A stretch of 63,979 bases of DNA, filler included, from a bacterium (GTDB lineage: Bacteria > JBBIVP01): the NCBI GenBank assembly GCA_037439705.1. It is 8 parts of 8 records of this genome, joined end to end, with 100 filler letters (N's around TTAATTAATTAA, not from the genome) between each part and the next. Parts side by side here need not be neighbours in the genome. Positions count along the whole stretch, not along the records: positions 56,261 to 63,979 come from JBBIVP010000105.1; 7 more parts are not named here. The stretch is one strand, 5' to 3'. The position numbers and the translations under genes were made by a program. This document shows, piece by piece, positions 1 through 63,979 of the stretch (positions are counted from its first letter, which is position 1; every line of letters begins with the position of its first letter). The notes below the pieces were generated by a model. That model did no database searches. It was not told the origin of the DNA and worked only from the letters and a program-made list of their open reading frames with translations.

Positions 1-1
1 T

Positions 2-865
2 TCCCTTTTTACGAAGAGGTATAATGAGGGAATGAAGAGGGAGGAATACTGGGAGCCGATGTTTGAAGATTGCCTCAATCTTCTTGCCAAAATGCCCGTA
101 GTTGCAGCCTATATCTACAGAAGGACATACAAGGATGATGTAGCAATTCCACCGAATCCAAAACTTGACTGGGGAGCCAATTATGCCCATATGATGGGAA
201 TTGACGATCCCGAATACTATAACCTTATGAGGCTTTACCTCCTTCTCCACAGCGACCACGAGTCAGGAAATGTTTCAGCACATACGAGTTTCCTTGTTGG
301 TTCAGCACTCTCAGACATATACTATTCTGTCTCTGCTGGACTCAATGGATTAGCAGGACCACTTCACGGACTTGCAAATCAGGAATGCCTGAAATGGATT
401 CTTGACCTTATGAAGAAGTATGGAGGTGTTCCGACAAAGGAGCAGGTGGAACAGCATGCATGGGATACACTGAATTCTGGAAGGGTAATTCCTGGATACG
501 GACATGCAGTGTTGAGAAATGTTGACCCGAGATATACAGCCCAGAGAGAATTTGCTCTGAAATACCTCCCTGATGACCCAGTTTTTAAAACAGTGAGCAA
601 TGTTTTTGAGGTTGTTCCTAATGTTTTGAAGAAGCATGGAAAGGCGAAGAATCCATGGCCAAATGTTGATGCGCACTCAGGAGCACTTCAGTTCCACTAC
701 GGAGTAGTTGAGTTTGACTATTACACTGTTTTATTCGGTGTTTCAAGGGCAATGGGGATGACTGCGCAGGCTGTATGGGCGAGGGCAGTCGGTGCACCAA
801 TTGAAAGACCGAAATCCGTTACCATCCAGATGATGAGAGAAGGGAAATTCCTCGCTGAGGAATAA
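2..865 (+). CDS. gltA: Citrate synthase, eukaryote/mitochondrial-like type (5' truncated)
   Basis: Motifs HSDHESGNVSAHT, GLAGPLHGLANQE, GYGHAVLR, NPWPNVDAHSG and ERPKS; frame is open to the window edge upstream of ATG 32. Confidence 0.95.
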   Translation, partial: SLFTKRYNEGMKREEYWEPMFEDCLNLLAKMPVVAAYIYRRTYKDDVAIPPNPKLDWGANYAHMMGIDDPEYYNLMRLYLLLHSDHESGNVSAHTSFLVGSALSDIYYSVSAGLNGLAGPLHGLANQECLKWILDLMKKYGGVPTKEQVEQHAWDTLNSGRVIPGYGHAVLRNVDPRYTAQREFALKYLPDDPVFKTVSNVFEVVPNVLKKHGKAKNPWPNVDAHSGALQFHYGVVEFDYYTVLFGVSRAMGMTAQAVWARAVGAPIERPKSVTIQMMREGKFLAEE

Positions 866-867
866 TT

Positions 868-894
868 AAATGGGGGGTTCGCCCCCCATTTTTT
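868..894 (+). terminator. Rho-independent terminator
   Basis: AAATGGGGGG-TTCG-CCCCCCATTT hairpin followed by a T tract, right after the gltA stop. Confidence 0.9.
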
Positions 895-1096
895 GGTTTT
901 TGGGGGTCAGTGAGAGAAGTTGGTTTTTGGAGGTCAGGTTTTGACTTTTTTTATTGATATGGAATGGCAATCTCAGAGGACCAAAGTTTGTCTTTTTCTT
1001 CTCATTAACCACAATCTCCTCCAGACGCTCATCTGTCTTCTTCCGAGAATTTTTTTATCACCAAAATAGAACCTTTTTATCCAATTTTATCCAACG

Positions 1097-1139
1097 TCAC
1101 TCTCTTACTCTCCACTCTTCACCCTCCACCCTCTACTTA
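1097..1139 (+). repeat. Degenerate heptamer tandem repeat (YYACYCT x6)
   Basis: TCACTCT c TTACTCT CCACTCT TCACCCT CCACCCT CTACTTA. Confidence 0.6.
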
Positions 1140-1192
1140 TTATTATCCCCTTTCCCCCTGGTAACAATGTCTATGTTCTTCTACAATTTTCG

Positions 1193-1220
1193 TTGCAATT
1201 ATTATTTTTTTCTTTATAAT
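1193..1220 (+). promoter_or_regulatory. Sigma-70-type promoter of the alpha-glucan operon
   Basis: TTGCAA-N16-TATAAT; GGAGGTGG ribosome site before ATG 1241. Confidence 0.6.
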
Positions 1221-1240
1221 TACTCCACAGGAGGTGGAAA

Positions 1241-3184
1241 ATGATAAGAGAAAGAGAATGGATATTAACAAATAGAAAGGGAGGATATGCAATCGGTCCT
1301 GAAAACCTTTTAAATTATAGAAAGTATCACGGAATTCTTATCGCTTCTTTTGAGGGCATGAAAAGGATACACCTTGTTGGTTCAATTGAAGAAAAAATTT
1401 CCTTTGAAGATAAATCATTTTACCTTGACAGTAACCATTATCCAGGAGTAATTTATCCAGATGGATACAAACACCTTATCTTTCATTTTCTTCGTCCCTT
1501 TTCCGCATTTGTATATTCAACCCATCCACCGGATGAGGAAATAATCATTTTAAAAACCGTTAAAATGCATGAAAATGAAAACCTTACTGTGGTTCAATAC
1601 AAAAATATGGGAAAAAAAAGAATAAACCTTTTTCTCAGACCAAAATTTACCATAAGAGACCATCATTCCCTTCATCTTCCGGGCTACTGGGATTCACACG
1701 AGTACTCTGCTGATATTGATGGAGAAAAGGCTTTTATTGAACATAATGGAATAAAGGTTTTTCTTTTTTCTCAAAAAGGTAATATCTCAAAATCTCCTGT
1801 TATATACAGAAATGTTACATATCCTGCTGAAATGATGAGGGGTTATGACTGTGTGGAGGATTTGCTCTCTCCTTATACAATTGATGTAGAATTAAATCCG
1901 GAAGAGGAAACCTTCGTTGCTTTCAGCGATGAAGATGAAGAAATTGAAAGGAAAATAGGTGAAACAATAAGAAGGTATGAAAAATATCCTCTTCCATACG
2001 GACATCCGGAAAAGCAGGAATTCAACATCCATCTTTCTTTTGATAGACCGCTCTTCAAAAGAGAAGAGTACATTGAAATTCTGAAACTTGCCATGGAAGA
2101 CTTCATATCTGATGATGACCTGATAGCTGGATTTCCATGGTTCTGCGCATGGGGAAGGGATACACTTATTTCCCTTCTTGCACTCCAATTCCTGAATAAT
2201 GGAAAAGAACTCATCAAAAGGATTCTGAAAAAGAAGAAAGAAGAGATGAAGGATGGACTTGTTCCCAACTTCTCAGGTGATGGGAAGGAAAGTTATGAAG
2301 CGATAGACCCTGCCCTCTGGTTCGGGATAAGGGTGCTGGAGTTCATAGATATTTTTGATAAAAAAGAGAAGGAAGATTTTTTGCACGCAATATCTGAAAT
2401 TATAAAAAAATTTCTTAAAGACCCGCCCCTTCCTTTCTATGTGGATCCTGAAGATGGTCTCATTGAGATTCATAAGGGAACAAATCTCGCATTAACCTGG
2501 ATGGATGCAAAGGTCTTTGGAGAGCCAGTCACACCAAGATATGGCAAACCGATTGAAATAAATGCCCTGTGGTTCAATCTGTTGAAGGGTTATATCCGTT
2601 TTAAGGAAGATTCTTTATCAAAGGAAATTAAAAAACTCCTTCCACTTGTGAGAAAAGGAATGAAAAGGTTCTGGGCAGAAGAAGGATTCGCAGATAGAAT
2701 TGAAAATGGAGTTCCCGTGCTGGAAATAAGACCAAATTACATAATCGCTCTTTCCCTTCCAGAAACTCCATATACACTGGCACAGATTGAAAAGGGTTAC
2801 AGAACTGCAAAGGAAAAACTCCTTACCCCTTATGGATTGAGAAGCCTTTCACCCGACGACCCATCCTTCAGAAGCGTTTATATTGGAGACCAGAGGATGA
2901 GGGACCTTGCATATCATCAGGGAACTGTGTGGGTATGGCTGATTTATCCCATGGCTCTTGTGGCAACCAAGCTCTACAGGAGAAACAAAAGACTCTTTCT
3001 TTCCGAGCTGAACCATCTGGTTTTGAGGTTGAGGGATGAAATAGAAAACGGCAAGATGGCATCTGTTCCGGAATTATACGACGGTGGAGAACAAAACCTT
3101 CCAAAGGGTGCACCCGCGCAGTGCTGGTCTGTAGCAGGAATTCTTCTGGTAGAAAAAATGATTGAAAAAATTGAAAGGAAATGA
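1241..3184 (+). CDS. Glycogen debranching enzyme (amylo-alpha-1,6-glucosidase, GH133-like)
   Basis: REWILTNRKGGYA, IAGFPWF..WGRDTLIS, LTWMDAKV..TPRYGKPIEINALW, AYHQGTVW, AQCWSVA. Confidence 0.92.
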   Translation: MIREREWILTNRKGGYAIGPENLLNYRKYHGILIASFEGMKRIHLVGSIEEKISFEDKSFYLDSNHYPGVIYPDGYKHLIFHFLRPFSAFVYSTHPPDEEIIILKTVKMHENENLTVVQYKNMGKKRINLFLRPKFTIRDHHSLHLPGYWDSHEYSADIDGEKAFIEHNGIKVFLFSQKGNISKSPVIYRNVTYPAEMMRGYDCVEDLLSPYTIDVELNPEEETFVAFSDEDEEIERKIGETIRRYEKYPLPYGHPEKQEFNIHLSFDRPLFKREEYIEILKLAMEDFISDDDLIAGFPWFCAWGRDTLISLLALQFLNNGKELIKRILKKKKEEMKDGLVPNFSGDGKESYEAIDPALWFGIRVLEFIDIFDKKEKEDFLHAISEIIKKFLKDPPLPFYVDPEDGLIEIHKGTNLALTWMDAKVFGEPVTPRYGKPIEINALWFNLLKGYIRFKEDSLSKEIKKLLPLVRKGMKRFWAEEGFADRIENGVPVLEIRPNYIIALSLPETPYTLAQIEKGYRTAKEKLLTPYGLRSLSPDDPSFRSVYIGDQRMRDLAYHQGTVWVWLIYPMALVATKLYRRNKRLFLSELNHLVLRLRDEIENGKMASVPELYDGGEQNLPKGAPAQCWSVAGILLVEKMIEKIERK

Positions 3185-4443
3185 GAATTTTAACACTTAC
3201 CTGGGAGTTTCCGCCGAAGATAACAGGCGGGTTGAGTTTGGCATGCTATGGAATTGTAAAGGCTCTTCTTAAAAAGGGCGTTGAGGTTGACCTCATTCTG
3301 CCGATAAGAGAAAACCTTTATTTTCCGTTGAGAAAGGAAGAGGATGCTGATCTGCTTCCGGTGGCATCTCCAAAAGGGGAAATAATTCATGAGGAATTTA
3401 AAAGAAAGACTCTCAGGTGGATTGAGGAGATTCCCTCTGCATATAAAAATAGAAGATTGATAATGAGAGAATTGCTGGGTAAAGAACGAGTTTTTGATGA
3501 TAAAATTCTCAATGACCTCCTTCAGATCCTTCACGACGGGTGGCTATTTGACGATGTAAGGGAATGGACGATCTCAGCAATTGAAATTGCAAGGCATCTT
3601 GATTTTGACATAATTCACGCCCATGACTGGCTTGCCTATCCTGCCGGTATAGTAATTAAAAAAATCTCCCGAAAACCCCTTGTCGCTCACATTCATGCAA
3701 CGGAGTTTGACAGAGCAGGAGGTCCCGGTGAAAGAAGAATCCATGATATAGAATACCTTGGTCTGCAGGAGGCAGACAGGGTTGTTTCGGTATCAAATTA
3801 TACAGCAAGAGAGATTGCGGAAAAATATCTGGTTGACCCATCAAAAATAAGGGTTGTCCACAACGCCTTTATAATTGAGAAGGTAAAGGAAAAAAAGAGG
3901 CTGTTCAAAGAACCCACCGTTGTGTTCGTTGGAAGGATAACCCTTCAAAAAGGCCCGGATTATTTCATAGAGATTGCCCACAGGGTTCTTGAAAGAACAA
4001 AGAATGTCCGGTTCATAATGGCTGGAAGGGGAGATATGGAAAGAATGGTAATGGAAAGGGTTGCTTCATGGGGTCTCGGGACCAAATTTCTTTTCAGCGG
4101 ATTTTTGAGCAGAAATGAGGTGGCGGAGTTATTTGCGTCCGCAGACATATTTGTTATGTCCTCTGTTTCAGAACCCTTCGGTATAGCAGCCTTGGAAGCG
4201 ATGAGCATGGGAACTGTAGCTATCGTTGCAAAAAATTCAGGGGTAGCAGAAATAACCCGGTCCACATTCAAGGTTGATTTCTGGGACATTGAAAAGATGG
4301 CAGACATCATCGTTGACCTGATAAATAATCCTCAAAAACTGGAGGAGATCTCAAAAAGAAGTATGGAAGAGGCATCCTCTCTCAGATGGGAGGATCAGGT
4401 GGAAAGACTTATAGCAGTTTATTCTGAACTTATTACTTCCTAA
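3181..4443 (+). CDS. GT4 glycosyltransferase (glucan synthase-like)
   Basis: WEFPP..GGL, IIHAHDW, HIHATEFDR, GRITLQKGP, SEPFGIAALEAM. Confidence 0.9.
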   Translation: MRILTLTWEFPPKITGGLSLACYGIVKALLKKGVEVDLILPIRENLYFPLRKEEDADLLPVASPKGEIIHEEFKRKTLRWIEEIPSAYKNRRLIMRELLGKERVFDDKILNDLLQILHDGWLFDDVREWTISAIEIARHLDFDIIHAHDWLAYPAGIVIKKISRKPLVAHIHATEFDRAGGPGERRIHDIEYLGLQEADRVVSVSNYTAREIAEKYLVDPSKIRVVHNAFIIEKVKEKKRLFKEPTVVFVGRITLQKGPDYFIEIAHRVLERTKNVRFIMAGRGDMERMVMERVASWGLGTKFLFSGFLSRNEVAELFASADIFVMSSVSEPFGIAALEAMSMGTVAIVAKNSGVAEITRSTFKVDFWDIEKMADIIVDLINNPQKLEEISKRSMEEASSLRWEDQVERLIAVYSELITS

Positions 4444-5645
4444 TGCTGTATGTAATCTTCTGTTTTCATGTCCATCAGCCCTTCAGACTTAAACATTACA
4501 GACTGTTTGAAATAGGAAAAAATCTGAACTATTTTGATAACGAACTGAACGAAAGAATTTTCGAGAGGGCCTCTGAAAAATGTTATCTTCCAATGAATGA
4601 ACTTCTGTTAAATCATCTAAAAAAATATGAAGGAACTTTCAAAATCTCGTTCAGCATAACAGGGACATTTGTTGAGCAGGCTTATCTCTATCGACCCGAT
4701 GTTATGGAAAGCTTCAAGGAGATTGCAAGACAGGGAGGGGCGGAGTTTATAGGAGAAACCTATTACCATTCTCTCGCCTGCCTTTTTGATGAGGAAGAAT
4801 TCATCCATCAGGTAAACCTTCATTCAACCATGTTAAAGAGGGAATTTGGCGTTCATCCAAAGACCTTCAGAAATACAGAACTCGTTTACAGCAACAGGGT
4901 ATCGGACCTTGTGGCAGAAAACCCTAACTTCCGCGTCATCCTTCTTGAGGGAACAGAAAAAATTCTTAAAGATACAAGTCCACTTTATGTCAGGAGGAGC
5001 CACAACTACGAACATATCCTCCTCTTCAGACATTACAGACTTTCTGATGATATAGCATTCAGGTTTTCGGACAGAAACTGGTCAGACTATCCATTAACCG
5101 CAGAAAAATTTGCAAGATGGGTTGCTGACCTTTCTCTTTCCGAAAGGGAGGGAAAAAACCTTTATCTGGTCCTCTACCTGGATTATGAAACCTTTGGAGA
5201 ACATCAATGGAAGGAAACAGGAATTTTTGATTTCATGAAAAAACTTCCAGAATATCTTTTAAAATATAAACACATTTCGTTTTCATGTCCATCCGATGTT
5301 CTTGAAACCCTGAATTACGAACCCGAAGTTCTATCTGTTCCATTTCCTGTATCATGGGCCGATACAGAAAGAGACCTGTCCGCATGGCTTTCAAATCCCC
5401 TTCAGTGGAATGCAATGAAAACATACTTTGAGATATTGAAAAAAGTAAAGGAAAAGAGGAAAATGGAACTCATGGAGCTGGCAAGAAAACTTTCTTCATC
5501 AGACCTTTATTATTACATGTGTATAAAATACTTTGCAGATGGAGATGTTCACAAATACTTCTCGCCCTATGAGAGACCGGAAGATGCCTACATATATTTC
5601 ATGCATGTGCTTACGGACCTTGAAAAGATGATTGAAGGAGAATGA
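4443..5645 (+). CDS. GH57 alpha-amylase family protein
   Basis: FHVHQP, ETYYHSL, FRNTEL, LSDDIAFRF, DYETFGEHQW, SWAD.ERDLSAW. Confidence 0.92.
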   Translation: MLYVIFCFHVHQPFRLKHYRLFEIGKNLNYFDNELNERIFERASEKCYLPMNELLLNHLKKYEGTFKISFSITGTFVEQAYLYRPDVMESFKEIARQGGAEFIGETYYHSLACLFDEEEFIHQVNLHSTMLKREFGVHPKTFRNTELVYSNRVSDLVAENPNFRVILLEGTEKILKDTSPLYVRRSHNYEHILLFRHYRLSDDIAFRFSDRNWSDYPLTAEKFARWVADLSLSEREGKNLYLVLYLDYETFGEHQWKETGIFDFMKKLPEYLLKYKHISFSCPSDVLETLNYEPEVLSVPFPVSWADTERDLSAWLSNPLQWNAMKTYFEILKKVKEKRKMELMELARKLSSSDLYYYMCIKYFADGDVHKYFSPYERPEDAYIYFMHVLTDLEKMIEGE

Positions 5646-8076
5646 CCTTAAAAAAAATTTTTGTATATCCGAGCTATCCGGAAAACCTTAAGAAACTCTT
5701 TGAAATCGCCTACAATCTGTGGTGGAGCTGGGATTATGAGGCATTAAACCTTTTTTACAGAATTGACCCCTACATCTTCACTGAATGCGGGCACAATCCG
5801 GTTAAACTTCTCTATATCCTTCCAAAGGAAAAAGTTGAAGCCCTCTCCAATGATACCGGTTTCCTTGATGTACTTGTAAGGGTGTGGAGGAAATTTGAAG
5901 ATTATAAAAACTTCAGGAGGAGGTTTTCAAATTCAGAATTTGATCTTGAAAAAAGGGGGAGTATAGCCTACTTCTGCATGGAATTTGGACTTCATGAGTC
6001 CTTTCCCATATATGCTGGTGGACTGGGAATCTTGGCCGGAGACATTTTAAAAAGCGCATCGGATATGGGTGTCCCCCTAATAGGAGTTGGGCTTTTATAT
6101 AAATACGGGTATTTTACCCAGAAAATTGATTCAACAGGAAATCAGGAAGAATTCTTTGTAGAATTTGAAAATTACTACACCCCTGTAAAAGAAGCAAGGG
6201 ATAAAAATGGCAATTCCCTTTATGTGGAGGTGAAAATTCTGGATAGACCCCTCAAAGCAAAGGTATGGACAGTGGATGTGGGAATAACGAAAGCAATCCT
6301 TCTTGATACCGACATAGAGGAAAATCCTGAAGACCTGAGGAGTATCACTCATGAACTGTATGTCGCAGACAAAGATAAAAGGATTCAACAGGAAATCCTG
6401 CTCGGATTCGGAGGAATAAAGGCTCTCAAAGCCCTTGAGGTTCATCCAACAATTTATCATTTGAACGAGGGACATTCAGCATTTCTCATACTCAGCAGGC
6501 TTCAGACTCTTATGAAGGAAAAGGGATTTTCTTTTACCTCAGCAATGGCAATAATAAAAAATTCAACGGTTTTTACAACCCATACACCTGTCATAGAGGG
6601 AAACGAGCATTATCCTATTGAAATGATTGAGAAATATTTGAGGAAAGAAATAGAGTCACTTGGAATTTCCTTTGATGAATTCATAAAATACGGGTTGTGC
6701 GAAAAGAAGGACCTTTTCTGGTTACCAGCCTTAGCGATAAGGTTTTCAAACTTTGTAAATGCAGTTTCCCTTCAACACAGGGATGTCTCAAGAAGGATGT
6801 GGCGTCCTCTTTTTCCTGATAGATACCTTTCAGAAATTCCAATAGACCATGTGACAAACGGAGTACACATTTCCTGGGTGAGTGAACCATTTACTAAGCT
6901 CTTTAATCGTTATCTTGGAAAAGAATGGAGGGTATTTCCTGAAAAAAAGGAAGTGTGGGAAAACCTGAAAAAAATTCCGGAGGAAGAAATCTGGCAGGCA
7001 CATATGGAAAACAAAAAAAGATTGATGAATTTTTTGAAAAAAAAATTGTCCCGTCAGTACGCTGAAATAGGCTTCTCATATATCACGATCGAGAGACTGA
7101 CAGGGGCTCTTAATCCTGATTATCTTACAATAACATTTGCAAGAAGGTTTGCTCCTTACAAAAGGCCCACGCTCATCCTCAAAAATAAAGAGAGATTGAA
7201 AAAAATACTCAAAGACGAAAATAAACCCATTCAGCTTATATTTGCAGGAAAAGCCCATCCCGCCGATGAAAGGGGACAGAATATGATAAAGGAAATCATT
7301 TCATTTATAAACGATGAAAATCTGGAATACCGTGTTTTCTTTATTGAAAACTATGATATGAGTGTGGCAAGGCATCTTCTCTGGGGTTCTGATGTATGGC
7401 TCAATACACCCGAGCCGGAGATGGAGGCATCCGGCACATCGGGAATGAAAGCAGGAATGAACGGAGTTTTACACCTAAGTACACTTGAGGGATGGTGGAT
7501 TGAAGGGTACAACGGAAAAAACGGATGGGCTATTACTGAAGGAAAACTCCACAGCAATCCAGAATTTAGAGAATCTGCAGAAGCGACTCAGATATACAGG
7601 CTTCTTGAGGAAGAAATAACGGATTTATATTACAAAAGGGATAAAAACGGTATCCCCGTTGAGTGGACGAAAATGATGAAGGAATCCATTTTTTCTATCT
7701 GTTCTCGCTTTAACATGAACTCAGTGCTTATGGAATATCTCAGAAAATTTTATCTTCCATCGTGGAGGGAATACGAAAGAATTTCAAAAAATGACTACAG
7801 CCTTTTAAAAGAATTTGAAGAGGAAAGAAAAAAGATTCTTGAGTTCTGGAATTCTGTTGAAATAAGGTCATTAAGAGCAGACTGGGAGGGAAGAAATCTT
7901 GTTGAAGGAGAGAAAATAAACCTGTATGCTACAGTTTTTCTGGGAAAGGCTCCTCCTCAATACTTTTCAATTGAAGTTTTTTATCTCTACGAAAGGGAAA
8001 GCAGGTACGAAACAATTCCCATGGAACTCCTTGAATTAAAAGAAGGAGAGGGATTATATTCTGCGTCTTTTTTTAT
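5642..8076 (+). CDS. glgP: Alpha-glucan (glycogen) phosphorylase, 3' truncated by contig end
   Basis: AYFCMEFGL, YAGGLGILAGD, HLNEGH, FARRFAPYKR, PLP-lysine motif EASGTSGMKA. Confidence 0.95.
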
Positions 8077-8176
8077 NNNNNNNNNNNNNNNNNNNNNNNN
8101 NNNNNNNNNNNNNNNNNNNNTTAATTAATTAANNNNNNNNNNNNNNNNNNNNNNNNNNNNNNNNNNNNNNNNNNNN
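8077..8176. other. Artificial contig linker
   Basis: N44-TTAATTAATTAA-N44, with stops in all six frames. Confidence 0.99.
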
Positions 8177-8178
8177 TT

Positions 8179-8610
8179 CCAGATAAAAACCCGAGATATC
8201 TTATGGGGGTTGGAAAACCTCAGGAAATAGTTATGGCGGTGTCCATGGGAATTGACATTTTTGATTGCGTGATTCCAACGAGAAATGCAAGGAATGGAAC
8301 CCTTTATACCTGGGATGGGAAGATATTGATAAAGAGTGCGAGGTATGAAAAGGATTGTTTGCCTGTTGATCCAAAATGCAGGTGCTATGCCTGCAGGAAT
8401 TTTTCAAGGGCTTTCATGAGATACCTCTTTCACCACAATGAACTCCTTTCAATGAGGTTAAACACCCTTCACAACCTTTATTTTTATTTTTCCTTGATGA
8501 AAAAAATCAGAAAGGCTATTGTTAAGAAAAGGTTTGGAGAATTTATGAAAAGGTTTTTTGAAAAGTATCCATTTGAGGAGGAAAAAGATGAAGGAAGCGT
8601 TTCTGATTAA
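8179..8610 (+). CDS. tgt: tRNA-guanine transglycosylase, C-terminal part
   Basis: PRYLMGVG, DIFDCVIPTRNARNG, Zn motif CRCYAC, TLHNL; precedes yajC-secDF. Confidence 0.95.
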   Translation, partial: PDKNPRYLMGVGKPQEIVMAVSMGIDIFDCVIPTRNARNGTLYTWDGKILIKSARYEKDCLPVDPKCRCYACRNFSRAFMRYLFHHNELLSMRLNTLHNLYFYFSLMKKIRKAIVKKRFGEFMKRFFEKYPFEEEKDEGSVSD

Positions 8611-8917
8611 TATGATAGGTCAGACTTCAGCTGCGGGTGGTGTTGGTCAACTTCTCATTCCTCTTGTTTTTTTCTTTTTAATTTTTTATTTTCTTCTTAT
8701 CAGACCCCAGCAGAAAAGGATTAAGTCACACCGTGAATTTTTGAGCAAATTGAAGAAGGGAGATGAGGTGATTACATCTTCAGGAATTTATGGAAAGGTC
8801 ATCGGCATCTCGGACAGAACAGTTCTTCTTGAAATTGATAAGGAAGTGAAAATTAAAATTGCTAAATCTCACATTGAAGGATACTCAACGGAAGAGAAAA
8901 AGGAGGAGAAAAAATGA
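8588..8917 (+). CDS. yajC: Preprotein translocase subunit YajC
   Basis: FYFLLIRPQQKR, LKKGDEVITSSGIYGKV; ATG 8588 follows GAGGAGG. Confidence 0.95.
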   Translation: MKEAFLINMIGQTSAAGGVGQLLIPLVFFFLIFYFLLIRPQQKRIKSHREFLSKLKKGDEVITSSGIYGKVIGISDRTVLLEIDKEVKIKIAKSHIEGYSTEEKKEEKK

Positions 8918-10638
8918 AAGGGATTGTATGGAAGTTCTGGCTCATAATAGCAGTTGTTATTATTGGAACATACATAGCGATTCCTAATTTTGTGGGTGAA
9001 ATTCCCCCTGAGATAAAGTTTCTTTTTCTCAAAAAGAAAATAAGGCTTGGACTGGACTTAAAGGGTGGAACGCATTTCGCCATTCAGGTTCAAACGGATA
9101 AGGTTCTGAAAGAAGTGTATGAGAGACTCGGAAAATCCATTGCTTCAAAGTTAGAGGAGGAAAAAATAGAGGTGAAGGATATTAAAGCTACCGAAGAGTC
9201 TTTAGAGCTCATTGTTCCTTCTGATTCTGATGTTGAAATTATATCTGATGTAGCAAGGCAGGTTCATTCTCTTCTGAAAATTTCATCTTCTTCTACCTCA
9301 GATGGAATTCTCAGGCTAACCGTTGAATTACCACTATCCGAAAAGACGGATATAAAAGCAAAGGCACTGGAACAGGCTCTTGAAACGATAAAAAATCGTA
9401 TTGACCAGTTTGGAGTGGTTGAGCCAACAGTTGTGAAATATGGTGGTGACATGGTGCTCGTTCAGCTTCCTGGAATAAAAGAGCCTGAAAGGGCTAAGGC
9501 TTTGATAAAGAGAACAGGTCTACTTGAGTTCAAACTTGTTGACGACGGAAATAATTTCATTGAAACCCTTGCGGATAAACTTCCAGAAGGGATAACAATT
9601 CAGTATGAGGAAGTTCAGGATGAAAAGGGCAGGATAATCCAGAGTCCGTTTTTGAGGTCCGGAAGTTTTACAAAACTTTCAAAATTTATTGAATCAATAA
9701 AAAACCAGATTCCAGAAGGGGATGAAATTCTTATTGAAGATATATATCATCCTGAGACAGGGACAAGAACCTACAGGACATATCTTTTAAAAGCAGAAAC
9801 CCTTTTGAAAGGGGATACCATAGATGATGCAAGGGTTAGATTTGATACCCAGTTCGGTCAGCCATATGTTGCCCTTTCTTTTAACTCCGTAGGAGCGAAG
9901 ATATTTGAAGAAATAACAGGAGAGAATGTTGGCAGAAGATTGGCAATAATTCTTGATGGAAGGGTGAAGTCAGCACCGAGGATAAAGACGAGAATACCCG
10001 GTGGAAAGGCAATAATTGAGGGAAGGTTTACATCCGAAGAAGCGCATGACCTCGCGATTACATTGAGGGCAGGAAGTTTGCCAGCACCGATTGAAATAGC
10101 AGAGGAAAGGACAGTTGGTCCATCCTTGGGGGCTGACTCTATAAGAAAAGGAATGATTGCGATAATTATTGGAGGAATAGCAGTTATTATTTTTATGGTA
10201 TTTTATTACAAACTTTCAGGACTGATTGCTGACCTTGCTCTTCTTTTAAATTTAATTTTGATAATTGCCATAATGAGCCTTTTTGAGGCGACCCTTACTC
10301 TTCCCGGAATAGCCGGGCTTCTTCTTACCCTTGGAATGGCAGTGGATGCAAATGTTCTCATAATAGAAAGGATAAGGGAGGAGTTGAGAAGTGGAAAGAC
10401 AATGAGGGCAGCAGTGGAGGCAGGATATGAAAGGGCATTTTCAGCGATATTTGACTCAAATGTTACAACAGTGGTTTCTGCTGCAATACTTTTTCAGTTC
10501 GGAACAGGACCTATAAAGGGATTTGCGGTAACTCTAACGGTGGGAATAATTGTGAGTTTTTTCACCGCAGTTTTTGTTACCCATGTAATTAATGACTACC
10601 TTCTTACAAAAGTTGGATTAAAGGAGATAAGCGTATGA
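8914..10638 (+). CDS. secD: Protein translocase subunit SecD
   Basis: LGLDLKGG, RIDQFGVVEP, LRAGSLPAP, GMAVDANVLI.ERIREE. Confidence 0.97.
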   Translation: MKGIVWKFWLIIAVVIIGTYIAIPNFVGEIPPEIKFLFLKKKIRLGLDLKGGTHFAIQVQTDKVLKEVYERLGKSIASKLEEEKIEVKDIKATEESLELIVPSDSDVEIISDVARQVHSLLKISSSSTSDGILRLTVELPLSEKTDIKAKALEQALETIKNRIDQFGVVEPTVVKYGGDMVLVQLPGIKEPERAKALIKRTGLLEFKLVDDGNNFIETLADKLPEGITIQYEEVQDEKGRIIQSPFLRSGSFTKLSKFIESIKNQIPEGDEILIEDIYHPETGTRTYRTYLLKAETLLKGDTIDDARVRFDTQFGQPYVALSFNSVGAKIFEEITGENVGRRLAIILDGRVKSAPRIKTRIPGGKAIIEGRFTSEEAHDLAITLRAGSLPAPIEIAEERTVGPSLGADSIRKGMIAIIIGGIAVIIFMVFYYKLSGLIADLALLLNLILIIAIMSLFEATLTLPGIAGLLLTLGMAVDANVLIIERIREELRSGKTMRAAVEAGYERAFSAIFDSNVTTVVSAAILFQFGTGPIKGFAVTLTVGIIVSFFTAVFVTHVINDYLLTKVGLKEISV

Positions 10639-11546
10639 AGATGATACAAATTGTTTCGCCGGATGTGGATATAAAATGGACGGATAAATTTCCGTACTTT
10701 ATAGGCATCTCCATTCTTTTTATCTTAATCTCCATTATTTCACTTGGAATAAAGGGATTGAGATACGGTCTTGACTTCAGTGGGGGTGCTTTACTTCAGG
10801 TAAGGACAGAAAAGGAAATAGGGATTTCAGATGTCCGAAAGGTTCTCAAGGAGGTTAGTTTTCCATTGTACATCCAGAACTTTGAGGGAAAGGGAGAATT
10901 TATTATAAAATCCGAAGTCCCATCGGAAAAGGTTGAGGAGTTCCGGAATGAGGTAATGGAAAACCTTGAGAAAACTTTTGGAAGCGGTTCTTTTGAGATA
11001 AGAAGGGTTGAAATGGTGGGACCAAAGGTCGGAAAGGATCTTAGAAGGAAGGGAACACTATCAGTCATTTCTGCTGTGATAGCAATGCTCATTTATATCA
11101 CATTGAGGTTTGAGTTCAGATTCGGGGGAGGAGCTATAATAGCCCTCATACACGATGTGATTATTTCGTTGGGAGCTATTTCAATTTTTGAAAAGCCTGT
11201 GGACCTTACAATACTTGCTGCACTATTAACGATTGTAGGATATTCTGTGAATGATACAATCATTATATCGGACAGAATAAGGGAAATGAGAAGAAAGGAA
11301 AAGGGAAAACCCGAAAAGGAGATAATTGATATGTCAATAAATAAAACGCTTTCAAGGACCCTTCTCACAGTTGGAACCACCCTTCTTGCTGTTCTGGCAC
11401 TTTTACTTCTTGGAGGAGGGGTCATTCACGATTTTGCTTTTGTTCTCCTGATTGGTTTTGTTTTCGGAACCTATTCCTCCATTTCAATAGCAACTCCTTT
11501 TGCGTATTATGTATTTGGTGAAAAGAAGGAGAAAAAGAAGCGTTGA
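10635..11546 (+). CDS. secF: Protein translocase subunit SecF
   Basis: GLDFSGG, VGPKVG, GYSVNDTIII.DRIRE, GTYSSI. Confidence 0.97.
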   Translation: MKMIQIVSPDVDIKWTDKFPYFIGISILFILISIISLGIKGLRYGLDFSGGALLQVRTEKEIGISDVRKVLKEVSFPLYIQNFEGKGEFIIKSEVPSEKVEEFRNEVMENLEKTFGSGSFEIRRVEMVGPKVGKDLRRKGTLSVISAVIAMLIYITLRFEFRFGGGAIIALIHDVIISLGAISIFEKPVDLTILAALLTIVGYSVNDTIIISDRIREMRRKEKGKPEKEIIDMSINKTLSRTLLTVGTTLLAVLALLLLGGGVIHDFAFVLLIGFVFGTYSSISIATPFAYYVFGEKKEKKKR

Positions 11547-13039
11547 GGGGAAGAAAACTGTTAATAGGAAGGTTGAAGGAAGGGCAGGACAGGGAAATTT
11601 CTTCTTATCTTTCATCCTTGAAGGAGGATAAAGATCTTTTTGAGATTGAGTTAGATGTCCTTTCAGCCCATGTTCTGACCCTTGAAAAGGCTGGAGTTAT
11701 TGATTCTTCCGTTCTCAAGGAAATCCTTAAAAACATAGAATCAGCAAGAAGGGACAAAGAATTGAGGAGGAAAATAGAAACCTCTTCTTTTGTAGATTCT
11801 CCAGAGTTTTATGACATTCATCCCGCCATTGAAAATTACATCATAAAAAAAACTGGAATGGAAAAAGGAGGCTATATAAATCTCGGAAAGAGCAGGAATG
11901 ACCATGTAGTTGCTGACACAAGGATTTTTACGAGGGAAAAACTTTTGAAATTTTTTGAACTTTCCATTTCTCTCTTAAAAACCCTTTTAAGAAGGGCTGG
12001 TGAAAATCTGAATTCACCCTTCATAGCATTTACCCATTCTCAGCCAGCTCAGATAACGACATTCGGATATTATCTTCTTTCCCATGCCTATCCAGTTTTG
12101 AGAGCCCTTGAAACAGGGATACCTTTTTTTGATGAATTAAACCTTTCGCCAATGGGAGCCTGTGCGGTTGCTGGGACAGGGGTTCCCCTTGACAGGGAGT
12201 GGACCGCAAAAATCCTTGGTTTCAGGGGTGTTATAAGAAATGCAATTGATGCTGTATCCTCAAGGGATTTTTTTCTTTATGCCTCTTTTCCAATGCTTGA
12301 AGTTATGATAGTTCTTTCAAGGCTGGCTTCAGATATAATCTATTTTTCCTCCATGGGTTATGAACTCATTGAGCTTCCGGATAGTCTCACGGATACAAGT
12401 TCAGCCATGCCCCAGAAAAAAAATGCTTCTCCCATGGAGCTTTTGAGGGCAAGGACAAACGAGGTCCTTTCAATTTTTGAATGTATGGGGAATATAATTG
12501 CTGGGAAAATCTCGGGATACAATCAGGATTTCCAGGAATTGAAGACTTTGTGGTGGAGGCTTTCAGATTTGGTGCTTTCCTCCATTTCTGTTGCAGAAAA
12601 ATTTGTTTCTTCTGTGGTTTTAAACCGAAAAAGAGTAGAGGAAGCAATTTCAAAATACTTTGTGGGAGCAATTGACCTTGCTGAGGTTCTATCCATAAAG
12701 TATAAAATTCCTTTCAGGATGGCACACAGGATAACAGGCTCTCTTGTGATGAAATTGATAAAGGAAGGGAAGGGTTTAAAAGAAATAAAGAAGGAAGAGA
12801 TTGAGACTGCTGTTAAGAAACTTTCAGGGCTGAAAATAGATTTTAAGGATATGGATGTTTTTGACCCCCTAAAAAACCTGAGTCTGAAAGAGGAATTTTA
12901 TTCAAAGAGAGTTTTGAATAAGGATTTAAAAGACCTTTTGAGAAGAATAAAAAAAGTTGAAACAGAGATTGTGAAGAGAAAAAAGGAAATAGAACTTGCG
13001 AGAAAAAATCTGGAGAAAATGATTTCTGAAAGAAAATGA
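11543..13039 (+). CDS. argH: Argininosuccinate lyase (divergent)
   Basis: GKSRND, THSQPAQ, SSAMPQKKN, YNQDFQE; fumarase/ASL superfamily signature. Confidence 0.85.
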   Translation: MRGRKLLIGRLKEGQDREISSYLSSLKEDKDLFEIELDVLSAHVLTLEKAGVIDSSVLKEILKNIESARRDKELRRKIETSSFVDSPEFYDIHPAIENYIIKKTGMEKGGYINLGKSRNDHVVADTRIFTREKLLKFFELSISLLKTLLRRAGENLNSPFIAFTHSQPAQITTFGYYLLSHAYPVLRALETGIPFFDELNLSPMGACAVAGTGVPLDREWTAKILGFRGVIRNAIDAVSSRDFFLYASFPMLEVMIVLSRLASDIIYFSSMGYELIELPDSLTDTSSAMPQKKNASPMELLRARTNEVLSIFECMGNIIAGKISGYNQDFQELKTLWWRLSDLVLSSISVAEKFVSSVVLNRKRVEEAISKYFVGAIDLAEVLSIKYKIPFRMAHRITGSLVMKLIKEGKGLKEIKKEEIETAVKKLSGLKIDFKDMDVFDPLKNLSLKEEFYSKRVLNKDLKDLLRRIKKVETEIVKRKKEIELARKNLEKMISERK

Positions 13040-13722
13040 GCCTTCTTACGGTTATAATGCCTGTTTACAATGAAAGGGATACAATTCCAGTAGTTATTGA
13101 AAGGGTAAAATTACTCGCCCTCAATAATCAATGGGAGGTTATTATTGTTGATGATGGTTCAGATAATGGAACATACGAGTTTATTATGAGTTATCCTCAA
13201 AAATTTTTTAAACTTTTAAGAAATGAGAAAAATATGGGAAAGGGGGAAAGTATCAGAAGAGGAATTGAACATGCCAATTCAGAGTTTGTTATTATTCAGG
13301 ATGCAGACCTTGAGTATTCTCCTGAGGAAATAGAGTTGCTTTTAAATTATGCCGTGGAGAAGAAAGCAGATGCAGTTTATGGTTCAAGATTTATTTCTTC
13401 AAAAAAGGGTTCCTTTCTGTTTTTAATGGGTAATCTTTTTTTAACATTTATGACGAACCTCCTTTTTCGTTCAAAAATAACAGACATGGAAACATGTTAC
13501 AAACTTGTAAAAACCGATATTCTTAAAAATCTTGATTTAAAAAGCAAAAGATTTGACATAGAGCCTGAAATAACAGCAAAGCTTTTGAAAAGGGGTATAA
13601 AAATCCACGAACTTCCCATTTCTTACTTTCCGAGAAAGGCTGGTAAAAAGATAAAGATAAAGGATGGCTTTTCTGCCCTGAAAAAATTGATAGAGGTAAG
13701 ATTCTTTGAGAAAACAAAATAG
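13036..13722 (+). CDS. GT2 glycosyltransferase (polyprenol-phosphate sugar synthase-like)
   Basis: MPVYNE, IVDDGSDNGT, IQDADLEY, DMETCYK, FDIEPEITAK. Confidence 0.9.
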   Translation: MSLLTVIMPVYNERDTIPVVIERVKLLALNNQWEVIIVDDGSDNGTYEFIMSYPQKFFKLLRNEKNMGKGESIRRGIEHANSEFVIIQDADLEYSPEEIELLLNYAVEKKADAVYGSRFISSKKGSFLFLMGNLFLTFMTNLLFRSKITDMETCYKLVKTDILKNLDLKSKRFDIEPEITAKLLKRGIKIHELPISYFPRKAGKKIKIKDGFSALKKLIEVRFFEKTK

Positions 13723-13745
13723 CTCCGTCGCTTCGCTCCAATTTT

Positions 13746-14135
13746 TTATCTGATCAGTTCCCTATGTCTTCCTTCAGCCCTTTCCTCCATCTTTTCAAGA
13801 ATTCTCGCTATCTCCCTGAAAAGTTCCCTCGTTTCCTTCCTCCCTTCCTCACTCCTCTCATCCATCTTTGCAAGGATTCTCGCAGTCTCTTTGAAAAACT
13901 CCCTTGTCTCCCCCCTTCCTTCTGCTATTATTCTCTGAAGTCTCTTTCCCCCATCTTCTGTTATCTTTTCAAGCCTTTTAAACCCTTCCTTCACCTCTTT
14001 ATCCATCCTCCATCCAAGAAATAAACTTATTCCTCCCAGAATTATTCCGAGAATGGTAAACATAAGCGCGGAATTAAATGGTAGGAAAGCCCAGCTTAAA
14101 CCAATTGCTCCTGCTATGAGAAATGCCAACCACAT
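13746..14135 (-). CDS. Hypothetical membrane protein: two TM helices plus a charged coiled coil with a ~25-aa internal repeat
   Basis: Hydrophobic N-terminus; EGRGETREFFKETARILAKMDERSE / EGRKETRELFREIARILEKMEERAE. Confidence 0.7.
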   Translation of the reverse strand: MWLAFLIAGAIGLSWAFLPFNSALMFTILGIILGGISLFLGWRMDKEVKEGFKRLEKITEDGGKRLQRIIAEGRGETREFFKETARILAKMDERSEEGRKETRELFREIARILEKMEERAEGRHRELIR

Positions 14136-14308
14136 AATGAAATTATAACCGGAAAATTTTCAAAAGTCAGGAAATTGAAAAAAATCAACCTCAATAAAAA
14201 TTAACGAAAATTTAGAAAAAAGGATTGTGGAAGTCAAAATTCAAAACCTGACCCTACACCGAAGACAAATCAAAAGCCAAGTCCTGACCCAGACCCCACA
14301 GAAAATTC

Positions 14309-14337
14309 TTGAAACTTCAAATTGTGGAGTATAAAAT
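14309..14337 (+). promoter_or_regulatory. Sigma-70-type promoter
   Basis: TTGAAA-N17-TAAAAT; AGGAGG before ATG 14358. Confidence 0.6.
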
Positions 14338-14357
14338 TTTAAAAAAAAGGAGGAGAA

Positions 14358-16127
14358 ATGAAGAAAAAAGTTTTTTTGCTTTTTCTTCTGGTTGGATGTG
14401 CTACAGAACCAATAGATGTAAAAATAAAAGAAAAAATGTCATCAGCGGAGTCTGCACTGAAAAATGCTGACTATAATATGGCAAGGCTTTACTATGAAGA
14501 AGTGCTCAAACTTGATAAGAACTACTCTCCTGCTAAATTCGGTTTGATAATTTCAGACACATTTGCAAAAATTTCGGAGATTCAGGAATCCCTTGACCTT
14601 ATATCTTCCATCCTTTCCCTTCTCGGCGGTCAGCAAACTCAAGGAGGAATATCATCACTTATAAGGAACTTCCTTGAAAATGCCCTCATTTCAACCTTAA
14701 GAAACCACCTTGATTGCACGGATGGAATATGCTTTGATGAAATTGAAAAGGATTCGTCTTTTGAGTTTTCAGTTGAATCTTTGCCCTTAAAATTGTCTTT
14801 TGGCGGGGTTCCCGTGGTTGACCTTGATTTCGGAGGAAGGTTCAATATCGGAGAGGTTTATTTTCTTGAAGCCCTTTATTCAGGAGTTGTCGGTTTCTCC
14901 GAGATTTTATATACAATAGACCTGAACATAAACATTTTTGACCTTGCAAGTTTTCTTTTTAACTCCGGAATTCTATCTGTTATGAGCGAGGATCCCTTGA
15001 ATGGATTTCTGAGGCTTCTTGCTTCTGTTCTTAACGCAAATTCCAACTTTCTCGGATACAATGGGATGGAAGGTTATCTTTTATCATCAAGAGAAAGAAT
15101 TATAAATGCCTTTGATAGCGAACTCAATTCAATAAATCACCTTTTGAGCAAGAGTTATGAAGATGATACAATTCTTACAGTACACAAGGATCAACCTGAT
15201 ACGATAATTTTTAGATTCAACAATAAACTTCAGCCTGCTCAAACCCCAAAAAAGTGTGAGGGAGTATCTGCTGGAAGGAATGTGTGCGTTTTGATAAAGA
15301 TATCAAAAGAGCTCTTAGAATCAATAGACCATCTTAAAAAGTCCTTTACCACCCCCGGCGAATACGCAAGTTGGGCTGGTGAGATAGCCCCTATAATTGC
15401 TGTTCTTTTCCAGACCCTTATAGATTCAGGAATACTTCTAAACATTATTGATTATGTTCTTACCTTTGTCCAGATAGGAGAAGAGCAAAGCTCAATTATA
15501 GATACCATAAAAACCTTCCTCACCCCGGGAACAGTATCCTATGAACTCATCTGGGGGGTATTAACTGCAATTATTCCGGATGTAGTTCAGATTTCTCCGG
15601 CAACCCTTTTTGAATCTGCAAAGAACGGAAAGTTTTCAATAAGGGGAATCCTTCCCGTATGGACAAAATATAATATCTCCTATCCCGCGGATGTAACATC
15701 TGCTGATACATTCTGGCTTGAGTGGGAATGCGGGACAAAAACGGTTCCGCCTCAATTTTATCCTGACCTTCCTGATAAAAGCCTGCTTGAGGACCTTGGA
15801 ATAGGGATTCCATTGGTATGTAAAAAGGATGTCCCACTTCATGATTCAAAACATTTTGAAAACAGTTATCCACTTGGAGACAATGTAAATATAAATCCAC
15901 TTTTTCCTGACGGAGTTTCTATAAGTTTACCATATATTTACCTTAAAGACCCGACATTGGGAGGTGCTTTGAAGGTAAACCTTTCAAACCTTTCCGCCCC
16001 TTATAACTCAATAAACTGCGTAGAAACATCGTGGCATGTTCCTCAAAGCAATTGTGAGATAAACGCAATATTTCACGGAATTTTCTCAAGCATAATCTCC
16101 CTTATCAGCGGAGGCATTTCATTTTGA
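14358..16127 (+). CDS. Hypothetical lipoprotein with an N-terminal TPR-like repeat
   Basis: Lipobox LVGC; AESALKNADYNMARLYYEEVLKLDKNYSPAKFGL resembles one TPR; remainder not recognised. Confidence 0.7.
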   Translation: MKKKVFLLFLLVGCATEPIDVKIKEKMSSAESALKNADYNMARLYYEEVLKLDKNYSPAKFGLIISDTFAKISEIQESLDLISSILSLLGGQQTQGGISSLIRNFLENALISTLRNHLDCTDGICFDEIEKDSSFEFSVESLPLKLSFGGVPVVDLDFGGRFNIGEVYFLEALYSGVVGFSEILYTIDLNINIFDLASFLFNSGILSVMSEDPLNGFLRLLASVLNANSNFLGYNGMEGYLLSSRERIINAFDSELNSINHLLSKSYEDDTILTVHKDQPDTIIFRFNNKLQPAQTPKKCEGVSAGRNVCVLIKISKELLESIDHLKKSFTTPGEYASWAGEIAPIIAVLFQTLIDSGILLNIIDYVLTFVQIGEEQSSIIDTIKTFLTPGTVSYELIWGVLTAIIPDVVQISPATLFESAKNGKFSIRGILPVWTKYNISYPADVTSADTFWLEWECGTKTVPPQFYPDLPDKSLLEDLGIGIPLVCKKDVPLHDSKHFENSYPLGDNVNINPLFPDGVSISLPYIYLKDPTLGGALKVNLSNLSAPYNSINCVETSWHVPQSNCEINAIFHGIFSSIISLISGGISF

Positions 16128-16213
16128 AGAAGGCTTTAATAACACTTCTTTTTGGAGGGGCAGTTTTGGCGTAGGGGTTAGTGTCGTTTGGGGTAAGCCT
16201 TATTCGTCGTGAT

Positions 16214-16313
16214 NNNNNNNNNNNNNNNNNNNNNNNNNNNNNNNNNNNNNNNNNNNNTTAATTAATTAANNNNNNNNNNNNNNNNNNNNNNNNNNNNNNN
16301 NNNNNNNNNNNNN
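16214..16313. other. Artificial contig linker
   Basis: N-TTAATTAATTAA-N, 100 nt. Confidence 0.99.
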
Positions 16314-16410
16314 TAAGACAAATTTCCAGAAAAATCTAAAATTAAAGAAAATATATTTAGAGAGAGAGAACTCTTTAGAAAATTTCTATCCCTCTTTCTC
16401 ATACATTAAA

Positions 16411-16438
16411 ATTATAAAAGAGAGAAAACAAAAGTCAA
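16411..16438 (-). promoter_or_regulatory. Near-consensus sigma-70 promoter firing toward the contig edge
   Basis: TTGACT-N16-TATAAT on the minus strand in AT-rich DNA. Confidence 0.55.
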
Positions 16439-16539
16439 GCAAAAATTTTAATTTTTTCTTATGTCAAGAAAATCAAAAATTCCTTCAAAAAAATCTACAA
16501 AAAAGCCCACTTTTTCAGAACCCTCATAGAATTCTGAAA

Positions 16540-16974
16540 TTAATTTCCCTTTTTTATCACAATCTGGAGGATATTTCTCTTTCTATCAGGAGAGGTAATA
16601 AAGAAAGATGCCTCTCCCTCTTTATCCACATATTCCCTCAATTCCTTGGAAATCGGAATGTCATATCCTGGGTACTTCCCGTAATCTCCTCCTTCTTCCT
16701 TTACATATATTTCACCCGTGTATGAAGATTTTTTGAATTTTATGGAAAAAGTATATTTGTTCCCGGGAAGAACCAGAAATTCAAAGGGCTCTTTTAATTT
16801 TTCTTCACCAACACGAACTTCTAAAGCATCCTCAACAAATGTAAATCTCGCTGTAAATTGAAGGGCTTCCTTGAGAAGCGCTTCCTTTCTTTCTTTCTCA
16901 TACTTTTCGTATGCTAACTCCCTTGATGGACCACAGGAAAATAGAAAAAGTAAAATGCACAAAATTTTTTTCAC
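16540..16974 (-). CDS. Hypothetical lipoprotein
   Basis: GTG start with GAGGT ribosome site; lipobox LFSC. Confidence 0.7.
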   Translation of the reverse strand: MKKILCILLFLFSCGPSRELAYEKYEKERKEALLKEALQFTARFTFVEDALEVRVGEEKLKEPFEFLVLPGNKYTFSIKFKKSSYTGEIYVKEEGGDYGKYPGYDIPISKELREYVDKEGEASFFITSPDRKRNILQIVIKKGN

Positions 16975-17012
16975 TTCTTCACCTCATTTGAATTTTACTA
17001 TTCTTTTATAAA

Positions 17013-18707
17013 CTATTCAAGAAAAATGTTTTCATACTGTTTTCTTAAGAGCTTTTTGTCAATTTTCATTGTTGCTCCGTATGGCATCTCCTGAACGATT
17101 ATAACCTTTCTCGGTGCCTTATATGGTGCAATGTTCTTCTTAGCCCATTCAAGGAGTTTTTCTTCTGTTGCTTTTGATCCTGGCTTGAGTCTCACAATTG
17201 CGATTGGTTTCTGCCCCTTTATCTTATCCTTTACACCTATTACTGCCACCTCAGCAATATCTGAATTTTCCATCATCTCTTCCTCTACTTCTTTTGAGAA
17301 TACAGAATAACCTCCGACCTTTATCATATCCTTTTCCCTGTCCACAAAGTAAAGCCTTCCCTTTTTATCCATCCGCATGATATCTCCTGTCCTGAACCAC
17401 CCATCTTTAAATGCAGTCTTATTCAGTTCATCAGCCTTCCAGTAAGCCTTTATGACCCTTGGCCCACGAACAATAAGCTCACCGGGTTCACCTACCTTTA
17501 CCTCATTCCAGTTTTCATCAACAATTTTTACCTCCATCTGCCTTGTTGGCTTTCCAACGCATCCATGAGGCTTTTCCCTCCATTTTCTGAAGAAGAATGG
17601 ATGGACATAAAGGGCTGTTATTCCTGTGGTTTCAACCTGTCCATAACCTTCAAAGAAAAGTGGTGGAATTACTTGTCTGCCAAATAATCTTATTCCTCCA
17701 TATTTTCTGAATTCCTCCAGGTATTCCTTCGGCAATGCATCTGCAGCGCTACCCCATACCTTCATCTTGGAGAGGTCATAATTTCTTGCACCTGTTATGG
17801 AGAGCATCGCGTACATTGCTGGAACTCCTATGAAAACCCTGACTCCATATTTCTCCATTATTTTTAAGGCATATTCAGGTTCAAATCTTGACATAAAGAT
17901 GCATGGAAGACCCATTGAACACATGGCAATCATCATTACATAACCCATTACATGTGCCAGTGGAACAACATAGAGTCCAAGAAACCGATTAAATGTTGGA
18001 AATAATCCTCCCAAAAGAACCGTCCTCTTGATTGTTCTTGCTACTGCCTCTTCGTGAAGAATTGCTCCCTTTGGATATCCCGTGGTCCCCGAGGTATAAA
18101 GGATAGAAACCATATCATCCGGATGCTTTTCAACTGGTTCAAGTTCCTCCTTCGAATTTAACATCATTTGAGTCAGGCTATAAAATCCCTCTGGAACCTC
18201 CTCCCTTGTCAGCATTACCCACTTCTTTATGGAAGGAAATTTTGATATATCCTCTATGCTCGCATTGAAAACCTGTCTGTCCGTTACAAGAACCTCTGCT
18301 TCAGCGTTCTCAACCACATACTTTATTTCGTTTGGTTTATACATGGCATTAAGTGGAACAACAACAGCGCCGATCTTCATTCCAGCAAAGTAGGCAAATA
18401 CGAGTTCAATTCTGTTCATTGTTATAAAGGCAATTCTATCTCCCTTCTTTACTCCGAGTTCTTTAAAGGCATTTCCCATTCTGTTTATGAATTTCAGCAT
18501 ATCCCTGTATGTAAAGGCTGAACCTTTAAAAAATCCGTAATCCAGCTCTTTTTCAAGGAAAAAAGTTTTTCTGTCCCCATATATATCAGAAAGAATATCA
18601 ATCCAGTTGGAGGTGTCAAATTTATTGTAGGAAAAAAGAACCTTGAAGAGTTTTTTAAAGTAAAAGGGTTTTGCGTTCTCTAATTCAATTCTCTCTTTCT
18701 CAACCAT
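17013..18707 (-). CDS. Long-chain acyl-CoA synthetase (AMP-binding family)
   Basis: LYTSGTTGYPKG, EGYGQVET, FRTGD, DREKDMIKVGG. Confidence 0.92.
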   Translation of the reverse strand: MVEKERIELENAKPFYFKKLFKVLFSYNKFDTSNWIDILSDIYGDRKTFFLEKELDYGFFKGSAFTYRDMLKFINRMGNAFKELGVKKGDRIAFITMNRIELVFAYFAGMKIGAVVVPLNAMYKPNEIKYVVENAEAEVLVTDRQVFNASIEDISKFPSIKKWVMLTREEVPEGFYSLTQMMLNSKEELEPVEKHPDDMVSILYTSGTTGYPKGAILHEEAVARTIKRTVLLGGLFPTFNRFLGLYVVPLAHVMGYVMMIAMCSMGLPCIFMSRFEPEYALKIMEKYGVRVFIGVPAMYAMLSITGARNYDLSKMKVWGSAADALPKEYLEEFRKYGGIRLFGRQVIPPLFFEGYGQVETTGITALYVHPFFFRKWREKPHGCVGKPTRQMEVKIVDENWNEVKVGEPGELIVRGPRVIKAYWKADELNKTAFKDGWFRTGDIMRMDKKGRLYFVDREKDMIKVGGYSVFSKEVEEEMMENSDIAEVAVIGVKDKIKGQKPIAIVRLKPGSKATEEKLLEWAKKNIAPYKAPRKVIIVQEMPYGATMKIDKKLLRKQYENIFLE

Positions 18708-18720
18708 CTTTTACCTCCTA

Positions 18721-18764
18721 TTATTATAGTAATAAAATGTTATTACAATAGTAATAAAAGTCAA
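18721..18764 (-). promoter_or_regulatory. Promoter overlapped by tandem palindromic operator-like sites
   Basis: TTGACT-N16-TAACAT (minus); TTATTA-N3-TAATAA at 18721-18735 and TTATTAC-N4-GTAATAA at 18740-18757. Confidence 0.55.
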
Positions 18765-18802
18765 GAGGAATTTTTTTCCGGGAGGTGGTCGGGAATTTTT
18801 CC

Positions 18803-19335
18803 TTACCAGTTATAATATAAATAAATTGAGGCTCCTGGAGAAATGGTTGTAACTTCTTCTCCTGTGTATAAAGCCATCGGAAAGATGTTAAATCCCAAAC
18901 TTATATGCTTAACAATTGAAAACCCGAATCCAGTTTCTACACCCATCCCTATACCCGTATGAAAACGCACTGTAGAGTCGTCCTCTTCATCAATGCTCCA
19001 TAGAAACCAGCCCTCCGGTCACATAAAACCTCCATTCTTTTGCTTTTGAAACTTCATATTGGACTTCCACTCCCGTGGAATAAGCGCAACCTCCGTCGGT
19101 GTCTTCACCATAAATTAGTCCTCCTGTTATCTGAATAAAGCCATGGATTGGGAGAATGGTATCTGATAGAAAACCCTATCCCTGAAATACTGCTTATACT
19201 TACACCAGCAGAAAAGTATTTTACATAGGTAAAAGTTGGTTTTTCTTCTCCCTTGCTAATACAGGGAAATAAACAAAAGAAGCCTACTACGAAAGTTAAT
19301 ATAAAGTGCCTTTTCTTCTCAATCTCTTTTGTCAC
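18803..19335 (-). pseudogene. Small outer-membrane beta-barrel-like gene broken by two frameshifts
   Basis: Three frames join to signal peptide...NPWL/IQITGGLIYG...FYVTG/GWFLWSID...GASIYLYYNW*; alternating beta pattern and aromatic C-terminus. Confidence 0.7.
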
Positions 19336-19453
19336 TTTTTAATAATTATACGCCCTCCCCCCTTCATGCTTCAAGATTTGTGTTGTACATTACAGGGCTT
19401 GATTATTGCTTCATTTTGAGGTTAAATCTAAAAAATTTTTAAAGGAGAAAAAG

Positions 19454-19903
19454 ATGGAGAGACTTTATTATGAGGATGTGGAAGTAGGAGATGAGTGGAC
19501 TTCAGGAGGAAGGACAATCACAGAGGCTGATATTGTAAACTTTGCAGGTATATCGGGAGACTTCAATCCCCTTCACATAGATGAGGAGTTTGGAAAAAAG
19601 ACAATTTTTGGAAAAAGAATTGCTCACGGTCTTTTAGGGCTTGCAATAATGAGCGGTCTCGGAAGTTTTTATCCGCCAATGAGAACTGTTGCTTTTCTCG
19701 GGATTAAGGAATGGAACTTCAAGGCTCCAATTTATATTGGAGATACAATTTATGTGAAAACCAAAGTTATTGAAAAAAGACTTACCTCAAAGGGAGACCG
19801 GGGAATAATAGTCTGGGAAAAAAAGGTTATAAATCAGAGGGGAGAAGTTGTCCAGGAAGGAAAGACAACAACAATGGTTGAGGTGAGGAGTAAACCCGCA
19901 TGA
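19454..19903 (+). CDS. MaoC-like (R)-specific enoyl-CoA hydratase/dehydratase
   Basis: RTITEADIVNFAGISGDFNPLH, RIAHG; AAGGAG before ATG 19454. Confidence 0.9.
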   Translation: MERLYYEDVEVGDEWTSGGRTITEADIVNFAGISGDFNPLHIDEEFGKKTIFGKRIAHGLLGLAIMSGLGSFYPPMRTVAFLGIKEWNFKAPIYIGDTIYVKTKVIEKRLTSKGDRGIIVWEKKVINQRGEVVQEGKTTTMVEVRSKPA

Positions 19904-21057
19904 TAGATTTCAAAATTCCTTTTGAACTCCCTGAGGAACTAAACTTATTGAGGGAAACAACCCAGAGAATAGTTCAAAAAGAGCTTATACCCCTTGAAAA
20001 GAAATTAAAAGACGGTGACAGAGTTCCTCCTGAAATTGTAAAAATGTTTAGGGACCTCGGATTCTTTGGCATCACAATTCCTCAGGAATACGGCGGAATG
20101 GGGCTCGGAATACTTGGTTACATAATTGTTCAGGAAGAACTCGGCAAAACCCTTGATGCTTTTAATCTACTGATAAGTGGAAACAATGGAATTGGTTCTC
20201 TCGGTGTTCTATATTTTGGAAGCGAAGAACAGAAGAAAAAATACCTTCCAAAAATGGCATCGGGTGAGATAATTTCAGCATTTGCTCTGACCGAGCCAGG
20301 GGCAGGTTCCGATGCTCAGAGCATAAAGACAAGGGCAGAAAGGAAAGGGGATTTTTACATACTTAACGGAACAAAGCATTTTATCACAAGGGCGGACATT
20401 GCAGATGTTTCTACGGTAATTGCTGTTACTGACCCGCAGAAAAGGGCAAGGGGAGGATTTTCAGCATTCATTGTGGAGAAGGGAATGAAGGGGTTCAGGA
20501 TTGCGAGGACGCATGAAACAATGGGTTCGGATATAGTGAAGCAGGGTGAACTTGTGTTTGAAGATTGTGAAGTGCCTGCGGAAAACCTTATAGGAAATGA
20601 AGGAGATGGATTTAAGGTGGCAATGAGTGTGCTTGCTGAAGGAAGGCTCGGAATAGGAGCAAGAGCAGTTGGTGCATCAATCAGGCTCCTTGATGAGGCA
20701 ATAAAGTATTCAAAAGAAAGAGTTCAATTCGGTCAGCCTATATGCGAATTTCAGGGAATAAGGTGGATGCTCTCAGATATGGCAACCTCTATACTTGCGA
20801 TGAGAAGCATGCTTTATTGTGTGGCATTAAGAAGAGATAAGGGAGAGGATGTGACTTCTGAGGCATCAATGGTCAAACTCTTCGCTACGGAGACCGCATG
20901 GAGAATTGCGGATATGGCTCTTCAAATCTTCGGCGGATATGGATATATGAAAGACTATCCTGTTGAAAGGCTTTTGAGGGACATAAGGTCAATGAGGATA
21001 ATAGAGGGGACATCAGAGATTCAGAGACTCGTTATAGCAAGAACTTTGCTGAAATGA
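19900..21057 (+). CDS. Acyl-CoA dehydrogenase
   Basis: FALTEPGAGSD, RVQFGQPI, QIFGGYGY, IIEGTSEIQR. Confidence 0.95.
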   Translation: MIDFKIPFELPEELNLLRETTQRIVQKELIPLEKKLKDGDRVPPEIVKMFRDLGFFGITIPQEYGGMGLGILGYIIVQEELGKTLDAFNLLISGNNGIGSLGVLYFGSEEQKKKYLPKMASGEIISAFALTEPGAGSDAQSIKTRAERKGDFYILNGTKHFITRADIADVSTVIAVTDPQKRARGGFSAFIVEKGMKGFRIARTHETMGSDIVKQGELVFEDCEVPAENLIGNEGDGFKVAMSVLAEGRLGIGARAVGASIRLLDEAIKYSKERVQFGQPICEFQGIRWMLSDMATSILAMRSMLYCVALRRDKGEDVTSEASMVKLFATETAWRIADMALQIFGGYGYMKDYPVERLLRDIRSMRIIEGTSEIQRLVIARTLLK

Positions 21058-23792
21058 GTAAGGATTACAAAGAGACACTAAATCTGCCAAAAACAGATTT
21101 TTCTATGAAAGGGGATTTACCAAGTCTTGAGCCAAAAGTTCTGAAGAAATGGGAGGAGATGAGAATATACGAAAAAATGCTTGAAAAGAGGAAGAATTCA
21201 AAAAATTTCATCCTTCACGATGGTCCTCCATACGCTAATGGGAACATTCACATGGGGCATGCCTTAAACAAAATTCTGAAAGATATAATCATAAAGTTCA
21301 AAACCCTAAAAAACTTCCGGTGCGTTTTTATCCCGGGATGGGATTGTCATGGACTTCCAATTGAACTGAAAGTGGAGGAAGAGAAGGGGAGGTTCTTAAA
21401 AGAGGACAAAATATCATTCATAAAGGAATGCAGGAACTTCGCCGGGCATTACATATCGGTTCAGAAAGAAGAGTTCAAAAGGCTTGGAGTTTTCGGGGAC
21501 TGGGAGAATCCATACAAAACGATGAGCTATCCCTATGAGGGAAAAATTCTTGAAGAATTTGGAAAAATTTTTGAAGGAGGATATGTTTACAGGGGATTAA
21601 AACCTGTTTTATGGTGCATACACTGTAAAACTGCTCTTGCAGAGGCGGAAGTTGAATATGAAGAAAAGACATCACCTTCCATATATGTAAAATTTGAACT
21701 TACAGAAGAATCAAAAGAAAAAATTGGGTTTAAGGGAGAGCGTGTTTATGTGATTATATGGACGACAACCCCATGGACACTTCCTGCAAATCTTGCAATT
21801 GCCTTTCATCCTGAATACGAGTATTCAGCTTTAAAAATTGATGGAAAAATTTTTATCCTCGCTTCCGAACTCATTCAAAAATTTGAAAAGGAAACGGGCA
21901 TTGCCGGCACAGAATTGAAGAGATTTTATGGAAAAGAGCTTGAATTTCTGAAGGCGTTTCATCCTTTTTACAGGAGGGAGTCGCTTTTCGTTCTTGCAAA
22001 TTATGTTACACTTGATGAAGGAACAGGATGCGTTCATACCGCCCCTGGACATGGAAAGGAAGACTGTGAAACAGGGATTCAATACGGACTTGACCTCTAT
22101 TCTCCTGTGGATGAAAACGGGATATTTGATTCCAGCGTTGAATTCTTCGGCGGAATGAACCTGTTTGATGCAAATCCAAAAATTATTGAGCACATGAAAA
22201 AAAATGGAAGCCTCGTAAAAGAAGGAAAAATCGTCCATTCCTACCCTCATTGCTGGAGGTGTAAAAACCCTGTAATTTTTAGAACAACCCCGCAATGGTT
22301 CATATCAGTTGATAAAAATTCCTTGAGAAAAAGGGCTCTTGAGGAGATTTCAAAGGTGAAGTGGGTTCCGCCATGGGGTATGCACAGAATAAAAGGAATG
22401 ATGGAGACAAGGTCAGACTGGTGCATATCAAGACAGAGGATATGGGGCATACCCATTCCTTCCATGAAGTGCAGGAAGTGCGAGGAAGAATATCTGGAAA
22501 TGAGGATGATTAAAAAGAGTGTAGAAATACTGAAGAACGTAGGCATTGAAGGATGGCACAAAAGGACAGTCAGGGAAATTCTTGAAGAGAATCCTAAATG
22601 TCCTAAATGCAATGAAGAGCTTGTAAAGGGAGAAAACATCCTTGATGTTTGGTTTGATTCAGGAGTGAGCCATTCAGCAGTTCTTGAAGAAAATCCCCTT
22701 CTTAGCTGGCCAGCAGATATGTATCTTGAAGGAAGTGACCAGCACAGGGGATGGTTTCATTCCTCCCTTTTAACAGCAGTGGCAACAAGGGGGATGGCTC
22801 CGTACAGAATCGTTCTGACCCACGGGTTCGTGGTTGATAAGGAAGGGAGAAAGATGGCAAAATCCTTGGGAAATGTGATAAGCCCGGATGAGATTATAGA
22901 GAAATACGGTGCAGAAATCATCAGATTGTGGGCATCAGCGGAAGATTACACTGAGGATATGAAACTTTCACAGGAGATTCTGAACGGACTTGTTGATGCT
23001 TACAGAAAAATCAGGAATACGATAAGGTTCCTGCTCGGAAATCTTTACGATTTCAATCCGGCGCTTCATTCTGTTCCTCTCAATGAACTCACGGATATTG
23101 ATAAATTCATCCTTTATAAATTGAATGAACTCATTGCAAAGGTATCAGAGGCATACGATGATTTTACATTTCATCGCGTTTACCATTCTATTTACAGATT
23201 CGCCACGGTTGAACTCAGTGCATTTTATCTTGACATCTTAAAGGACAGGCTCTACACATTCGCTCCAAATTCAAAAGAAAGAAGGTCATCGCAGACTGCC
23301 TTTTATCACATTCTAAGAACATTGCTCATCATTCTATCTCCCATCCTTTCCTTCACCTGCGAGGAAGCATGGGGATACATCCCGGGAGAAAAATCAGAAA
23401 GCGTGTTTCTTGAGGACTTTCCGGAAAGAATTCCGGTTGAAGTAAGTGATGAGTTTGTAAGAGAACATGAAAAACTCCTTGAAATGAGAGACCGCGTTCT
23501 GAAAGCTTTAGAGATAGCAAGAAACTCAAAACTCATAAGGAGCTCTCTTGAAGCGGAAATTATTATAAAATCAAAAGGAGATGAGCGAAAACTTCTTGAA
23601 AAATACAGGGACTTTCTCCCAACCCTTTTCATCGTTTCAAAGGTCCAGGTTGAAGAAGGAAAGGATTTTGAAATAAAGGTTGAAAGGGCTAAGGGGAAAA
23701 AATGTGCCAGGTGCTGGAACTACAGCGAAGAGGTAGGAAATTTTGACCCACCCGATGTGTGTGAGAGGTGCATAAGGGTTTTAAAAACTTGA
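21054..23792 (+). CDS. ileS: Isoleucyl-tRNA synthetase (type 1)
   Basis: HDGPPYANG, HMGH, WTTTPWTLP, EGSDQHRGWF, KMAKS, C-terminal CARC..CERC zinc finger. Confidence 0.98.
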   Translation: MSKDYKETLNLPKTDFSMKGDLPSLEPKVLKKWEEMRIYEKMLEKRKNSKNFILHDGPPYANGNIHMGHALNKILKDIIIKFKTLKNFRCVFIPGWDCHGLPIELKVEEEKGRFLKEDKISFIKECRNFAGHYISVQKEEFKRLGVFGDWENPYKTMSYPYEGKILEEFGKIFEGGYVYRGLKPVLWCIHCKTALAEAEVEYEEKTSPSIYVKFELTEESKEKIGFKGERVYVIIWTTTPWTLPANLAIAFHPEYEYSALKIDGKIFILASELIQKFEKETGIAGTELKRFYGKELEFLKAFHPFYRRESLFVLANYVTLDEGTGCVHTAPGHGKEDCETGIQYGLDLYSPVDENGIFDSSVEFFGGMNLFDANPKIIEHMKKNGSLVKEGKIVHSYPHCWRCKNPVIFRTTPQWFISVDKNSLRKRALEEISKVKWVPPWGMHRIKGMMETRSDWCISRQRIWGIPIPSMKCRKCEEEYLEMRMIKKSVEILKNVGIEGWHKRTVREILEENPKCPKCNEELVKGENILDVWFDSGVSHSAVLEENPLLSWPADMYLEGSDQHRGWFHSSLLTAVATRGMAPYRIVLTHGFVVDKEGRKMAKSLGNVISPDEIIEKYGAEIIRLWASAEDYTEDMKLSQEILNGLVDAYRKIRNTIRFLLGNLYDFNPALHSVPLNELTDIDKFILYKLNELIAKVSEAYDDFTFHRVYHSIYRFATVELSAFYLDILKDRLYTFAPNSKERRSSQTAFYHILRTLLIILSPILSFTCEEAWGYIPGEKSESVFLEDFPERIPVEVSDEFVREHEKLLEMRDRVLKALEIARNSKLIRSSLEAEIIIKSKGDERKLLEKYRDFLPTLFIVSKVQVEEGKDFEIKVERAKGKKCARCWNYSEEVGNFDPPDVCERCIRVLKT

Positions 23793-24262
23793 AGGGAATA
23801 AAAAATAGAATCATACTTGTATGCGCGATTGTTTCTGTTACCCTCTTTTCTGACCTTTATACAAAATTCTTAATAATAAAAAATGTGGAAAGAACTGAAA
23901 CGACAAAAGTTATACCAGGATTTCTCAATATCGTCCATGTAAAAAATAAGGGGATTGTCTTCGGAATTTTTAATACTGAGAAACATCCTGTAAGGCCATT
24001 CCTCGCGGTCTTTTCAATCCTTGCTCTCGTCGTAATAATTTATTTGCTGGTAAAGAATATTGATCAGCTTTTTGAAACAATTGTATTTTCAATAATTCTG
24101 GGAAGCGCGCTCGGAAATTTGGGTGAGAGATTTTTCAGAGGAGAGGTCACAGACTTTATAGATATGCACCTTGGCAGGTACCACTGGCCATCTTATAACC
24201 TTGCGGATGCTTTTCTTACCATCTCAATAGGGCTCTTAATTTTAAAATCATTAAAGAAATAA
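23789..24262 (+). CDS. lspA: Lipoprotein signal peptidase II
   Basis: NKGIVFG, GSALGNL, VTDFID, WPSYNLAD; follows ileS; TTG start at 23789 overlaps the ileS stop. Confidence 0.92.
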   Translation: MKGIKNRIILVCAIVSVTLFSDLYTKFLIIKNVERTETTKVIPGFLNIVHVKNKGIVFGIFNTEKHPVRPFLAVFSILALVVIIYLLVKNIDQLFETIVFSIILGSALGNLGERFFRGEVTDFIDMHLGRYHWPSYNLADAFLTISIGLLILKSLKK

Positions 24263-24348
24263 AAAAGAAGGAGTTTCCCAAAAGCATTTTTAATGTAGTG
24301 TACATATACATCGTTAGCAGTCTGTAAGTGTTTTTGAGGGGCTTCGCC

Positions 24349-24448
24349 NNNNNNNNNNNNNNNNNNNNNNNNNNNNNNNNNNNNNNNNNNNNTTAATTAA
24401 TTAANNNNNNNNNNNNNNNNNNNNNNNNNNNNNNNNNNNNNNNNNNNN
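24349..24448. other. Artificial contig linker
   Basis: N-TTAATTAATTAA-N, 100 nt. Confidence 0.99.
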
Positions 24449-24755
24449 TTCTTTTCAAAAAGGGCATATCAAAGGGGAACAATATATATTTTTCACAGGA
24501 ATAGGTTTTTATTCCAGAAACTAAACCCGCAAGAGGTCCTCTATCTTCAAGCACATCAGGGACAGCCTTAACATCAAACCCTTCTACTCTTATATCAGCT
24601 CTTCCAGCAAGTATTACCTCATCACACACAGAGGAAAGCTCGCCAAGGAGAACGAGGAGAATTTTTTTTCCGTTAAGTATAATATCAAGCTTACTTCTGC
24701 CAAACCTCCTTCCTTTGCCTCCTACAAGTAATATCCCGCATATTTCATTACTCAC
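24449..24755 (-). CDS. mobA: Molybdenum cofactor guanylyltransferase (3' truncated)
   Basis: GILLVGGKGRRFG..K, GPLAGL, FDMPFL. Confidence 0.85.
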
Positions 24756-26140
24756 AGATCATATACCTCCTTATCTTCTTTTATCAGGGATATTCCGTAT
24801 TTCTTTGCCTTCTTCCAGAAAGTTTTTCGTGATATACCGAGCATTCGTGAAGCATCTGTCACCTTTTTTCCTGCTCTTATATAGGCGTTCCAGACGGTTT
24901 TTCTCTCGCATTCTTCCACTATCTCCTTTAAGGACTTTCCTTTCCGTGAACTTTCAGAAGTGTGGGGTATGAAGTTTTTATTTCTGAGGTAAGATGGCAG
25001 GCTTTCAATTCCTATTCTGTTTTTTCCAAATGCCATTATGTGTTCAACGATGTTTTTTAGTTCCCGAACATTTCCTGGGAAGTTATGTTCTGTAAGGATG
25101 TCCATTACCACCGGGTCAATTTCAGGAAAATCCCGCCCCAATTCAATGCACTTTTCTTTTATGAAATGGCTTAGAAGAAATGGTATATCATCCTTTCGTT
25201 CTCTTAGAGGAGGAATCTCTATGTGGATTACATTTATTCTATAAAACAGGTCTTTTCGGAAGAGTCCTTTACTTACCATGGATTCAAGGTCTCTGTTGGT
25301 TGCACATATAAGTCTGAAGTCCACTTTCCTTTTGGTAGTTCCTCCAAGTGGTTCCACCATTTTTTCCTCCAGCACCCTGAGAAGCTTTGCCTGAGAGAAG
25401 AGGGGAAGGTCTCCTATTTCATCAAGAAAAAGGGTTCCGCCGTTTGCAAGTTCAATTTTACCTTTTTTGTTGCATACAGCCCCTGTAAATGCTCCTTTTA
25501 CATATCCGAACAACTCGCTTTCAATGAGATTTTCAGGAACTGCTCCGCAGTTTACAGCAACGAAATCCCATTTATATATGGTGTTTGTGCGGTGAATTAC
25601 TTTTGCCACCAGTTCTTTGCCTGTTCCTGTTTCTCCTGTTATAAGCACACTCGCTGGAGAATCCCTCAAAGATTCTATGGTTTCTACTACCTTTCTTATT
25701 CTTCTGGAAATTCCTATTATTCCGTAATAATTGTGCGCTTCAGTGTCCATTTTTACCTCTTTAAGCATTCTCTCAAGGGAAAGGTGATCAAGGGCTCTTT
25801 TCGCAATAATTTTCAGTTCTTCCACATCAAAGGGCTTTGTAAGATAGTGATATGCTCCTGCTTTGAGCATATTCACCGCGTTTTCTACACTTCCGTATGC
25901 AGTGATTATAATAACCTTTGTTGAGGGGTCTTTATTGATTATTTCCTTAAAAATTTCTTCTCCTGAAAGATGAGGAAGTTTGAGGTCAAGGAGTATAAGG
26001 TCAAACTGTTCTTCCTCAATGAGAGAACGTGCTTTCAAACCATCCTCTGCACTGTAAACCGTGAACCCCTCCTCTTCAAAAGCGGTTGTCATTGCGAGAA
26101 GCATGGACTTTTCATCATCTGCTATCAGAATTTTTTTCAT
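24752..26140 (-). CDS. Sigma-54-dependent response regulator (NtrC family; AioR/ArxR-like role)
   Basis: Receiver domain (ADDE, LLDL), [21 protein letters not shown]-terminal Fis HTH. Confidence 0.93.
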
Positions 26141-26142
26141 TT

Positions 26143-27615
26143 TTATTCCTCCTTAACTGGGAGCAGGATTTTCACTGTGGTGCCAACATTCTCAATGCTC
26201 TCTACATATAGCTCTCCCCCGTGTTTTTCAATTATCCTCAGGCTCAAAGGCAATCCCAGTCCTGTCCCCATACCTGCTGGTTTTGTGGTGAAGAAGGGGT
26301 CAAATATGCGATGTTTTATTGTGGCTGGAATGCCGTCTCCGTTATCTGTTATTGTTATATGAACCATCCCGTTATTGAGGGTTCCTTCTATGATAATTTT
26401 TCCGTCTGGTTTATCTTTTATCGCATATAGAGCGTTCAACAAGATGTTCATTATAACTTCCTGGAGTTGCTCTTTATTTCCATATACAATACCTCCTGAT
26501 GGAGGTAAATGGTCTACAAAATGTAACAGGGTTTCAGAAGTGGTTGAAGGTATGAGTAAAAGAGAGTTCTTGATTAAATCTCTTATGTTAATATTCTCTA
26601 TAAGCCCATCATCCTCCTTTCTTGTGTAATCAAGAAGGCGTCTTACAATATTTTGAACTCTGTCTAAGGATTCAAAAATTACCCTGAAATACTCTTCCCT
26701 TTTCTCTTCTGGCAGTTCCTTGGTTTTAAGTATTTTTAATAAGTTGTATATTCCGCTTAAAGGATTGTTAAGTTCGTGTGCAAGTCCAGCGGAAAGTGTT
26801 CCAATGGCAGTAAACTTTTCAGTTTGAAGGAGTTTTTCAAATGTCTTTTCAAGTTCTGCTTTTGACTTTTCAAGATTTTCTACCATTCTGTTGAAGTTTG
26901 TTCCAAGGGTTTCAAGTTCGTCGCCTGTATTTATGTTAATTCTTTGTGAGAAATCTCCTATACCAACTAAGTTTGTTGCTGAAACGATTTCATTTATTGG
27001 TTTTGTTATTTTTGATGAGAGATAGGTGGATATCCCTATTGCTATAATAAAAAGAAAGAGGGTGATTGCTGAGAATATGTAGTTGATTTGATTTATTACA
27101 CTTTTTATATAATCCGTGGAAAAGCCCATATGAAGTTCTGCTTCATTGTTTAGTGGGAGCGCTGTCTTTATGTGGTAAATTTTCTTTTTATCTGCTTTGA
27201 AGGAGATGTAGTTCATTCCTTCGTATGTTTTCCAGCGAATGTTTCCATCGCTGAGTTTGAGCAGGTCAATGGGAAATCCCTTTATAAATGTGTGCGACAG
27301 AATTTTGTTTCTGTCCTTCAACAAGTAGATGTACAGGATATCTGGATCGGAACTCTTTGTTTCTTTTAATATATGTGAAATGGTGGATGTGTTTTCAGTG
27401 AGCATCGGGTTGGTTATTGAGGATGAGATGTGTTTCATAATTCCAGAAAAGCGAGCCAAAAATTCAGTTTCCAGTTCCTTTACCATTATTGTGTGCACAT
27501 AGAGGTATTCGGTAAGGCGCATCAGGAGAACTACTCCCGCGGTGATGCCAATTATTTTCCACCTGAGCGGGACACGAGTTATCTGAAGTTTTTTAAACAT
27601 TCTTTTCACTTTCAA
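26143..27615 (-). CDS. Sensor histidine kinase (two TM helices, periplasmic domain, HAMP)
   Basis: AHELNNPL H-box, NILLNA, DNGDGI, FDPFFTTK, GTGLGL. Confidence 0.93.
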   Translation of the reverse strand: MKVKRMFKKLQITRVPLRWKIIGITAGVVLLMRLTEYLYVHTIMVKELETEFLARFSGIMKHISSSITNPMLTENTSTISHILKETKSSDPDILYIYLLKDRNKILSHTFIKGFPIDLLKLSDGNIRWKTYEGMNYISFKADKKKIYHIKTALPLNNEAELHMGFSTDYIKSVINQINYIFSAITLFLFIIAIGISTYLSSKITKPINEIVSATNLVGIGDFSQRININTGDELETLGTNFNRMVENLEKSKAELEKTFEKLLQTEKFTAIGTLSAGLAHELNNPLSGIYNLLKILKTKELPEEKREEYFRVIFESLDRVQNIVRRLLDYTRKEDDGLIENINIRDLIKNSLLLIPSTTSETLLHFVDHLPPSGGIVYGNKEQLQEVIMNILLNALYAIKDKPDGKIIIEGTLNNGMVHITITDNGDGIPATIKHRIFDPFFTTKPAGMGTGLGLPLSLRIIEKHGGELYVESIENVGTTVKILLPVKEE

Positions 27616-28517
27616 AATCCTCTTTCACTCACGAATTTAAAAATTTCCTCGGAATTTTTGTAAGAGAGCATTGAGGGAGGTTCAAATCTGTCAAAGTGCA
27701 GCTTTTCAAGAATTTTTGCTCCTTCTTTATCGGTGTGCATATTAATAAGGATTTCCCTTACCTTTTGATAGAGCGGTTTTTTATACCCTGCTTTCATTAC
27801 AACCGGAGGGATACCGAAAGGAGGTGATTCTTCAATAATTCTTACCCCTTTCACAATCTCAGGGTGGTCCTTTATGTAATATTTGAAAATTATATTATCC
27901 ACACCAGCGGCATCAACAATTCCCTGAGCAACCATCTCAATTGATGAGTCGTGGGAGCCTGAAAATATGGTTTTTGTAAAAAACATTTCCGGGAGATAGC
28001 CTGATTTAAGAACACGATAAATGGGGTAGATTTTTCCTGTAAGCGATAAAGAATCTACAAACGCAAAACTTTTTCCCTTCAGATCTTCAAATGAATTTAT
28101 ATTAGAATCTCTTCTGACAATTATTAAAGAATTATATGTTTTTTTTCCATCAACTACGGGAACTGCAAGGATTCTTACAGGAATTTCATTTTTGAGTTTG
28201 ATGTATGCTCCTGTGCATATAAAGGCAATATCCACTCCTCCAAGTTTTATGAGGTCATTCATCTGAGAGTAAGTGGAGCGCTGAATCATGGAGGCTGGCA
28301 TATTCAGCTTTCTGCCTATGTACTCTATTAGTTCAGCGTAGTAGTAGATATTCTGTGAGGGGGTAAGCATAGTTGCTATTCCGAACCTAAAGTCTTTTTC
28401 ATTCCCTTCTTCTGGGTTGAGTATGACTTTCTTTTCAAGATCCACCTCTAAGGGGGTGTCATTCATTTTACATCCTGAGAAGAGCAAAAGAAATATCACA
28501 GGGAAAACTATCTTCAT
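27612..28517 (-). CDS. PhnD-fold oxyanion-binding lipoprotein (AioX/ArxX-like sensor partner)
   Basis: Lipobox FSGC, QRSTY, AFICTGAY, FAFVDSLSLTG, SHDSSI; coupled to a kinase with no ABC permease/ATPase in the operon. Confidence 0.85.
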   Translation of the reverse strand: MKIVFPVIFLLLFSGCKMNDTPLEVDLEKKVILNPEEGNEKDFRFGIATMLTPSQNIYYYAELIEYIGRKLNMPASMIQRSTYSQMNDLIKLGGVDIAFICTGAYIKLKNEIPVRILAVPVVDGKKTYNSLIIVRRDSNINSFEDLKGKSFAFVDSLSLTGKIYPIYRVLKSGYLPEMFFTKTIFSGSHDSSIEMVAQGIVDAAGVDNIIFKYYIKDHPEIVKGVRIIEESPPFGIPPVVMKAGYKKPLYQKVREILINMHTDKEGAKILEKLHFDRFEPPSMLSYKNSEEIFKFVSERGF

Positions 28518-28527
28518 TTTGATATAA

Positions 28528-28556
28528 AGTCTATTTCAACAATAAAATAATGTCAA
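28528..28556 (-). promoter_or_regulatory. Sigma-70 promoter for the binding protein-kinase-regulator-mobA operon
   Basis: TTGACA-N17-TAGACT; predicted start only a few nt before ATG 28517, no SD. Confidence 0.6.
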
Positions 28557-28558
28557 TT

Positions 28559-28597
28559 TGTTTCCAAAAAGCAACGCTATGTTCCCGATAAGAAACA
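28559..28597. promoter_or_regulatory. Tandem enhancer (UAS)-like palindromes
   Basis: TGTTTCCAAAAAGCAACG and TGTTCCCGATAAGAAACA, 21 bp apart centre to centre. Confidence 0.55.
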
Positions 28598-28625
28598 TTT
28601 GTTTAACTTTTTTAAATAATTTTTC

Positions 28626-28640
28626 TGGCACGAATTTTTA
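28626..28640 (+). promoter_or_regulatory. Sigma-54 promoter candidate (perfect -24, atypical -12)
   Basis: TGGCACG-AATT-TTTA versus consensus TGGCACG-N4-TTGC; adjacent to a sigma-54 activator gene. Confidence 0.55.
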
Positions 28641-28675
28641 AACTCTCGTATTGAGAGAATGATTAAGGAGGTGAT

Positions 28676-31327
28676 GTGATGAAGAAGGTAACGAGGCGTG
28701 ATTTCTTAAAACTCGCTGGGGTTCTTGCTTCTGCTTCAGTTATAAATGTAGACCTTTTTGCGGAAGCATTTAGAAAAGAGAAAAACGCTCTTGAAACATC
28801 GGTAGAGTATTTCAAATCCACCTGTAAGATGTGTGTAAACTTCTGTGGAATAAATGTTAAAACAGAAAACGGTGTGCTCCGTGCAATCTATCCTGATGAA
28901 GCGAGAAGGGATTATTACAACATTGGAAACTGTCCAAAGGGAATTTCCGGGATATGGAATACCTACAATCCATACAGGGTGAAAGTGCCTTTGAAAAGAA
29001 GAAATCCTAATAAGGGTATAAATGAAGACCCTCAGTGGGAGGAGATTTCCTGGGAGGAAGCGCTCAAAGAGGTTGCGGGGAGAATTGCCCAAATCAAAAG
29101 TGATGACCCAAGAAAGATAATATGGTATCACGGGCACGGTAAGTATCTCCTACATGATGGGTGGATGAAGGCGTTCGCAAGTGCAATAGGAACCCCAAAT
29201 GTGGTTCACAGAACAACAGTATGTGAGGGTGCAAAACATGTTGCTGACGAAATCACATGGGGATATCACGAGTTCCTTCCTGACCTTGAATACACGAACT
29301 ACCTCAAAAATATGGGAGGGAATTACGCCGAGGCAGATCAGTGGGCGAGATGGCTTGACCACGCAACACTTGATGCAAAGGAGAGGGGTATGAAACTCGT
29401 TGTGGTAGAGCCGAGATTGAGCAACATCGGGGCAAAGGCAGATGAGTGGGTCCCAATTCGCCCTGGAAAGGATGTTCTATTTCTTCTTGCAATGGCAAGG
29501 GTTCTCATTGACGAAGGATACATAGATAAAAATTTTCTCATCACATACACAAACGCACCTTATCTTATAAAAGGGGATGGAACTTTAGCAAAAGATAACA
29601 GTGGAAATCCTCTTGTCTGGGACATAGATATCAATGGACCGGTTCCTTACGACAATGCGACGAATATAGCCCTTGAAGGTTCCTTCAACGATACTGTTTA
29701 CGCTAACGGTGAAGTAAAAACTGCTTTTCAGGTATTCAAGGATTATCTAACAACCGAGAACATATCTCCGGAGGCTGTTGCTGAAGAGTGCGGGCTTTCA
29801 GCTGAACAGATAAGAAGAATTGCCATTGAGTTTGGGCAGTCTGCGAGCATAGGTTCAACAATAAACCTTGATGGAAAGACTCTAAGGTATCGCCCAGTTG
29901 CCATTTACACATTCAGAGGTCTTGTTGCTAAAGAATACGGCACTCAAACTTGGCGCGCAGGGCTTATAGTTATGATGCTCGTTGGAGCACTTGATGCGGT
30001 TGGTGGAGTTCTCCTTCATGAACCAGGAAAAAGTTCTGAATATATGAACCCTTCTTCCTGTGAGTATCCTCCTTCAAGAATTGACTTAAAGAAAAGCGCA
30101 TTCTTCCCACATGCCACCCACGATGTTGCACAGCAGGCACTCTTCACAGTTCCAGAACCCTCAAAATATGGCATTAATTATACGCCTGAGATGCAGATAT
30201 TTTTTGCAACCAATAGACCATTCTCAACCTCAAAAGCAGAGCTTCAACTTGAAGGCTTGAAGAATACATACAATGTCGCCATTGAAATATCAATGAGTGA
30301 GACCGCATGGTTTGCGGACATAGTTCTTCCAGATAAGACATACCTTGAAGCATACGGATATTACGGAGGAAGGTGGGTTCCACACGCAAGACACCACACG
30401 CTTCACTATCCGATAGTGAATACATACAACATTCCTTACCAGAACATTGAGATTTTGGTTGAACTTGCGAAAAGAGCAGGTTTTCTTACAGGTTCAGGCG
30501 GATTCCTTGATAAGATAAACGCTGAGTATAAATTTAGCAATCCTAATCTGGACATAAATAAAACCGATTACACCGCGGAGCAACTTATGGATGTCCTATG
30601 GAGGAACAAGACAGGACAGTCTATTGATGAAGGGAAGAAGAAGGGATTTGGTGGAGAGAAGTTTGTTACAGTAGACGAGCGTTATCTTAAGGGAGTTGAG
30701 GCCAAGTTTAAAGGCGCAGGCAAAGCGAAAATACACTTCTATTGTGATGAACTTGTTGGGACGAAGAATGTCCTTCTTACGAAGTTGAATAATGTCAAAG
30801 AGGTTTTCAAGGAGTGGTATGAAGTTACTGATGGGGAACTTAACTCACTCATTGAAACAAAGCTTTCACCCCTGCCAAGAAAGGACCACGCATATCCTGT
30901 TTCTTACAGGAAATCTACCAATTATCCTTATTACTTGATCACATTCAAAAGAATGTATAGAAATCAGAGCGGATACTGCAACATAAATCCAGTTCTAAAT
31001 CAGGTCGCTCACGATGCGGATACAAATCATATCTGGATAAATCCTGAAACAGCAAATGCTCTGAGTATAAAAGACGGCGATGCGGTGATAATTGAATCAA
31101 GGGTTGGAGAGCTTGAAGGAATAGCAAAGCTTACAGAAGGCATAAGACCTGACACGGTTGCTGTATCATACCACTATGGACAGTGGAGCGGAGGATATCC
31201 TGACTGGGCAAAGAAAGGAACATGGATAAATAAAATTTTGGAATACCATCCTGACATGCTTTCAGGGATGAACAGCTTTAACGATACAAAGGTGATTATA
31301 AGAAAGAAACAAGGAGGTGAAGAATGA
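28676..31327 (+). CDS. Tat-exported Mo/W-bis-MGD oxidoreductase catalytic subunit (ArrA/ArxA/PadB/AnrA-related)
   Basis: TRRDFLK Tat signal; CKMCVNFC...CPKG FS0; PLKRRNPNKG..EDPQWEEISW; probable Mo ligand in HRTTVCEG; ADIVLPD..YLE; WINPETA C-terminal domain. Confidence 0.92.
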   Translation: MMKKVTRRDFLKLAGVLASASVINVDLFAEAFRKEKNALETSVEYFKSTCKMCVNFCGINVKTENGVLRAIYPDEARRDYYNIGNCPKGISGIWNTYNPYRVKVPLKRRNPNKGINEDPQWEEISWEEALKEVAGRIAQIKSDDPRKIIWYHGHGKYLLHDGWMKAFASAIGTPNVVHRTTVCEGAKHVADEITWGYHEFLPDLEYTNYLKNMGGNYAEADQWARWLDHATLDAKERGMKLVVVEPRLSNIGAKADEWVPIRPGKDVLFLLAMARVLIDEGYIDKNFLITYTNAPYLIKGDGTLAKDNSGNPLVWDIDINGPVPYDNATNIALEGSFNDTVYANGEVKTAFQVFKDYLTTENISPEAVAEECGLSAEQIRRIAIEFGQSASIGSTINLDGKTLRYRPVAIYTFRGLVAKEYGTQTWRAGLIVMMLVGALDAVGGVLLHEPGKSSEYMNPSSCEYPPSRIDLKKSAFFPHATHDVAQQALFTVPEPSKYGINYTPEMQIFFATNRPFSTSKAELQLEGLKNTYNVAIEISMSETAWFADIVLPDKTYLEAYGYYGGRWVPHARHHTLHYPIVNTYNIPYQNIEILVELAKRAGFLTGSGGFLDKINAEYKFSNPNLDINKTDYTAEQLMDVLWRNKTGQSIDEGKKKGFGGEKFVTVDERYLKGVEAKFKGAGKAKIHFYCDELVGTKNVLLTKLNNVKEVFKEWYEVTDGELNSLIETKLSPLPRKDHAYPVSYRKSTNYPYYLITFKRMYRNQSGYCNINPVLNQVAHDADTNHIWINPETANALSIKDGDAVIIESRVGELEGIAKLTEGIRPDTVAVSYHYGQWSGGYPDWAKKGTWINKILEYHPDMLSGMNSFNDTKVIIRKKQGGEE

Positions 31328-32004
31328 GACTTGGCAGATTTATTGATACTGAAAGATGCATAGGATGCAGGGCATGTGTTGCTGCCTGTATGAACGAGAA
31401 TTTCTACATTCCGGGTAATCCGTGGATTTTCGTCATTGAGGAAGAGATTGGAAAATTTCCCTATGTGAAAAGGAGATTTGTGCCAATGAACTGTATGCAC
31501 TGCGATGAGCCAGCCTGTAAGAAGGCGTGCGATTATGTAGGGGCGTTCGCTATATCAAAAAATGAGCAGGGCGTTGTTATCATTGATTATGAGAAATGCA
31601 TGGGGTGCAGGTATTGTGTTACCTCTTGTCCTTACGGAGTTCTTCAGTATATTGAAGAATTAAATACACTTTTCTCCGAGAAAACTCCTTACGATGAGAT
31701 ACCCTATGAAAACAGACATCCCGTCCACAGGAAGAAAATAAATACTGTGGAGAAGTGCACATTCTGCTGGCACAGAATAGAAAAAGCTGTTAAGGATGGA
31801 AAGACAAGCGAGATTGGAGTGAATCCTGAATACACACCTGCCTGCGACATTGTATGCCCTGTCGGTGCGAGGGTATTTGGTGACCTTGATGACCCTAATA
31901 GCGAGGTCTCTAAGAGAATATTAAGTAAGTCAGCGAAGCGTATAAAGAAACATTTCGGGACAAAGCCAAAGATTTACTACACAATTGTTGAAGGAGGTGA
32001 GTGA
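31324..32004 (+). CDS. 4x[4Fe-4S] electron-transfer subunit (DmsB/NrfC/ArrB family)
   Basis: CIGCRAC..AC, CMHC.EPAC..AC, CMGCRYC..SCP, KCTFC..PAC..VCP. Confidence 0.95.
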   Translation: MRLGRFIDTERCIGCRACVAACMNENFYIPGNPWIFVIEEEIGKFPYVKRRFVPMNCMHCDEPACKKACDYVGAFAISKNEQGVVIIDYEKCMGCRYCVTSCPYGVLQYIEELNTLFSEKTPYDEIPYENRHPVHRKKINTVEKCTFCWHRIEKAVKDGKTSEIGVNPEYTPACDIVCPVGARVFGDLDDPNSEVSKRILSKSAKRIKKHFGTKPKIYYTIVEGGE

Positions 32005-32309
32005 TGAAAAAACTAACAGGTATAATTATTTCATCCGTATTATTCATCTTTGCAGGATGCGGTAAGGAGAAAAAAATTTACTCCATTGAAACCTATCATA
32101 AAATTCATGTAGAGAAGCTCAATATTGAGTGCGGAACCTGTCATGCAAGTGAAAAGTATGCAAGCGGAGAATATTACCTTAACAAATACGAAATAGAAAA
32201 TGATGTTGCTCTTAAAAAAATTCCAGGGGTCATTGACAAAAACGCATGCATAGGTTGCCATAGAGGCGGTAGCATTGGCCCCGAATTTTATGGAAAGGTT
32301 TGGGAGTGA
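32001..32309 (+). CDS. Small diheme c-type cytochrome lipoprotein
   Basis: Lipobox FAGC; HKIH; CGTCH and CIGCH. Confidence 0.88.
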   Translation: MMKKLTGIIISSVLFIFAGCGKEKKIYSIETYHKIHVEKLNIECGTCHASEKYASGEYYLNKYEIENDVALKKIPGVIDKNACIGCHRGGSIGPEFYGKVWE

Positions 32310-32476
32310 ATTCCCTTCTTCATCAAAAGTTAGCAGAGGAGAGAAGCAAGATATACTGGTTTCTCGCTGATTTCTACAACATAAAGCCGGATTATGAGTT
32401 TCTCAATGAATTGAAATCCTCTCTTAATAATGTGAAAGGTATAGAAGACTTTGAAGAGCTCTATAAATTAAAACTC
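32306..32476 (+). CDS. TorD/DmsD-family chaperone (3' truncated)
   Basis: ERSKIYWFLADFYNIKPDYEFL matches the TorD N-terminal pattern; position in the Mo-enzyme operon. Confidence 0.7.
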
Positions 32477-32576
32477 NNNNNNNNNNNNNNNNNNNNNNNN
32501 NNNNNNNNNNNNNNNNNNNNTTAATTAATTAANNNNNNNNNNNNNNNNNNNNNNNNNNNNNNNNNNNNNNNNNNNN
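32477..32576. other. Artificial contig linker
   Basis: N-TTAATTAATTAA-N, 100 nt. Confidence 0.99.
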
Positions 32577-32728
32577 GAGATTGAACAGATTGCTGACTCT
32601 GTAAGTTTACCCTCAATATACAAAGCCTCAGAATCCTTTATTTTCAGCCCCACCCTGTTCATTGAACAGGAAAGGATTACGGGCAGATAGAATATAATTT
32701 TAGGATACTTGATGGACCGTATTTCCAT
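32577..32728 (-). CDS. Probable lipoprotein, N-terminal fragment
   Basis: MEIRSIKYPKIIFYLPVILSC lipobox-like sequence; runs off the contig. Confidence 0.45.
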
Positions 32729-34506
32729 GGGTCCTTCACACTTACATAGAGGGCGGTGAATTTTTCTTTTTCCAGAGCCTTTTGTACAGTAAAGGTAAAA
32801 TTGCATGAGCGGGAAAATCCGCAAATAAGTATGTGTTTTGAAAAATTTACATCTGACCTGCCAGAAAATTGATAGGGAACTTTATTTCCGTCTACATAAA
32901 TTGTATTGGAAATTGTGCTATTTCCATGGATAAATTCAAAAATTAATGGGTCTCCATCAGGATCAGAAGCTGATACAGGAAGGGAATAATCTGCAGGAGG
33001 TCTTCCCAACATCAACAAAATTTCTTCATCAGGATTAAAGTACTCACAGTTTGAATGAGTAAAAAGAAGTTGAGATGGAATTGTAAGAGAAGAAGGAGGA
33101 AGATTTATAATCGTAATTTTAAAAACCTCAGCACTGCAGGAATTGGTTCCACTCAGGCAGGCTGTAAATTTAAAAGTATAATCGCCAAGTAAAGAAGGTT
33201 TTGATGTTGATATTGTGATTTTGAAAGGAATCTGGACGGAGGCTCCTGTTTCTATTGACACATTTCCCATGGATGGGTTTATTACAGGAGTAGGAGCCTC
33301 TTGTGAAGGAGTTGATTCCAGATTAACCTTCCAGTCCACAGATACAGAATTTGTATAAACATTTTTCAAGTCTGCTGCATGAGAAATATATAATGTCCCC
33401 TTCTCCCTATCCTCAGCGTAGTATATTCCGTCTTTAAATCTATGATTAACAATTTTATCATCAATTCTTATTGATGGGGGAGGTATACCCTTTCTTTCAA
33501 TATAGACATATCTTGTGATAACGCTATATACATCCGAGATTTCAATTTTTATCAAATAAGTCCCTTCACCATCCTGGGAAATCCCTGAAAGAAAAGAAAC
33601 CTGGTCAGGAGGGTCAGGACAGTAATAAAAAACTCCTTTGCCAAAAGAAGGACACAAAAATCCATGCCCTTGAGGGAATGCCCCTCTTCTGTGGGTATAT
33701 GTAAATGACCAGTTGTAAGAAAGAAGGTCATTATCATCATCGGAGATATAAGAGTTTTTAAATTCAACCGTCTGGTTGTCATCAATCGGAAGGCTCATTC
33801 CTGAATAAGGAGTATTGAGAACAAGTCCCTCAATTCTTGCTTTTGGTGGTCTGTTCAGAACATAAAAACTAACAGAATCAGTTCCACTTTCTCCATATCT
33901 GTTTGAGACCTTCAAAGTAGCAGAATATATTCCATGAGGAACATCGGGTATAAACCGGAAAACAGGAGATGTAGCATCAATCACAAATCCGGTGGATGAG
34001 GCTGGCATTTCCTTTAACTCCCATACATAATTTAAGTTTTCTCCTTCAGGATTAAAACTTAAAACTCCACTGGCTGATGCCTCTTCACCGAGCGTAACAT
34101 CTACTTCCTTTTCATCAATCACGGCAACCGGAAGCAGAAGAACATTTCTGACCGATATCCTCACGATTACCTCGTTTGATTCCTCAATTCCATCAGATAC
34201 CCTGAAAGAGATTCTGTATTCACCGGGAACATCTGTAAAAAAAACTGCAATTGGCTCTGAGGAATTTCCGAGGATAGCTTTTGAATCCTGCGGGGTTTCA
34301 ACAATTTTCCACAAGTAAAAAATTCTGTCTCCATCTGGGTCATACGAGGCGGTTCCATCAAGATATATGAATTCACCTGCGTTTCCAGAAATTTCATCTT
34401 CGGTAATTGCCACAGGAGGAGTATTCATAGGAATCTCTTTCTTTTCGCCTGAACAGGAAAGGAGCAAAAACATAAATAGGAAGAACCTTTTCATTTTAAC
34501 CTTCAT
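32677..34506 (-). CDS. Lipoprotein with tandem PKD/Ig-like domains
   Basis: Lipobox LLSC; NTPPVA..LDGTASYDPDGD..YLW, GEYRISFRVSDG, NRPPKA, ASDPDGDPL. Confidence 0.8.
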   Translation of the reverse strand: MKVKMKRFFLFMFLLLSCSGEKKEIPMNTPPVAITEDEISGNAGEFIYLDGTASYDPDGDRIFYLWKIVETPQDSKAILGNSSEPIAVFFTDVPGEYRISFRVSDGIEESNEVIVRISVRNVLLLPVAVIDEKEVDVTLGEEASASGVLSFNPEGENLNYVWELKEMPASSTGFVIDATSPVFRFIPDVPHGIYSATLKVSNRYGESGTDSVSFYVLNRPPKARIEGLVLNTPYSGMSLPIDDNQTVEFKNSYISDDDNDLLSYNWSFTYTHRRGAFPQGHGFLCPSFGKGVFYYCPDPPDQVSFLSGISQDGEGTYLIKIEISDVYSVITRYVYIERKGIPPPSIRIDDKIVNHRFKDGIYYAEDREKGTLYISHAADLKNVYTNSVSVDWKVNLESTPSQEAPTPVINPSMGNVSIETGASVQIPFKITISTSKPSLLGDYTFKFTACLSGTNSCSAEVFKITIINLPPSSLTIPSQLLFTHSNCEYFNPDEEILLMLGRPPADYSLPVSASDPDGDPLIFEFIHGNSTISNTIYVDGNKVPYQFSGRSDVNFSKHILICGFSRSCNFTFTVQKALEKEKFTALYVSVKDPWKYGPSSILKLYSICP

Positions 34507-35660
34507 TTTTTCATATAAATATAAAAACCTGTTTTCGAAACAATTATGTAAATTCCCCTCGTAGAGTAGATTTTATTTGGAGAGGATTCAATTTCCTTTA
34601 TGTGAATTGTTTTCAAATCGGGAAGTATAAGCACATCTCCCTCATCATTAACAATCATCCCGTTCTTGCCATCCCCTGCTCCGTTCGTTCCGTTGAAAAC
34701 TCCTGAAGAATTCAGTTTTCTTTCTTCAATGTTCAGTTCCAGGATTTCTCCTGTATCCTTCTTTATAAAAAAAATCCTGTTTTCTACAAAAACTCCGGTT
34801 GATACATCTCCAACTGAATCGGAGATGAAAAAGCTTTCAAAATCCATTTTAGCGTTCCTCCAGACCTCCGGTTCTCCATCGCCTGCTATGAGAAAATCGT
34901 TGTTTTGAAGAGGAATGGCAATGTGTCCGGCTCTCGGCGAATTCATGCTTTTCCATTTTTTCAGCTCTCCATCTTTGAAAAGATAGGATTCGGCGGTCTT
35001 TTTGCCGTCTGAAATTCCTCCTGCTATAACTGCATATTTTTCCGCAGAAAAAATAGCATATTTTTCAAGCCCTTCAATTTCGTATTCCCTCTGTTCTCCA
35101 CCTTTCAAAAAGAGTAAATTGCCTTTTCCCCCGACCAAAATTCCATCTGATACAAAGGCACACCCGTGACTGTCTTCAATTCTATCATATATCTTCTTTA
35201 TTTTGAAAGAAAGAAGGTCTATTAAAAACACACCGTTATTTCCAATTACTACAAATTTATTTTTGGCACCGCATATCTGTAAAGGGACAATCTCTGGAAA
35301 TTCCTGAATTTTTACAAACTCGTCATTAATGCCCAGGGGAATATAAATTTCTTCCTTCGCTTCCTGTGGATAAAATGGAGCGGAAAGTCCAAAAAATATA
35401 GAATCTGAACCTTTTATTCCTTCCACACTTATGGAGATTTCTTCATTCCATTTACCTTTGAACTCAAAATAATTGCCTTCTGTGATTGAATGTGAAAAGC
35501 TCTCGCTTTCAGAATCCGTTAAAACCTCAACCCTTAACATATCAGCAGAATTTATGTTTATCTTGTAAGAAACCGGTTTGAGATGAAGAAAAATTTTTTT
35601 CTCATCCATTCCGCAGCCAGAAATAATTGCAATCAATCCTGCTATAAAAACCCTTCTCAT
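34503..35660 (-). CDS. Lipoprotein with a Kelch-like beta-propeller
   Basis: Lipobox ISGC; VIAGG..SMNSPRAGHIAIPL..FLIAG. Confidence 0.7.
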   Translation of the reverse strand: MRRVFIAGLIAIISGCGMDEKKIFLHLKPVSYKININSADMLRVEVLTDSESESFSHSITEGNYFEFKGKWNEEISISVEGIKGSDSIFFGLSAPFYPQEAKEEIYIPLGINDEFVKIQEFPEIVPLQICGAKNKFVVIGNNGVFLIDLLSFKIKKIYDRIEDSHGCAFVSDGILVGGKGNLLFLKGGEQREYEIEGLEKYAIFSAEKYAVIAGGISDGKKTAESYLFKDGELKKWKSMNSPRAGHIAIPLQNNDFLIAGDGEPEVWRNAKMDFESFFISDSVGDVSTGVFVENRIFFIKKDTGEILELNIEERKLNSSGVFNGTNGAGDGKNGMIVNDEGDVLILPDLKTIHIKEIESSPNKIYSTRGIYIIVSKTGFYIYMKK

Positions 35661-37297
35661 TTTATTACCACGCTGAAATCATCGTATGCACTTGCGCCAT
35701 GCTCATCAGTAACAATTGCTCTTATGAGATAAATTCCTTTTTTCTTATTTCCATACCCTGCGAAAAACGCAGTCTTTTCAGCATAAGGTTGGGTAAAAAA
35801 TGAAACTGTTCCTTCAGGAGAGTAAAGGATTGACCACCTGTATGAAAGTATATCACCATCTGCATCATATCCCCTTCCTTTTATTATGGTATATTGAAAA
35901 AGGTCGTCGTTAAGAAAAATAGAATGGTCTGGAATGTGAATGGAAGGGATGGAATTTGGAATTGTAAAAACAACATATTCCCACTTTTCAGAAAGGAATG
36001 GATAATTCGGGTCTTCACCTTTTATTGAACATTTTATTTTGCCCTTTTCTGACGGTTCGTTCATATTCCTTATCCTCCCTCTTATCTCAATTTTTGCTGT
36101 TATTGGGTTTGAAAAGCTCTCTATCCATCCTTCAGCAGGAGTTAAAAATGAGCAAGTAACATCCACTGGAAAATCTGAAACCTCAAATTTGTATTTAACA
36201 GATGAATCGGAACCATTCCAGGAGCCTTTTTCTAACCCACATTGGGCATCAAGTTCTGCAATCCATGAATTTCCATTTAAGATAAGGTCATAAGATGTAG
36301 AAAGGAAAGAAATAACTGGGGGTGATGGCTTTCCTACGGAAATGTTAACCCATTGATTAACAATGCTTTCTCCATCTGACACCTTAAGTAAGAAGAGATA
36401 ATATCCATCTGTTGAACCGGTAAGAAAAAACCTCTGCGTGCAGGCATTTGAAATGGACGGGTTTACATTAGCGTTTGATGACTTTTCCTCAAGTTTCCAG
36501 GTGCATGTGATACTGTCTCCATCCGGGTCGGTGATCTCTCCTGCAGAGAGTTCAAAGGAACTGGCACCTGACGGAAGTGTGATATCCTCAAGATAGGAAA
36601 GCACTGGAGGAGAATTGGGAACAACCGCTGTTATCTCAAAAGGAGCGGATGAGAATCTTCCATCTGAAACTGTAAGAATAAATCTGTAAAGTGTGCCCCG
36701 GGGACATTCAACAGGAATGACGGGATTTGGAACAGGAGGAAGTTCTGTATAACTCTGGCAGGAAGGAGGATTGATTAAGTCCCATTTATAAATCAGCGGC
36801 TTTCCATCCGGCTCGTAAGACCCTTCAGCAGAAAGTTGTAAAACTCCGCCGGTTCCCTCTGCCACAGAGAACGCTTGAGCTACAGGAATTTCTCCTTTGC
36901 CTTCAACTGTGACGGTCACATAATCCGGCATACTCTTTAAAATTCCGTCAGACACTGTGAGTTCAAATTCGTATTCTCCAGGGGTTTCAGCCATAAAGAG
37001 TGGTTCAGGTGTTTTAGTATCAAAAAAGTGATAAATCGCTTCATCGGGGGACCTTTTTAAAGACCACACAAATTCAAGAACCTCTCCATTCGGGTCGGAT
37101 GAAGATTTACCATCAAGACGAATCCAGTCATACAGCTCAATTTTTCTGTTCTCTCCAGCTTCAGCCACAGGTGCTGAGTTTTTCTCACTTCCTTCTCCTA
37201 CCTTTTCCCCTCCACATGATAAAGCGAAAATCAAAAATAAAGGGGAGACCCAATAAAGAAAATTAATAAAAATTCCTGAAAGAAATCCTTTCATCAC
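35657..37297 (-). CDS. Lipoprotein with tandem PKD/Ig-like domains
   Basis: Lipobox ALSC; NSAPVAEAG..LDGKSSSDPNG, GEYEFELTVSDG, DPDGD, YDADGDILSYRW. Confidence 0.82.
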   Translation of the reverse strand: MMKGFLSGIFINFLYWVSPLFLIFALSCGGEKVGEGSEKNSAPVAEAGENRKIELYDWIRLDGKSSSDPNGEVLEFVWSLKRSPDEAIYHFFDTKTPEPLFMAETPGEYEFELTVSDGILKSMPDYVTVTVEGKGEIPVAQAFSVAEGTGGVLQLSAEGSYEPDGKPLIYKWDLINPPSCQSYTELPPVPNPVIPVECPRGTLYRFILTVSDGRFSSAPFEITAVVPNSPPVLSYLEDITLPSGASSFELSAGEITDPDGDSITCTWKLEEKSSNANVNPSISNACTQRFFLTGSTDGYYLFLLKVSDGESIVNQWVNISVGKPSPPVISFLSTSYDLILNGNSWIAELDAQCGLEKGSWNGSDSSVKYKFEVSDFPVDVTCSFLTPAEGWIESFSNPITAKIEIRGRIRNMNEPSEKGKIKCSIKGEDPNYPFLSEKWEYVVFTIPNSIPSIHIPDHSIFLNDDLFQYTIIKGRGYDADGDILSYRWSILYSPEGTVSFFTQPYAEKTAFFAGYGNKKKGIYLIRAIVTDEHGASAYDDFSVVIK

Positions 37298-37304
37298 TGA
37301 CCTT

Positions 37305-38399
37305 CTACCATGTAATTAAAAATCTAAAACCCTTCTCTTGATTTCTCGTTCCAAGATAAATTCCGATTCCGCTCCCGATTACCAGAACTCCAAGTCCTGC
37401 CCAGAGATACCACCTTGAACTCTCCTTTTCCTCCTTCACCTCAAGAAGTATCTTTTTTTCTTCAAACTTCTGCTTTTTTTCTTCAAAAATTGATGAAATA
37501 AAATGAGAAATGCTGGATGGAAAGTTTTCATCGCTAATTTTCATGGTTGAAAATGATGCTTTTTCTTCGGAGTAAAAAACGCCGATGATATCAGAAGTGG
37601 ATTCGGGATAGGAATAAAAAAACATGGAGGGAGATGGACATCTTCCTTTACAGGTATCCAGAAGTTCTTCAGCTTCCATCTCCCACCAGTTTTCCGGAAC
37701 GGAGATTTCTGCCTTTTCAAGAAGCACTGAAATATTTTCATTCTTTGAAATCTCTATAACCTCACTGAATTCTTTATATCCTGGAAGAAAGGCATTTATT
37801 AGATGCCTTCCCTCGGGCATCTTTTTTTCCATATATAGGGTCCTTCCCTTCTTCCTGCCATCTATATAAACAGTTGCTCCTTCGGGAAAGGTGTTAAAGG
37901 AAAACTCAAATTCCCTTATATCCTTTTTTGCCTTTAAAAACATCTCCATTGCAGAAGGGGGAAACACGGTTTCGGAAGGTTTGTAATCAGGTCTTATGGA
38001 TAGAAGATACTTGAAGGTTTTTAAAGCGGATTCATTTTTTCCGAGTGCCAGATAGCATATTCCGAGGATGGCAATAGGCTGTATTATGTTTTTAAAATCC
38101 TTGATAAAGACCATATTCCTTCTGAATATATCAAGTGCCCTTTCTATATCACGAATTGCTTTTTCAAACTCAACTGCTTCAAATGCATCCTTTCCAGATG
38201 AAAGAAGGAGTTTCATCTCTGTTATCTCGTTTTCAGGAACTTCTTCTCTTTTTTGAGTCTCTTCAACAAATTGATTTTCGCAGGTTTCTTTTATATATTC
38301 TGCAACTCTTCCAGCATTCTCCCCTTTATAGAAGAGATAAATCCTTCCGGGCGGAAGGAGGGCACAGCTCAAAAGAATCCTCCAAAAAATATCTTTCAT
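37305..38399 (-). CDS. TPR + PEGA domain protein with a C-terminal hydrophobic segment
   Basis: Helical TPR-like region; TFPEGATVYIDGRKKGRT..GRHLI..PGYKEF PEGA; WYLWAGLGVLVIG. Confidence 0.78.
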   Translation of the reverse strand: MKDIFWRILLSCALLPPGRIYLFYKGENAGRVAEYIKETCENQFVEETQKREEVPENEITEMKLLLSSGKDAFEAVEFEKAIRDIERALDIFRRNMVFIKDFKNIIQPIAILGICYLALGKNESALKTFKYLLSIRPDYKPSETVFPPSAMEMFLKAKKDIREFEFSFNTFPEGATVYIDGRKKGRTLYMEKKMPEGRHLINAFLPGYKEFSEVIEISKNENISVLLEKAEISVPENWWEMEAEELLDTCKGRCPSPSMFFYSYPESTSDIIGVFYSEEKASFSTMKISDENFPSSISHFISSIFEEKKQKFEEKKILLEVKEEKESSRWYLWAGLGVLVIGSGIGIYLGTRNQEKGFRFLITW

Positions 38400-39202
38400 T
38401 TTATTACCTCCATTTTTATTCCCACCATTACAGGACCCAGGATGTATATAAAGACCGATATAAAAATCAAAAGAAGAGGAAATATCATCTTCTGGGGAAG
38501 TTTCATGGCTCTTTCTTCAATTCCTTCAAAATACCTCCTTCTCATTTCCTGTGCGATTTCCTGCATAGTTGATGAGATTCCGGCTCCGGTTCTCATTGAA
38601 AATATCAACCTCTCTGCAAAATCCTCTACTTCCTCCACCCCTACCCTCTCTGCAAAAGAACGAAGAGCGGATTCCCTGTTTTCCTCCCACAGACTTTCTT
38701 TTAAAAATCTTTCCAGTTCCTTTTTCCATCTTCCTTTAACAGCAGAAGATGCACCCTTCAGTGATGTGAAAAAATCAGAACCGGCCTGCATACAAACAGC
38801 CACCGTTTCAAGAATGAGGGGAAATTCCTTTTTCACTTCCTCAATATACTCCCTTTTCTGCCTTCTCAAATGTAGGATTGGAGAAAAGAAAATCAGGAGG
38901 GAAAATGGGATTGAGATGAAAAACGGAAAAAATAGAGATGTGCTCAAAAATGACAGGAAAAACAGAAGCGAACATATACCCAACACCCCCTCTTCGTCCC
39001 ATTTCTCCTCGTGTGAATTTTTCAGCTCCTCTTTTATAAATGAAATCAGGAAATCCATTGTTTTTTTGGGAAGAATTTTTTTGAGAGGAGTTCTTGAAAC
39101 CCTTACAAGATCAACATTTGTTAATCTCTCAAAAATAAAATTAATAACCACAGATACAAAAAAGCCCAGTGAAATCATTGAAAGAAAAAGGAAAATTTCC
39201 AT
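38396..39202 (-). CDS. tadC: Tad pilus platform protein TadC (T2SSF domain)
   Basis: AVCMQAG, ALRSFAERVG, IEERAMKLPQKMIFPLLL; follows tadB. Confidence 0.85.
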   Translation of the reverse strand: MEIFLFLSMISLGFFVSVVINFIFERLTNVDLVRVSRTPLKKILPKKTMDFLISFIKEELKNSHEEKWDEEGVLGICSLLFFLSFLSTSLFFPFFISIPFSLLIFFSPILHLRRQKREYIEEVKKEFPLILETVAVCMQAGSDFFTSLKGASSAVKGRWKKELERFLKESLWEENRESALRSFAERVGVEEVEDFAERLIFSMRTGAGISSTMQEIAQEMRRRYFEGIEERAMKLPQKMIFPLLLIFISVFIYILGPVMVGIKMEVIK

Positions 39203-39978
39203 TATACATCACCTCCTACCATCTTCCACAATAAATAACCGCCGAGAAGCTGGAGGGATAGTCCAGCCGTGGAAAGGAGAAAACCAGTCTTTGAAAAGAG
39301 AAATGACTTTATCAATTGAAAATCAATGAGTGAAACTGCAAAAAGGATAAAAAATGGAAGAAAGAACATCAAAATTGCCTGAAACCTCTGCTGGGTAGCA
39401 AGAACCCTTGCCTTATCTTTTATTTTTATTCTGGTTTTTATGGATTGAGATAATACATCAAGAAATTTTGCCATACTTCCACCTGAGCGGGTAATGGTAT
39501 CAATGGATTCTGCAAAAATTATAAGTTCCTGATTTGGATACTTTTCTGAAACCTTTTTTATTGCCTTCACGAGCTCGCTACCCTTTTTTACTTCAAAAAT
39601 TATTTCTTTAAACACCTCTCCGAGAGGAGGATGAAAGGATTCAGCAACTCTTTCCATTCCAGAATATAAACTCATACCAGCCCTCATTGAACTCGCTATT
39701 GAATCCATTGCCGAAGAAAACTGTTCTTCAAAAAGTTTTAATTCTTCAACATCTTTCTTTTTCTTTATAATCTTTGGAACGAGAAAAAAGGAAAGAATAA
39801 CAAGTAGGGCAAAAAACGGTATCCCCATTACTAAAAATGTAAAAGCAGTAATTCCGCAGAGAACAAGATACCCTCTACTTTTAAGGAATGATTTTACCCT
39901 GTCAAAATAAGTTTCGAATAAATGCGAACCGAGAATATAAAGTGATAAAAAAATTGGAATTATGCCTAACCACCTCAT
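39202..39978 (-). CDS. tadB: Tad pilus platform protein TadB (T2SSF domain)
   Basis: FEEQFSSAMDSIASSMRAGMSL, PPLGEVF, SGGSMA, ARVLATQQRF. Confidence 0.85.
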   Translation of the reverse strand: MRWLGIIPIFLSLYILGSHLFETYFDRVKSFLKSRGYLVLCGITAFTFLVMGIPFFALLVILSFFLVPKIIKKKKDVEELKLFEEQFSSAMDSIASSMRAGMSLYSGMERVAESFHPPLGEVFKEIIFEVKKGSELVKAIKKVSEKYPNQELIIFAESIDTITRSGGSMAKFLDVLSQSIKTRIKIKDKARVLATQQRFQAILMFFLPFFILFAVSLIDFQLIKSFLFSKTGFLLSTAGLSLQLLGGYLLWKMVGGDV

Positions 39979-40395
39979 TCAAAAGCCTCCGGTGGAACCT
40001 CGATACCTTTCTCCTTTATCTTTTTTATGCACTGAGGGACATAACCTGTAAATTTGAGTTTGTTTTCTTCATGGTCATACAGATAAACTTCGTGCATCAC
40101 TATAACATCCTCTTCCATGCCGACAACCTCATTTATAGCCATAACCTTTCTTTTTCCATCTGAAAGCCTTGCTACATGAATAACAATGTCAATAGCGGAT
40201 GCAATCCAGAAGCGGACTGCCTTTAACGGCACCTCCATTCCTGACATCATAACCATCGCTTCAATTCTTGAAAGGGCATCTCTTGGGGAATTTGCATGGA
40301 GGGTTGTCATTGAAAAATCGTGACCTGTATTCATTGCCTGAAGCATCTCAAGAGCCTCTGCTACCCTGCACACACCAACTAAAATCCAGTCCGGT
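39975..40395 (-). CDS. tadA: Tad/Flp pilus ATPase CpaF/TadA, C-terminal part
   Basis: MLQAMNTGH..SMTTLHANSPRDALSRIE, RLSDGKRKV. Confidence 0.92.
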
Positions 40396-40495
40396 NNNNN
40401 NNNNNNNNNNNNNNNNNNNNNNNNNNNNNNNNNNNNNNNTTAATTAATTAANNNNNNNNNNNNNNNNNNNNNNNNNNNNNNNNNNNNNNNNNNNN
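40396..40495. other. Artificial contig linker
   Basis: N-TTAATTAATTAA-N, 100 nt. Confidence 0.99.
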
Positions 40496-41637
40496 TTAAA
40501 GTCCCTTTTGGCATAAAAAAACTGGTTCAAAATCCTTGAAAAGGCAACAGGAATAAGTCCGATTGTATATGCAATGAGGGCTGAAGATGTATGAATCACA
40601 TCAAGTGATGTAAATCTTCCCCATTTCAGAAAGAGGTCAATTATCTCCCGTGAAAGGATTAAAAGCCCGACCGATGCTGGAAATGTGAGGAAAAAGGAAA
40701 GTTCAATTCCATCCCTTAAGGATAGCTCCGCTTCTTTTATTTTATTCCCTGCTATCAAGCGAGAAAGTTCTGGAAGAATTACGCTGGTAACGGGAAATAT
40801 GAGGATTCCAAGTGGAAACTCAAGAAACCTGCTTGCATAATATAGATATGAAACACTTCCCTCTTTAAGAAGTGATGAAAACATTGTTATCACAACCAGA
40901 TTTATCTGATATATGCCAGCACTGAAGGCAGAAATGGACATAAGCCTCATAACCTCTACAGAATATTTATCCTTTATATCAAAGGTAAATTTTGGAAGAA
41001 ATCCCTTTTTGAGAAGAAATGGAATCTGAACGAGAATCTGAAGAACGCCTCCCGCCACAACTGACCAGGCAACAGGAATGGATGGTTCACTGACGCGTGT
41101 CCCCCAAAAAACTGCAAAGGCAATCATTGAAAGGTTTAGAAGCACTGGAGAAAAAGCAGGTGATGAAAAATGTTGAAGGCTGTTTAAAACTCCTGCAAAA
41201 AGGGCGGTGAGACTTATGAGGAATATGTATGGAAATGTTATTGCAACGAGACCTGATGTAAGAAGAAATTTTGAACCTTTAAACCCTGGAGCAAAAATTT
41301 TAACCTGATAGTCCGATGTAATTACCCCTATGAAAGAAAAAGAGATGAGAATCAAAAAGAAAAGGGTGAAAAAACTTTTGAGAAATTTCTCAGCCCTTTC
41401 CCTTCCTTCTTTCGTTAAAACATTTACGAAAACAGGAACAAAAGAACTTGTCAGGGCTCCCTCTGCGAAAAAGCGTCTGAAGGTATTAGGAATCCTGAAA
41501 GCCACATAAAAAGCATCCGCTGAACTTCCTGAACCCAGAACCCTTGCCATAATCATATCTCTTATCAGACCTGTTATCCTGCTCAAAAGGGTGAAAAAAC
41601 TCACAACTCCTGCTGAAAGAAGGCTTTCTCTCTTCAT
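40496..41637 (-). CDS. murJ: Lipid II flippase MurJ (3' truncated)
   Basis: TLLSRITGLIRD, ADAFYVAFRIPNTFRRFFAEGA, YYASRFLEFPLG. Confidence 0.95.
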
Positions 41638-42320
41638 CCAATTATTTTCCTGGGAAACTCAATCATTAACCTTTCCAGTTCACTCTCTCCTATCTCCTTT
41701 GCAAGTTTTTCCATATAACCTCTCATTTGCTTGCTGAATCCGTAATCGTGTGCGTCGGTTGCCATACAATCCACCAATCCGTTTTCAAGCAGAGCAAAGG
41801 CATTTCTCTTTATCTCGTTTCCATATAATCCGAAAAGGCTCCCTATGTTTAGCTGTATTTTATATCCTATCTCCTTCATTTTTCTTATCCTTTCAATCGG
41901 CTGATTTCTTTCAGGATGTGCAATAATTGGAATGTAGTTTTTTGAAAGACACTTCTCCATAAAAATTTTGAGTGCTTCATCAACAAAAGGAATCCACATC
42001 TCAACAAGGAAAAAATTTGAACTCTGAGAAATCGTTTTTATCCTTCCATCGTCAATCACTTTTAAAATTCCGGGTTCAAGCAGGTATTCACAGGAGAAGT
42101 GAAACTTTAAAGGAATTTTTTTTATTTCCCCATACATCTCTTCCGAAGGATGAATTTCTTTTTGAGAAGATGGATTCATGTGTGGAGTAAATACTATTTC
42201 ATCAAATCCACATTCTATAAATTCATTAAGGGATAAAAGCGTCTCCTCAATGGTCTCAGGACCATCATCAATAGGAGGAAAAAGGTGGTTGTGAAGGTCT
42301 ATATATCCTTTTTTACTCAA
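41634..42320 (-). CDS. CpsB/CapC-type PHP tyrosine phosphatase
   Basis: IDLHNHL.P.IDDGP, FTPH, IIAHPERN, ATDAH. Confidence 0.9.
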   Translation of the reverse strand: MSKKGYIDLHNHLFPPIDDGPETIEETLLSLNEFIECGFDEIVFTPHMNPSSQKEIHPSEEMYGEIKKIPLKFHFSCEYLLEPGILKVIDDGRIKTISQSSNFFLVEMWIPFVDEALKIFMEKCLSKNYIPIIAHPERNQPIERIRKMKEIGYKIQLNIGSLFGLYGNEIKRNAFALLENGLVDCMATDAHDYGFSKQMRGYMEKLAKEIGESELERLMIEFPRKIIG

Positions 42321-43461
42321 ACTCTTTCAGGATGCTTGTAGCAATTACAATTTTCTGAATTTCCGATGTTCCTTCATATATCTCTGTGATCTTTGCATCC
42401 CTGAAATGTCTTTCAACGCTGTTGTCTGTGATATATCCGTAACCCCCAAATATCTGAATCGCTTTTGTAGTTACCCACATCGCAGTTTCTGAAGCGAAAA
42501 GTTTGGCCATTGCTGCTTCTTTGGTGAATTTCAATTTTTTATCCTTAAGATAAGCAGCTCTAAGGGTTAGAAGTCTTGCCGCATCTATTCTTGTTCCCAT
42601 GTATGCTATAATTTCCTGAACCATTTCAAACTCGCATATATTCTGCCCAAAAGCCTTCCTCTCCTTTGAATATCTTACTGCCTCCTCAAAAGCTGCTCTT
42701 GCTATGCCCAGTGCCTGCGCAGCAATTCCTATCCTTCCACCATCAAGGGTTGTCATGGCAACTTTGAAACCTTCTCCCACCTGCCCGAGAAGATTCTCTT
42801 CCGGCACCCTCACTCCATCAAGAATAATCTGGGCGGTTCCTGAACCCCTTATTCCCAGTTTCTTCTCAACCTTTGAAATAATATATCCCTTCATCTCTTT
42901 TTCAAGAATAAATGCGCATATTCCCTTATGCTTTAGACTCCTGTCAATAGTTGCAAAAATAATAGCAATATCAGCCTGAGGACCATTGGTAACAAAATTC
43001 TTTGTCCCTTCAAGTATGTATTCGTTCCCCTCTTTCCTCGCAATTGTTCTCAAACCCACAGCATCACTTCCGGAATCTGGCTCGGAAAGACAGAAACATC
43101 CAAGCTTTTCTCCTTTCGCGATTGGAACGAGGTATTTCATTTTTTGCTCCTCTGTTCCATATCTCAAAAGAGGGTCAGAAACAAGAGAATTGTTCACGCT
43201 CATTATAACTCCGGTGGAAGCGCAGGCTGCTGATATCTCTTCCATCGCAAGGACATAGGAAACTGTATCAAACCCGGCACCTCCATATTTTTCAGGAACC
43301 ATCATTCCCATAAACCCCATTTCAGCAAGTTTTTTTATTATTTCTTTCGGGAAATACTCTTCTTCATCTATTTTTCTTGCAAGAGGAAGTATTTCCTTTT
43401 TTGCAAACTCCTCAGCTATTCTTTTAACCTCTTTTTGCTCTTCGGTAAGTTCAAACTTCAT
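42313..43461 (-). CDS. Short-chain acyl-CoA dehydrogenase
   Basis: FCLSEPDSGSDA, LDGGRIGIAAQA, QIFGGYGY, EIYEGTSEIQ. Confidence 0.95.
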   Translation of the reverse strand: MKFELTEEQKEVKRIAEEFAKKEILPLARKIDEEEYFPKEIIKKLAEMGFMGMMVPEKYGGAGFDTVSYVLAMEEISAACASTGVIMSVNNSLVSDPLLRYGTEEQKMKYLVPIAKGEKLGCFCLSEPDSGSDAVGLRTIARKEGNEYILEGTKNFVTNGPQADIAIIFATIDRSLKHKGICAFILEKEMKGYIISKVEKKLGIRGSGTAQIILDGVRVPEENLLGQVGEGFKVAMTTLDGGRIGIAAQALGIARAAFEEAVRYSKERKAFGQNICEFEMVQEIIAYMGTRIDAARLLTLRAAYLKDKKLKFTKEAAMAKLFASETAMWVTTKAIQIFGGYGYITDNSVERHFRDAKITEIYEGTSEIQKIVIATSILKEFE

Positions 43462-45663
43462 TTTTCTTCCTCCTTTTTATCTTTTTCCATATTGTATCTT
43501 TATTTTCCTCAGGGTAAATATAATAGTAGTAATATCTTCCCCTCCTTACAGGAACTTTGTTCATTATACATCCTGTGATATTAGCTTTTACATTCTTCAA
43601 AAGTTTTATAGCTTTTGCAAGATGGGCACGGGATGTCTCGTACGGCGTAATGATCAGAAATACACCATCAACTATTCTTGAAAGTATAAGAGCCTCAACT
43701 CCTAAAAGGATTGGCGAGGTGTCAATAAAGATGTAAGAATATAAATTCTTTAAACTGGAAATGATTTCTTGGGGCTTTTTTGATTCAAGAAGAACGGGAA
43801 TAAAAGAGTTTCTTGAGCCAGCAGGAATTATTTTCAGGTTTTCCTTAAATTCATAGATGCACTCATCAATTGGTGAACCAACAAGAAGGTCAACAAATCC
43901 CTTTTTTTCCTCTAAATTTGCCATTTTTGTCAGGTGCATTTTCTTCAGGTCAGCATCTATAATCAAAACCTTTTGAGTTCCTTCTGAAAAAACTTCTCCT
44001 AAAAGATGGACAAGTGTCGTTTTCCCTTCCCCTGGAAGGGGACTTGTAATTAAAAATGTTGATAATTTTTCGGATAAAGGTGAATAAAAAATGGTTGTTT
44101 TTAAAATTATTGCTGATTCTTTGAGATAATGCTCCAGTTTCACTTCGGATGAATTCCTGTTTGGCCTCACCTCTGGCAGGACACCAAATACAGAGATTTT
44201 GTAGAGACTCTCTATCTCTTCAGGAGAATTTATTGTATCGCTGAAATAATAAATTAAAAAGGCTACCATAAATCCGAACAGAAATCCTGAAAAAAGAGAA
44301 AAAAGGAGTATCTTCTTTTTATTCGGAAAAACTGGAAAGTTGGGGGGAACTGCCCTGTCTATGATTTTTATATTTCCAACAGATGCTGCTTTAGCAATTC
44401 TTACCTCTTCATATTTTGTGAGCAAGAATGTGTATATGTCTTCATTTACCTTTAGATTCCTTGCGAGCCTCAAAAGGTTTCTTTCCACCTCAGGATAGTT
44501 CTTTATCTCAAGTTCGTATTTATTTATGAACTCCTCAATTCCGTTTTTCCTTGCGGTAAGGGTTTTCTCCCTTTCCCTCAAAATATCCTTTATTTTCTCA
44601 ATAACTTCTGCCCTCTCAGCAGAGACTTCCATTACCTCAGGATGGTTCTCCGTAAATTTTTGAAGAAGGGAATACCTTTTTATATCAAGCTCAGCAAGCT
44701 TTGATGTGAGCGATTGGATGACCTGGTCGTCAAAAGATGAAGAAAGCACCTTTGATGGATCCTTATCCATATCCTGGATAGCCCTTTTTATCTGAAATAG
44801 TTCTATCTCTATTCCTGTCTTTTCTTTCTCCAGTTCCGAAAGTTTCTCTATAATTCCCTCAGCCTCCTGCTTATCTCCGCTATCCCAAACCTTTTCCTGA
44901 ACTCATCCATTTTCTCTTCTGATTCCTTGAGTTGCTCCTTGACCTTCTCAAGCTGAGAGAAAATGAAATCCATGGTCTGCGATATGTCCTCGGTCCATTT
45001 TTCTTTGTTGAACTCTATATAAACCTCTGCTATCGTGTTCGCGATTTCAGCAGATTTTACTGGATCCGTCCATGAAAAAAAAACTTTTATAAGGTTTGTA
45101 GCCTCTCCGATCTTCTCAGTTTTTATAGAATTTTTTATCTCCTTAACTATATCCTCAAAAGAGTGTTTATAAAGAAAAGCTTCTCCCTCTCCTCTGCAAT
45201 AGATGAATTCAATGAGAAATTCCTCTGGATTAAGTTTCTTTCCGTTTACAAAGGCTGAATGCTCTGTGCAGTTCTCTTTTACTACAAGCCTTATGGGAGC
45301 ACCAAGAAACTTTTCATCTACCTGAAGTTTTTTTATCTTAAATGTCAGGTTTCCCTTTATCTCCTTTAAATTTACATCAAGCATGCTTATTCTTGCTACC
45401 CTTTCAGCAATACTCCTTGACTTTATTATCTCCATCTCAGTATCCACTCTGGAGGGGCGTCCGTATAGAAATAGATCCTCAAGGAGTGTTCTTCTGTTGA
45501 CGGGCTCTTCAACCTGAATGATTGAAAAAGCGGTGTAGACGGGATGCTTTGAAAAAGAGTAAATGAGCCCTACGATCCCAAAAATTAAAACAGAAGAGAG
45601 TATGATATGCCATTTTAAAAGAATGATATTGAAAATCTCCCTGAAAAATGCCCTTTCTTCCAT
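43451..45663 (-). pseudogene. wzc: Wzc/GumC polysaccharide co-polymerase tyrosine kinase, split by a 1-nt frameshift near 44870
   Basis: N-terminal ORF has the Wzz domain (TEMEIIKSRSIA); the other frame continues QEAEGIIEKL... to PGEGKTT, IDADL, IDTSP and a YYYYY tail. Confidence 0.85.
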
Positions 45664-45666
45664 TTA

Positions 45667-46689
45667 CTACCTTCTTATTAAATCCCTTATGAGGTAGGTC
45701 TTCCACATTATATCAAGGGGGGTCATTATCAGGAGGTCTATGGTTGGCTTTATGAGTTCAAGGGTTTCGTTCCAGCTCGCAATTCCGGATTTTGAAACAA
45801 CCACTATATCTCCGGGTTCCACAAATACCCCTGCAAGTTTTAGAAGGTCTTCCTTCTTTCTCTTCATACTATCTCCAAAATTTACAAGATAGAACTCAAG
45901 GTTAAATGGAGCACCCTTAACAAGAATTATGCTGTTTCCAGCTGTCTTCTTTATCCCTCCTGCCAGGGTTAAAACCTTTAAAAGGGAAATTTTGTCTTCT
46001 TCAGAAGTTATTGCTCCTGGATTTCCAACCTCTCCAATAACATATACAGCCTGACTTTTCATATTTGGCACATAAATTATATCTCCGTCCTCTACAAAAA
46101 CATTCCTTTCAATCTCTCCCTTTTTCAGAATCCCGTAAAGATTTATAGGATATGCCTTTCCTTTCCTTACGAGATAGGCACATCCTAAGTAAGCGAACTC
46201 AGTTGGTCCACCTGCCAGTCCTAAAACTTCAAGGAGAGTTGCTTCTCTTGTTAGCGGTATCGCTCCCGGAGACTTAACCTCTCCAAGAACATAAACAAAT
46301 CTTGAGGCGTATGTTTTTATGGTCACATCTATGGATGGTTTCTTTAAAAATTTTGAATACTCCCTTTGAAGCAGTGCCTTTATCTCCTCCGTTCCCATAC
46401 CTTTTACATCTATTTCGCCCAGAATGGGAAGAACTATGGTATTATTTCTTGATACTGTAACTTCAGAAGACAGTTCCGGCTGATTCCATATAGATATTCT
46501 CAAAACATCACCGGGCCCAACTGCATATCCTTTTGTTTCCGGTCTCAATTCTCCTATTTGAAGCTCCAGAGACGGCTGGACGCTCAGGGATTCCTTTGGA
46601 ATTTTAACTACTGATGGCAGAATCTCTCTCCTTGCACACGAGAATAAAAGAAACATTGACATAATCTTTAACAGTTTGGTTCTATCCAT
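45667..46689 (-). CDS. wza: Polysaccharide export outer-membrane lipoprotein (Wza/SLBB)
   Basis: Lipobox LFSC; YAVGPGDVLRISIW, VYVLGEVKSPG, SLBB repeats. Confidence 0.9.
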   Translation of the reverse strand: MDRTKLLKIMSMFLLFSCARREILPSVVKIPKESLSVQPSLELQIGELRPETKGYAVGPGDVLRISIWNQPELSSEVTVSRNNTIVLPILGEIDVKGMGTEEIKALLQREYSKFLKKPSIDVTIKTYASRFVYVLGEVKSPGAIPLTREATLLEVLGLAGGPTEFAYLGCAYLVRKGKAYPINLYGILKKGEIERNVFVEDGDIIYVPNMKSQAVYVIGEVGNPGAITSEEDKISLLKVLTLAGGIKKTAGNSIILVKGAPFNLEFYLVNFGDSMKRKKEDLLKLAGVFVEPGDIVVVSKSGIASWNETLELIKPTIDLLIMTPLDIMWKTYLIRDLIRR

Positions 46690-46739
46690 TTTAAATTCTG
46701 TTTTTTCTTATACCACAATATTATAGTCTATACAAAAAC

Positions 46740-48292
<1,553 letters not shown>

Positions 48293-48392
48293 NNNNNNNN
48301 NNNNNNNNNNNNNNNNNNNNNNNNNNNNNNNNNNNNTTAATTAATTAANNNNNNNNNNNNNNNNNNNNNNNNNNNNNNNNNNNNNNNNNNNN
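48293..48392. other. Artificial contig linker
   Basis: N-TTAATTAATTAA-N, 100 nt. Confidence 0.99.
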
Positions 48393-48448
48393 TTTAAAGA
48401 GAACACAATGGTCAGGGGAAACCCATTATGGAATCCGGAGGAATGGAA

Positions 48449-49813
48449 ATGAAGAGAAAAATTTTAATAACCATTCTTTTCCTTCCCTTAAATGTAATGG
48501 CGCAGGAGAAGTATCTTGAAGTAAACGCTCAGGTTCAGAATGTGGGACTTTTCAGAACTGATAGCGATTTTGATAATACGGAGCCCTATTATAATCCCTC
48601 TGGACAGACAGTTGGATTTTTTGGAACATTTTTCAGACCCGCAATAACATTGAATGTAAAAGATGTGATAAGTCTCTATTATGAGGTTGAGGTTGGTCTT
48701 AATATATGGAGCAGAAATAGCCTTGAGCAAATATACGGAGAAACAAGAGATACCATTTCTATAAAGCACAGGCAGATATATGGAGAAGGGAAATTTAGAA
48801 GGAATTTGAGTTTCAGGATAGGTTATCAATACTTCAATGACCCCACGGGTTTGTTAATAAATCACTGGCTCGGTGGAGCGAGGTTTGAAATAGAAAATCA
48901 AGTCATTCCTATTGATATTTTTATAGGCCAATTTCCTGACCAGACTTATGAAGGGTGGGAAATAAATAATAACAACTTCACTCAGGACAGATTTGTTTTT
49001 TCAATTTCAGGGGTTAAAAAAATTGGTGAATGGGCATTAAATCCGGGAATTGTCGGATTCTATGATGGTGTGTATGTTAGAAAGCAGATGTGGCTTTTAT
49101 CTCCTGTCTTGAATATAAGTAGAAAAGAAAAGGAATGGGAAGGAGGAGTTGATATTCTATTTGAGGGTGGGAGAACAAATCATGGAGCATATAATGGTGA
49201 AGATGAGACCCATCTTGGAGGAGGTATACAGGTTTATTATAGAAAAGGGCTTGCTATGGAAGGATTTGGAACAGCAGTCGGTGGAAAGGTTATTCCTGGT
49301 ATGGTGGAGGAAAATGGTTATAAATGGGGATGGGGATTGAGTCTAATTCTTTTGAGTCCTGATGACCATCTCTATCACAATGGGACAAACTTCGGGTTTT
49401 TCTATTCTGGAAGGTCAAGGAGTCCAACCCTCATTTTAACTGAGGATGAGTTCAGAGATAGAGGGGACAATCTTGATGAGAGAAGTGGCGAATTTGATAC
49501 ATTTTATCTTATGAGGGCAGGTGTTGGAATCGTTGATGGAAGTTTATATTACAAACTGAAGGACAATTTGATGCTTGCAGGGATTCTTGGAAATGCAGTT
49601 GTTCTTAACAAAAGAAATGCACTTGGCGAGATTTATTTTGGAACAGAATTTGATGCAATTTTGAGGTGGACGATTTCTTCAAACATTGTATTTGACATAG
49701 TAAACACCCTCTTTGTGCCGGGTAAAGGGGCAAGTGCTTTTGTTAACAATATAGATAAAACAAAGGCAGTTCCCCAGTATATGCTTGAGATATCCCTCAA
49801 CGCATTTTTCTAA
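48449..49813 (+). CDS. Outer-membrane beta-barrel protein (porin/alginate-export-like)
   Basis: Signal peptide ending VMA-Q, amphipathic beta strands, YFGTEFD, C-terminal Phe; GGAGG before ATG 48449. Confidence 0.75.
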   Translation: MKRKILITILFLPLNVMAQEKYLEVNAQVQNVGLFRTDSDFDNTEPYYNPSGQTVGFFGTFFRPAITLNVKDVISLYYEVEVGLNIWSRNSLEQIYGETRDTISIKHRQIYGEGKFRRNLSFRIGYQYFNDPTGLLINHWLGGARFEIENQVIPIDIFIGQFPDQTYEGWEINNNNFTQDRFVFSISGVKKIGEWALNPGIVGFYDGVYVRKQMWLLSPVLNISRKEKEWEGGVDILFEGGRTNHGAYNGEDETHLGGGIQVYYRKGLAMEGFGTAVGGKVIPGMVEENGYKWGWGLSLILLSPDDHLYHNGTNFGFFYSGRSRSPTLILTEDEFRDRGDNLDERSGEFDTFYLMRAGVGIVDGSLYYKLKDNLMLAGILGNAVVLNKRNALGEIYFGTEFDAILRWTISSNIVFDIVNTLFVPGKGASAFVNNIDKTKAVPQYMLEISLNAFF

Positions 49814-49897
49814 CTAGATTCAGATATAAAATCTTTTTCGGTTAAGAAATGGACGCTGATTTGACAGAGTTGAGCAATATGATAAATTTAAATCATA

Positions 49898-50113
49898 ATG
49901 AAAAAAGCAAAAGTTTCTGCATACTCCGGATACAGGGCAGAGGAAAAGCCAAGGAGGTTTGAATACAAGGGAGAGGAAATTTCTGTAAGCGAAATAATTT
50001 ATCAATGGAGGGATGAGGATGGGTGGGGATTTGTTGTTATAGGCGATGATGAGAAAAAATATCGTTTAAAGTACATTCAAACTGATGATTGCTGGACAGT
50101 AGAAGAAAAATGA
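49898..50113 (+). CDS. Small hypothetical protein
   Basis: VSAYSGYRAEEKPRRF..QW..YRLKY..W; ATGA-coupled to hemE; TTGACA upstream at 49861. Confidence 0.75.
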   Translation: MKKAKVSAYSGYRAEEKPRRFEYKGEEISVSEIIYQWRDEDGWGFVVIGDDEKKYRLKYIQTDDCWTVEEK

Positions 50114-51129
50114 CAAACAGGGAAAGATTTTTAAGAGCCCTCAAGAAAGAGGATGTTGACAGGACACCTGTATGGATAATGAGGCAGGCAGGGAGGTATC
50201 TGAAGGAATACAGGGAATTGAGAGAAAAATTTTCTTTCGCTGAAATGTGCAAAAATCCAGAACTTGCGACTGAGGTTTCACTTTTACCTTTTAAATTTGC
50301 TGAGCTTGATGCAATTATTGTCTTTGCGGACATCCTCATTCCCCTTGAGGTATTTGGAATATCTATCAATTACAATCAGAATGGAAAACCATTTGTGGAA
50401 GGGAGCATTGATGCGCTCCTTTTAAAGAGGGAGCTGGAAATAGAAGAAAAACTTGGATTTGTCGGTAAAACCATAAAAAACCTGATATCAGAAAAAAAAG
50501 TATGTGCAATAATAGGATTTTCAGGGGCTCCTTTTACATTGATAAGCTACATAATTGAAAAAAAATGGAATGGCGATTTCTCAAGGACAAGGGCTTTCGC
50601 GATGAAAGAAAAAGAGAAGTGGGGAATGGCTATGGAAAATCTCACAGAGCTCGTAATTAGATATCTCGTGATGCAGGCGAGAAGTGGAGCAGATGTGGTT
50701 CAGTTGTTTGATAGCTGGGTTGGATGGCTTTCACCTTCTGAATACAGAGAATTTGTCTTGAAATATACCAAGAAAATTATTGATGAGGTTGAAAAATTTG
50801 TTCCTGTTATTCATTTTTCAACGGGTTCTGCTGGACTTCTGGAGGAAATAGCTTCAGCGGGAGGAAAAGTTATAGCTATTGACTGGAGGGTTAAGATAGA
50901 TGAAGCTTGGAAAAGAATCGGATATGAAAGAGGCATTCAGGGAAATCTTGACCCCGCAGTTCTTTTAACAACAAAGGAAGAGATAGAAAAAGGAGTAAAA
51001 GAGATTTTAATGAGGGTTGAAAACAGAAACGGGCACATTTTCAACCTTGGTCATGGAATTCTTCCTGATACGGCTGTTGAGAATATGCAGTTTCTGGTTG
51101 ATGTGGTCCATAAACTTTCAGAGAGGTGA
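50110..51129 (+). CDS. hemE: Uroporphyrinogen decarboxylase
   Basis: PVWIMRQAGRYL, FADIL, GFSGAPFTL, QGNLDP, NLGHGI. Confidence 0.97.
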   Translation: MTNRERFLRALKKEDVDRTPVWIMRQAGRYLKEYRELREKFSFAEMCKNPELATEVSLLPFKFAELDAIIVFADILIPLEVFGISINYNQNGKPFVEGSIDALLLKRELEIEEKLGFVGKTIKNLISEKKVCAIIGFSGAPFTLISYIIEKKWNGDFSRTRAFAMKEKEKWGMAMENLTELVIRYLVMQARSGADVVQLFDSWVGWLSPSEYREFVLKYTKKIIDEVEKFVPVIHFSTGSAGLLEEIASAGGKVIAIDWRVKIDEAWKRIGYERGIQGNLDPAVLLTTKEEIEKGVKEILMRVENRNGHIFNLGHGILPDTAVENMQFLVDVVHKLSER

Positions 51130-51941
51130 TGGAAAAACCTGTAGTCTTGTTTGCTGGTTTTGGTGCCCCCTATTCGTCGGAGAACTCCATAAGGGATTTT
51201 TTGACGAAACTTTATGGAAAAGAACCATCAAAAGAGGTTGTAGATGAGCTTCTTAAAAGATACAGAAGAATTGGGCGTTCACCATTTATGGATAAATTGT
51301 TTCAAGTTTGTTCAGAAATCTCAAAAGCCACTGGAATTTTTTGCACTCCAATTATGAAATATACACCCCCATTTTTTGAATCAATAAAAGAAATAAAGGC
51401 AGAAAAATTTATTATATTTCCTCTATCCCCTTTTTCCTCCGGAAACGATTTTTCAGAGGAAATTGCAAAATGGATTTCAAAAAATGGAGGCAGGGCTGTT
51501 TCAGTTGAAAACTGGGGATTGGATGATTCTTTTATAAAATTTGCGTCAGAGTTTATAAAAAACAAAAATTACGGAGAATTTGTATTTACTGCTCATTCCC
51601 TTCCAAACAGATTCCAAATTTATAGAGAAAATGTGTTGATGTCAGCAGAAAGGATTGCAGAGGAAGGAGGGCTTAAGAAATTTTTCGTAGCCTTTCAGAG
51701 TGGAAGGGAGGGATGGCTTTCACCATCCATTGATGAGGTTCTGAAAGAAGTGAGGTCAAAGGAAATTCTCATTTTTCCATTCGGCTTCTTTGCAGAGTGC
51801 CTTGAGACACTTTATGACCTTGACATATTATTCAAGGAAAAGGCGGATTCTCTGGGCATAAAACTGAAAAGACTCCCTGCGCTTAGCGAAATAGATGGCT
51901 TTTCCGATTTTTTGATATCAAAAATTATGGAAGAAATATAG
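51126..51941 (+). CDS. hemH: Ferrochelatase (short, divergent)
   Basis: RYRRIGRSP, FTAHSLP, FQS..WLSP, ECLETLYDLD. Confidence 0.88.
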   Translation: MMEKPVVLFAGFGAPYSSENSIRDFLTKLYGKEPSKEVVDELLKRYRRIGRSPFMDKLFQVCSEISKATGIFCTPIMKYTPPFFESIKEIKAEKFIIFPLSPFSSGNDFSEEIAKWISKNGGRAVSVENWGLDDSFIKFASEFIKNKNYGEFVFTAHSLPNRFQIYRENVLMSAERIAEEGGLKKFFVAFQSGREGWLSPSIDEVLKEVRSKEILIFPFGFFAECLETLYDLDILFKEKADSLGIKLKRLPALSEIDGFSDFLISKIMEEI

Positions 51942-51952
51942 GATTTTCGTAA

Positions 51953-51980
51953 TTGAAATTTAGAAAATTTAAGGTAGAAT
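51953..51980 (+). promoter_or_regulatory. Sigma-70-type promoter for the GH18 gene
   Basis: TTGAAA-N16-TAGAAT. Confidence 0.5.
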
Positions 51981-52007
51981 TAAAAATATAACAAATTAGA
52001 TGGTGAT

Positions 52008-54551
52008 ATGGAGTCTCTAAACTATAGAAAGAAGCAGTTTTTTATCTTTATTATAGCTACTTTTTTGATATCCTGCGGTGAAGAAATACCTTCTGATTAC
52101 AAGAGCATTCACGAATTACAGATGGAAGAATTTAAAGATATAACTCCCCCTATTTTGCCAGAAAAGGAGTGGAAAATCACTCGGGAGTTAGTTACACTCT
52201 CACAGCCTATTGTGAACAAGCAAGTGATGGGATTCATGCCATACTGGAGCACCTCCACATCAGAAATACAGTGGGACCTCCTTACAATCCTTTCATATTT
52301 CGCTGCTGAAGTTGATCCATCAACAGGAAATCTTACAAATCTTCATGGCTGGCCTTCCTCTGCACCAATTGCAACTGCCCACGCAAATGGCGTGAAGGTT
52401 CTGCTCACAGCAACGCTTTTCGGCAGTTCAAATATATCCACATTTCTGAACAGCGCATCAGCAAGAAATAACTTTATAAATCAGATTCTGAACCAGGTTC
52501 AGTCCGCAGGGGCTGACGGAGTGTGTATTGATTTTGAATTCCCCAGCTCCTCAGACCGCGATAATTTTACAAATTTTATCGCTGACCTCGCTAATGCCTT
52601 TCACTCCAGCATTCCCAGTTCTCTCGTCACCATTGCCACACCAGCAGTGGACTGGAATGGTGCCTTTGACTTCAATTCTCTCACTGATTATGCTGATTAC
52701 CTCTTTATTATGGCTTATGATTATCACTGGAGTGGAGGAGATCCAGGACCTGTATCTCCGTTAGTAAGTGAAGGTGTTTGGCCTCCTAACGGCATATGCG
52801 TCCAGAGGACGATAAACACCTATATTTACGGTTCATCAGGGGTTGGTGATGCAAAGAAAAACAAATTGATTCTCGGTCTACCATATTATGGGTTCAATTG
52901 GCCAACAACGAACAATTGCGTAGTTGGTGACACAGCAACAGGAAATGCGAGTGCAATTTTATACAACTCTGCAGAAAGTAATGCAGAAACATACGGTAAA
53001 AGGTGGGACAGCGGTTTTACATATGGACCAAATGGAGGCTCGTGGACTCCATACTATTGTTATGTTTCAGCCGCTTATCGTCAGGTTTGGTATGATGACT
53101 GGACATCATTGGGAACAAAATTCGGACTTGTGAACAGGCTTGGACTTGGAGGAACAGGTATGTGGGCTTTGAACTATGACAGCGGAAGGACTGAACTGTG
53201 GGAAGAGATAAGAAGGCAATTGGGACCGAGCTTGCGCTATTTTTCTTACACAATAGATGATAGTAGCGGCGGAAATGGGAACGGCACCCCTGAGCCAGGT
53301 GAAACTATTCAGTTAAAGGTGTGGATAAAGAACGATTCCACCCTTACCTTTAATGCAGTTCGGGCAGAGTTGTGGAATAGTGACCCATATGTTACAATGA
53401 TAGATGAATATGAATATTACGGAAATATGCCGGGAGGGACAACTGCAACATCATCCATTGATGGGGCATATGACTTTAGCATTTCTTCTACAACCCCAGG
53501 TGGTCATGTAATAACTTTTATAATGGACTTTTATGAGGGAATAAGACAGTTCAAGGACAACTTTGATGGCGCTACAACGAGATTTACTCCTTCTTGTTCA
53601 TTGGGTTCTGGTGTATGGGAAAGGGGTGTTCTTTTAACCGGACCATTGTCCGCTCATTCAAACAGGCAGGTTTTTGCCACAAATCTTTCAGGAACATATC
53701 CCAACAATGTTGACTGCACACTCACATCCGAGCCATTTCTGATTCCATCCGGTCCATATGCACGGCTTACATTCTGGCACTGGTATGACATTGAATGGCA
53801 GTATGATGTTGGATATGTTGAATTGAGGCACGCTGCGCCTGTTAATAATAGTTGTTCAGGTGTCACATGGAGCGGATGGAAGAAACTCTATCCTCTTGGC
53901 GGTTATCCTGGAAGAACAATTGGTGGGTCTTCGTCCAACACCTACAACATATGGGGGTTCATGGGACAGTCAAATGGATGGAAGAAAGCAAGTTTTGACC
54001 TTACTTCCTATGTCCCAAACTGCATTCAGATAAGATTCAGATTTGAGACAGATGGTGCAACTGTGGCACAGGGATGGTTCATTGATAGCCTGATAGTTCA
54101 TGAAGGGAGAGGGACATGCAACATTTATAGCCGTTGTGGTGTTGACAGATTTAGCATCACTGTTACACTCGGTGATTTAATTCCTCCGGATTTTATAAAT
54201 ATATCCGCAATTCCAGATCCCGCAAAATATAATGATAAGGTAATAATTACCTTATCTGCAACAGAGCCACTCATCTCCCCACCTTCAGTTACAATAAGTG
54301 GAAGACCTGCTACTTTCATTTCTCAAAACGAGCGAGGGGATTACATATATTCCTACAAGGTTATCGCACAACCTCCAGAAGTGGATGGAACCAACACAAT
54401 AAGTATAGTTGGCATGGACATTGCAGGAAACATCGGAACGAGAGCTTCAACACTCACAATAGATTTTGATAATGATAATGATAATGATGGAATACCTGAT
54501 GGAATAGAAGCACAAAGTGGCCTTAATTCCGGAGAGATTTTAGAACAATGA
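52008..54551 (+). CDS. Multidomain GH18 glycoside hydrolase lipoprotein
   Basis: Lipobox LISC; DGVCIDFE catalytic motif, IMAYDYH, LGLPYYG, QVWYDD, GMWAL; C-terminal beta-sandwich modules. Confidence 0.88.
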   Translation: MESLNYRKKQFFIFIIATFLISCGEEIPSDYKSIHELQMEEFKDITPPILPEKEWKITRELVTLSQPIVNKQVMGFMPYWSTSTSEIQWDLLTILSYFAAEVDPSTGNLTNLHGWPSSAPIATAHANGVKVLLTATLFGSSNISTFLNSASARNNFINQILNQVQSAGADGVCIDFEFPSSSDRDNFTNFIADLANAFHSSIPSSLVTIATPAVDWNGAFDFNSLTDYADYLFIMAYDYHWSGGDPGPVSPLVSEGVWPPNGICVQRTINTYIYGSSGVGDAKKNKLILGLPYYGFNWPTTNNCVVGDTATGNASAILYNSAESNAETYGKRWDSGFTYGPNGGSWTPYYCYVSAAYRQVWYDDWTSLGTKFGLVNRLGLGGTGMWALNYDSGRTELWEEIRRQLGPSLRYFSYTIDDSSGGNGNGTPEPGETIQLKVWIKNDSTLTFNAVRAELWNSDPYVTMIDEYEYYGNMPGGTTATSSIDGAYDFSISSTTPGGHVITFIMDFYEGIRQFKDNFDGATTRFTPSCSLGSGVWERGVLLTGPLSAHSNRQVFATNLSGTYPNNVDCTLTSEPFLIPSGPYARLTFWHWYDIEWQYDVGYVELRHAAPVNNSCSGVTWSGWKKLYPLGGYPGRTIGGSSSNTYNIWGFMGQSNGWKKASFDLTSYVPNCIQIRFRFETDGATVAQGWFIDSLIVHEGRGTCNIYSRCGVDRFSITVTLGDLIPPDFINISAIPDPAKYNDKVIITLSATEPLISPPSVTISGRPATFISQNERGDYIYSYKVIAQPPEVDGTNTISIVGMDIAGNIGTRASTLTIDFDNDNDNDGIPDGIEAQSGLNSGEILEQ

Positions 54552-55006
54552 GATGGAAACCTCTTTTCTATATTTTTGCACTCCTTATCTCCTTTTGTAA
54601 TCTTTCAGATGAAGAAAATTTAAACTCCATTCTCGAAATCCTTGCAAAAGCCTGCTTAAAAAAAGACATAAAGACTATAGAAAAATATGTGTCAAAGGAT
54701 TATCATGACCTTAAAGGAAATGATTATAAAGGGTTACGCTTTCTCCTTACTGATTACTTTCTCAAGCAACCAAAAATTTCCATTATTATTACAGAACAAA
54801 AAATTGACTTAAAAAAAGAGATAGCTACGGTTGAAATTCATGCTATCCTTTCTTATGAAAAAGAAATTAAATCCTTCTATGTATTCATTATTGACTTCAA
54901 AAAAATAGATGGGAAATGGCTCATTTTGAGCGCTGATTGGTTCAAGTCTGATGAAAGACGTAAAAATTATAAGTCAATTCACGAACTTCAAATGGAAGAG
55001 CATTGA
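54548..55006 (+). CDS. Exported NTF2/SnoaL-like protein
   Basis: Signal-like N-terminus with Cys; KDIKTIEKYVSKDY..G; FKKIDGKWLILSADW. Confidence 0.7.
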   Translation: MRWKPLFYIFALLISFCNLSDEENLNSILEILAKACLKKDIKTIEKYVSKDYHDLKGNDYKGLRFLLTDYFLKQPKISIIITEQKIDLKKEIATVEIHAILSYEKEIKSFYVFIIDFKKIDGKWLILSADWFKSDERRKNYKSIHELQMEEH

Positions 55007-55077
55007 TTTCATCATTATGTGAAGTGTAAGAGGAGTGTAGGATGAGAGAGTAGTGTTTGAAAAAAAGAATAAAATTC

Positions 55078-55105
55078 TTGATTAGCCGGGCATAAGGTGT
55101 AAAAT
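55078..55105 (+). promoter_or_regulatory. Sigma-70-type promoter for hemY
   Basis: TTGATT-N16-TAAAAT. Confidence 0.45.
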
Positions 55106-55182
55106 GAAAATTAAAACTTAAGAGAAATTAACTCATGATTTTTGTGAAGAAAGGAAGAAAAAAACTATAAACAGTTAAAAAT

Positions 55183-56160
55183 ATGAGAATAGCAGTAATA
55201 GGTGGAGGAATTTCGGGATTGAGTTGTGCATATTATCTTTACAAAAAAGGGCATGAAATTTGCGTTTTTGAAAGGGAAAAAAGATTTGGTGGCACAATAA
55301 TAACAGAGAAAGTGAATGATTTTCTAATTGAAGGCGGACCAGACTGTTTTTTGAGAGAGAAGGAATGGGGGGTTAAGTTAATAAAAGAGCTTGGAATGGA
55401 AGATGAATTGATAGGAACAAATGAAGCGTTTAATTCCACCTATGTTTTATGGAGAGGGAAACTTCACAAAATACCCGAAGGTTTTTTTCTTCTTGTTCCT
55501 ACGAAAATTCTTCCTTTTATCAAAAGCGGGTTATTTTCAGTTTCTGGAAAATTAAGGGCAGGTTTTGAGATTTTCATACCTCCTCGGAATGATGAGGCTG
55601 ATGAAAGCCTTGCAGATTTTGTTATTAGACGATTTGGAAGAGAAGTTCTTGAAAAAATTGCAGAGCCTCTCATTGCTGGAGTCCATGCAGGTGACCCTCA
55701 AAAAATGAGCGTAAAGGCAACTTTTCCATATTTTATTGATGTAGAAAACTCATACGGCAGTCTCCTAAAGTGGGCTTTGAAAAGAGGGACAAAGGCATGG
55801 GTTTCACCATTCATTACCCTGAAAGATGGTTTGGGCAGTCTCATAGATAAACTTGTGGAAGTGATGAAGGAAAAAGTTTTTCTGTTTAAAGAAAAACCTG
55901 TTGAATGTATAAAAAGAAAAAATGGAAAATGGGAGGTTCATTACAGTGGAGGGATTGAGACATTTGACAGAGTTGTTTTTGCTACTCCCTCTTTTGTTTC
56001 CGCATGGATATTGAGAGATTTTCCCGTTTCAAAACTTCTTCATGAAATTCCCTATGTATCAACTGCTACAGTTTCAATGGGATTTTATGAAAATGATTTA
56101 GAGATTCCCGATGTATATGGATTTGTGGTTCCGGCTATTGAACTTAAAAGAATTAACGCT
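55183..56160 (+). CDS. hemY: HemY-type proto/coproporphyrinogen oxidase (3' truncated)
   Basis: IAVIGGGISGL, IEGGPDCF, DESLADFVIRRFG.E, EPLIAGVHAGD, GFVVP. Confidence 0.93.
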
Positions 56161-56260
56161 NNNNNNNNNNNNNNNNNNNNNNNNNNNNNNNNNNNNNNNN
56201 NNNNTTAATTAATTAANNNNNNNNNNNNNNNNNNNNNNNNNNNNNNNNNNNNNNNNNNNN
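56161..56260. other. Artificial contig linker
   Basis: N-TTAATTAATTAA-N, 100 nt. Confidence 0.99.
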
Positions 56261-56749
56261 ATCTGCTCCTGAATCCATTATTCTTTTGGCGGTTTCTCCG
56301 AAGTTCCTTATCAGTTTTTTTATCTCCTCAATCTCCATCTCCTTCGGAGGCTCCCTCATCGCAAAGCAGGGAATGGAGGAAGGCGCATATAATGGAAGAA
56401 GGGATGTAGAAGAGGTTGACTGTCTACCTGGATGCCATATCTGGAAAAATATCTTTGTGCCATAACCTTTTATCGTTTCCACAAGTTTTTTTGCCCCATC
56501 AATCCATCCTTCGCGAAAGGGTTGTAAAAAGGTCTCATCTGTAACTGCGCTTCTGTCTACACACTGGGCTTCAACGATTATGAGACCAACACCTCCTTGA
56601 GACCTCCTTTCGTGATAGGCAATGAGAGCATCCGTTATGAGCCCATCCTTCCCCAATTTTGTATGATGTGATGTAGAGACAATCCTGTTTTTTATAGTTT
56701 TATCCTTCATATTTATGGGGGAGAAAAGGTTTGGAAAAAAATTTTTCAT
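56261..56749 (-). CDS. NADH:flavin oxidoreductase / Old Yellow Enzyme family (3' truncated)
   Basis: LFSPI..IKNRIV, YHERRSQGGVGLII.E, QIWHPGRQ, APS. Confidence 0.9.
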
Positions 56750-57719
56750 TTCTTTCTCAATGAATTTAGAAAATTTTTAACCCTCTCATAGAGCGGAAAG
56801 AAGCCAAGCCTCTGCGCTGTTTCTGAATTTACGACATCTGCCCTTTCCGTAAGAATGGATAGAGTTTCATCATCAAGACGAATTTCCTTCATTCCATTTT
56901 TTATCAATTCTTTCTGTGTCCTATCGTTCAGTTCCTTTATCCTTTCCCTTAAAATTGGAAATATCTCCTTCCAGGCATTAACGATTAAAATTCTGTCATT
57001 TTCATTGAGGGCGTTAAAGAATCCTCTATTAATCAAAATTCCTCCGCCTGTAAATGTGCATGGCGGGAAAAGAAAGTAATTCACCCTTCCAGCCCATTGA
57101 AGGGAAAGAAGGGTATATGGGGGGGAATAAACCGTCTCCACTATTCCCATTGGTAACGCATTATAAACATCAACTATCTGAAGCATTATTGGGGAAGCGG
57201 AAAGAACCTTCTCAACGAAGTTCTTTGCGTGAAGGTCACCCTGCCAGACCCAATACTTTGTGTTCCTCAATTTCTCAAGTGTGGAAATGTCTTTTGAGGA
57301 ATAAAGAAATACCTGACCAGTCTCTACCCAGCCAAGAAAAACCACGCCCTTATTTTCTCCTGATTTTTTTATATCCTCAAAGAGAAAATCTCTGGTCATG
57401 TTCCATTCATCATAATCTCTGTAAAAAAAGAGGAAATTAAAAATTCTTATCTCTGGGATGAATAAAGAAATCCCGAATTCTGTAAAAGCGCCTGCATGAA
57501 GCTGACCCATTCGCATCTTTCTTGCCATATCAGATTCATCACCCATTATCCCTCCGGGATAGATGAGAATCCTTCAGACTTATCTTCCACAATCCTTTTG
57601 AAATCATAATATGCTTCATACCAGGCGCCTCCTTCAGGAGCCAATGTCCCCAGTTTTATAATCTTCTGCTCAAATGTAAAAAATAAAGAAATAATAAATA
57701 TCACCTCCTTTAACCCCAT
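56746..57719 (-). pseudogene. dctP: TRAP substrate-binding protein DctP, frameshifted near 57572
   Basis: A 57-codon upstream ORF (IKLGTLAPEGGAW..KSEG) joins in another frame to ILIYPGGIMGDE..KMRMGQL. Confidence 0.8.
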
Positions 57720-57725
57720 CTTTAT

Positions 57726-58211
57726 TTAATCACCAATTTCCTTAAGCCACTCTTCAAAGGCTTCAATGTCAGGAAGAAAATCAAAGATGGAAGGATATCC
57801 CGGTGGAACGCACTCCACCTCAAGAAGGGTGAAGCAGGACGGGCAGTAGTATTCCCTTATTTCCACCCAATCAGGGTGAGGGGTCATAAATTCAGGGAAC
57901 ACCTCAAGAAATTTATCCATTGTATCCCTTATGTAAACCCTCGCCTTTTCTTTCCAGTTCTTCCTGTAATCGCCAAATTCAAAGCCGCAGTCACACTTTA
58001 TAACCCTCTCGCCATTTTTGTCCACTATAAAGAGGTGGAAGGAAAGAGGAAGAATTATTTTTTCTGGAAACCTGACCCTTTGCTGAAGAATATCCCTGAC
58101 AAGAAAGAACCTCTTCCTGTCCTTTTCAGATGTTATTATTTCCTTCAGCTTTTGCCAGGGAAGTTTACCATCTATGAGTTCCTCAATAGTTTTTCTGTCA
58201 TACTCTTTCAT
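57726..58211 (-). CDS. acxC: Acetone carboxylase gamma subunit-like
   Basis: KD..RF, IILPL..HLFIV, KCDCG.EFGDYRKNWK, REYYCPSC, PPGYP..DFLPDI. Confidence 0.9.
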   Translation of the reverse strand: MKEYDRKTIEELIDGKLPWQKLKEIITSEKDRKRFFLVRDILQQRVRFPEKIILPLSFHLFIVDKNGERVIKCDCGFEFGDYRKNWKEKARVYIRDTMDKFLEVFPEFMTPHPDWVEIREYYCPSCFTLLEVECVPPGYPSIFDFLPDIEAFEEWLKEIGD

Positions 58212-60364
58212 TCTATCCTAAAATCCTCATTCAATCCGTAAAATTCTTAAAATTCCTTCTTATACCTGGGAGAAAGTTCAAAACTTTCCTTGAACATCTC
58301 CCTCACATGTTCAGGAAGGGACTTCAATTTTTTAAGTTCTATCTTCTTAAATTCTTCAAAACTTATAGATTTTTTTCGCCTTTCTTCCCTTATCTTCTTT
58401 CTCCTTTCGTTTGTACTTTCTAAATCCACAATAAACTTTCCATTGACTTCCTTTGCAACGACACCGAAAACCTTCTCTGCTATATCCTTTGTATATATCT
58501 TTTCATCAAGGTCTTCCCTCACCCTTTCAGGCTCCCTTTCAATAGGGTCACCGCATCCAGGACCACCAAAAAGGATATAATGGATTAAATCGTAATCTTT
58601 AAATTCTGTTGGAAATAGAACCCCCTCTTTATTCCTTATCACTTCCCCTTTTATGAGATTTTCCATCTTTCTTTCCGCTGGAATCTCATCATCAATGGGA
58701 TAATCCATCTTATTCTCAAATATCTCCTTGAGATTCGTATTATGTGCTCTTAGAAGATAACCTGCATTTAAAGGATAACCTCCAAATATTCCGCCTCCGA
58801 GAAGATGGCATAGGCTTACAAGATAAATCTCAAAGTCCTTTACATTTCTTGCAATTCTTATACATTCCCATCCAGAACCTCCCCTGTATCTTCCATATCC
58901 TGCAGTATTTGGCTTAACTTTCCTTGAAAGATAGGGAAGACCGAGCTCAAGAAGTTCCCAGATTTCAGCGTCTCCCTGGTCCGATTCTGGATTCCACATA
59001 GCATATCCCCAATCAAGCCCATCCTTAATTGCGCTTGCTCCGAGACCAACGCATGAAAGTTCAAAGTTTGCTACAGGAAAATAAATGTTAAGAACTGTGT
59101 GAATACCACCTCCTGCTATCATTGAGCCTGTTGGTCCATATCCTGCTATTACCTCCTCCCAGTATCCTCTTGCGAAAAATCCCCTTGAAAGGCATGGAAA
59201 TAGTGCTCCGTATGCAGGTATTAAAAACATCCATGGTGTCCCGAAGGATGCAGTTGGGTCTTTTGTATTGCACCAGCTTCCAGGTGGGAAGTTGTATTCC
59301 ATAGCAAGATAACTCCCATCATTTACCCTTCCGTCATAGGCAATAACCTGAGACAAAAGAACCCAGAGTCCTCCCTGCATGGCTGTCTCAGAACAGTTGA
59401 AGGGATGGTATCCAGGCTTTGACGCACCGTCAAAGGAAAGTTTTATTTTTCCATCCTTTGTTATTTCTACCTCCATAGGCGCATGCATGAGTATGTCCTT
59501 TGATGCCTTCTTCAATGGATGTTTACCTTTAAACGGAATTGCTGCAAATGAAACAGCCCTGTATCTTCCTGGGATGAGCCTTTCCTTTACCCTCTGAATA
59601 AAAATTCTCCTTCCATCCTCTATGACCTCTCTGACAAACTCTTTATAATAGTCAATCCCCTCTTCATCTATGAATTTCAAAACTGCATCCCTTATAATGT
59701 AGCACCCTGCTACCCTGCACTTTTCGTCAAGGTCCCAGTAAAGAGGGGTCCTAACTGCCCTCTGACACCTTATTCTATGGTCTTTATGAATTTTATGGTT
59801 TGAACCAATTTTTTCGCAGACAAGATACAATCCATCTTCAAACCTTGAAGTTGAAACAATCGGGTCATGCCCAGGAGTTGTAGCACCTATATCAATCTCG
59901 TGAGTTACCCCTCCAGCCCATCCTATAATCTCTCCTTTATAAAAAATTGGAATCATAGTGTGAACATCCGTTGGATGCACATCTCCTATAAGCGGGTCAT
60001 TATTTGAAAATATATCACCGTCGTTTATTCCTGGGTCATCCTCATAATCATTCCTTATCATCCACTTTATTGCTTCAGACATGGTGTGAACATGAACGAT
60101 AATTCCAGTAGAAAGAACTATGGAATCCCCCTCTGGAGTATAAAGGGCAAAACAGAGTTCCCCTATGTTTCTAACAATCGGGGAGGCGCTGATGTGAAGC
60201 GCAGTTTCCCTTGCAGCAACCACAGCACCCCTCAATCTCGCAAAAAACCTCTCAAATTTTAATGGTTCTTCTTCCTTTAATTTCAATTCTTTTAAGCCAT
60301 AATAAAATCCACTTTCCTTGAAAATTTTTTCAGAATATAAAAGCATTTCTTTCAGTTTCATCAT
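58208..60364 (-). CDS. acxB: Acetone carboxylase alpha subunit-like (hydantoinase B family); in-frame TAA at 58247-58249, 13 codons before the probable natural stop
   Basis: ASPIV..GELCF, STGIIVHVHTM, metal-site HPTD and THEID, WNPE.D.GD.E.WE, GGPGCGDPIER. Confidence 0.9.
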
Positions 60365-62475
60365 TCCCTCCCCAGATGAAATATTCTGTATTTATCAAGG
60401 TAGGCTTTATAGCCATGAGGAATTAAGAATGTGGTGGCAGGAGCCTCTATTATGGATGGTCCCTTTATCTCAGCTCCGGGTTTAAGTAAGTCCATCTCAT
60501 AAACGGATGCGCTCCACCACTCATCCTTCCAGTAAATTTTTCTTCTTCCTTTCAAAGCGGATTCGACTTTAAAAGGAGCTTCCTTTTCTTCTGGAATCAC
60601 TGGTTTCACTGTGGGATAATTTCCTATCATTTGAGCCTTTGTGATTATGTATCCAGCTTCCTTTGACTTTGCAGCCCTTGCAAATATCCTTTCAAAAAGC
60701 ACATCAAATCTCTCCGCAAGCTTTATCATCTCTTCACCGGAATTTATTCCATAGGCATTTACTTCAAGGTCATCAAGCATGCCTCTATATTGCATCCTTA
60801 CATAAGGGATGAAAATTATTTTTTCTTCATCAAATCCCGACCTCCTGAATTCCTCCCTTATCCTTTCCATTAATCTTCCCCATGCCATTGAAAGATATGC
60901 GAAAACGAAATCCGAATTGCTGAAATCGGGCTCAAGGATGAGGTCAACGCTCTCATCAAAACGAATTGCAAAATCTGCGCAGGCGCATCCAAATGCTGAA
61001 AAAGCAGGCGCCCATGTTGGGATAAGAACATCCTGAAAATTCAATCCCTCTGTATAACCAGCCACATGAAGCGGACCACCTCCTCCGTAGGATATGAGAA
61101 CATAATTTTCGGGCGCAAAACCAAGTCCAAGTATCTGGGCATAAAGGTAATCCTTCATAATTTGATTTACCAATTCATATATTCCAAAAGAAGCCTTCTC
61201 AACAGAAATGGAAAGTTTTTTTGCAACCTCCTTTTCCACATAAACCTTCGCCCTTTCAACATCAAGTTTCACATCCCCTCCGAGGAAGTAATCAGGATTG
61301 AGATACCCCAGAAGAAGATTGCAATCCGTTATAGTGGGCGTCTCCAGTTTTGCTTCTGGATAGCATGTTCCAATTTTTGCTCCTGCACTATCTGGACCAA
61401 GAAGAACTTTATCAGTTGCCGGGTCAAGCCTTATGAATGTCCCACATCCTGCTCCTATTGAATCCATAACAATCGCAGGAATTGTCAGAAGTAGCCTTGC
61501 TATACGAGGTTCTGTTGTGATTGTATAATGCCCCTCCGTGATAAGCCCAACATCAAAGGATGTCCCACCAACATCGGTGCATGCCACATTCTTTAACCCG
61601 AGGAGGTCAGCCACAAATTTTGAGCCCATTATTCCTCCAACAGGACCTGATATTAAAGCGCTCACAAGCCATTCACTATCAGGAGAAATGCTCGTTCCAT
61701 AGGAAGTTATTATGCGAATCTCGCCCTTTGCGCCCAGTTCCTTCAGGGTATTTCTCATAATTTTTACCTGCTCGTTCAAGCCCCTCGCACAGGTAACCTC
61801 AACAAGAAGGGTGTTGAGCCTTGGAAGTTCCCCCCTTATAGGATTATGCCTTGACGAAAGATATACGGGTATCTCAACTTTTCTTTTTGAAAGTTGATCT
61901 TTTATTATTGCTTCTGCTTCAAGTTCATGCTGTGGATTCCGATAAGAAAACAAAAAGCACACACAAATAGCCTTGACATTATTTCTCAAAAAATAGTCCA
62001 CAGCATCTATCACATCCCTCTCGTAAAGTGGTATAAAATCAGAACCCATAAAATCAATTCTCTCTCTCACCCCCTTTATCAAGTGAAGGGGAACAAGCGG
62101 CTCATCATAATGATGAGAAACAGCGTGGAGCCTTTCTTTGTATGGATAATCAAGGTATGACTGAACACCCCTTCCAAATCTTAGAATGTCCTCAAATCCT
62201 GCTGTTATTATCACCCCCACAGGTCCTTCAAGTTTCCTTGTAAGAAGTTTATTTATGAGGGTAGTCCCTGCGTATGTCACAATCTCTACTGCCCTCACCC
62301 CTTCTTCAAAGGGGATATTTCCTCTTTTAAAAGCATCCCTCAAAGAATTGAGAAATCCAACCGTTTCATTTTCAGGAGTGGTTTTGGCTTTTCCTATGTA
62401 GAACCTTCCCTTTTCGTCCACCACAAATGTATCGGTCATCGTTCCGCCTGTATCTATTGAGACTATGTATCCCAT
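60361..62475 (-). CDS. acxA: Acetone carboxylase beta subunit-like (hydantoinase A family)
   Basis: IDTGGTMTDTF, GKAKTTP, SGPVGG, DVGGTSFD, YGGGGPLH, WAPAFSAFGCACAD. Confidence 0.92.
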   Translation of the reverse strand: MGYIVSIDTGGTMTDTFVVDEKGRFYIGKAKTTPENETVGFLNSLRDAFKRGNIPFEEGVRAVEIVTYAGTTLINKLLTRKLEGPVGVIITAGFEDILRFGRGVQSYLDYPYKERLHAVSHHYDEPLVPLHLIKGVRERIDFMGSDFIPLYERDVIDAVDYFLRNNVKAICVCFLFSYRNPQHELEAEAIIKDQLSKRKVEIPVYLSSRHNPIRGELPRLNTLLVEVTCARGLNEQVKIMRNTLKELGAKGEIRIITSYGTSISPDSEWLVSALISGPVGGIMGSKFVADLLGLKNVACTDVGGTSFDVGLITEGHYTITTEPRIARLLLTIPAIVMDSIGAGCGTFIRLDPATDKVLLGPDSAGAKIGTCYPEAKLETPTITDCNLLLGYLNPDYFLGGDVKLDVERAKVYVEKEVAKKLSISVEKASFGIYELVNQIMKDYLYAQILGLGFAPENYVLISYGGGGPLHVAGYTEGLNFQDVLIPTWAPAFSAFGCACADFAIRFDESVDLILEPDFSNSDFVFAYLSMAWGRLMERIREEFRRSGFDEEKIIFIPYVRMQYRGMLDDLEVNAYGINSGEEMIKLAERFDVLFERIFARAAKSKEAGYIITKAQMIGNYPTVKPVIPEEKEAPFKVESALKGRRKIYWKDEWWSASVYEMDLLKPGAEIKGPSIIEAPATTFLIPHGYKAYLDKYRIFHLGRE

Positions 62476-62478
62476 CCC

Positions 62479-63156
62479 TCACTCATTCCACTCTTCAACA
62501 ATTTTTCCGAACACAAAATTCATGTCAAGAATCGCTGTATTTGCTGTTAGAACCTGCTCCGGAAGGAGTGGCTCAAAATCTTCAAGCTCTGTGGAATAAA
62601 TGTTTAATGAAAGAAGACGAGCCTCTTTTATCTTCTTCCACTTTAAAGGCGGATCCATTTCTATAAGTTGCCTTTTCACCCATTTCCCCTCAGGGTCTAT
62701 AATTCTTTTCAAAACATAGTAGTTTGCTGTCTGATAGGGGATGGTATCCGCATCTCCTGTTTCTTCTATCTCCATTGACACAAGGCATTTTCCATTTTTT
62801 AATAACTGACATCTTGTAAAATTGCCTTTCTGATAGAAAGAAAACTCTCCCATTCTCTTCGGGAAACCCCATACATCCCTTCCGCCGAGGTAGGCTTCAT
62901 CAGTGGTCACATACACAAGAGGTGTGTAGAGACCAATTTTTCCTCCTCTTTCCACCACTATAAAAACCAGAAGTTCATCGTAGGGACCGATAGAAGAAGA
63001 TTTGTAAGATGCAAAAGTGAAAGAGGCAATTTGGGGTGATGGAGCATTTAATCCCTTTGGAAGGTGAAAGGGCTTTTTGAGGGTAAAAGAACATGCCCAT
63101 ATCTTTGCATCTGGATACTCCCACGGAGGGAGTGGTGTAACACAGTACTCCTTCAT
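62479..63156 (-). CDS. Acetoacetate decarboxylase-like (ADC superfamily) protein
   Basis: PLPPW.Y, GPYDE, YVTTDEAYLGGRDVWGFPKR with the Schiff-base Lys position retained. Confidence 0.85.
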   Translation of the reverse strand: MKEYCVTPLPPWEYPDAKIWACSFTLKKPFHLPKGLNAPSPQIASFTFASYKSSSIGPYDELLVFIVVERGGKIGLYTPLVYVTTDEAYLGGRDVWGFPKRMGEFSFYQKGNFTRCQLLKNGKCLVSMEIEETGDADTIPYQTANYYVLKRIIDPEGKWVKRQLIEMDPPLKWKKIKEARLLSLNIYSTELEDFEPLLPEQVLTANTAILDMNFVFGKIVEEWNE

Positions 63157-63860
63157 TTTACACCTCCTTTTTTATTTCTAATTTTATCAAGTCTATCCAT
63201 AATCATCCTGTAATGAAGAGGAGAGAGCATTTCTGAAACAAAAAGAACAGCAGTTTTTCCGAGTTCAGCAATCTTATCCGGTGGAAGCCTTCCGAAGGTA
63301 ATCCTGTTGAAAATTTTGAATTCCCTGTCAATTAATGATTCCATAGCGTGAACGAAAACCTTCAGCTCTTCAATCTGAAACCCATTGTCTTCGTTTATAC
63401 CACTTTCCCTCATCCTCGCTACAAGCGAAAGGATTTTTAAATCCTCTTTTAAAAACCCTCCACCTTTAAAAGAAAGAATCCCTATTTTCACGAGCCTCCT
63501 TATAAATTCTTCAGATAAACCGCTCTTTTCCTTCATCTCCTCCATCCTGTATTTCTTCTTTTTTGAAAACTCCTCAAGGATAGAGAGGTCAACCCTCAAA
63601 AATTCATCCTTTTCAATCACTTTCTTTATTACTTTTAGAGGCAGAAATCTCTTCTCCTGAAGTTCTTTGATTTTAACGACTCTGTCAACAGTGGATGGAG
63701 AATAATATATCATCCTTTTGTTTTCCCTTATTACTTTTGGTAGAAGCCCCATCTTTAAGTAATGATGAACAGTTGCTTTTGTAACACCTGTCTTTTTGAT
63801 TACCTCTCCTATTTTAAGATATCCGTCAGCCTTTTTGTTATTTCCTTTTATCCCTTTCAT
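63153..63860 (-). CDS. MerR-family transcriptional regulator with two HTH-like units
   Basis: LKIGEVIKKTGVTKATVHHYLKMGLLP; second unit YRMEEMKEKSGLSEEFIRRLVKIGIL. Confidence 0.9.
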   Translation of the reverse strand: MKGIKGNNKKADGYLKIGEVIKKTGVTKATVHHYLKMGLLPKVIRENKRMIYYSPSTVDRVVKIKELQEKRFLPLKVIKKVIEKDEFLRVDLSILEEFSKKKKYRMEEMKEKSGLSEEFIRRLVKIGILSFKGGGFLKEDLKILSLVARMRESGINEDNGFQIEELKVFVHAMESLIDREFKIFNRITFGRLPPDKIAELGKTAVLFVSEMLSPLHYRMIMDRLDKIRNKKGGVK

Positions 63861-63864
63861 AATC

Positions 63865-63919
63865 TATAATGTATAAGGTTTCACATTATAATTTTACAGA
63901 AAAAGAAATCAAATGTCAA
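63865..63919 (-). promoter_or_regulatory. Sigma-70 promoter followed by a 26-bp inverted-repeat operator
   Basis: TTGACA-N17-TAAAAT (63919-63891), then TATAATGT-N10-ACATTATA (63865-63890). Confidence 0.75.
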
Positions 63920-63979
63920 GGTGGCGGCGTTCCTCAAAAATAATCTCTATGAAAAGGGTTTGTTTCCTCAAAATAATTG

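Follow-up and report, generated by a model that had tools for sequence, protein, structure and literature searches.

Which substrate is handled, and in which direction, by a molybdoenzyme operon that stands back to back with a three-component sensor operon on a small bacterial contig? The window, the whole stretch of 63,979 nucleotides (filler included) that we analyzed, is made of eight contigs with N44-TTAATTAATTAA-N44 spacers between them, and positions 24449 to 32476 are one entire contig of 8,028 bp. Because the region is a single contig, its ends truncate both mobA and the TorD-like gene, and whatever flanks it in the window is no genuine neighbor; only the N-terminal part of mobA is present for this reason. 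An earlier note had read the locus as a binding lipoprotein-kinase-activator-mobA operon divergent from genes for a Tat-exported Mo subunit, an FeS subunit, a diheme lipoprotein, and TorD, and the domains that we found agree with this layout, with both end genes partial (Table 1).

Table 1. Features of the 8,028-bp contig, in window coordinates
Feature	Position	Strand	Evidence
mobA (molybdenum cofactor guanylyltransferase), N-terminal 102 aa	24449..24755	-	PF12804 9.5e-19; NF001457 MobA 6.4e-15
R, sigma-54-dependent response regulator	24752..26140	-	PF00072 1.5e-29; PF00158 7e-69; HTH_8/HTH_50
S, membrane sensor histidine kinase	26143..27615	-	PF00672 (HAMP), PF00512 (HisKA), PF02518 (HATPase)
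X, periplasmic AioX/ArrX-type putative oxyanion-binding lipoprotein	27612..28517	-	PF12974 (Phosphonate-bd) 4e-58; lipobox LFSGC
Divergent intergenic region	28518..28675	.	sigma-54-type -24 box, Shine-Dalgarno, direct repeat
A, Tat-exported Mo/W-bisPGD catalytic subunit, 883 aa	28676..31327	+	PF00384, PF01568, PF04879
B, four-cluster [4Fe-4S] electron-transfer subunit, 226 aa	31324..32004	+	Fer4_11, Fer4_7
C, small diheme c-type cytochrome lipoprotein, 102 aa	32001..32309	+	Cytochrome_C7 7.7e-5, below cut-off
D, start of TorD/NarJ-type chaperone gene, 59 aa before contig end	32300..32476	+	likeness to related loci

The explanation that we favor, which we would put at a little under an even chance, is an XSR- and sigma-54-controlled putative periplasmic oxidoreductase for an As- or Sb-type oxyanion, belonging to an uncharacterized clade. 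By analogy with AioXSR and ArrXSR, X would bind a periplasmic ligand and signal to the kinase S, S would phosphorylate the sigma-54 activator R, and R would activate the divergent operon from its TGGCAC-type promoter. A would be exported via Tat together with B, which has no signal peptide and probably hitch-hikes with A through this system; electrons may then pass between B and the lipoprotein-tethered, bis-His-type diheme C, while D (TorD-like) and MobA would serve cofactor insertion.

The binding protein resembles known arsenic sensors. X was described earlier as AioX-like, and its best solved matches are indeed ArrX (6x6b; 4.8e-51, 177 bits), from the ArrXSR system of Chrysiogenes arsenatis and its nearest solved relative, and AioX (6esk; 4.4e-31, 111 bits). 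The AioX pocket consists of Tyr88, Cys106, Tyr131, Ser161, Ser163, His192, and Asp210, and its Cys, typical of the arsenic-sensing subfamily, is missing from PhnD (PMC5908839). All seven positions are kept in X (Y83, C101, Y128, S158, T160, H189, and D207) with one Ser-to-Thr exchange, and of the 21 X proteins adjoining family A genes, 20 retain the pocket, the Cys included, but ligand choice is not set by pocket residues alone (Badilla et al.). S has its sensor region on the N-terminal side of the HAMP, HisKA, and HATPase domains, and R combines a receiver, a sigma-54 AAA+ domain with a GAFTGA loop, and a Fis-type HTH, its stop codon being overlapped by the mobA start by 4 nt. X is thus encoded together with its kinase and sigma-54 activator, beside a Mo-enzyme operon with an RpoN-type promoter, which is the arrangement of the AioX/ArxX/ArrX subfamily of sensing solute-binding proteins.

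Of the promoter elements proposed earlier, the -24 element is genuine (TGGCAC at 28626-28631, about 45 nt before the A start), although its -12 counterpart at 28637-28640 is poor (TTTA in place of TTGC; 8/10 matches for the whole box), and a Shine-Dalgarno sequence, AGGAGG, follows at 28666-28671. The enhancer-like elements were not substantiated: a direct repeat of 8 nt (ATTTGTTT, starting at 28556 and at 28597, 41 nt spacing) and AT-rich palindromes were all that the A/X intergenic region yielded; sigma-70-like matches there were no commoner than in shuffles. Across related loci, our own left out, sigma-54 boxes go with sensor genes: where an X or R cluster is present, 13 of 18 loci have a box upstream of A that agrees with TGGCAC-N5-TTGC at 8/10 positions or more, versus 3 of 42 where there is none.

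A belongs to a large, widespread, apparently unstudied family, with 280 confirmed loci of its clade in species-representative genomes, and is not a one-off. Among 80 related loci, tblastn found A in all 80, B in 78, and C in 60, and ORF clustering placed a TorD-like gene in 61. The order A-B-diheme c-TorD is conserved, with A before B in 78/80 loci, and X is nearby in 30/80 and a sigma-54 regulator in 23/80. The family is common in sulfur oxidizers and denitrifiers, and many carriers are sulfur oxidizers or hydrothermal organisms. The proposal of a new system stands insofar as A falls outside the characterized clades tested, but not as a single case, since the family is so large and widespread.

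The catalytic subunit is related to ArrA but has a different catalytic motif. Its Tat motif reads RRDFLK, the FS0 cysteines of its CX2CX3C...C motif (C49, C52, C56, and C85) are invariant in the family alignment, and C182, which aligns with the ArrA Mo-ligand C193, is probably the Mo ligand. Among solved structures, ArrA is the one most similar to A in sequence (phmmer 5.6e-44), and the predicted model of A (pLDDT 79.8) has its best fold match in ArrA 6cz7_A (Foldseek 4.1e-45, TM 0.70/0.76). A retains both the Cys ligand and the tyrosine of WGY seen in ArrA. The family motifs are HGHGKY (151-156), HRTTVCEGAKH (177-187), and TWGYH (193-197); of 20 family rows, 18 have HGHGKY, and the remaining two read HAHGKY and WGHGKY. 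PMC6549141 and PMC13685797 give (R/K)GRY at ANA-3 residues 163-166 as the ArrA motif, and HGHG of A sits opposite this RGRY, which is present in 12/12 ArrA-clade references. The arsenate-binding residues of ArrA are changed (R163->His, R165->His, Y166->Gly, H189->Arg, and K198->His), and the pocket contains many His, Lys, and Arg residues. In profile searches A reached no curated NCBIfam cut-off, scoring 182.9 bits over two stretches with the ArrA model NF041714 (cut-off 1600). Nesting inside the ArrA clade was a check set beforehand, and the trees resolved 20 family rows and 12 motif-true ArrA rows as two separate clades (SH-aLRT 100), so that A falls outside the ArrA clade. We therefore reject an ArrA identity, as A is below the cut-off, lacks RGRY, and lies outside that clade.

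Of the likeness to Arr, Arx, and Pad enzymes claimed for the Mo subunit, the Arr and Pad parts appear to stand, whereas by motif and gene order A is not Arx. PMC6549141 describes Arx as arxB2ABCD with an NrfD-like anchor ArxC, an XGRGWG motif, and ArxXSR. Our locus shares with Arx the divergent XSR with its sigma-54 regulator, a TorD-like D gene, and a Gly where ArrA has Tyr166 (xGxG pattern), but A has HGHGKY instead of XGRGWG, and neither an NrfD-like ArxC nor ArxB2 is encoded on the contig, which ends inside D, or among the conserved neighbors. An ArxA identity is thus disfavored, and the clade of A appears from its sequences to lie outside every characterized clade tested, set apart from Arx by motif and gene order. 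Antimonate reductase is reportedly encoded by AnrXSRBAD in Geobacter sp. SVR and Desulfuribacillus stibiiarsenatis; it reportedly has an XSR sensor, DMSO-reductase-family A and B subunits, a D chaperone, and linked metalloid efflux genes, but B precedes A and no cytochrome gene is present, unlike the A-B-diheme c-D order here.

The partner proteins also set the locus apart. With ArrAB (Shewanella sp. ANA-3, PDB 6CZ7) it shares a Tat-exported Mo-bisPGD subunit, the Cys ligand, a four-cluster FeS subunit, and a TorD-type chaperone; the differences are HGHGKY in place of RGRY, the changes at positions 189 and 198, and a conserved additional diheme cytochrome c subunit that Arr does not have. As claimed before, then, both the catalytic motif (HGHGKY versus RGRY or XGRGWG) and the electron partner (a diheme c-type cytochrome, not an NrfD anchor) differ from Arr and Arx. 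B has 16 invariant Cys, its best NCBIfam match being ArrB (151 bits versus a cut-off of 450). C has two CxxCH motifs (CGTCH and CIGCH), a lipobox (FAGC), two more conserved His (RxHxxH), and c3/c7-like bis-His features; it is similar to no solved chain, and its match to Escherichia coli NapB has E = 0.08. A joint prediction weakly suggests a B-C complex, with an ipSAE of 0.52 (best of 3 controls, 0.28), a mark reached by 58/80 solved complexes and 2/110 mismatches; ipSAE is 0.60 or less in only 7 of those 80 solved complexes. The runs agree in at least 54% of contacts, with a partner pLDDT of at least 55. The 59 aa of D gave no Pfam match of their own, and in 13/80 related loci the gene that follows C begins with a sequence 41-54% identical to them; a full-length relative, L017:3977-4681, is TorD/NarJ-like (PF02613 1.6e-29).

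The description of the module as self-contained was not substantiated, because the contig carries no quinone-linked subunit. In related loci, NapC/NirT genes lie directly upstream in 5/80 and cytochrome-b561 fusion proteins occur in 8/80; CymA, the electron supplier to Arr in Shewanella, belongs to the NapC/NirT family. The combination of a soluble, Tat-exported Mo enzyme and a small diheme c also recalls NapAB(C/GH), as do the NapC/NirT quinol dehydrogenases of some family members and the NapF-like cytoplasmic polyferredoxin that 20/80 loci encode. The family differs from NapAB by its separate FeS subunit B, a C that is not detectably NapB-like, and an A that the tree places well away from NapA.

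Genes for handling arsenic are enriched near related loci. At 10/80 loci, acr3 (arsenite efflux) is found no more than 8 kb from A, and at 5/80 arsC is, and in 40 genomes searched, 8 of 32 acr3 copies fall within 8 kb of A versus about 0.2 expected (Poisson p = 5e-11). Both neighbor products reach curated cut-offs (ACR3, 447 bits; ArsC, 174 bits).

The strongest alternative, although we consider it unlikely, is that the enzyme reduces or oxidizes a compound of sulfur or selenium in the periplasm (thiosulfate, polysulfide, tetrathionate, selenite, or selenate), with XSR tuned to that anion. PhsA (NF012032) is the highest-scoring curated profile for A, at 257.4 bits, and Atlas automatically assigns the name "putative thiosulfate reductase PhsA," but the cut-off of 694 is missed widely, and no NrfD-type anchor is found among gene clusters present in at least 4/80 loci; on both grounds we reject a PhsA identity and disfavor PsrA. 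X scores at 1e-18 on the putative selenate-binding model TIGR04553, below its cut-off, and TtrS is known with a PhnD-like sensing domain (NF040750 match), while X keeps the Cys-containing AioX pocket. The prevalence of sulfur oxidizers and hydrothermal organisms among carriers would suit this alternative, but the neighborhood is enriched in acr3 and arsC and not in sulfur genes. A rhodanese-like gene adjoins one related locus, L021.

It is quite improbable that A acts in the periplasm as a hydroxylase or dehydrogenase on an organic, non-oxyanion substrate, like its PadB-like relatives. Several family members are labeled "phenylacetyl-CoA:acceptor oxidoreductase" by JGI, and in the trees the family clusters (SH-aLRT 100) with two Tat-less Sulfuritalea proteins, L089 and L090, that are PadB-like by gene context only. 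These PadB-like proteins are the nearest sampled group, and they share a GHG core at the motif position. One of them, L090, has a padI gene about 7 kb away (842 bits versus a curated cut-off of 700). However, both sit on long branches, which may have produced the grouping as an artifact, and in Sulfuritalea padI adjoins L090 and not the family locus. No Tat signal is present in the PadB-like proteins sampled, which are shorter than the family by about 100 aa, whereas A has a Tat signal, a periplasmic cytochrome partner, and a sensor from an oxyanion-binding subfamily, CoA esters being cytoplasmic. With no aromatic-catabolism or pad genes among the conserved neighbors, we reject the identification of A as a cytoplasmic-facing PadB in a pad cluster. 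Least probable is a phosphorus oxyanion enzyme, such as a periplasmic phosphite oxidoreductase, for which in the Mo-bisPGD class we know of no precedent: it would fit the PhnD/PtxB family membership of X, which passes the phosphate/phosphite/phosphonate subfamily model TIGR01098 (138 versus 112 bits) and matches PtxB structures (2e-21), and the OprP-like porins directly upstream of A in 4/80 loci (Pfam borderline, 20.6 bits versus a cut-off of 20.9), but ArrX and AioX match X far better than PtxB, the pocket Cys absent from PhnD is present, and the conserved neighbors include no ptx, htx, or phn genes.

Returning to the As/Sb oxidoreductase, an arsenic or antimony oxyanion is the most likely substrate, since X is arsenic-sensor-like, A is closest to the ArrA structure, and acr3 and arsC are enriched near A in related loci. 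Counted against it are the replaced arsenate-binding residues, the best profile being PhsA and not ArrA, nearest tree relatives that are PadB-like (organic substrate) and not ArrA, the 69/80 loci that show no ars gene up to 8 kb away from A, a sensor pocket that does not by itself set the ligand, the poor -12 element at the locus's own promoter, and the ubiquinone pool of such sulfur oxidizers and denitrifiers, which would suit oxidation or a higher-potential acceptor. As to direction, we slightly favor reduction of arsenate or antimonate over arsenite oxidation because of the NapC/NirT, cytochrome-b561 fusion, and OprP-like porin genes at some related loci and the bis-His features of C. If this reading is true, the family would represent another route by which microbes may respire or oxidize arsenic-type oxyanions.

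The catalytic subunit (A) of this locus fits no curated NCBIfam family, scoring 257 bits with the PhsA model (cut-off 694), 183 bits with ArrA (cut-off 1600) and 57 bits with TtrA (cut-off 1750). The solved chain closest to it in sequence is ArrA of Shewanella ANA-3 (5.6e-44), followed by PsrA (2.6e-33), and its AlphaFold model (pLDDT 79.8) has 6cz7_A as the best Foldseek match (4.1e-45, TM 0.70/0.76, 21% identity). Two phylogenies, of 52 and 54 rows, were built quickly with IQ-TREE (LG+G4, SH-aLRT) and included as references 12 full-length proteins with ArrA-model scores of 1016-1334 bits, drawn from a sample of 401 genomes of one phylum, together with Psr/Phs-like paralogues from three genomes and E. 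coli DmsA and NapA. In both runs the 20 family rows formed one clade (support 100, stem length 0.79), and the ArrA rows formed a clade of their own (support 100). Of the comparisons proposed in the earlier note, these trees address the one with ArrA, and in them the family stands apart from the ArrA clade. Three Desulfobacterota proteins with intermediate ArrA-model scores (L121-L123) were rejected as stand-ins for Anr: one is an ordinary ArrA with XSR genes, 89% identical to an ArrA reference, and the remaining ones fall in other Psr/Ttr-like groups.

The family joins two Tat-less Sulfuritalea proteins, L089 and L090, with a support of 100, both on long branches. Because padI (842 bits against a curated cut-off of 700) lies about 7 kb from L090 on the same contig and strand, L090 is probably PadB, which would fit the earlier description of A as Pad-related and the label used at JGI. 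Family members are presently called "PhsA," "PadB," "molybdopterin oxidoreductase" or, at JGI, "phenylacetyl-CoA:acceptor oxidoreductase," some names being generic; the ESM Atlas holds generic automatic names only. Conserved family motifs are (H/Q)HGHGKY, HRTT(V/T)CE(A/G)A(K/R)H, and TWG(Y/G)H, while all 12 ArrA references carry RGRY and SHSx(I/L)CAE (motif definitions from section 18 of PMC6549141 and passages of PMC13685797). In ANA-3 numbering, ArrA residues R163, R165, Y166, H189, and K198 correspond to His, His, Gly, Arg, and His in the family; C193 is kept and Y210 is mostly kept.

The window is a string of eight contigs, each about 8 kb long, with N44-TTAATTAATTAA-N44 spacers between them, so that any adjacency of genes across a spacer is artificial. 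Since the locus is exactly one contig of 8,028 bp, its first gene, mobA, and its last, the TorD-like gene D, are cut by the contig ends, and the contigs on either side, bearing isoleucyl-tRNA synthetase (IleRS) with LspA and the PKD lipoproteins, are not its neighbors. The D fragment had no Pfam match of its own; it is 41-54% identical to genes 3' of C in 13 of 80 related loci, and the full-length form of this gene is TorD/NarJ-like (PF02613, 1.6e-29).

Features of the oxidoreductase locus, other features of the window, and loci in related genomes (window positions unless a handle is given)
Feature	Coordinates	Strand	Description
Locus	24449-32476		one whole contig
X		minus	Phosphonate-bd family lipoprotein, PF12974, 4e-58
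S		minus	HAMP/HisKA/HATPase kinase
R		minus	receiver, sigma-54 AAA+ (GAFTGA) and HTH; PF00158, 7e-69
MobA		minus	first 102 aa only
A		plus	divergent from X-S-R-mobA; 883-aa Mo-bisPGD subunit with Tat signal
B		plus	four-cluster ferredoxin, 16 Cys, without signal peptide
C		plus	102-aa lipoprotein, two CxxCH motifs
D		plus	59-aa ORF start
TGGCAC	28626-31		perfect -24 element
Spacers (7)	8077-8176, 16214-16313, 24349-24448, 32477-32576, 40396-40495, 48293-48392, 56161-56260		
IleRS	21054-23792		adjoining contig in the window
PKD/Ig-like pair	32677-37297	minus	next contig; large lipoprotein-like proteins of 609 and 546 aa, both with PKD/Ig-like repeats, on either side of a 385-aa ORF; unrelated to the oxidoreductase locus
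ORF	14358-16127	plus	589 aa, no Pfam match at 1e-5
AbrB-like protein	L006:1688-1927	minus	79 aa
Second module	L125 (G005:C6:46000-64000)		
Second module	L124 (G003:C1:5000-24500)		

When 8000 candidate protein clusters were scored against A, 960 of them reached E <= 0.001; proteins from hydrothermal MAGs were 63-71% identical to A, and those of many Gamma- and Betaproteobacteria about 50%. Of 285 pattern matches in contigs from one genome per species, 280 proved to be relatives, and 80 loci were retained; a tblastn search of a plasmid collection found no family member (best match, 27.9% identity). Carriers include Aquificaceae, Thermodesulfovibrionales, Thermodesulfobacteria, Thiobacillus, Sulfuritalea, Accumulibacter, Azospirillum, Rhodoplanes, Photobacterium, Hahella, and Scalindua, as well as MAGs labeled Thermoproteota, Hydrothermarchaeota, and Archaeoglobi, and there are cultured carriers (Sulfuricystis multivorans, Photobacterium proteolyticum, Rhodoplanes elegans, and Hahella sp.). 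The IleRS in the window is 49-53% identical to those of three related genomes (L001, L003, and L005), the A subunits of which are 65-70% identical to ours, which suggests either horizontal movement of the locus or much stronger conservation than in housekeeping genes. MAGs labeled Ferroglobus, Archaeoglobaceae, and Geoglobus (L002, L004, and L006; contigs of 5-10 kb) are also among the closest relatives, and in the two searched, L002 and L004, IleRS is only 40% identical to that of the window; the presence of a bacterial-type lipoprotein/Tat operon in these archaeal-labeled MAGs may reflect mis-binning or interdomain transfer. On the contig of L006, a hydrothermal MAG, acr3 and the family A gene are separated by a gene for an AbrB-like protein that scores 97.8 bits with the "HgcAB-associated protein HgcC" model, above its cut-off of 70.

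Gene order is well conserved around A, which tblastn found in 80/80 loci, with B directly 3' of it in 78, the dihaem cytochrome C in 60, X in 30, and a sigma-54 regulator scoring >150 bits in 23; ORF clustering placed a TorD-like gene in 61 of the 80. Two CxxCH motifs are present in 37 of 39 C proteins, which share an RxHxxH motif, and these motifs would fit bis-His haem ligation; searches for similarity of C to NapB and for relatives among solved chains found none. The prediction of a B-C complex lends weak support to the pairing, with a score of 0.52, versus 0.28 for the best of three controls. Among solved complexes 58 of 80 attain that mark, as do 2 of 110 mismatches, but a score of <=0.60 is seen in just 7 of the 80; runs agreed in at least 54% of contacts, and the partner pLDDT was at least 55. 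Accessory genes differ from locus to locus: NapC/NirT (5/80) or an OprP-like porin with a borderline Pfam score (4/80) directly upstream of A, cytochrome-b561 fusion proteins (8/80), FmdE (8/80), MoeA (4/80), and, after D, a NapF-like cytoplasmic polyferredoxin of 522 aa (20/80). The last lacks convincing transmembrane segments, and its NapH- and NapF-type similarity is weak; a NapH-like role in quinol oxidation was therefore rejected, a maturation ferredoxin of the cytoplasm being the likelier reading. No NrfD-type anchor occurs among the gene clusters found in at least 4 of the 80 loci.

The divergent A/X intergenic region measures 158 bp and also contains a Shine-Dalgarno site. Of the promoter elements described in the earlier note, the -24 box is there in perfect form, but the -12 element is poor (8/10 matches overall), and the enhancer-like elements did not hold up, the sole candidates being a direct repeat of 8 nt and AT-rich palindromes, with no convincing inverted repeat 5' of the promoter. 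Across the family, a match of at least 8/10 to TGGCAC-N5-TTGC precedes A in 13 of the 18 loci that have an X or R cluster versus 3 of the 42 that lack one (window omitted), and boxes of at least 9/10 occur in 6 of 61 loci versus 0.4 in shuffles. These counts argue that control of ABCD by XSR through sigma-54 is a property of the family, and the window, judged by its sequence, fits this putative logic with a weak -12 element. OmpR-type regulators replace the sigma-54 regulator in archaeal-labeled loci and Rhodoplanes.

Accumulibacter has a second X-S-R set, divergent from a molybdoenzyme of Ttr order, B'-C'(NrfD-like)-A'-D', at most about 10 kb from the family locus; B' and C' are TtrB- and TtrC-like, and A' carries YGRNR(S/T)G. 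The same A', D', and X-S-R layout adjoins the family locus in Sulfuritalea, where B' has no gene call, and a Desulfobacterota genome (L121) has an A' that is 61% identical. With two sensor-controlled modules of the DMSO-reductase family side by side, the Accumulibacter region looks like a metalloid or oxyanion island.

We lean toward an arsenic or antimony oxyanion as the substrate of the family, because X resembles arsenic sensors, ars genes cluster near A, the nearest solved enzyme to A is ArrA, and Accumulibacter has the double XSR island. Against solved structures, X scores 177 bits with ArrX, 111 with AioX, 80 with PtxB, and 48 with PhnD. The AioX pocket comprises seven residues, including the arsenite-bonding Cys106, which is absent from PhnD (Badilla et al., PMC5908839); X aligns at all seven positions (Y83, C101, Y128, S158, T160, H189, and D207), and 20 of the 21 X proteins adjoining family A genes keep this pocket. 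However, the pocket residues alone do not set selectivity, according to that study (PMC5908839). Within 8 kb of A, acr3 is found in 10/80 loci, arsC in 5/80, and either in 11/80, and a search of 40 whole genomes placed 8 of 32 acr3 copies within this distance of A versus 0.2 expected (p = 5e-11); ArsR-type regulators and an ArsP-like permease adjoin two hydrothermal loci. Yet 69 of the 80 loci have no nearby ars gene, the arsenate-binding residues of ArrA are replaced in A, the top curated profile for A is PhsA, and the proteins closest to it among those sampled for the tree act on an organic substrate.

A 2026 Methanoperedenaceae paper describes both Arr and Arx as reversible in vitro. For the family, we slightly favor reduction over oxidation, since X is closest to ArrX, the haem features of C are c3/c7-like, and some loci have NapC/NirT or b561 partners or an OprP-like porin. 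An oxidase is suggested by the prevalence of carriers among sulfur-oxidizing denitrifiers and by Gly at position 166, as in ArxA.

We see the locus as a variation on a known kind of system, an XSR-controlled periplasmic oxyanion enzyme of the DMSO-reductase family. AnrA or SbrA may belong to the clade, although the antimonate reductase operon is reportedly ordered anrXSRBAD, in contrast to A-B-C-D in the family. Our search of the open-access literature found no description of the clade; unnamed novel branches are mentioned in part of Wells et al. 2023. One literature candidate was rejected for its NapA-like enzyme and Rieske subunit, and a Soe-like candidate in Thioalkalivibrio (part of PMC6620896) is Tat-less and cytoplasmic and does not match.

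We tentatively propose, with more doubt than confidence, that the bioenergetic oxidoreductases of arsenic (or antimony) include, besides Aio and Arr/Arx, this clade as another major lineage. Its AB enzyme would be soluble, linked to a dihaem cytochrome c of its own and turned on by an AioX-type sensor; occurring in both Bacteria and Archaea, in habitats ranging from hydrothermal vents to groundwater, it would at present escape arrA/arxA/aioA surveys. As surveys of arsenic and antimony cycling count these three genes, they would overlook or mislabel a distinct and widespread enzyme under XSR control. The cultured strains among the carriers make its function directly testable, and knowing its substrate would extend the DMSO-reductase (MopB) superfamily by a new node. 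The family might then explain metalloid respiration in organisms that have no known genes for it.

Follow-up and report, generated by a model that had tools for sequence, protein, structure and literature searches.

The operon and its promoter

The window analysed here is a stretch of 63,979 nucleotides made of eight contigs of about 8 kb each, joined by N44-TTAATTAATTAA-N44 linkers. Positions 56261-63979 are a separate 7.7-kb contig, and therefore the sequence to the left is not physically linked to the genes discussed below. A Pfam profile search confirmed the gene order and families given in the original prediction: on the minus strand throughout, merR, a gene of the acetoacetate decarboxylase (ADC) superfamily, acxA, acxB, acxC, a DctP-like gene and an OYE-family gene.

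56161..56260, no strand: artificial contig joint (N44-TTAATTAATTAA-N44)
56261..56749, minus: 5' part (163 codons) of the gene for a FadH-type flavoenzyme of the OYE family (Oxidored_FMN, 2e-27, profile positions 1-167 of 342)
56746..57719, minus: DctP-like binding-protein gene, frameshifted in the window (PF03480, 4e-21)
57726..58211, minus: acxC, gamma subunit, 161 aa, four Zn-binding Cys (Acetone_carb_G PF08882, 8.2e-39)
58247..60364, minus: acxB, alpha subunit, 705 aa, Mn ligands His, Asp, His, Glu (Hydantoinase_B, 1.5e-76)
60361..62475, minus: acxA, beta subunit, 704 aa, nucleotide-binding, Hydantoinase_A type (Hydantoinase_A, 7.5e-66)
62479..63156, minus: ADC-superfamily gene, 225 aa (PF06314, 1.8e-26)
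63153..63860, minus: merR, 235-aa MerR-family regulator, first gene (MerR_1, 3.5e-19)
63867..63888, no strand: inverted repeat TAATGT-N10-ACATTA, a candidate operator lying between the -10 hexamer and the start of merR
63891..63896, minus: -10-like hexamer TAAAAT, read from the sequence, separated from the -35 by 17 nt (18 nt in the relative L002)
63914..63919, minus: -35-like hexamer TTGACA of the operon promoter, read from the sequence, within a block conserved in L002

The genes overlap by 4 nt at the merR/ADC-like, acxA/acxB and dctP/OYE junctions, and the other gaps are 3 nt (ADC-like gene to acxA), about 35 nt (acxB to acxC) and 6 nt (acxC to dctP). The OYE-family gene stops after 163 codons, where it is cut by the contig end, and dctP is frameshifted by a 10-nt deletion near 57574/57575 relative to the metagenome relative L002, in which dctP is intact. 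L002 is colinear with the window over 7,699 aligned columns at 81.1% nucleotide identity; its operon continues past the OYE-family gene into a GlcD- and then a GlcF-like gene, and its junctions, these two genes included, are all overlaps or gaps of at most 9 nt. Synonymous divergence is close to saturating (dS 1.1-1.9), and dN/dS is lowest for the ADC-like gene (0.028), followed by acxB (0.032), acxC and the N-terminal part of the OYE-family gene (both 0.042), acxA (0.051), dctP (0.108) and merR (0.153). With such overlaps and short gaps, and with colinearity kept at 81% identity and dS above 1, the coupled unit from merR to the OYE-family gene that had been claimed at the outset holds.

The block from the -35 to the inverted repeat is near-identical in the window and L002, and its flanks diverge. 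The L002 promoter site reaches 11/12 in a consensus scan. The inverted repeat has a single match in the window and a single one in L002, in the same place, and 20 of its 22 positions are identical, including the entire N10 spacer. Judged from the sequence, this is one operon read from a conserved sigma-70-type promoter, with a MerR-family regulator at its head. The MerR protein contains no Cys residue, and it falls far short of the cut-offs of the NCBIfam metal-sensor models. As originally pointed out, this regulator sets the operon apart from characterised acx operons, for which the available part of PMC2244623 describes the sigma-54 activator AcxR.

The acetone carboxylase

By alignment, AcxABC is a genuine acetone-type carboxylase. 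The alpha subunit scores 636.7 bits against acetone carboxylase (5m45_A) versus 172 bits against acetophenone carboxylase (5l9w_A), the beta subunit 675.6 bits (5m45_B) versus 336 bits (5l9w_B), and the gamma subunit 148.6 bits (5svb_C, both Cys pairs aligned) versus 43 bits for acetophenone carboxylase. The metal-ligand motifs noticed earlier, like the ADC lysine treated below, are real and align with published sites: HPTD corresponds to His150 and Asp153, THEID to His175, GELC to Glu89, and the gamma-subunit Cys pairs to Cys74/76/124/127, so that all Mn and Zn ligands of acetone carboxylase are kept. In the portion of PMC5543143 available, these residues are the Mn ligands and the four Zn ligands, respectively; the Mn-ligand identities are also given in an excerpt of PMC12250083, where the E89A variant is inactive. 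From acetone (possibly butanone too), bicarbonate and ATP, the product should be acetoacetate.

The Xanthobacter autotrophicus Py2 enzyme (PDB 5SVB/5SVC, 5M45) has the same three subunits in the same beta, alpha, gamma gene order, and the similarity to it covers nearly the full length of each subunit. It differs in that the window alpha subunit is shorter (705 versus 776 aa) and has Arg at the alpha-Glu85 position, and in that the window operon contains the Cys-free MerR in place of sigma-54 AcxR and adds the ADC-like, DctP-like, FadH-type and, in L002, GlcD/GlcF-like genes. Helicobacter pylori acxABC lies about as far from the Xanthobacter enzyme (50-68% identity, according to the part of PMC2244623 available), but there the acetoacetate-activating genes scoAB and a thiolase gene lie beside acx, whereas neither the window nor the 20.7 kb of L002 showed an acetoacetate-activating gene. 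Acetophenone carboxylase Apc of Aromatoleum aromaticum (PDB 5L9W) belongs to the same ATP-dependent carboxylase/hydantoinase superfamily, but the scores to it are only those given above, its second HyuA-like and epsilon subunits are absent from the operon, and NCBIfam Apc models score far below cut-off on the window carboxylase.

The accessory proteins

The ADC-like protein carries the FPK motif, whose Lys100 aligns in the HMM alignment with the Schiff-base Lys115 of Clostridium ADC (CaADC). Lys100, Glu61 (own numbering; the counterpart of CaADC Glu76) and the GR[ED] motif are invariant in 50 of 50 relatives. The positions of CaADC Arg29 and Glu61, which we take to be functionally key residues, are Ala17 and Phe46 here. 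None of the 50 relatives has a basic residue in the Arg29 column: 26 have Ala, 3 have a gap, and the remainder have Val, Cys, Gln, Thr, Ile, Gly, Leu or Tyr. Nor does any have an acidic residue in the Glu61 column, where 48 are hydrophobic and two have Ser or Thr. Ala17 is followed by Lys18, a position occupied by Arg in 20 of the 50 relatives, and an alignment slip of one residue would give back a basic residue at the Arg29 position.

An AF2 model of the protein (pLDDT 95.5) matched true ADCs in Foldseek with TM 0.87-0.91 and rmsd 1.7-2.2 A, versus TM 0.73-0.81 and rmsd 3.3-4.6 A for the aldolase-dehydratases MppR and Sbi00515; the sequence profile likewise gives 99, 84 and 82 bits to true decarboxylases and 62 and 26 bits to the aldolase-dehydratases. 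Thus the fold is that of the Clostridium acetobutylicum and Chromobacterium violaceum enzymes (PDB 3BH2, 3BGT) and of Legionella 3C8W, with Lys115, Glu76 and GR[ED] kept, but sequence identity to them is only 15-20%, Ala and Phe replace Arg29 and Glu61, Arg stands at Lys116, and the gene directly precedes a carboxylase that would undo the canonical reaction. Sbi00515 (4ZBT/6EEJ) and MppR (4JM3-4JME), which reportedly act on pyruvate, also combine a Schiff-base Lys on the ADC fold with a non-basic residue at the Arg29 position and lack decarboxylase function, and Sbi00515 has an N-terminal PPW.Y motif resembling that of the ADC-like protein; unlike it, both carry insertions (258-266 residues). 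PDB titles (4zbt, 6eej, 4jmd) indicate that the ADC fold supports aldolase-dehydratase chemistry as well, and ADC-related proteins have been proposed as catabolic aldolases (PMC7820114, in the part available).

It is therefore unlikely that the ADC-like protein is a canonical acetoacetate decarboxylase, and the earlier view that a canonical Acx and Adc pairing is implausible agrees with the two altered columns. A canonical ADC co-translated with Acx would form an ATP-burning futile cycle, which itself argues against canonical activity; since the protein is unlikely to be canonical, this paradox probably does not arise.

The DctP-like protein scores 156.5 bits on NCBIfam TRAP_S1 (cut-off 50). 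Trp and Val occupy the two carboxylate-binding Arg positions, at which all five best PDB homologues have Arg, and the same Trp/Val state holds in 20 of 20 aligned homologues. In the available text of PMC4646407, the Arg147 equivalent is present in 96.8% of DctP proteins and its loss is linked to non-carboxylate or hydrophobic ligands, Chromohalobacter salexigens Csal_0678 binding ethanolamine and Treponema pallidum Tp0957 having a hydrophobic pocket. With both conserved Arg replaced, a carboxylate would fit poorly and a neutral ligand is favoured, as had been guessed from the outset; this ligand would probably be hydrophobic. Tp0957 and Csal_0678 likewise belong to the approximately 3% of the DctP family without an Arg147 equivalent, having an aromatic or hydrophobic residue in its place (same source). 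The 58 PDB matches with E<=1e-5 include neither of the two, so that the DctP-like protein is no close relative of either. Unlike theirs, the window dctP lies amid cytoplasmic enzyme genes with Q/M membrane genes not in view, and no DctQ/DctM gene was seen in the 20.7 kb of L002. The signal peptide, judged by eye, is short and atypical.

The OYE-family protein in its full L002 form (656 aa) is a two-domain FMN/FAD/[4Fe-4S] protein with Pyr_redox_2 and a CxxCxxxCx11C motif, and its best PDB matches are FadH (1ps9, 232 bits) and NCR (6qkg, 220 bits). It is thus a FadH/NCR-type Fe-S flavoenzyme, and not the classical OYE implied by its first description as an ene-reductase. FadH (2,4-dienoyl-CoA reductase) and NCR (2-naphthoyl-CoA reductase) share the FMN plus FAD/NAD(P) two-domain architecture and the Cys motif, although similarity to the operon enzyme is moderate only; as the operon encodes neither a CoA ligase nor a CoA transferase, nothing indicates a CoA-ester substrate. 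The GlcD-like protein of L002 is closest to D-lactate and glycolate dehydrogenases, whose substrates are 2-hydroxy acids.

A possible route to acetone

The original interpretation is partly supported by these data: the coupled unit, the non-canonical ADC-like protein, the neutral ligand and the MerR regulator stand, and the larger ketone for Acx and the classical ene-reductase do not. As the best explanation, which we advance tentatively, the accessory enzymes would cleave a neutral carbonyl compound to acetone, to be trapped by Acx. For this route we infer the substrates, the direction of each step and membership in a single pathway. Rather than encoding a decarboxylase that works against Acx, together with unrelated passengers, the accessory genes would form an upstream branch in which a larger carbonyl compound without charge is converted to the ketone consumed by Acx: the arginine-less DctP-like protein would bind the compound, the FadH-type enzyme may interconvert saturated ketone and enone, and the ADC-fold enzyme, with its Lys-Glu pair, could carry out Schiff-base hydration and retro-aldol cleavage, releasing acetone. 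The GlcD/GlcF-like dehydrogenase, seen only in L002, might oxidise a hydroxylated intermediate or a co-product, and AcxABC would carboxylate acetone to acetoacetate. The identity of Acx, the conservation in L002, the non-canonical ADC-like protein, the arginine-less DctP and the ADC-OYE adjacency in Archaeoglobus speak for this route. Against it stand the ADC-like backbone and profile, nearer to true decarboxylases than to aldolase-dehydratases, the possible slip at Ala17/Lys18, the kinship of the GlcD-like protein to 2-hydroxy-acid dehydrogenases, awkward for a neutral substrate, the broken window dctP, and the fact that neither DctQ/DctM nor acetoacetate-activating genes were seen in the 20.7 kb of L002. 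The narrow ADC-acx adjacency and the CoA-ester catabolic genes around the Archaeoglobus pair also weigh against it.

It is less probable, though worth considering, that there is no shared pathway: acxABC would serve ordinary acetone utilisation, the ADC-like and FadH-type genes would be an independent module that ended up around it, and the binding protein and GlcD/GlcF-like genes would be further passengers in a lineage-specific super-operon. ADC-acx adjacency was found in one narrow lineage only (the window, L002 and probably a 37-kb contig with P0001 and P0154). A single distant relative was found, an Archaeoglobus MAG. There the ADC-like and FadH-type genes (38% identity each) form a pair of their own, with a 44-nt gap, in a CoA-ester catabolic island, two acx clusters lie on other contigs, one with its own acetoacetate-type CoA ligase, and no DctP-like homologue was found with this query. 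Seven more distant ADC-like loci of the metagenome scan (L004-L010) showed no acx, OYE or dctP homologue, and of 30 loci in the phylum search only that from G001 itself had an OYE homologue. However, acxABC and dctP split the ADC/OYE pair within the tightly joined operon, the order survived near-saturated synonymous divergence with the ADC-like gene as constrained as acxB, and a single conserved promoter and candidate operator precede merR. As the Archaeoglobus genome has acx genes too, the functions co-occur at genome level.

We consider it unlikely that the ADC-like protein truly decarboxylates beta-keto acids, through an unusual substrate site, acting as an acetoacetate relief valve or, with Acx, moving a carboxyl group: a branched or blocked beta-keto acid would yield a methyl ketone, whose methyl group Acx would re-carboxylate to a linear beta-keto acid. 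Its closeness to 3c8w, 3bgt and 3bh2 in fold and profile, the invariant Lys, Glu76 counterpart and GR[ED], and the basic Lys18 would fit such a role, but the two columns never basic or acidic in 50 relatives do not, the arginine-less binding protein misfits a keto-acid substrate, acetoacetate as substrate would mean a futile cycle, and we know of no need for such a carboxyl shift.

The proposal that Acx carboxylates a larger ketone delivered by the binding protein, which the ADC-like and OYE-family enzymes tailor rather than cleave to acetone, is the most doubtful: it could draw on the neutral ligand, on the alpha-Glu85 to Arg change and on an alpha subunit that shares only about 52-58% identity with most of its homologues, none of those listed being named after an experimentally characterised enzyme, but bit scores two to four times higher for acetone carboxylase, the retained metal ligands and the three-subunit layout oppose it, and Helicobacter Acx, an accepted acetone carboxylase, is similarly distant.

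Under the route releasing acetone for Acx, the operon points to an undescribed breakdown route for a neutral ketone-type compound.

The operon, its control region and its relatives

The window consists of eight pieces of about 8 kb, ordered by decreasing length, and its seven joints (8077-8176, 16214-16313, 24349-24448, 32477-32576, 40396-40495, 48293-48392 and 56161-56260) are artificial, with the form N44-TTAATTAATTAA-N44. As the pieces are separate contigs, anything across a joint is physically unlinked and the DNA left of 56260 cannot be used as genomic context. The last piece, 56261-63979, begins within a gene and carries the operon; Rfam gave no match anywhere in the window.

Genes of the operon piece and their profile matches
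63860-63153, minus strand: merR (MerR_1, 3.5e-19)
63156-62479, minus strand: ADC-like gene, resembling acetoacetate decarboxylase (ADC, PF06314, 1.8e-26)
62475-60361, minus strand: acxA, beta subunit (Hydantoinase_A with its N- and C-terminal domains, 7.5e-66)
60364-58247, minus strand: acxB, alpha subunit (Hydantoinase_B, 1.5e-76)
58211-57726, minus strand: acxC, gamma subunit (Acetone_carb_G, 8.2e-39)
57719-56746, minus strand: dctP-like gene (DctP, 4e-21)
56749-56261, minus strand: OYE-family gene (Oxidored_FMN, 2e-27)

Overlaps of 4 nt join merR to the ADC-like gene, acxA to acxB and dctP to the OYE-family gene, and at the remaining three junctions the genes are 3, 35 and 6 nt apart. The gene list of the original prediction is correct by Pfam and by coordinates; in the window copy, one of the genes is broken (dctP) and one truncated (OYE). 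The contig end limits the OYE match to profile positions 1-167 of 342. At the other end of the contig (63925-63979), the final ~45 nt resemble a multi-copy repeat: several contigs of one sequencing run, at a higher depth of 16-53, align with it over this stretch alone and differ from it on either side. It occurs once in the window; a repeat of the CRISPR or REP type may have interrupted the assembly here.

Upstream of merR there is a TTGACA-17 nt-TAAAAT element followed by the inverted repeat TAATGT-N10-ACATTA. This block is nearly identical in L002, a metagenome locus related to the window piece, while its flanks diverge, and the inverted repeat occurs once in each of the two. The MerR protein contains no cysteine and the metal-sensor models score far under their cut-offs, so a metal or thiol signal is unlikely. 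According to PMC2244623, the Xanthobacter acxABC genes are under the control of sigma-54 and AcxR, which supports the contrast with such control that had been drawn from the sequence alone. The MerR protein (63153-63860) also seems, by eye, to have a degenerate second MerR-like helix-turn-helix at residues ~113-160, where the best NCBIfam match is the actinobacterial FtsR model, far under its cut-off.

The window piece and L002 align colinearly across 7,699 columns, with 81.1% nucleotide identity. The order in L002 is merR, ADC-like, acxA, acxB, acxC, dctP-like and OYE-type genes, followed by a FAD_binding_4/FAD-oxidase_C gene and a Fer4 + CCG gene, and all the operon junctions are overlaps or gaps of at most 9 nt. 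The locus covers 20.7 kb and encodes an intact DctP-like protein of 328 aa, an Oxidored_FMN + Pyr_redox_2 enzyme of 656 aa and a FAD_binding_4/FAD-oxidase_C protein of 475 aa, and its end truncates the Fer4 + CCG (GlcF-like) gene. The genes 5' of the operon are trpF-, trpB-, rpiB- and Rsm22-like and unrelated to it. Also upstream of the operon, L002 1-5450 encodes two proteins on the opposite strand, one of 1,180 aa that weakly matches an adhesin domain and one of at least 637 aa built of RCC1 repeats.

Pairwise codon analysis of the window against L002 gave dS values of 1.1-1.9 and dN/dS ratios of 0.028 for the ADC-like gene, 0.032 for acxB, 0.042 for both acxC and the N-terminal part of OYE, 0.051 for acxA, 0.108 for the C-terminal part of dctP and 0.153 for merR. 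The constraint on the ADC-like protein is therefore at least equal to that on the catalytic carboxylase subunit. Moreover, the homologues P0154 (DctP-like) and P0001 (ADC-like) are both given with a longest contig of 37,237 nt, which fits a third linked copy of the unit.

The ADC-like subfamily is small, with only five close members found. A word-indexed search of 5.8 billion proteins returned three relatives, at 92, 78 and 62% identity, and HMMER, run exhaustively against 1.84 billion cluster representatives, found 443 matches at E<=1e-3, 21 at 1e-10 and two at 1e-30. A single-sequence scan of species-genome contigs found no relative, and a profile scan of species genomes found a single locus, L001, in a metagenome-assembled genome (MAG) titled Archaeoglobus sp. 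JdFR-41 (40% identity). Scanning of metagenomes yielded nine ADC-like loci, of which seven are distant, one is L002 (91%) and one is another copy of the Archaeoglobus contig, and the atlas search returned generic ADC-family clusters only.

The ADC-like gene of the Archaeoglobus MAG (38% identity) lies 44 nt ahead of a FadH-type gene (38% identity). Around this pair (L001 1-16480) there are SDR, MFE-2-type hydratase, MaoC, racemase (Asp/Glu-racemase-like) and luciferase-like genes, together with three acyl-CoA dehydrogenase genes and two HGD-D genes, a class of the 2-hydroxyacyl-CoA dehydratase / benzoyl-CoA reductase type; the neighbourhood looks like a CoA-ester catabolic island. The same genome has two acx clusters, both on contigs other than that of the pair. 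In the cluster on contig C17 (L013 6015-13390), a SnoaL-like gene lies directly 5' of acxA and an acetyl-CoA-synthetase-like ligase gene directly 3' of acxC. Contig C91 (L014) shows a third acx layout. No DctP-like homologue was found in this genome with our query, and its GlcD-like matches are unlinked paralogues of 28-35% identity. Matches to the ADC-like protein at E<=1e-8 occur in 24 of the 401 genomes of the phylum, exceeding 62 bits in this MAG alone, and an OYE homologue lies within the 1.5-kb flanks at one of the 30 loci returned by the phylum search, the MAG's own. Thus the ADC-like/FadH-type pair is the part conserved across domains, and the adjacency to acx is specific to the lineage of the window. 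Conservation of the cluster, which the original prediction had proposed to check, holds for the full unit in L002 and for this pair in Archaeoglobus; the acx linkage is seen only in the lineage of the window.

The carboxylase

The order acxA-acxB-acxC, encoding beta, alpha and gamma, is the same in the window and in L002. All three subunits are nearer to characterised acetone carboxylases (Acx) than to acetophenone carboxylase (Apc), caprolactamase or hydantoinases, as judged by bit scores. Against Xanthobacter acetone carboxylase, alpha, beta and gamma score 636.7, 675.6 and 148.6 bits, as opposed to 172, 336 and 43 bits against Apc. Hydantoinase-type chains score lower still, with 77-176 bits for N-methylhydantoinase; the scores against 6yra are 51-264 bits, and the NCBIfam models for Apc and caprolactamase place the subunits far under their cut-offs. 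In the first 103 aligned columns, alpha shares 58 identities with the Xanthobacter subunit, counted by eye. In PMC2244623, the Acx subunits of Helicobacter and Xanthobacter are described as 50-68% identical, so that the distance of the window alpha is within the accepted range of acetone carboxylases. The alpha family is large, with at least 1,688 proteins at E<=1e-50 among the 8,000 candidates scored; the homologues listed include two close ones (93 and 65% identity) and others at 51-58%, many of them bearing names of Asgard-archaeal or Thermodesulfobacteriota MAGs.

The ligands of the metals are also retained. Passages of PMC5543143 assign His150, Asp153, His175 and the switching Glu89 of alpha to Mn and Cys74, Cys76, Cys124 and Cys127 of gamma to Zn, and an E89A variant is inactive according to PMC12250083. 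All eight residues are identical in the aligned window subunits; the motifs HPTD, THEID and GELC and the two gamma Cys pairs, picked out earlier by the first reading of the sequence, are indeed these published ligands. Residue 65 of alpha (58247-60364) is Arg where the Xanthobacter subunit has Glu85. According to PMC5543143, Glu85 is paired with beta-Asn578 as long as no ligand is bound and contributes to the gating of the Mn site.

Passages of PMC5264521, which names both acetone carboxylase and acetoacetate decarboxylase, describe no such operon. The idea raised there of Acx running in reverse as a maker of ATP was rejected, the energetics being presumably unfavourable.

The accessory proteins

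The AlphaFold (AF2) model of the ADC-like protein, built from a 50-sequence alignment, has the ADC fold (pLDDT 95.5). Its relatives in the PDB were sought with Foldseek on the model and with a 13-sequence profile, which gave the same ranking. Neither in sequence nor in structure is it nearer to the aldolase-dehydratases MppR and Sbi00515 than to the true decarboxylases.

PDB relatives of the ADC-like protein
3c8w, 3bgt and 3bh2, true decarboxylases: TM 0.87-0.91, rmsd 1.7-2.2 A, profile 99, 82 and 84 bits
MppR: TM 0.77-0.81, rmsd 3.3-3.7 A, profile 26 bits
Sbi00515: TM 0.73-0.80, rmsd 3.5-4.6 A, profile 62 bits
Swit_4259 (5upb): TM 0.80, rmsd 3.2 A, profile 29 bits
3cmb: TM 0.82, rmsd 3.2 A, profile 25 bits

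Counted through the alignment with 3bh2, residues Lys115, Glu76, Lys116, Arg29 and Glu61 of the Clostridium enzyme (CaADC) correspond to Lys100, Glu61, Arg101, Ala17 and Phe46. The Schiff-base Lys100, Glu61 and Arg93 are invariant in the 50-sequence alignment. In none of the 50 relatives is position 17 basic or position 46 acidic, the latter being hydrophobic in 48, with Ser or Thr in the two remaining sequences. The adjoining position 18 is Lys in the ADC-like protein and Arg in 20 of the 50, so the alignment may be off by one residue at the Arg29 site. In CaADC, following Ho et al. 2009, Arg29 is said to hold the substrate carboxylate and Glu61 to contribute to catalysis. The ADC-like protein thus has the decarboxylase scaffold and the Schiff-base machinery and, as far as the alignment tells, lacks two of the four residues that define the acetoacetate site. 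PDB titles indicate that the ADC fold also carries aldolase-dehydratase chemistry, and ADC-related proteins have been proposed as catabolic aldolases in an archaeon (PMC7820114). A literature search on Sbi00515, or on aldolase-dehydratase with ADC, gave no match.

By profile, the DctP-like protein belongs to its family, scoring 156.5 bits with NCBIfam TRAP_S1 (cut-off 50), and its intact L002 form scores 103.6 bits with Pfam DctP. In the window, the profile match begins at position 41 and the N-terminal remainder lies just upstream in another frame; 10 nt are missing relative to L002 in an A-rich stretch, and this deletion causes the frameshift. Either the break is recent or the assembly is in error. 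No RNA run with the stretch was found; one DNA sequencing run (share 0.06) contained eight short pieces at 80% likeness, none of them over the frameshift site 57574/57575. The closest homologues are P0153 (98%), P0154 (84%) and P0155 (73%), with the next at 33%. Read by eye, these close copies differ from the distant homologues at the N-terminus, where a short hydrophobic segment is present and a classical A-x-A cleavage motif is absent. No DctQ or DctM was found among the Pfam-scanned ORFs of L002, whose end falls in the GlcF-like gene.

The intact L002 protein has TKYWVWQG where the PDB homologues read ..K[IV]R[VT].., and TGPVFL aligned with.G.R.. 20 residues upstream, so that Trp and Val replace two Arg kept in all five of the best PDB homologues; the window copy has the same residues. 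In SiaP the arginines are presumably Arg127 and Arg147, 20 apart. In PMC11668362, two conserved arginines grip the acid group, IseP Arg156 and Arg177 being separated by a 21-residue gap. As the two columns are invariant in five homologues and their 20-residue spacing is like that of IseP and SiaP, we take them to be these two arginines. Each of the 20 aligned homologues, the most distant at 25% identity, has W, F or Y at the first position (SiaP Arg147), and so the whole subfamily is arginine-less. According to PMC4646407, a 2015 paper, the Arg147 equivalent is present in 5,943 of 6,142 family members and is the carboxylate selectivity filter; the few members devoid of it take atypical ligands (Csal_0678 ethanolamine; Tp0957 has a hydrophobic pocket), and what TRAP proteins of the arginine-less kind bind is stated there to be unknown.

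The 163 N-terminal OYE residues held in the window are 86% identical to those of L002. The L002 orthologue consists of an N-terminal Oxidored_FMN barrel, a [4Fe-4S] Cys motif and a C-terminal FAD/NAD(P) domain, and its best PDB matches are FadH (1ps9, 232 bits) and 2-naphthoyl-CoA reductase (6qkg, 220 bits). The CxxCxxxCx11C motif is at residue 343 in this protein and at residue 355 in the Archaeoglobus counterpart. The FAD_binding_4 protein of L002 matches D-lactate dehydrogenase (8jdb, 130 bits), LctD (113) and glycolate oxidase (108), and the protein encoded next to it combines a CCG domain with a ferredoxin-type cluster motif; the two look like a GlcD/GlcF pair.

Possible readings of the operon

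An ordinary acetone-type carboxylase fed by accessory enzymes is the reading that best fits these facts, and we favour it tentatively, giving it somewhat less than an even chance. The arginine-less protein would bind a neutral precursor, the Fe-S flavoenzyme would adjust it at a C=C bond, and the ADC-fold Lys-Glu enzyme would hydrate and cleave it to yield acetone. It is conceivable, though unlikely, that the operon encodes a full route, independent of CoA, for a neutral enone or hydroxy-ketone, in which an ADC-fold enzyme devoid of its former carboxylate site acts as a Schiff-base hydratase/retro-aldolase and releases acetone for Acx. In that case, the arginine-less TRAP-type protein would be the first member of its family with demonstrated recognition of a ketone, and a decarboxylase fold would have come to supply the very enzyme by which its ancestral reaction is reversed.

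Four facts weigh most against the feeding of acetone to Acx: the ADC-acx linkage is phylogenetically narrow, no accessory protein has a known substrate, the ADC-like protein is structurally near true decarboxylases and the GlcD-like protein resembles 2-hydroxy-acid dehydrogenases. Among the rival readings, it is conceivable, if rather doubtful, that the genes are co-transcribed and have no common pathway. A real beta-keto-acid decarboxylase forming a carboxyl shuttle with Acx is quite improbable. A larger ketone as the substrate of Acx, proposed in the original prediction, is very improbable; nothing found in the sequences points beyond acetone or butanone. A leucine route, from D-2-hydroxyisocaproate via 2-oxoisocaproate and 4-methyl-2-oxopent-3-enoate to pyruvate and acetone, was set aside, though it is still conceivable. 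It would employ every gene; however, the binding protein has no carboxylate arginines, and the ADC-like model resembles ADCs more closely than it does the aldolase-dehydratases that act on pyruvate.

Studies of acetone carboxylases usually treat them as entry enzymes acting by themselves, with the activation of acetoacetate as the next step. Here, Acx belongs to a conserved unit of nine genes, and three of its partners each break a rule of their family: a decarboxylase fold devoid of two catalytic-site residues, a TRAP protein devoid of the carboxylate filter and an Fe-S FadH-type ene-reductase. Where acetoacetate decarboxylase is annotated beside acetone carboxylase, neither a futile cycle nor the production of acetone should be assumed. 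The ADC-like protein represents a new ADC subfamily, for which the operon context offers a possible first function, and, if the partners cooperate, the operon would be a concrete metabolic context for finding the ligand of an arginine-less TRAP protein.
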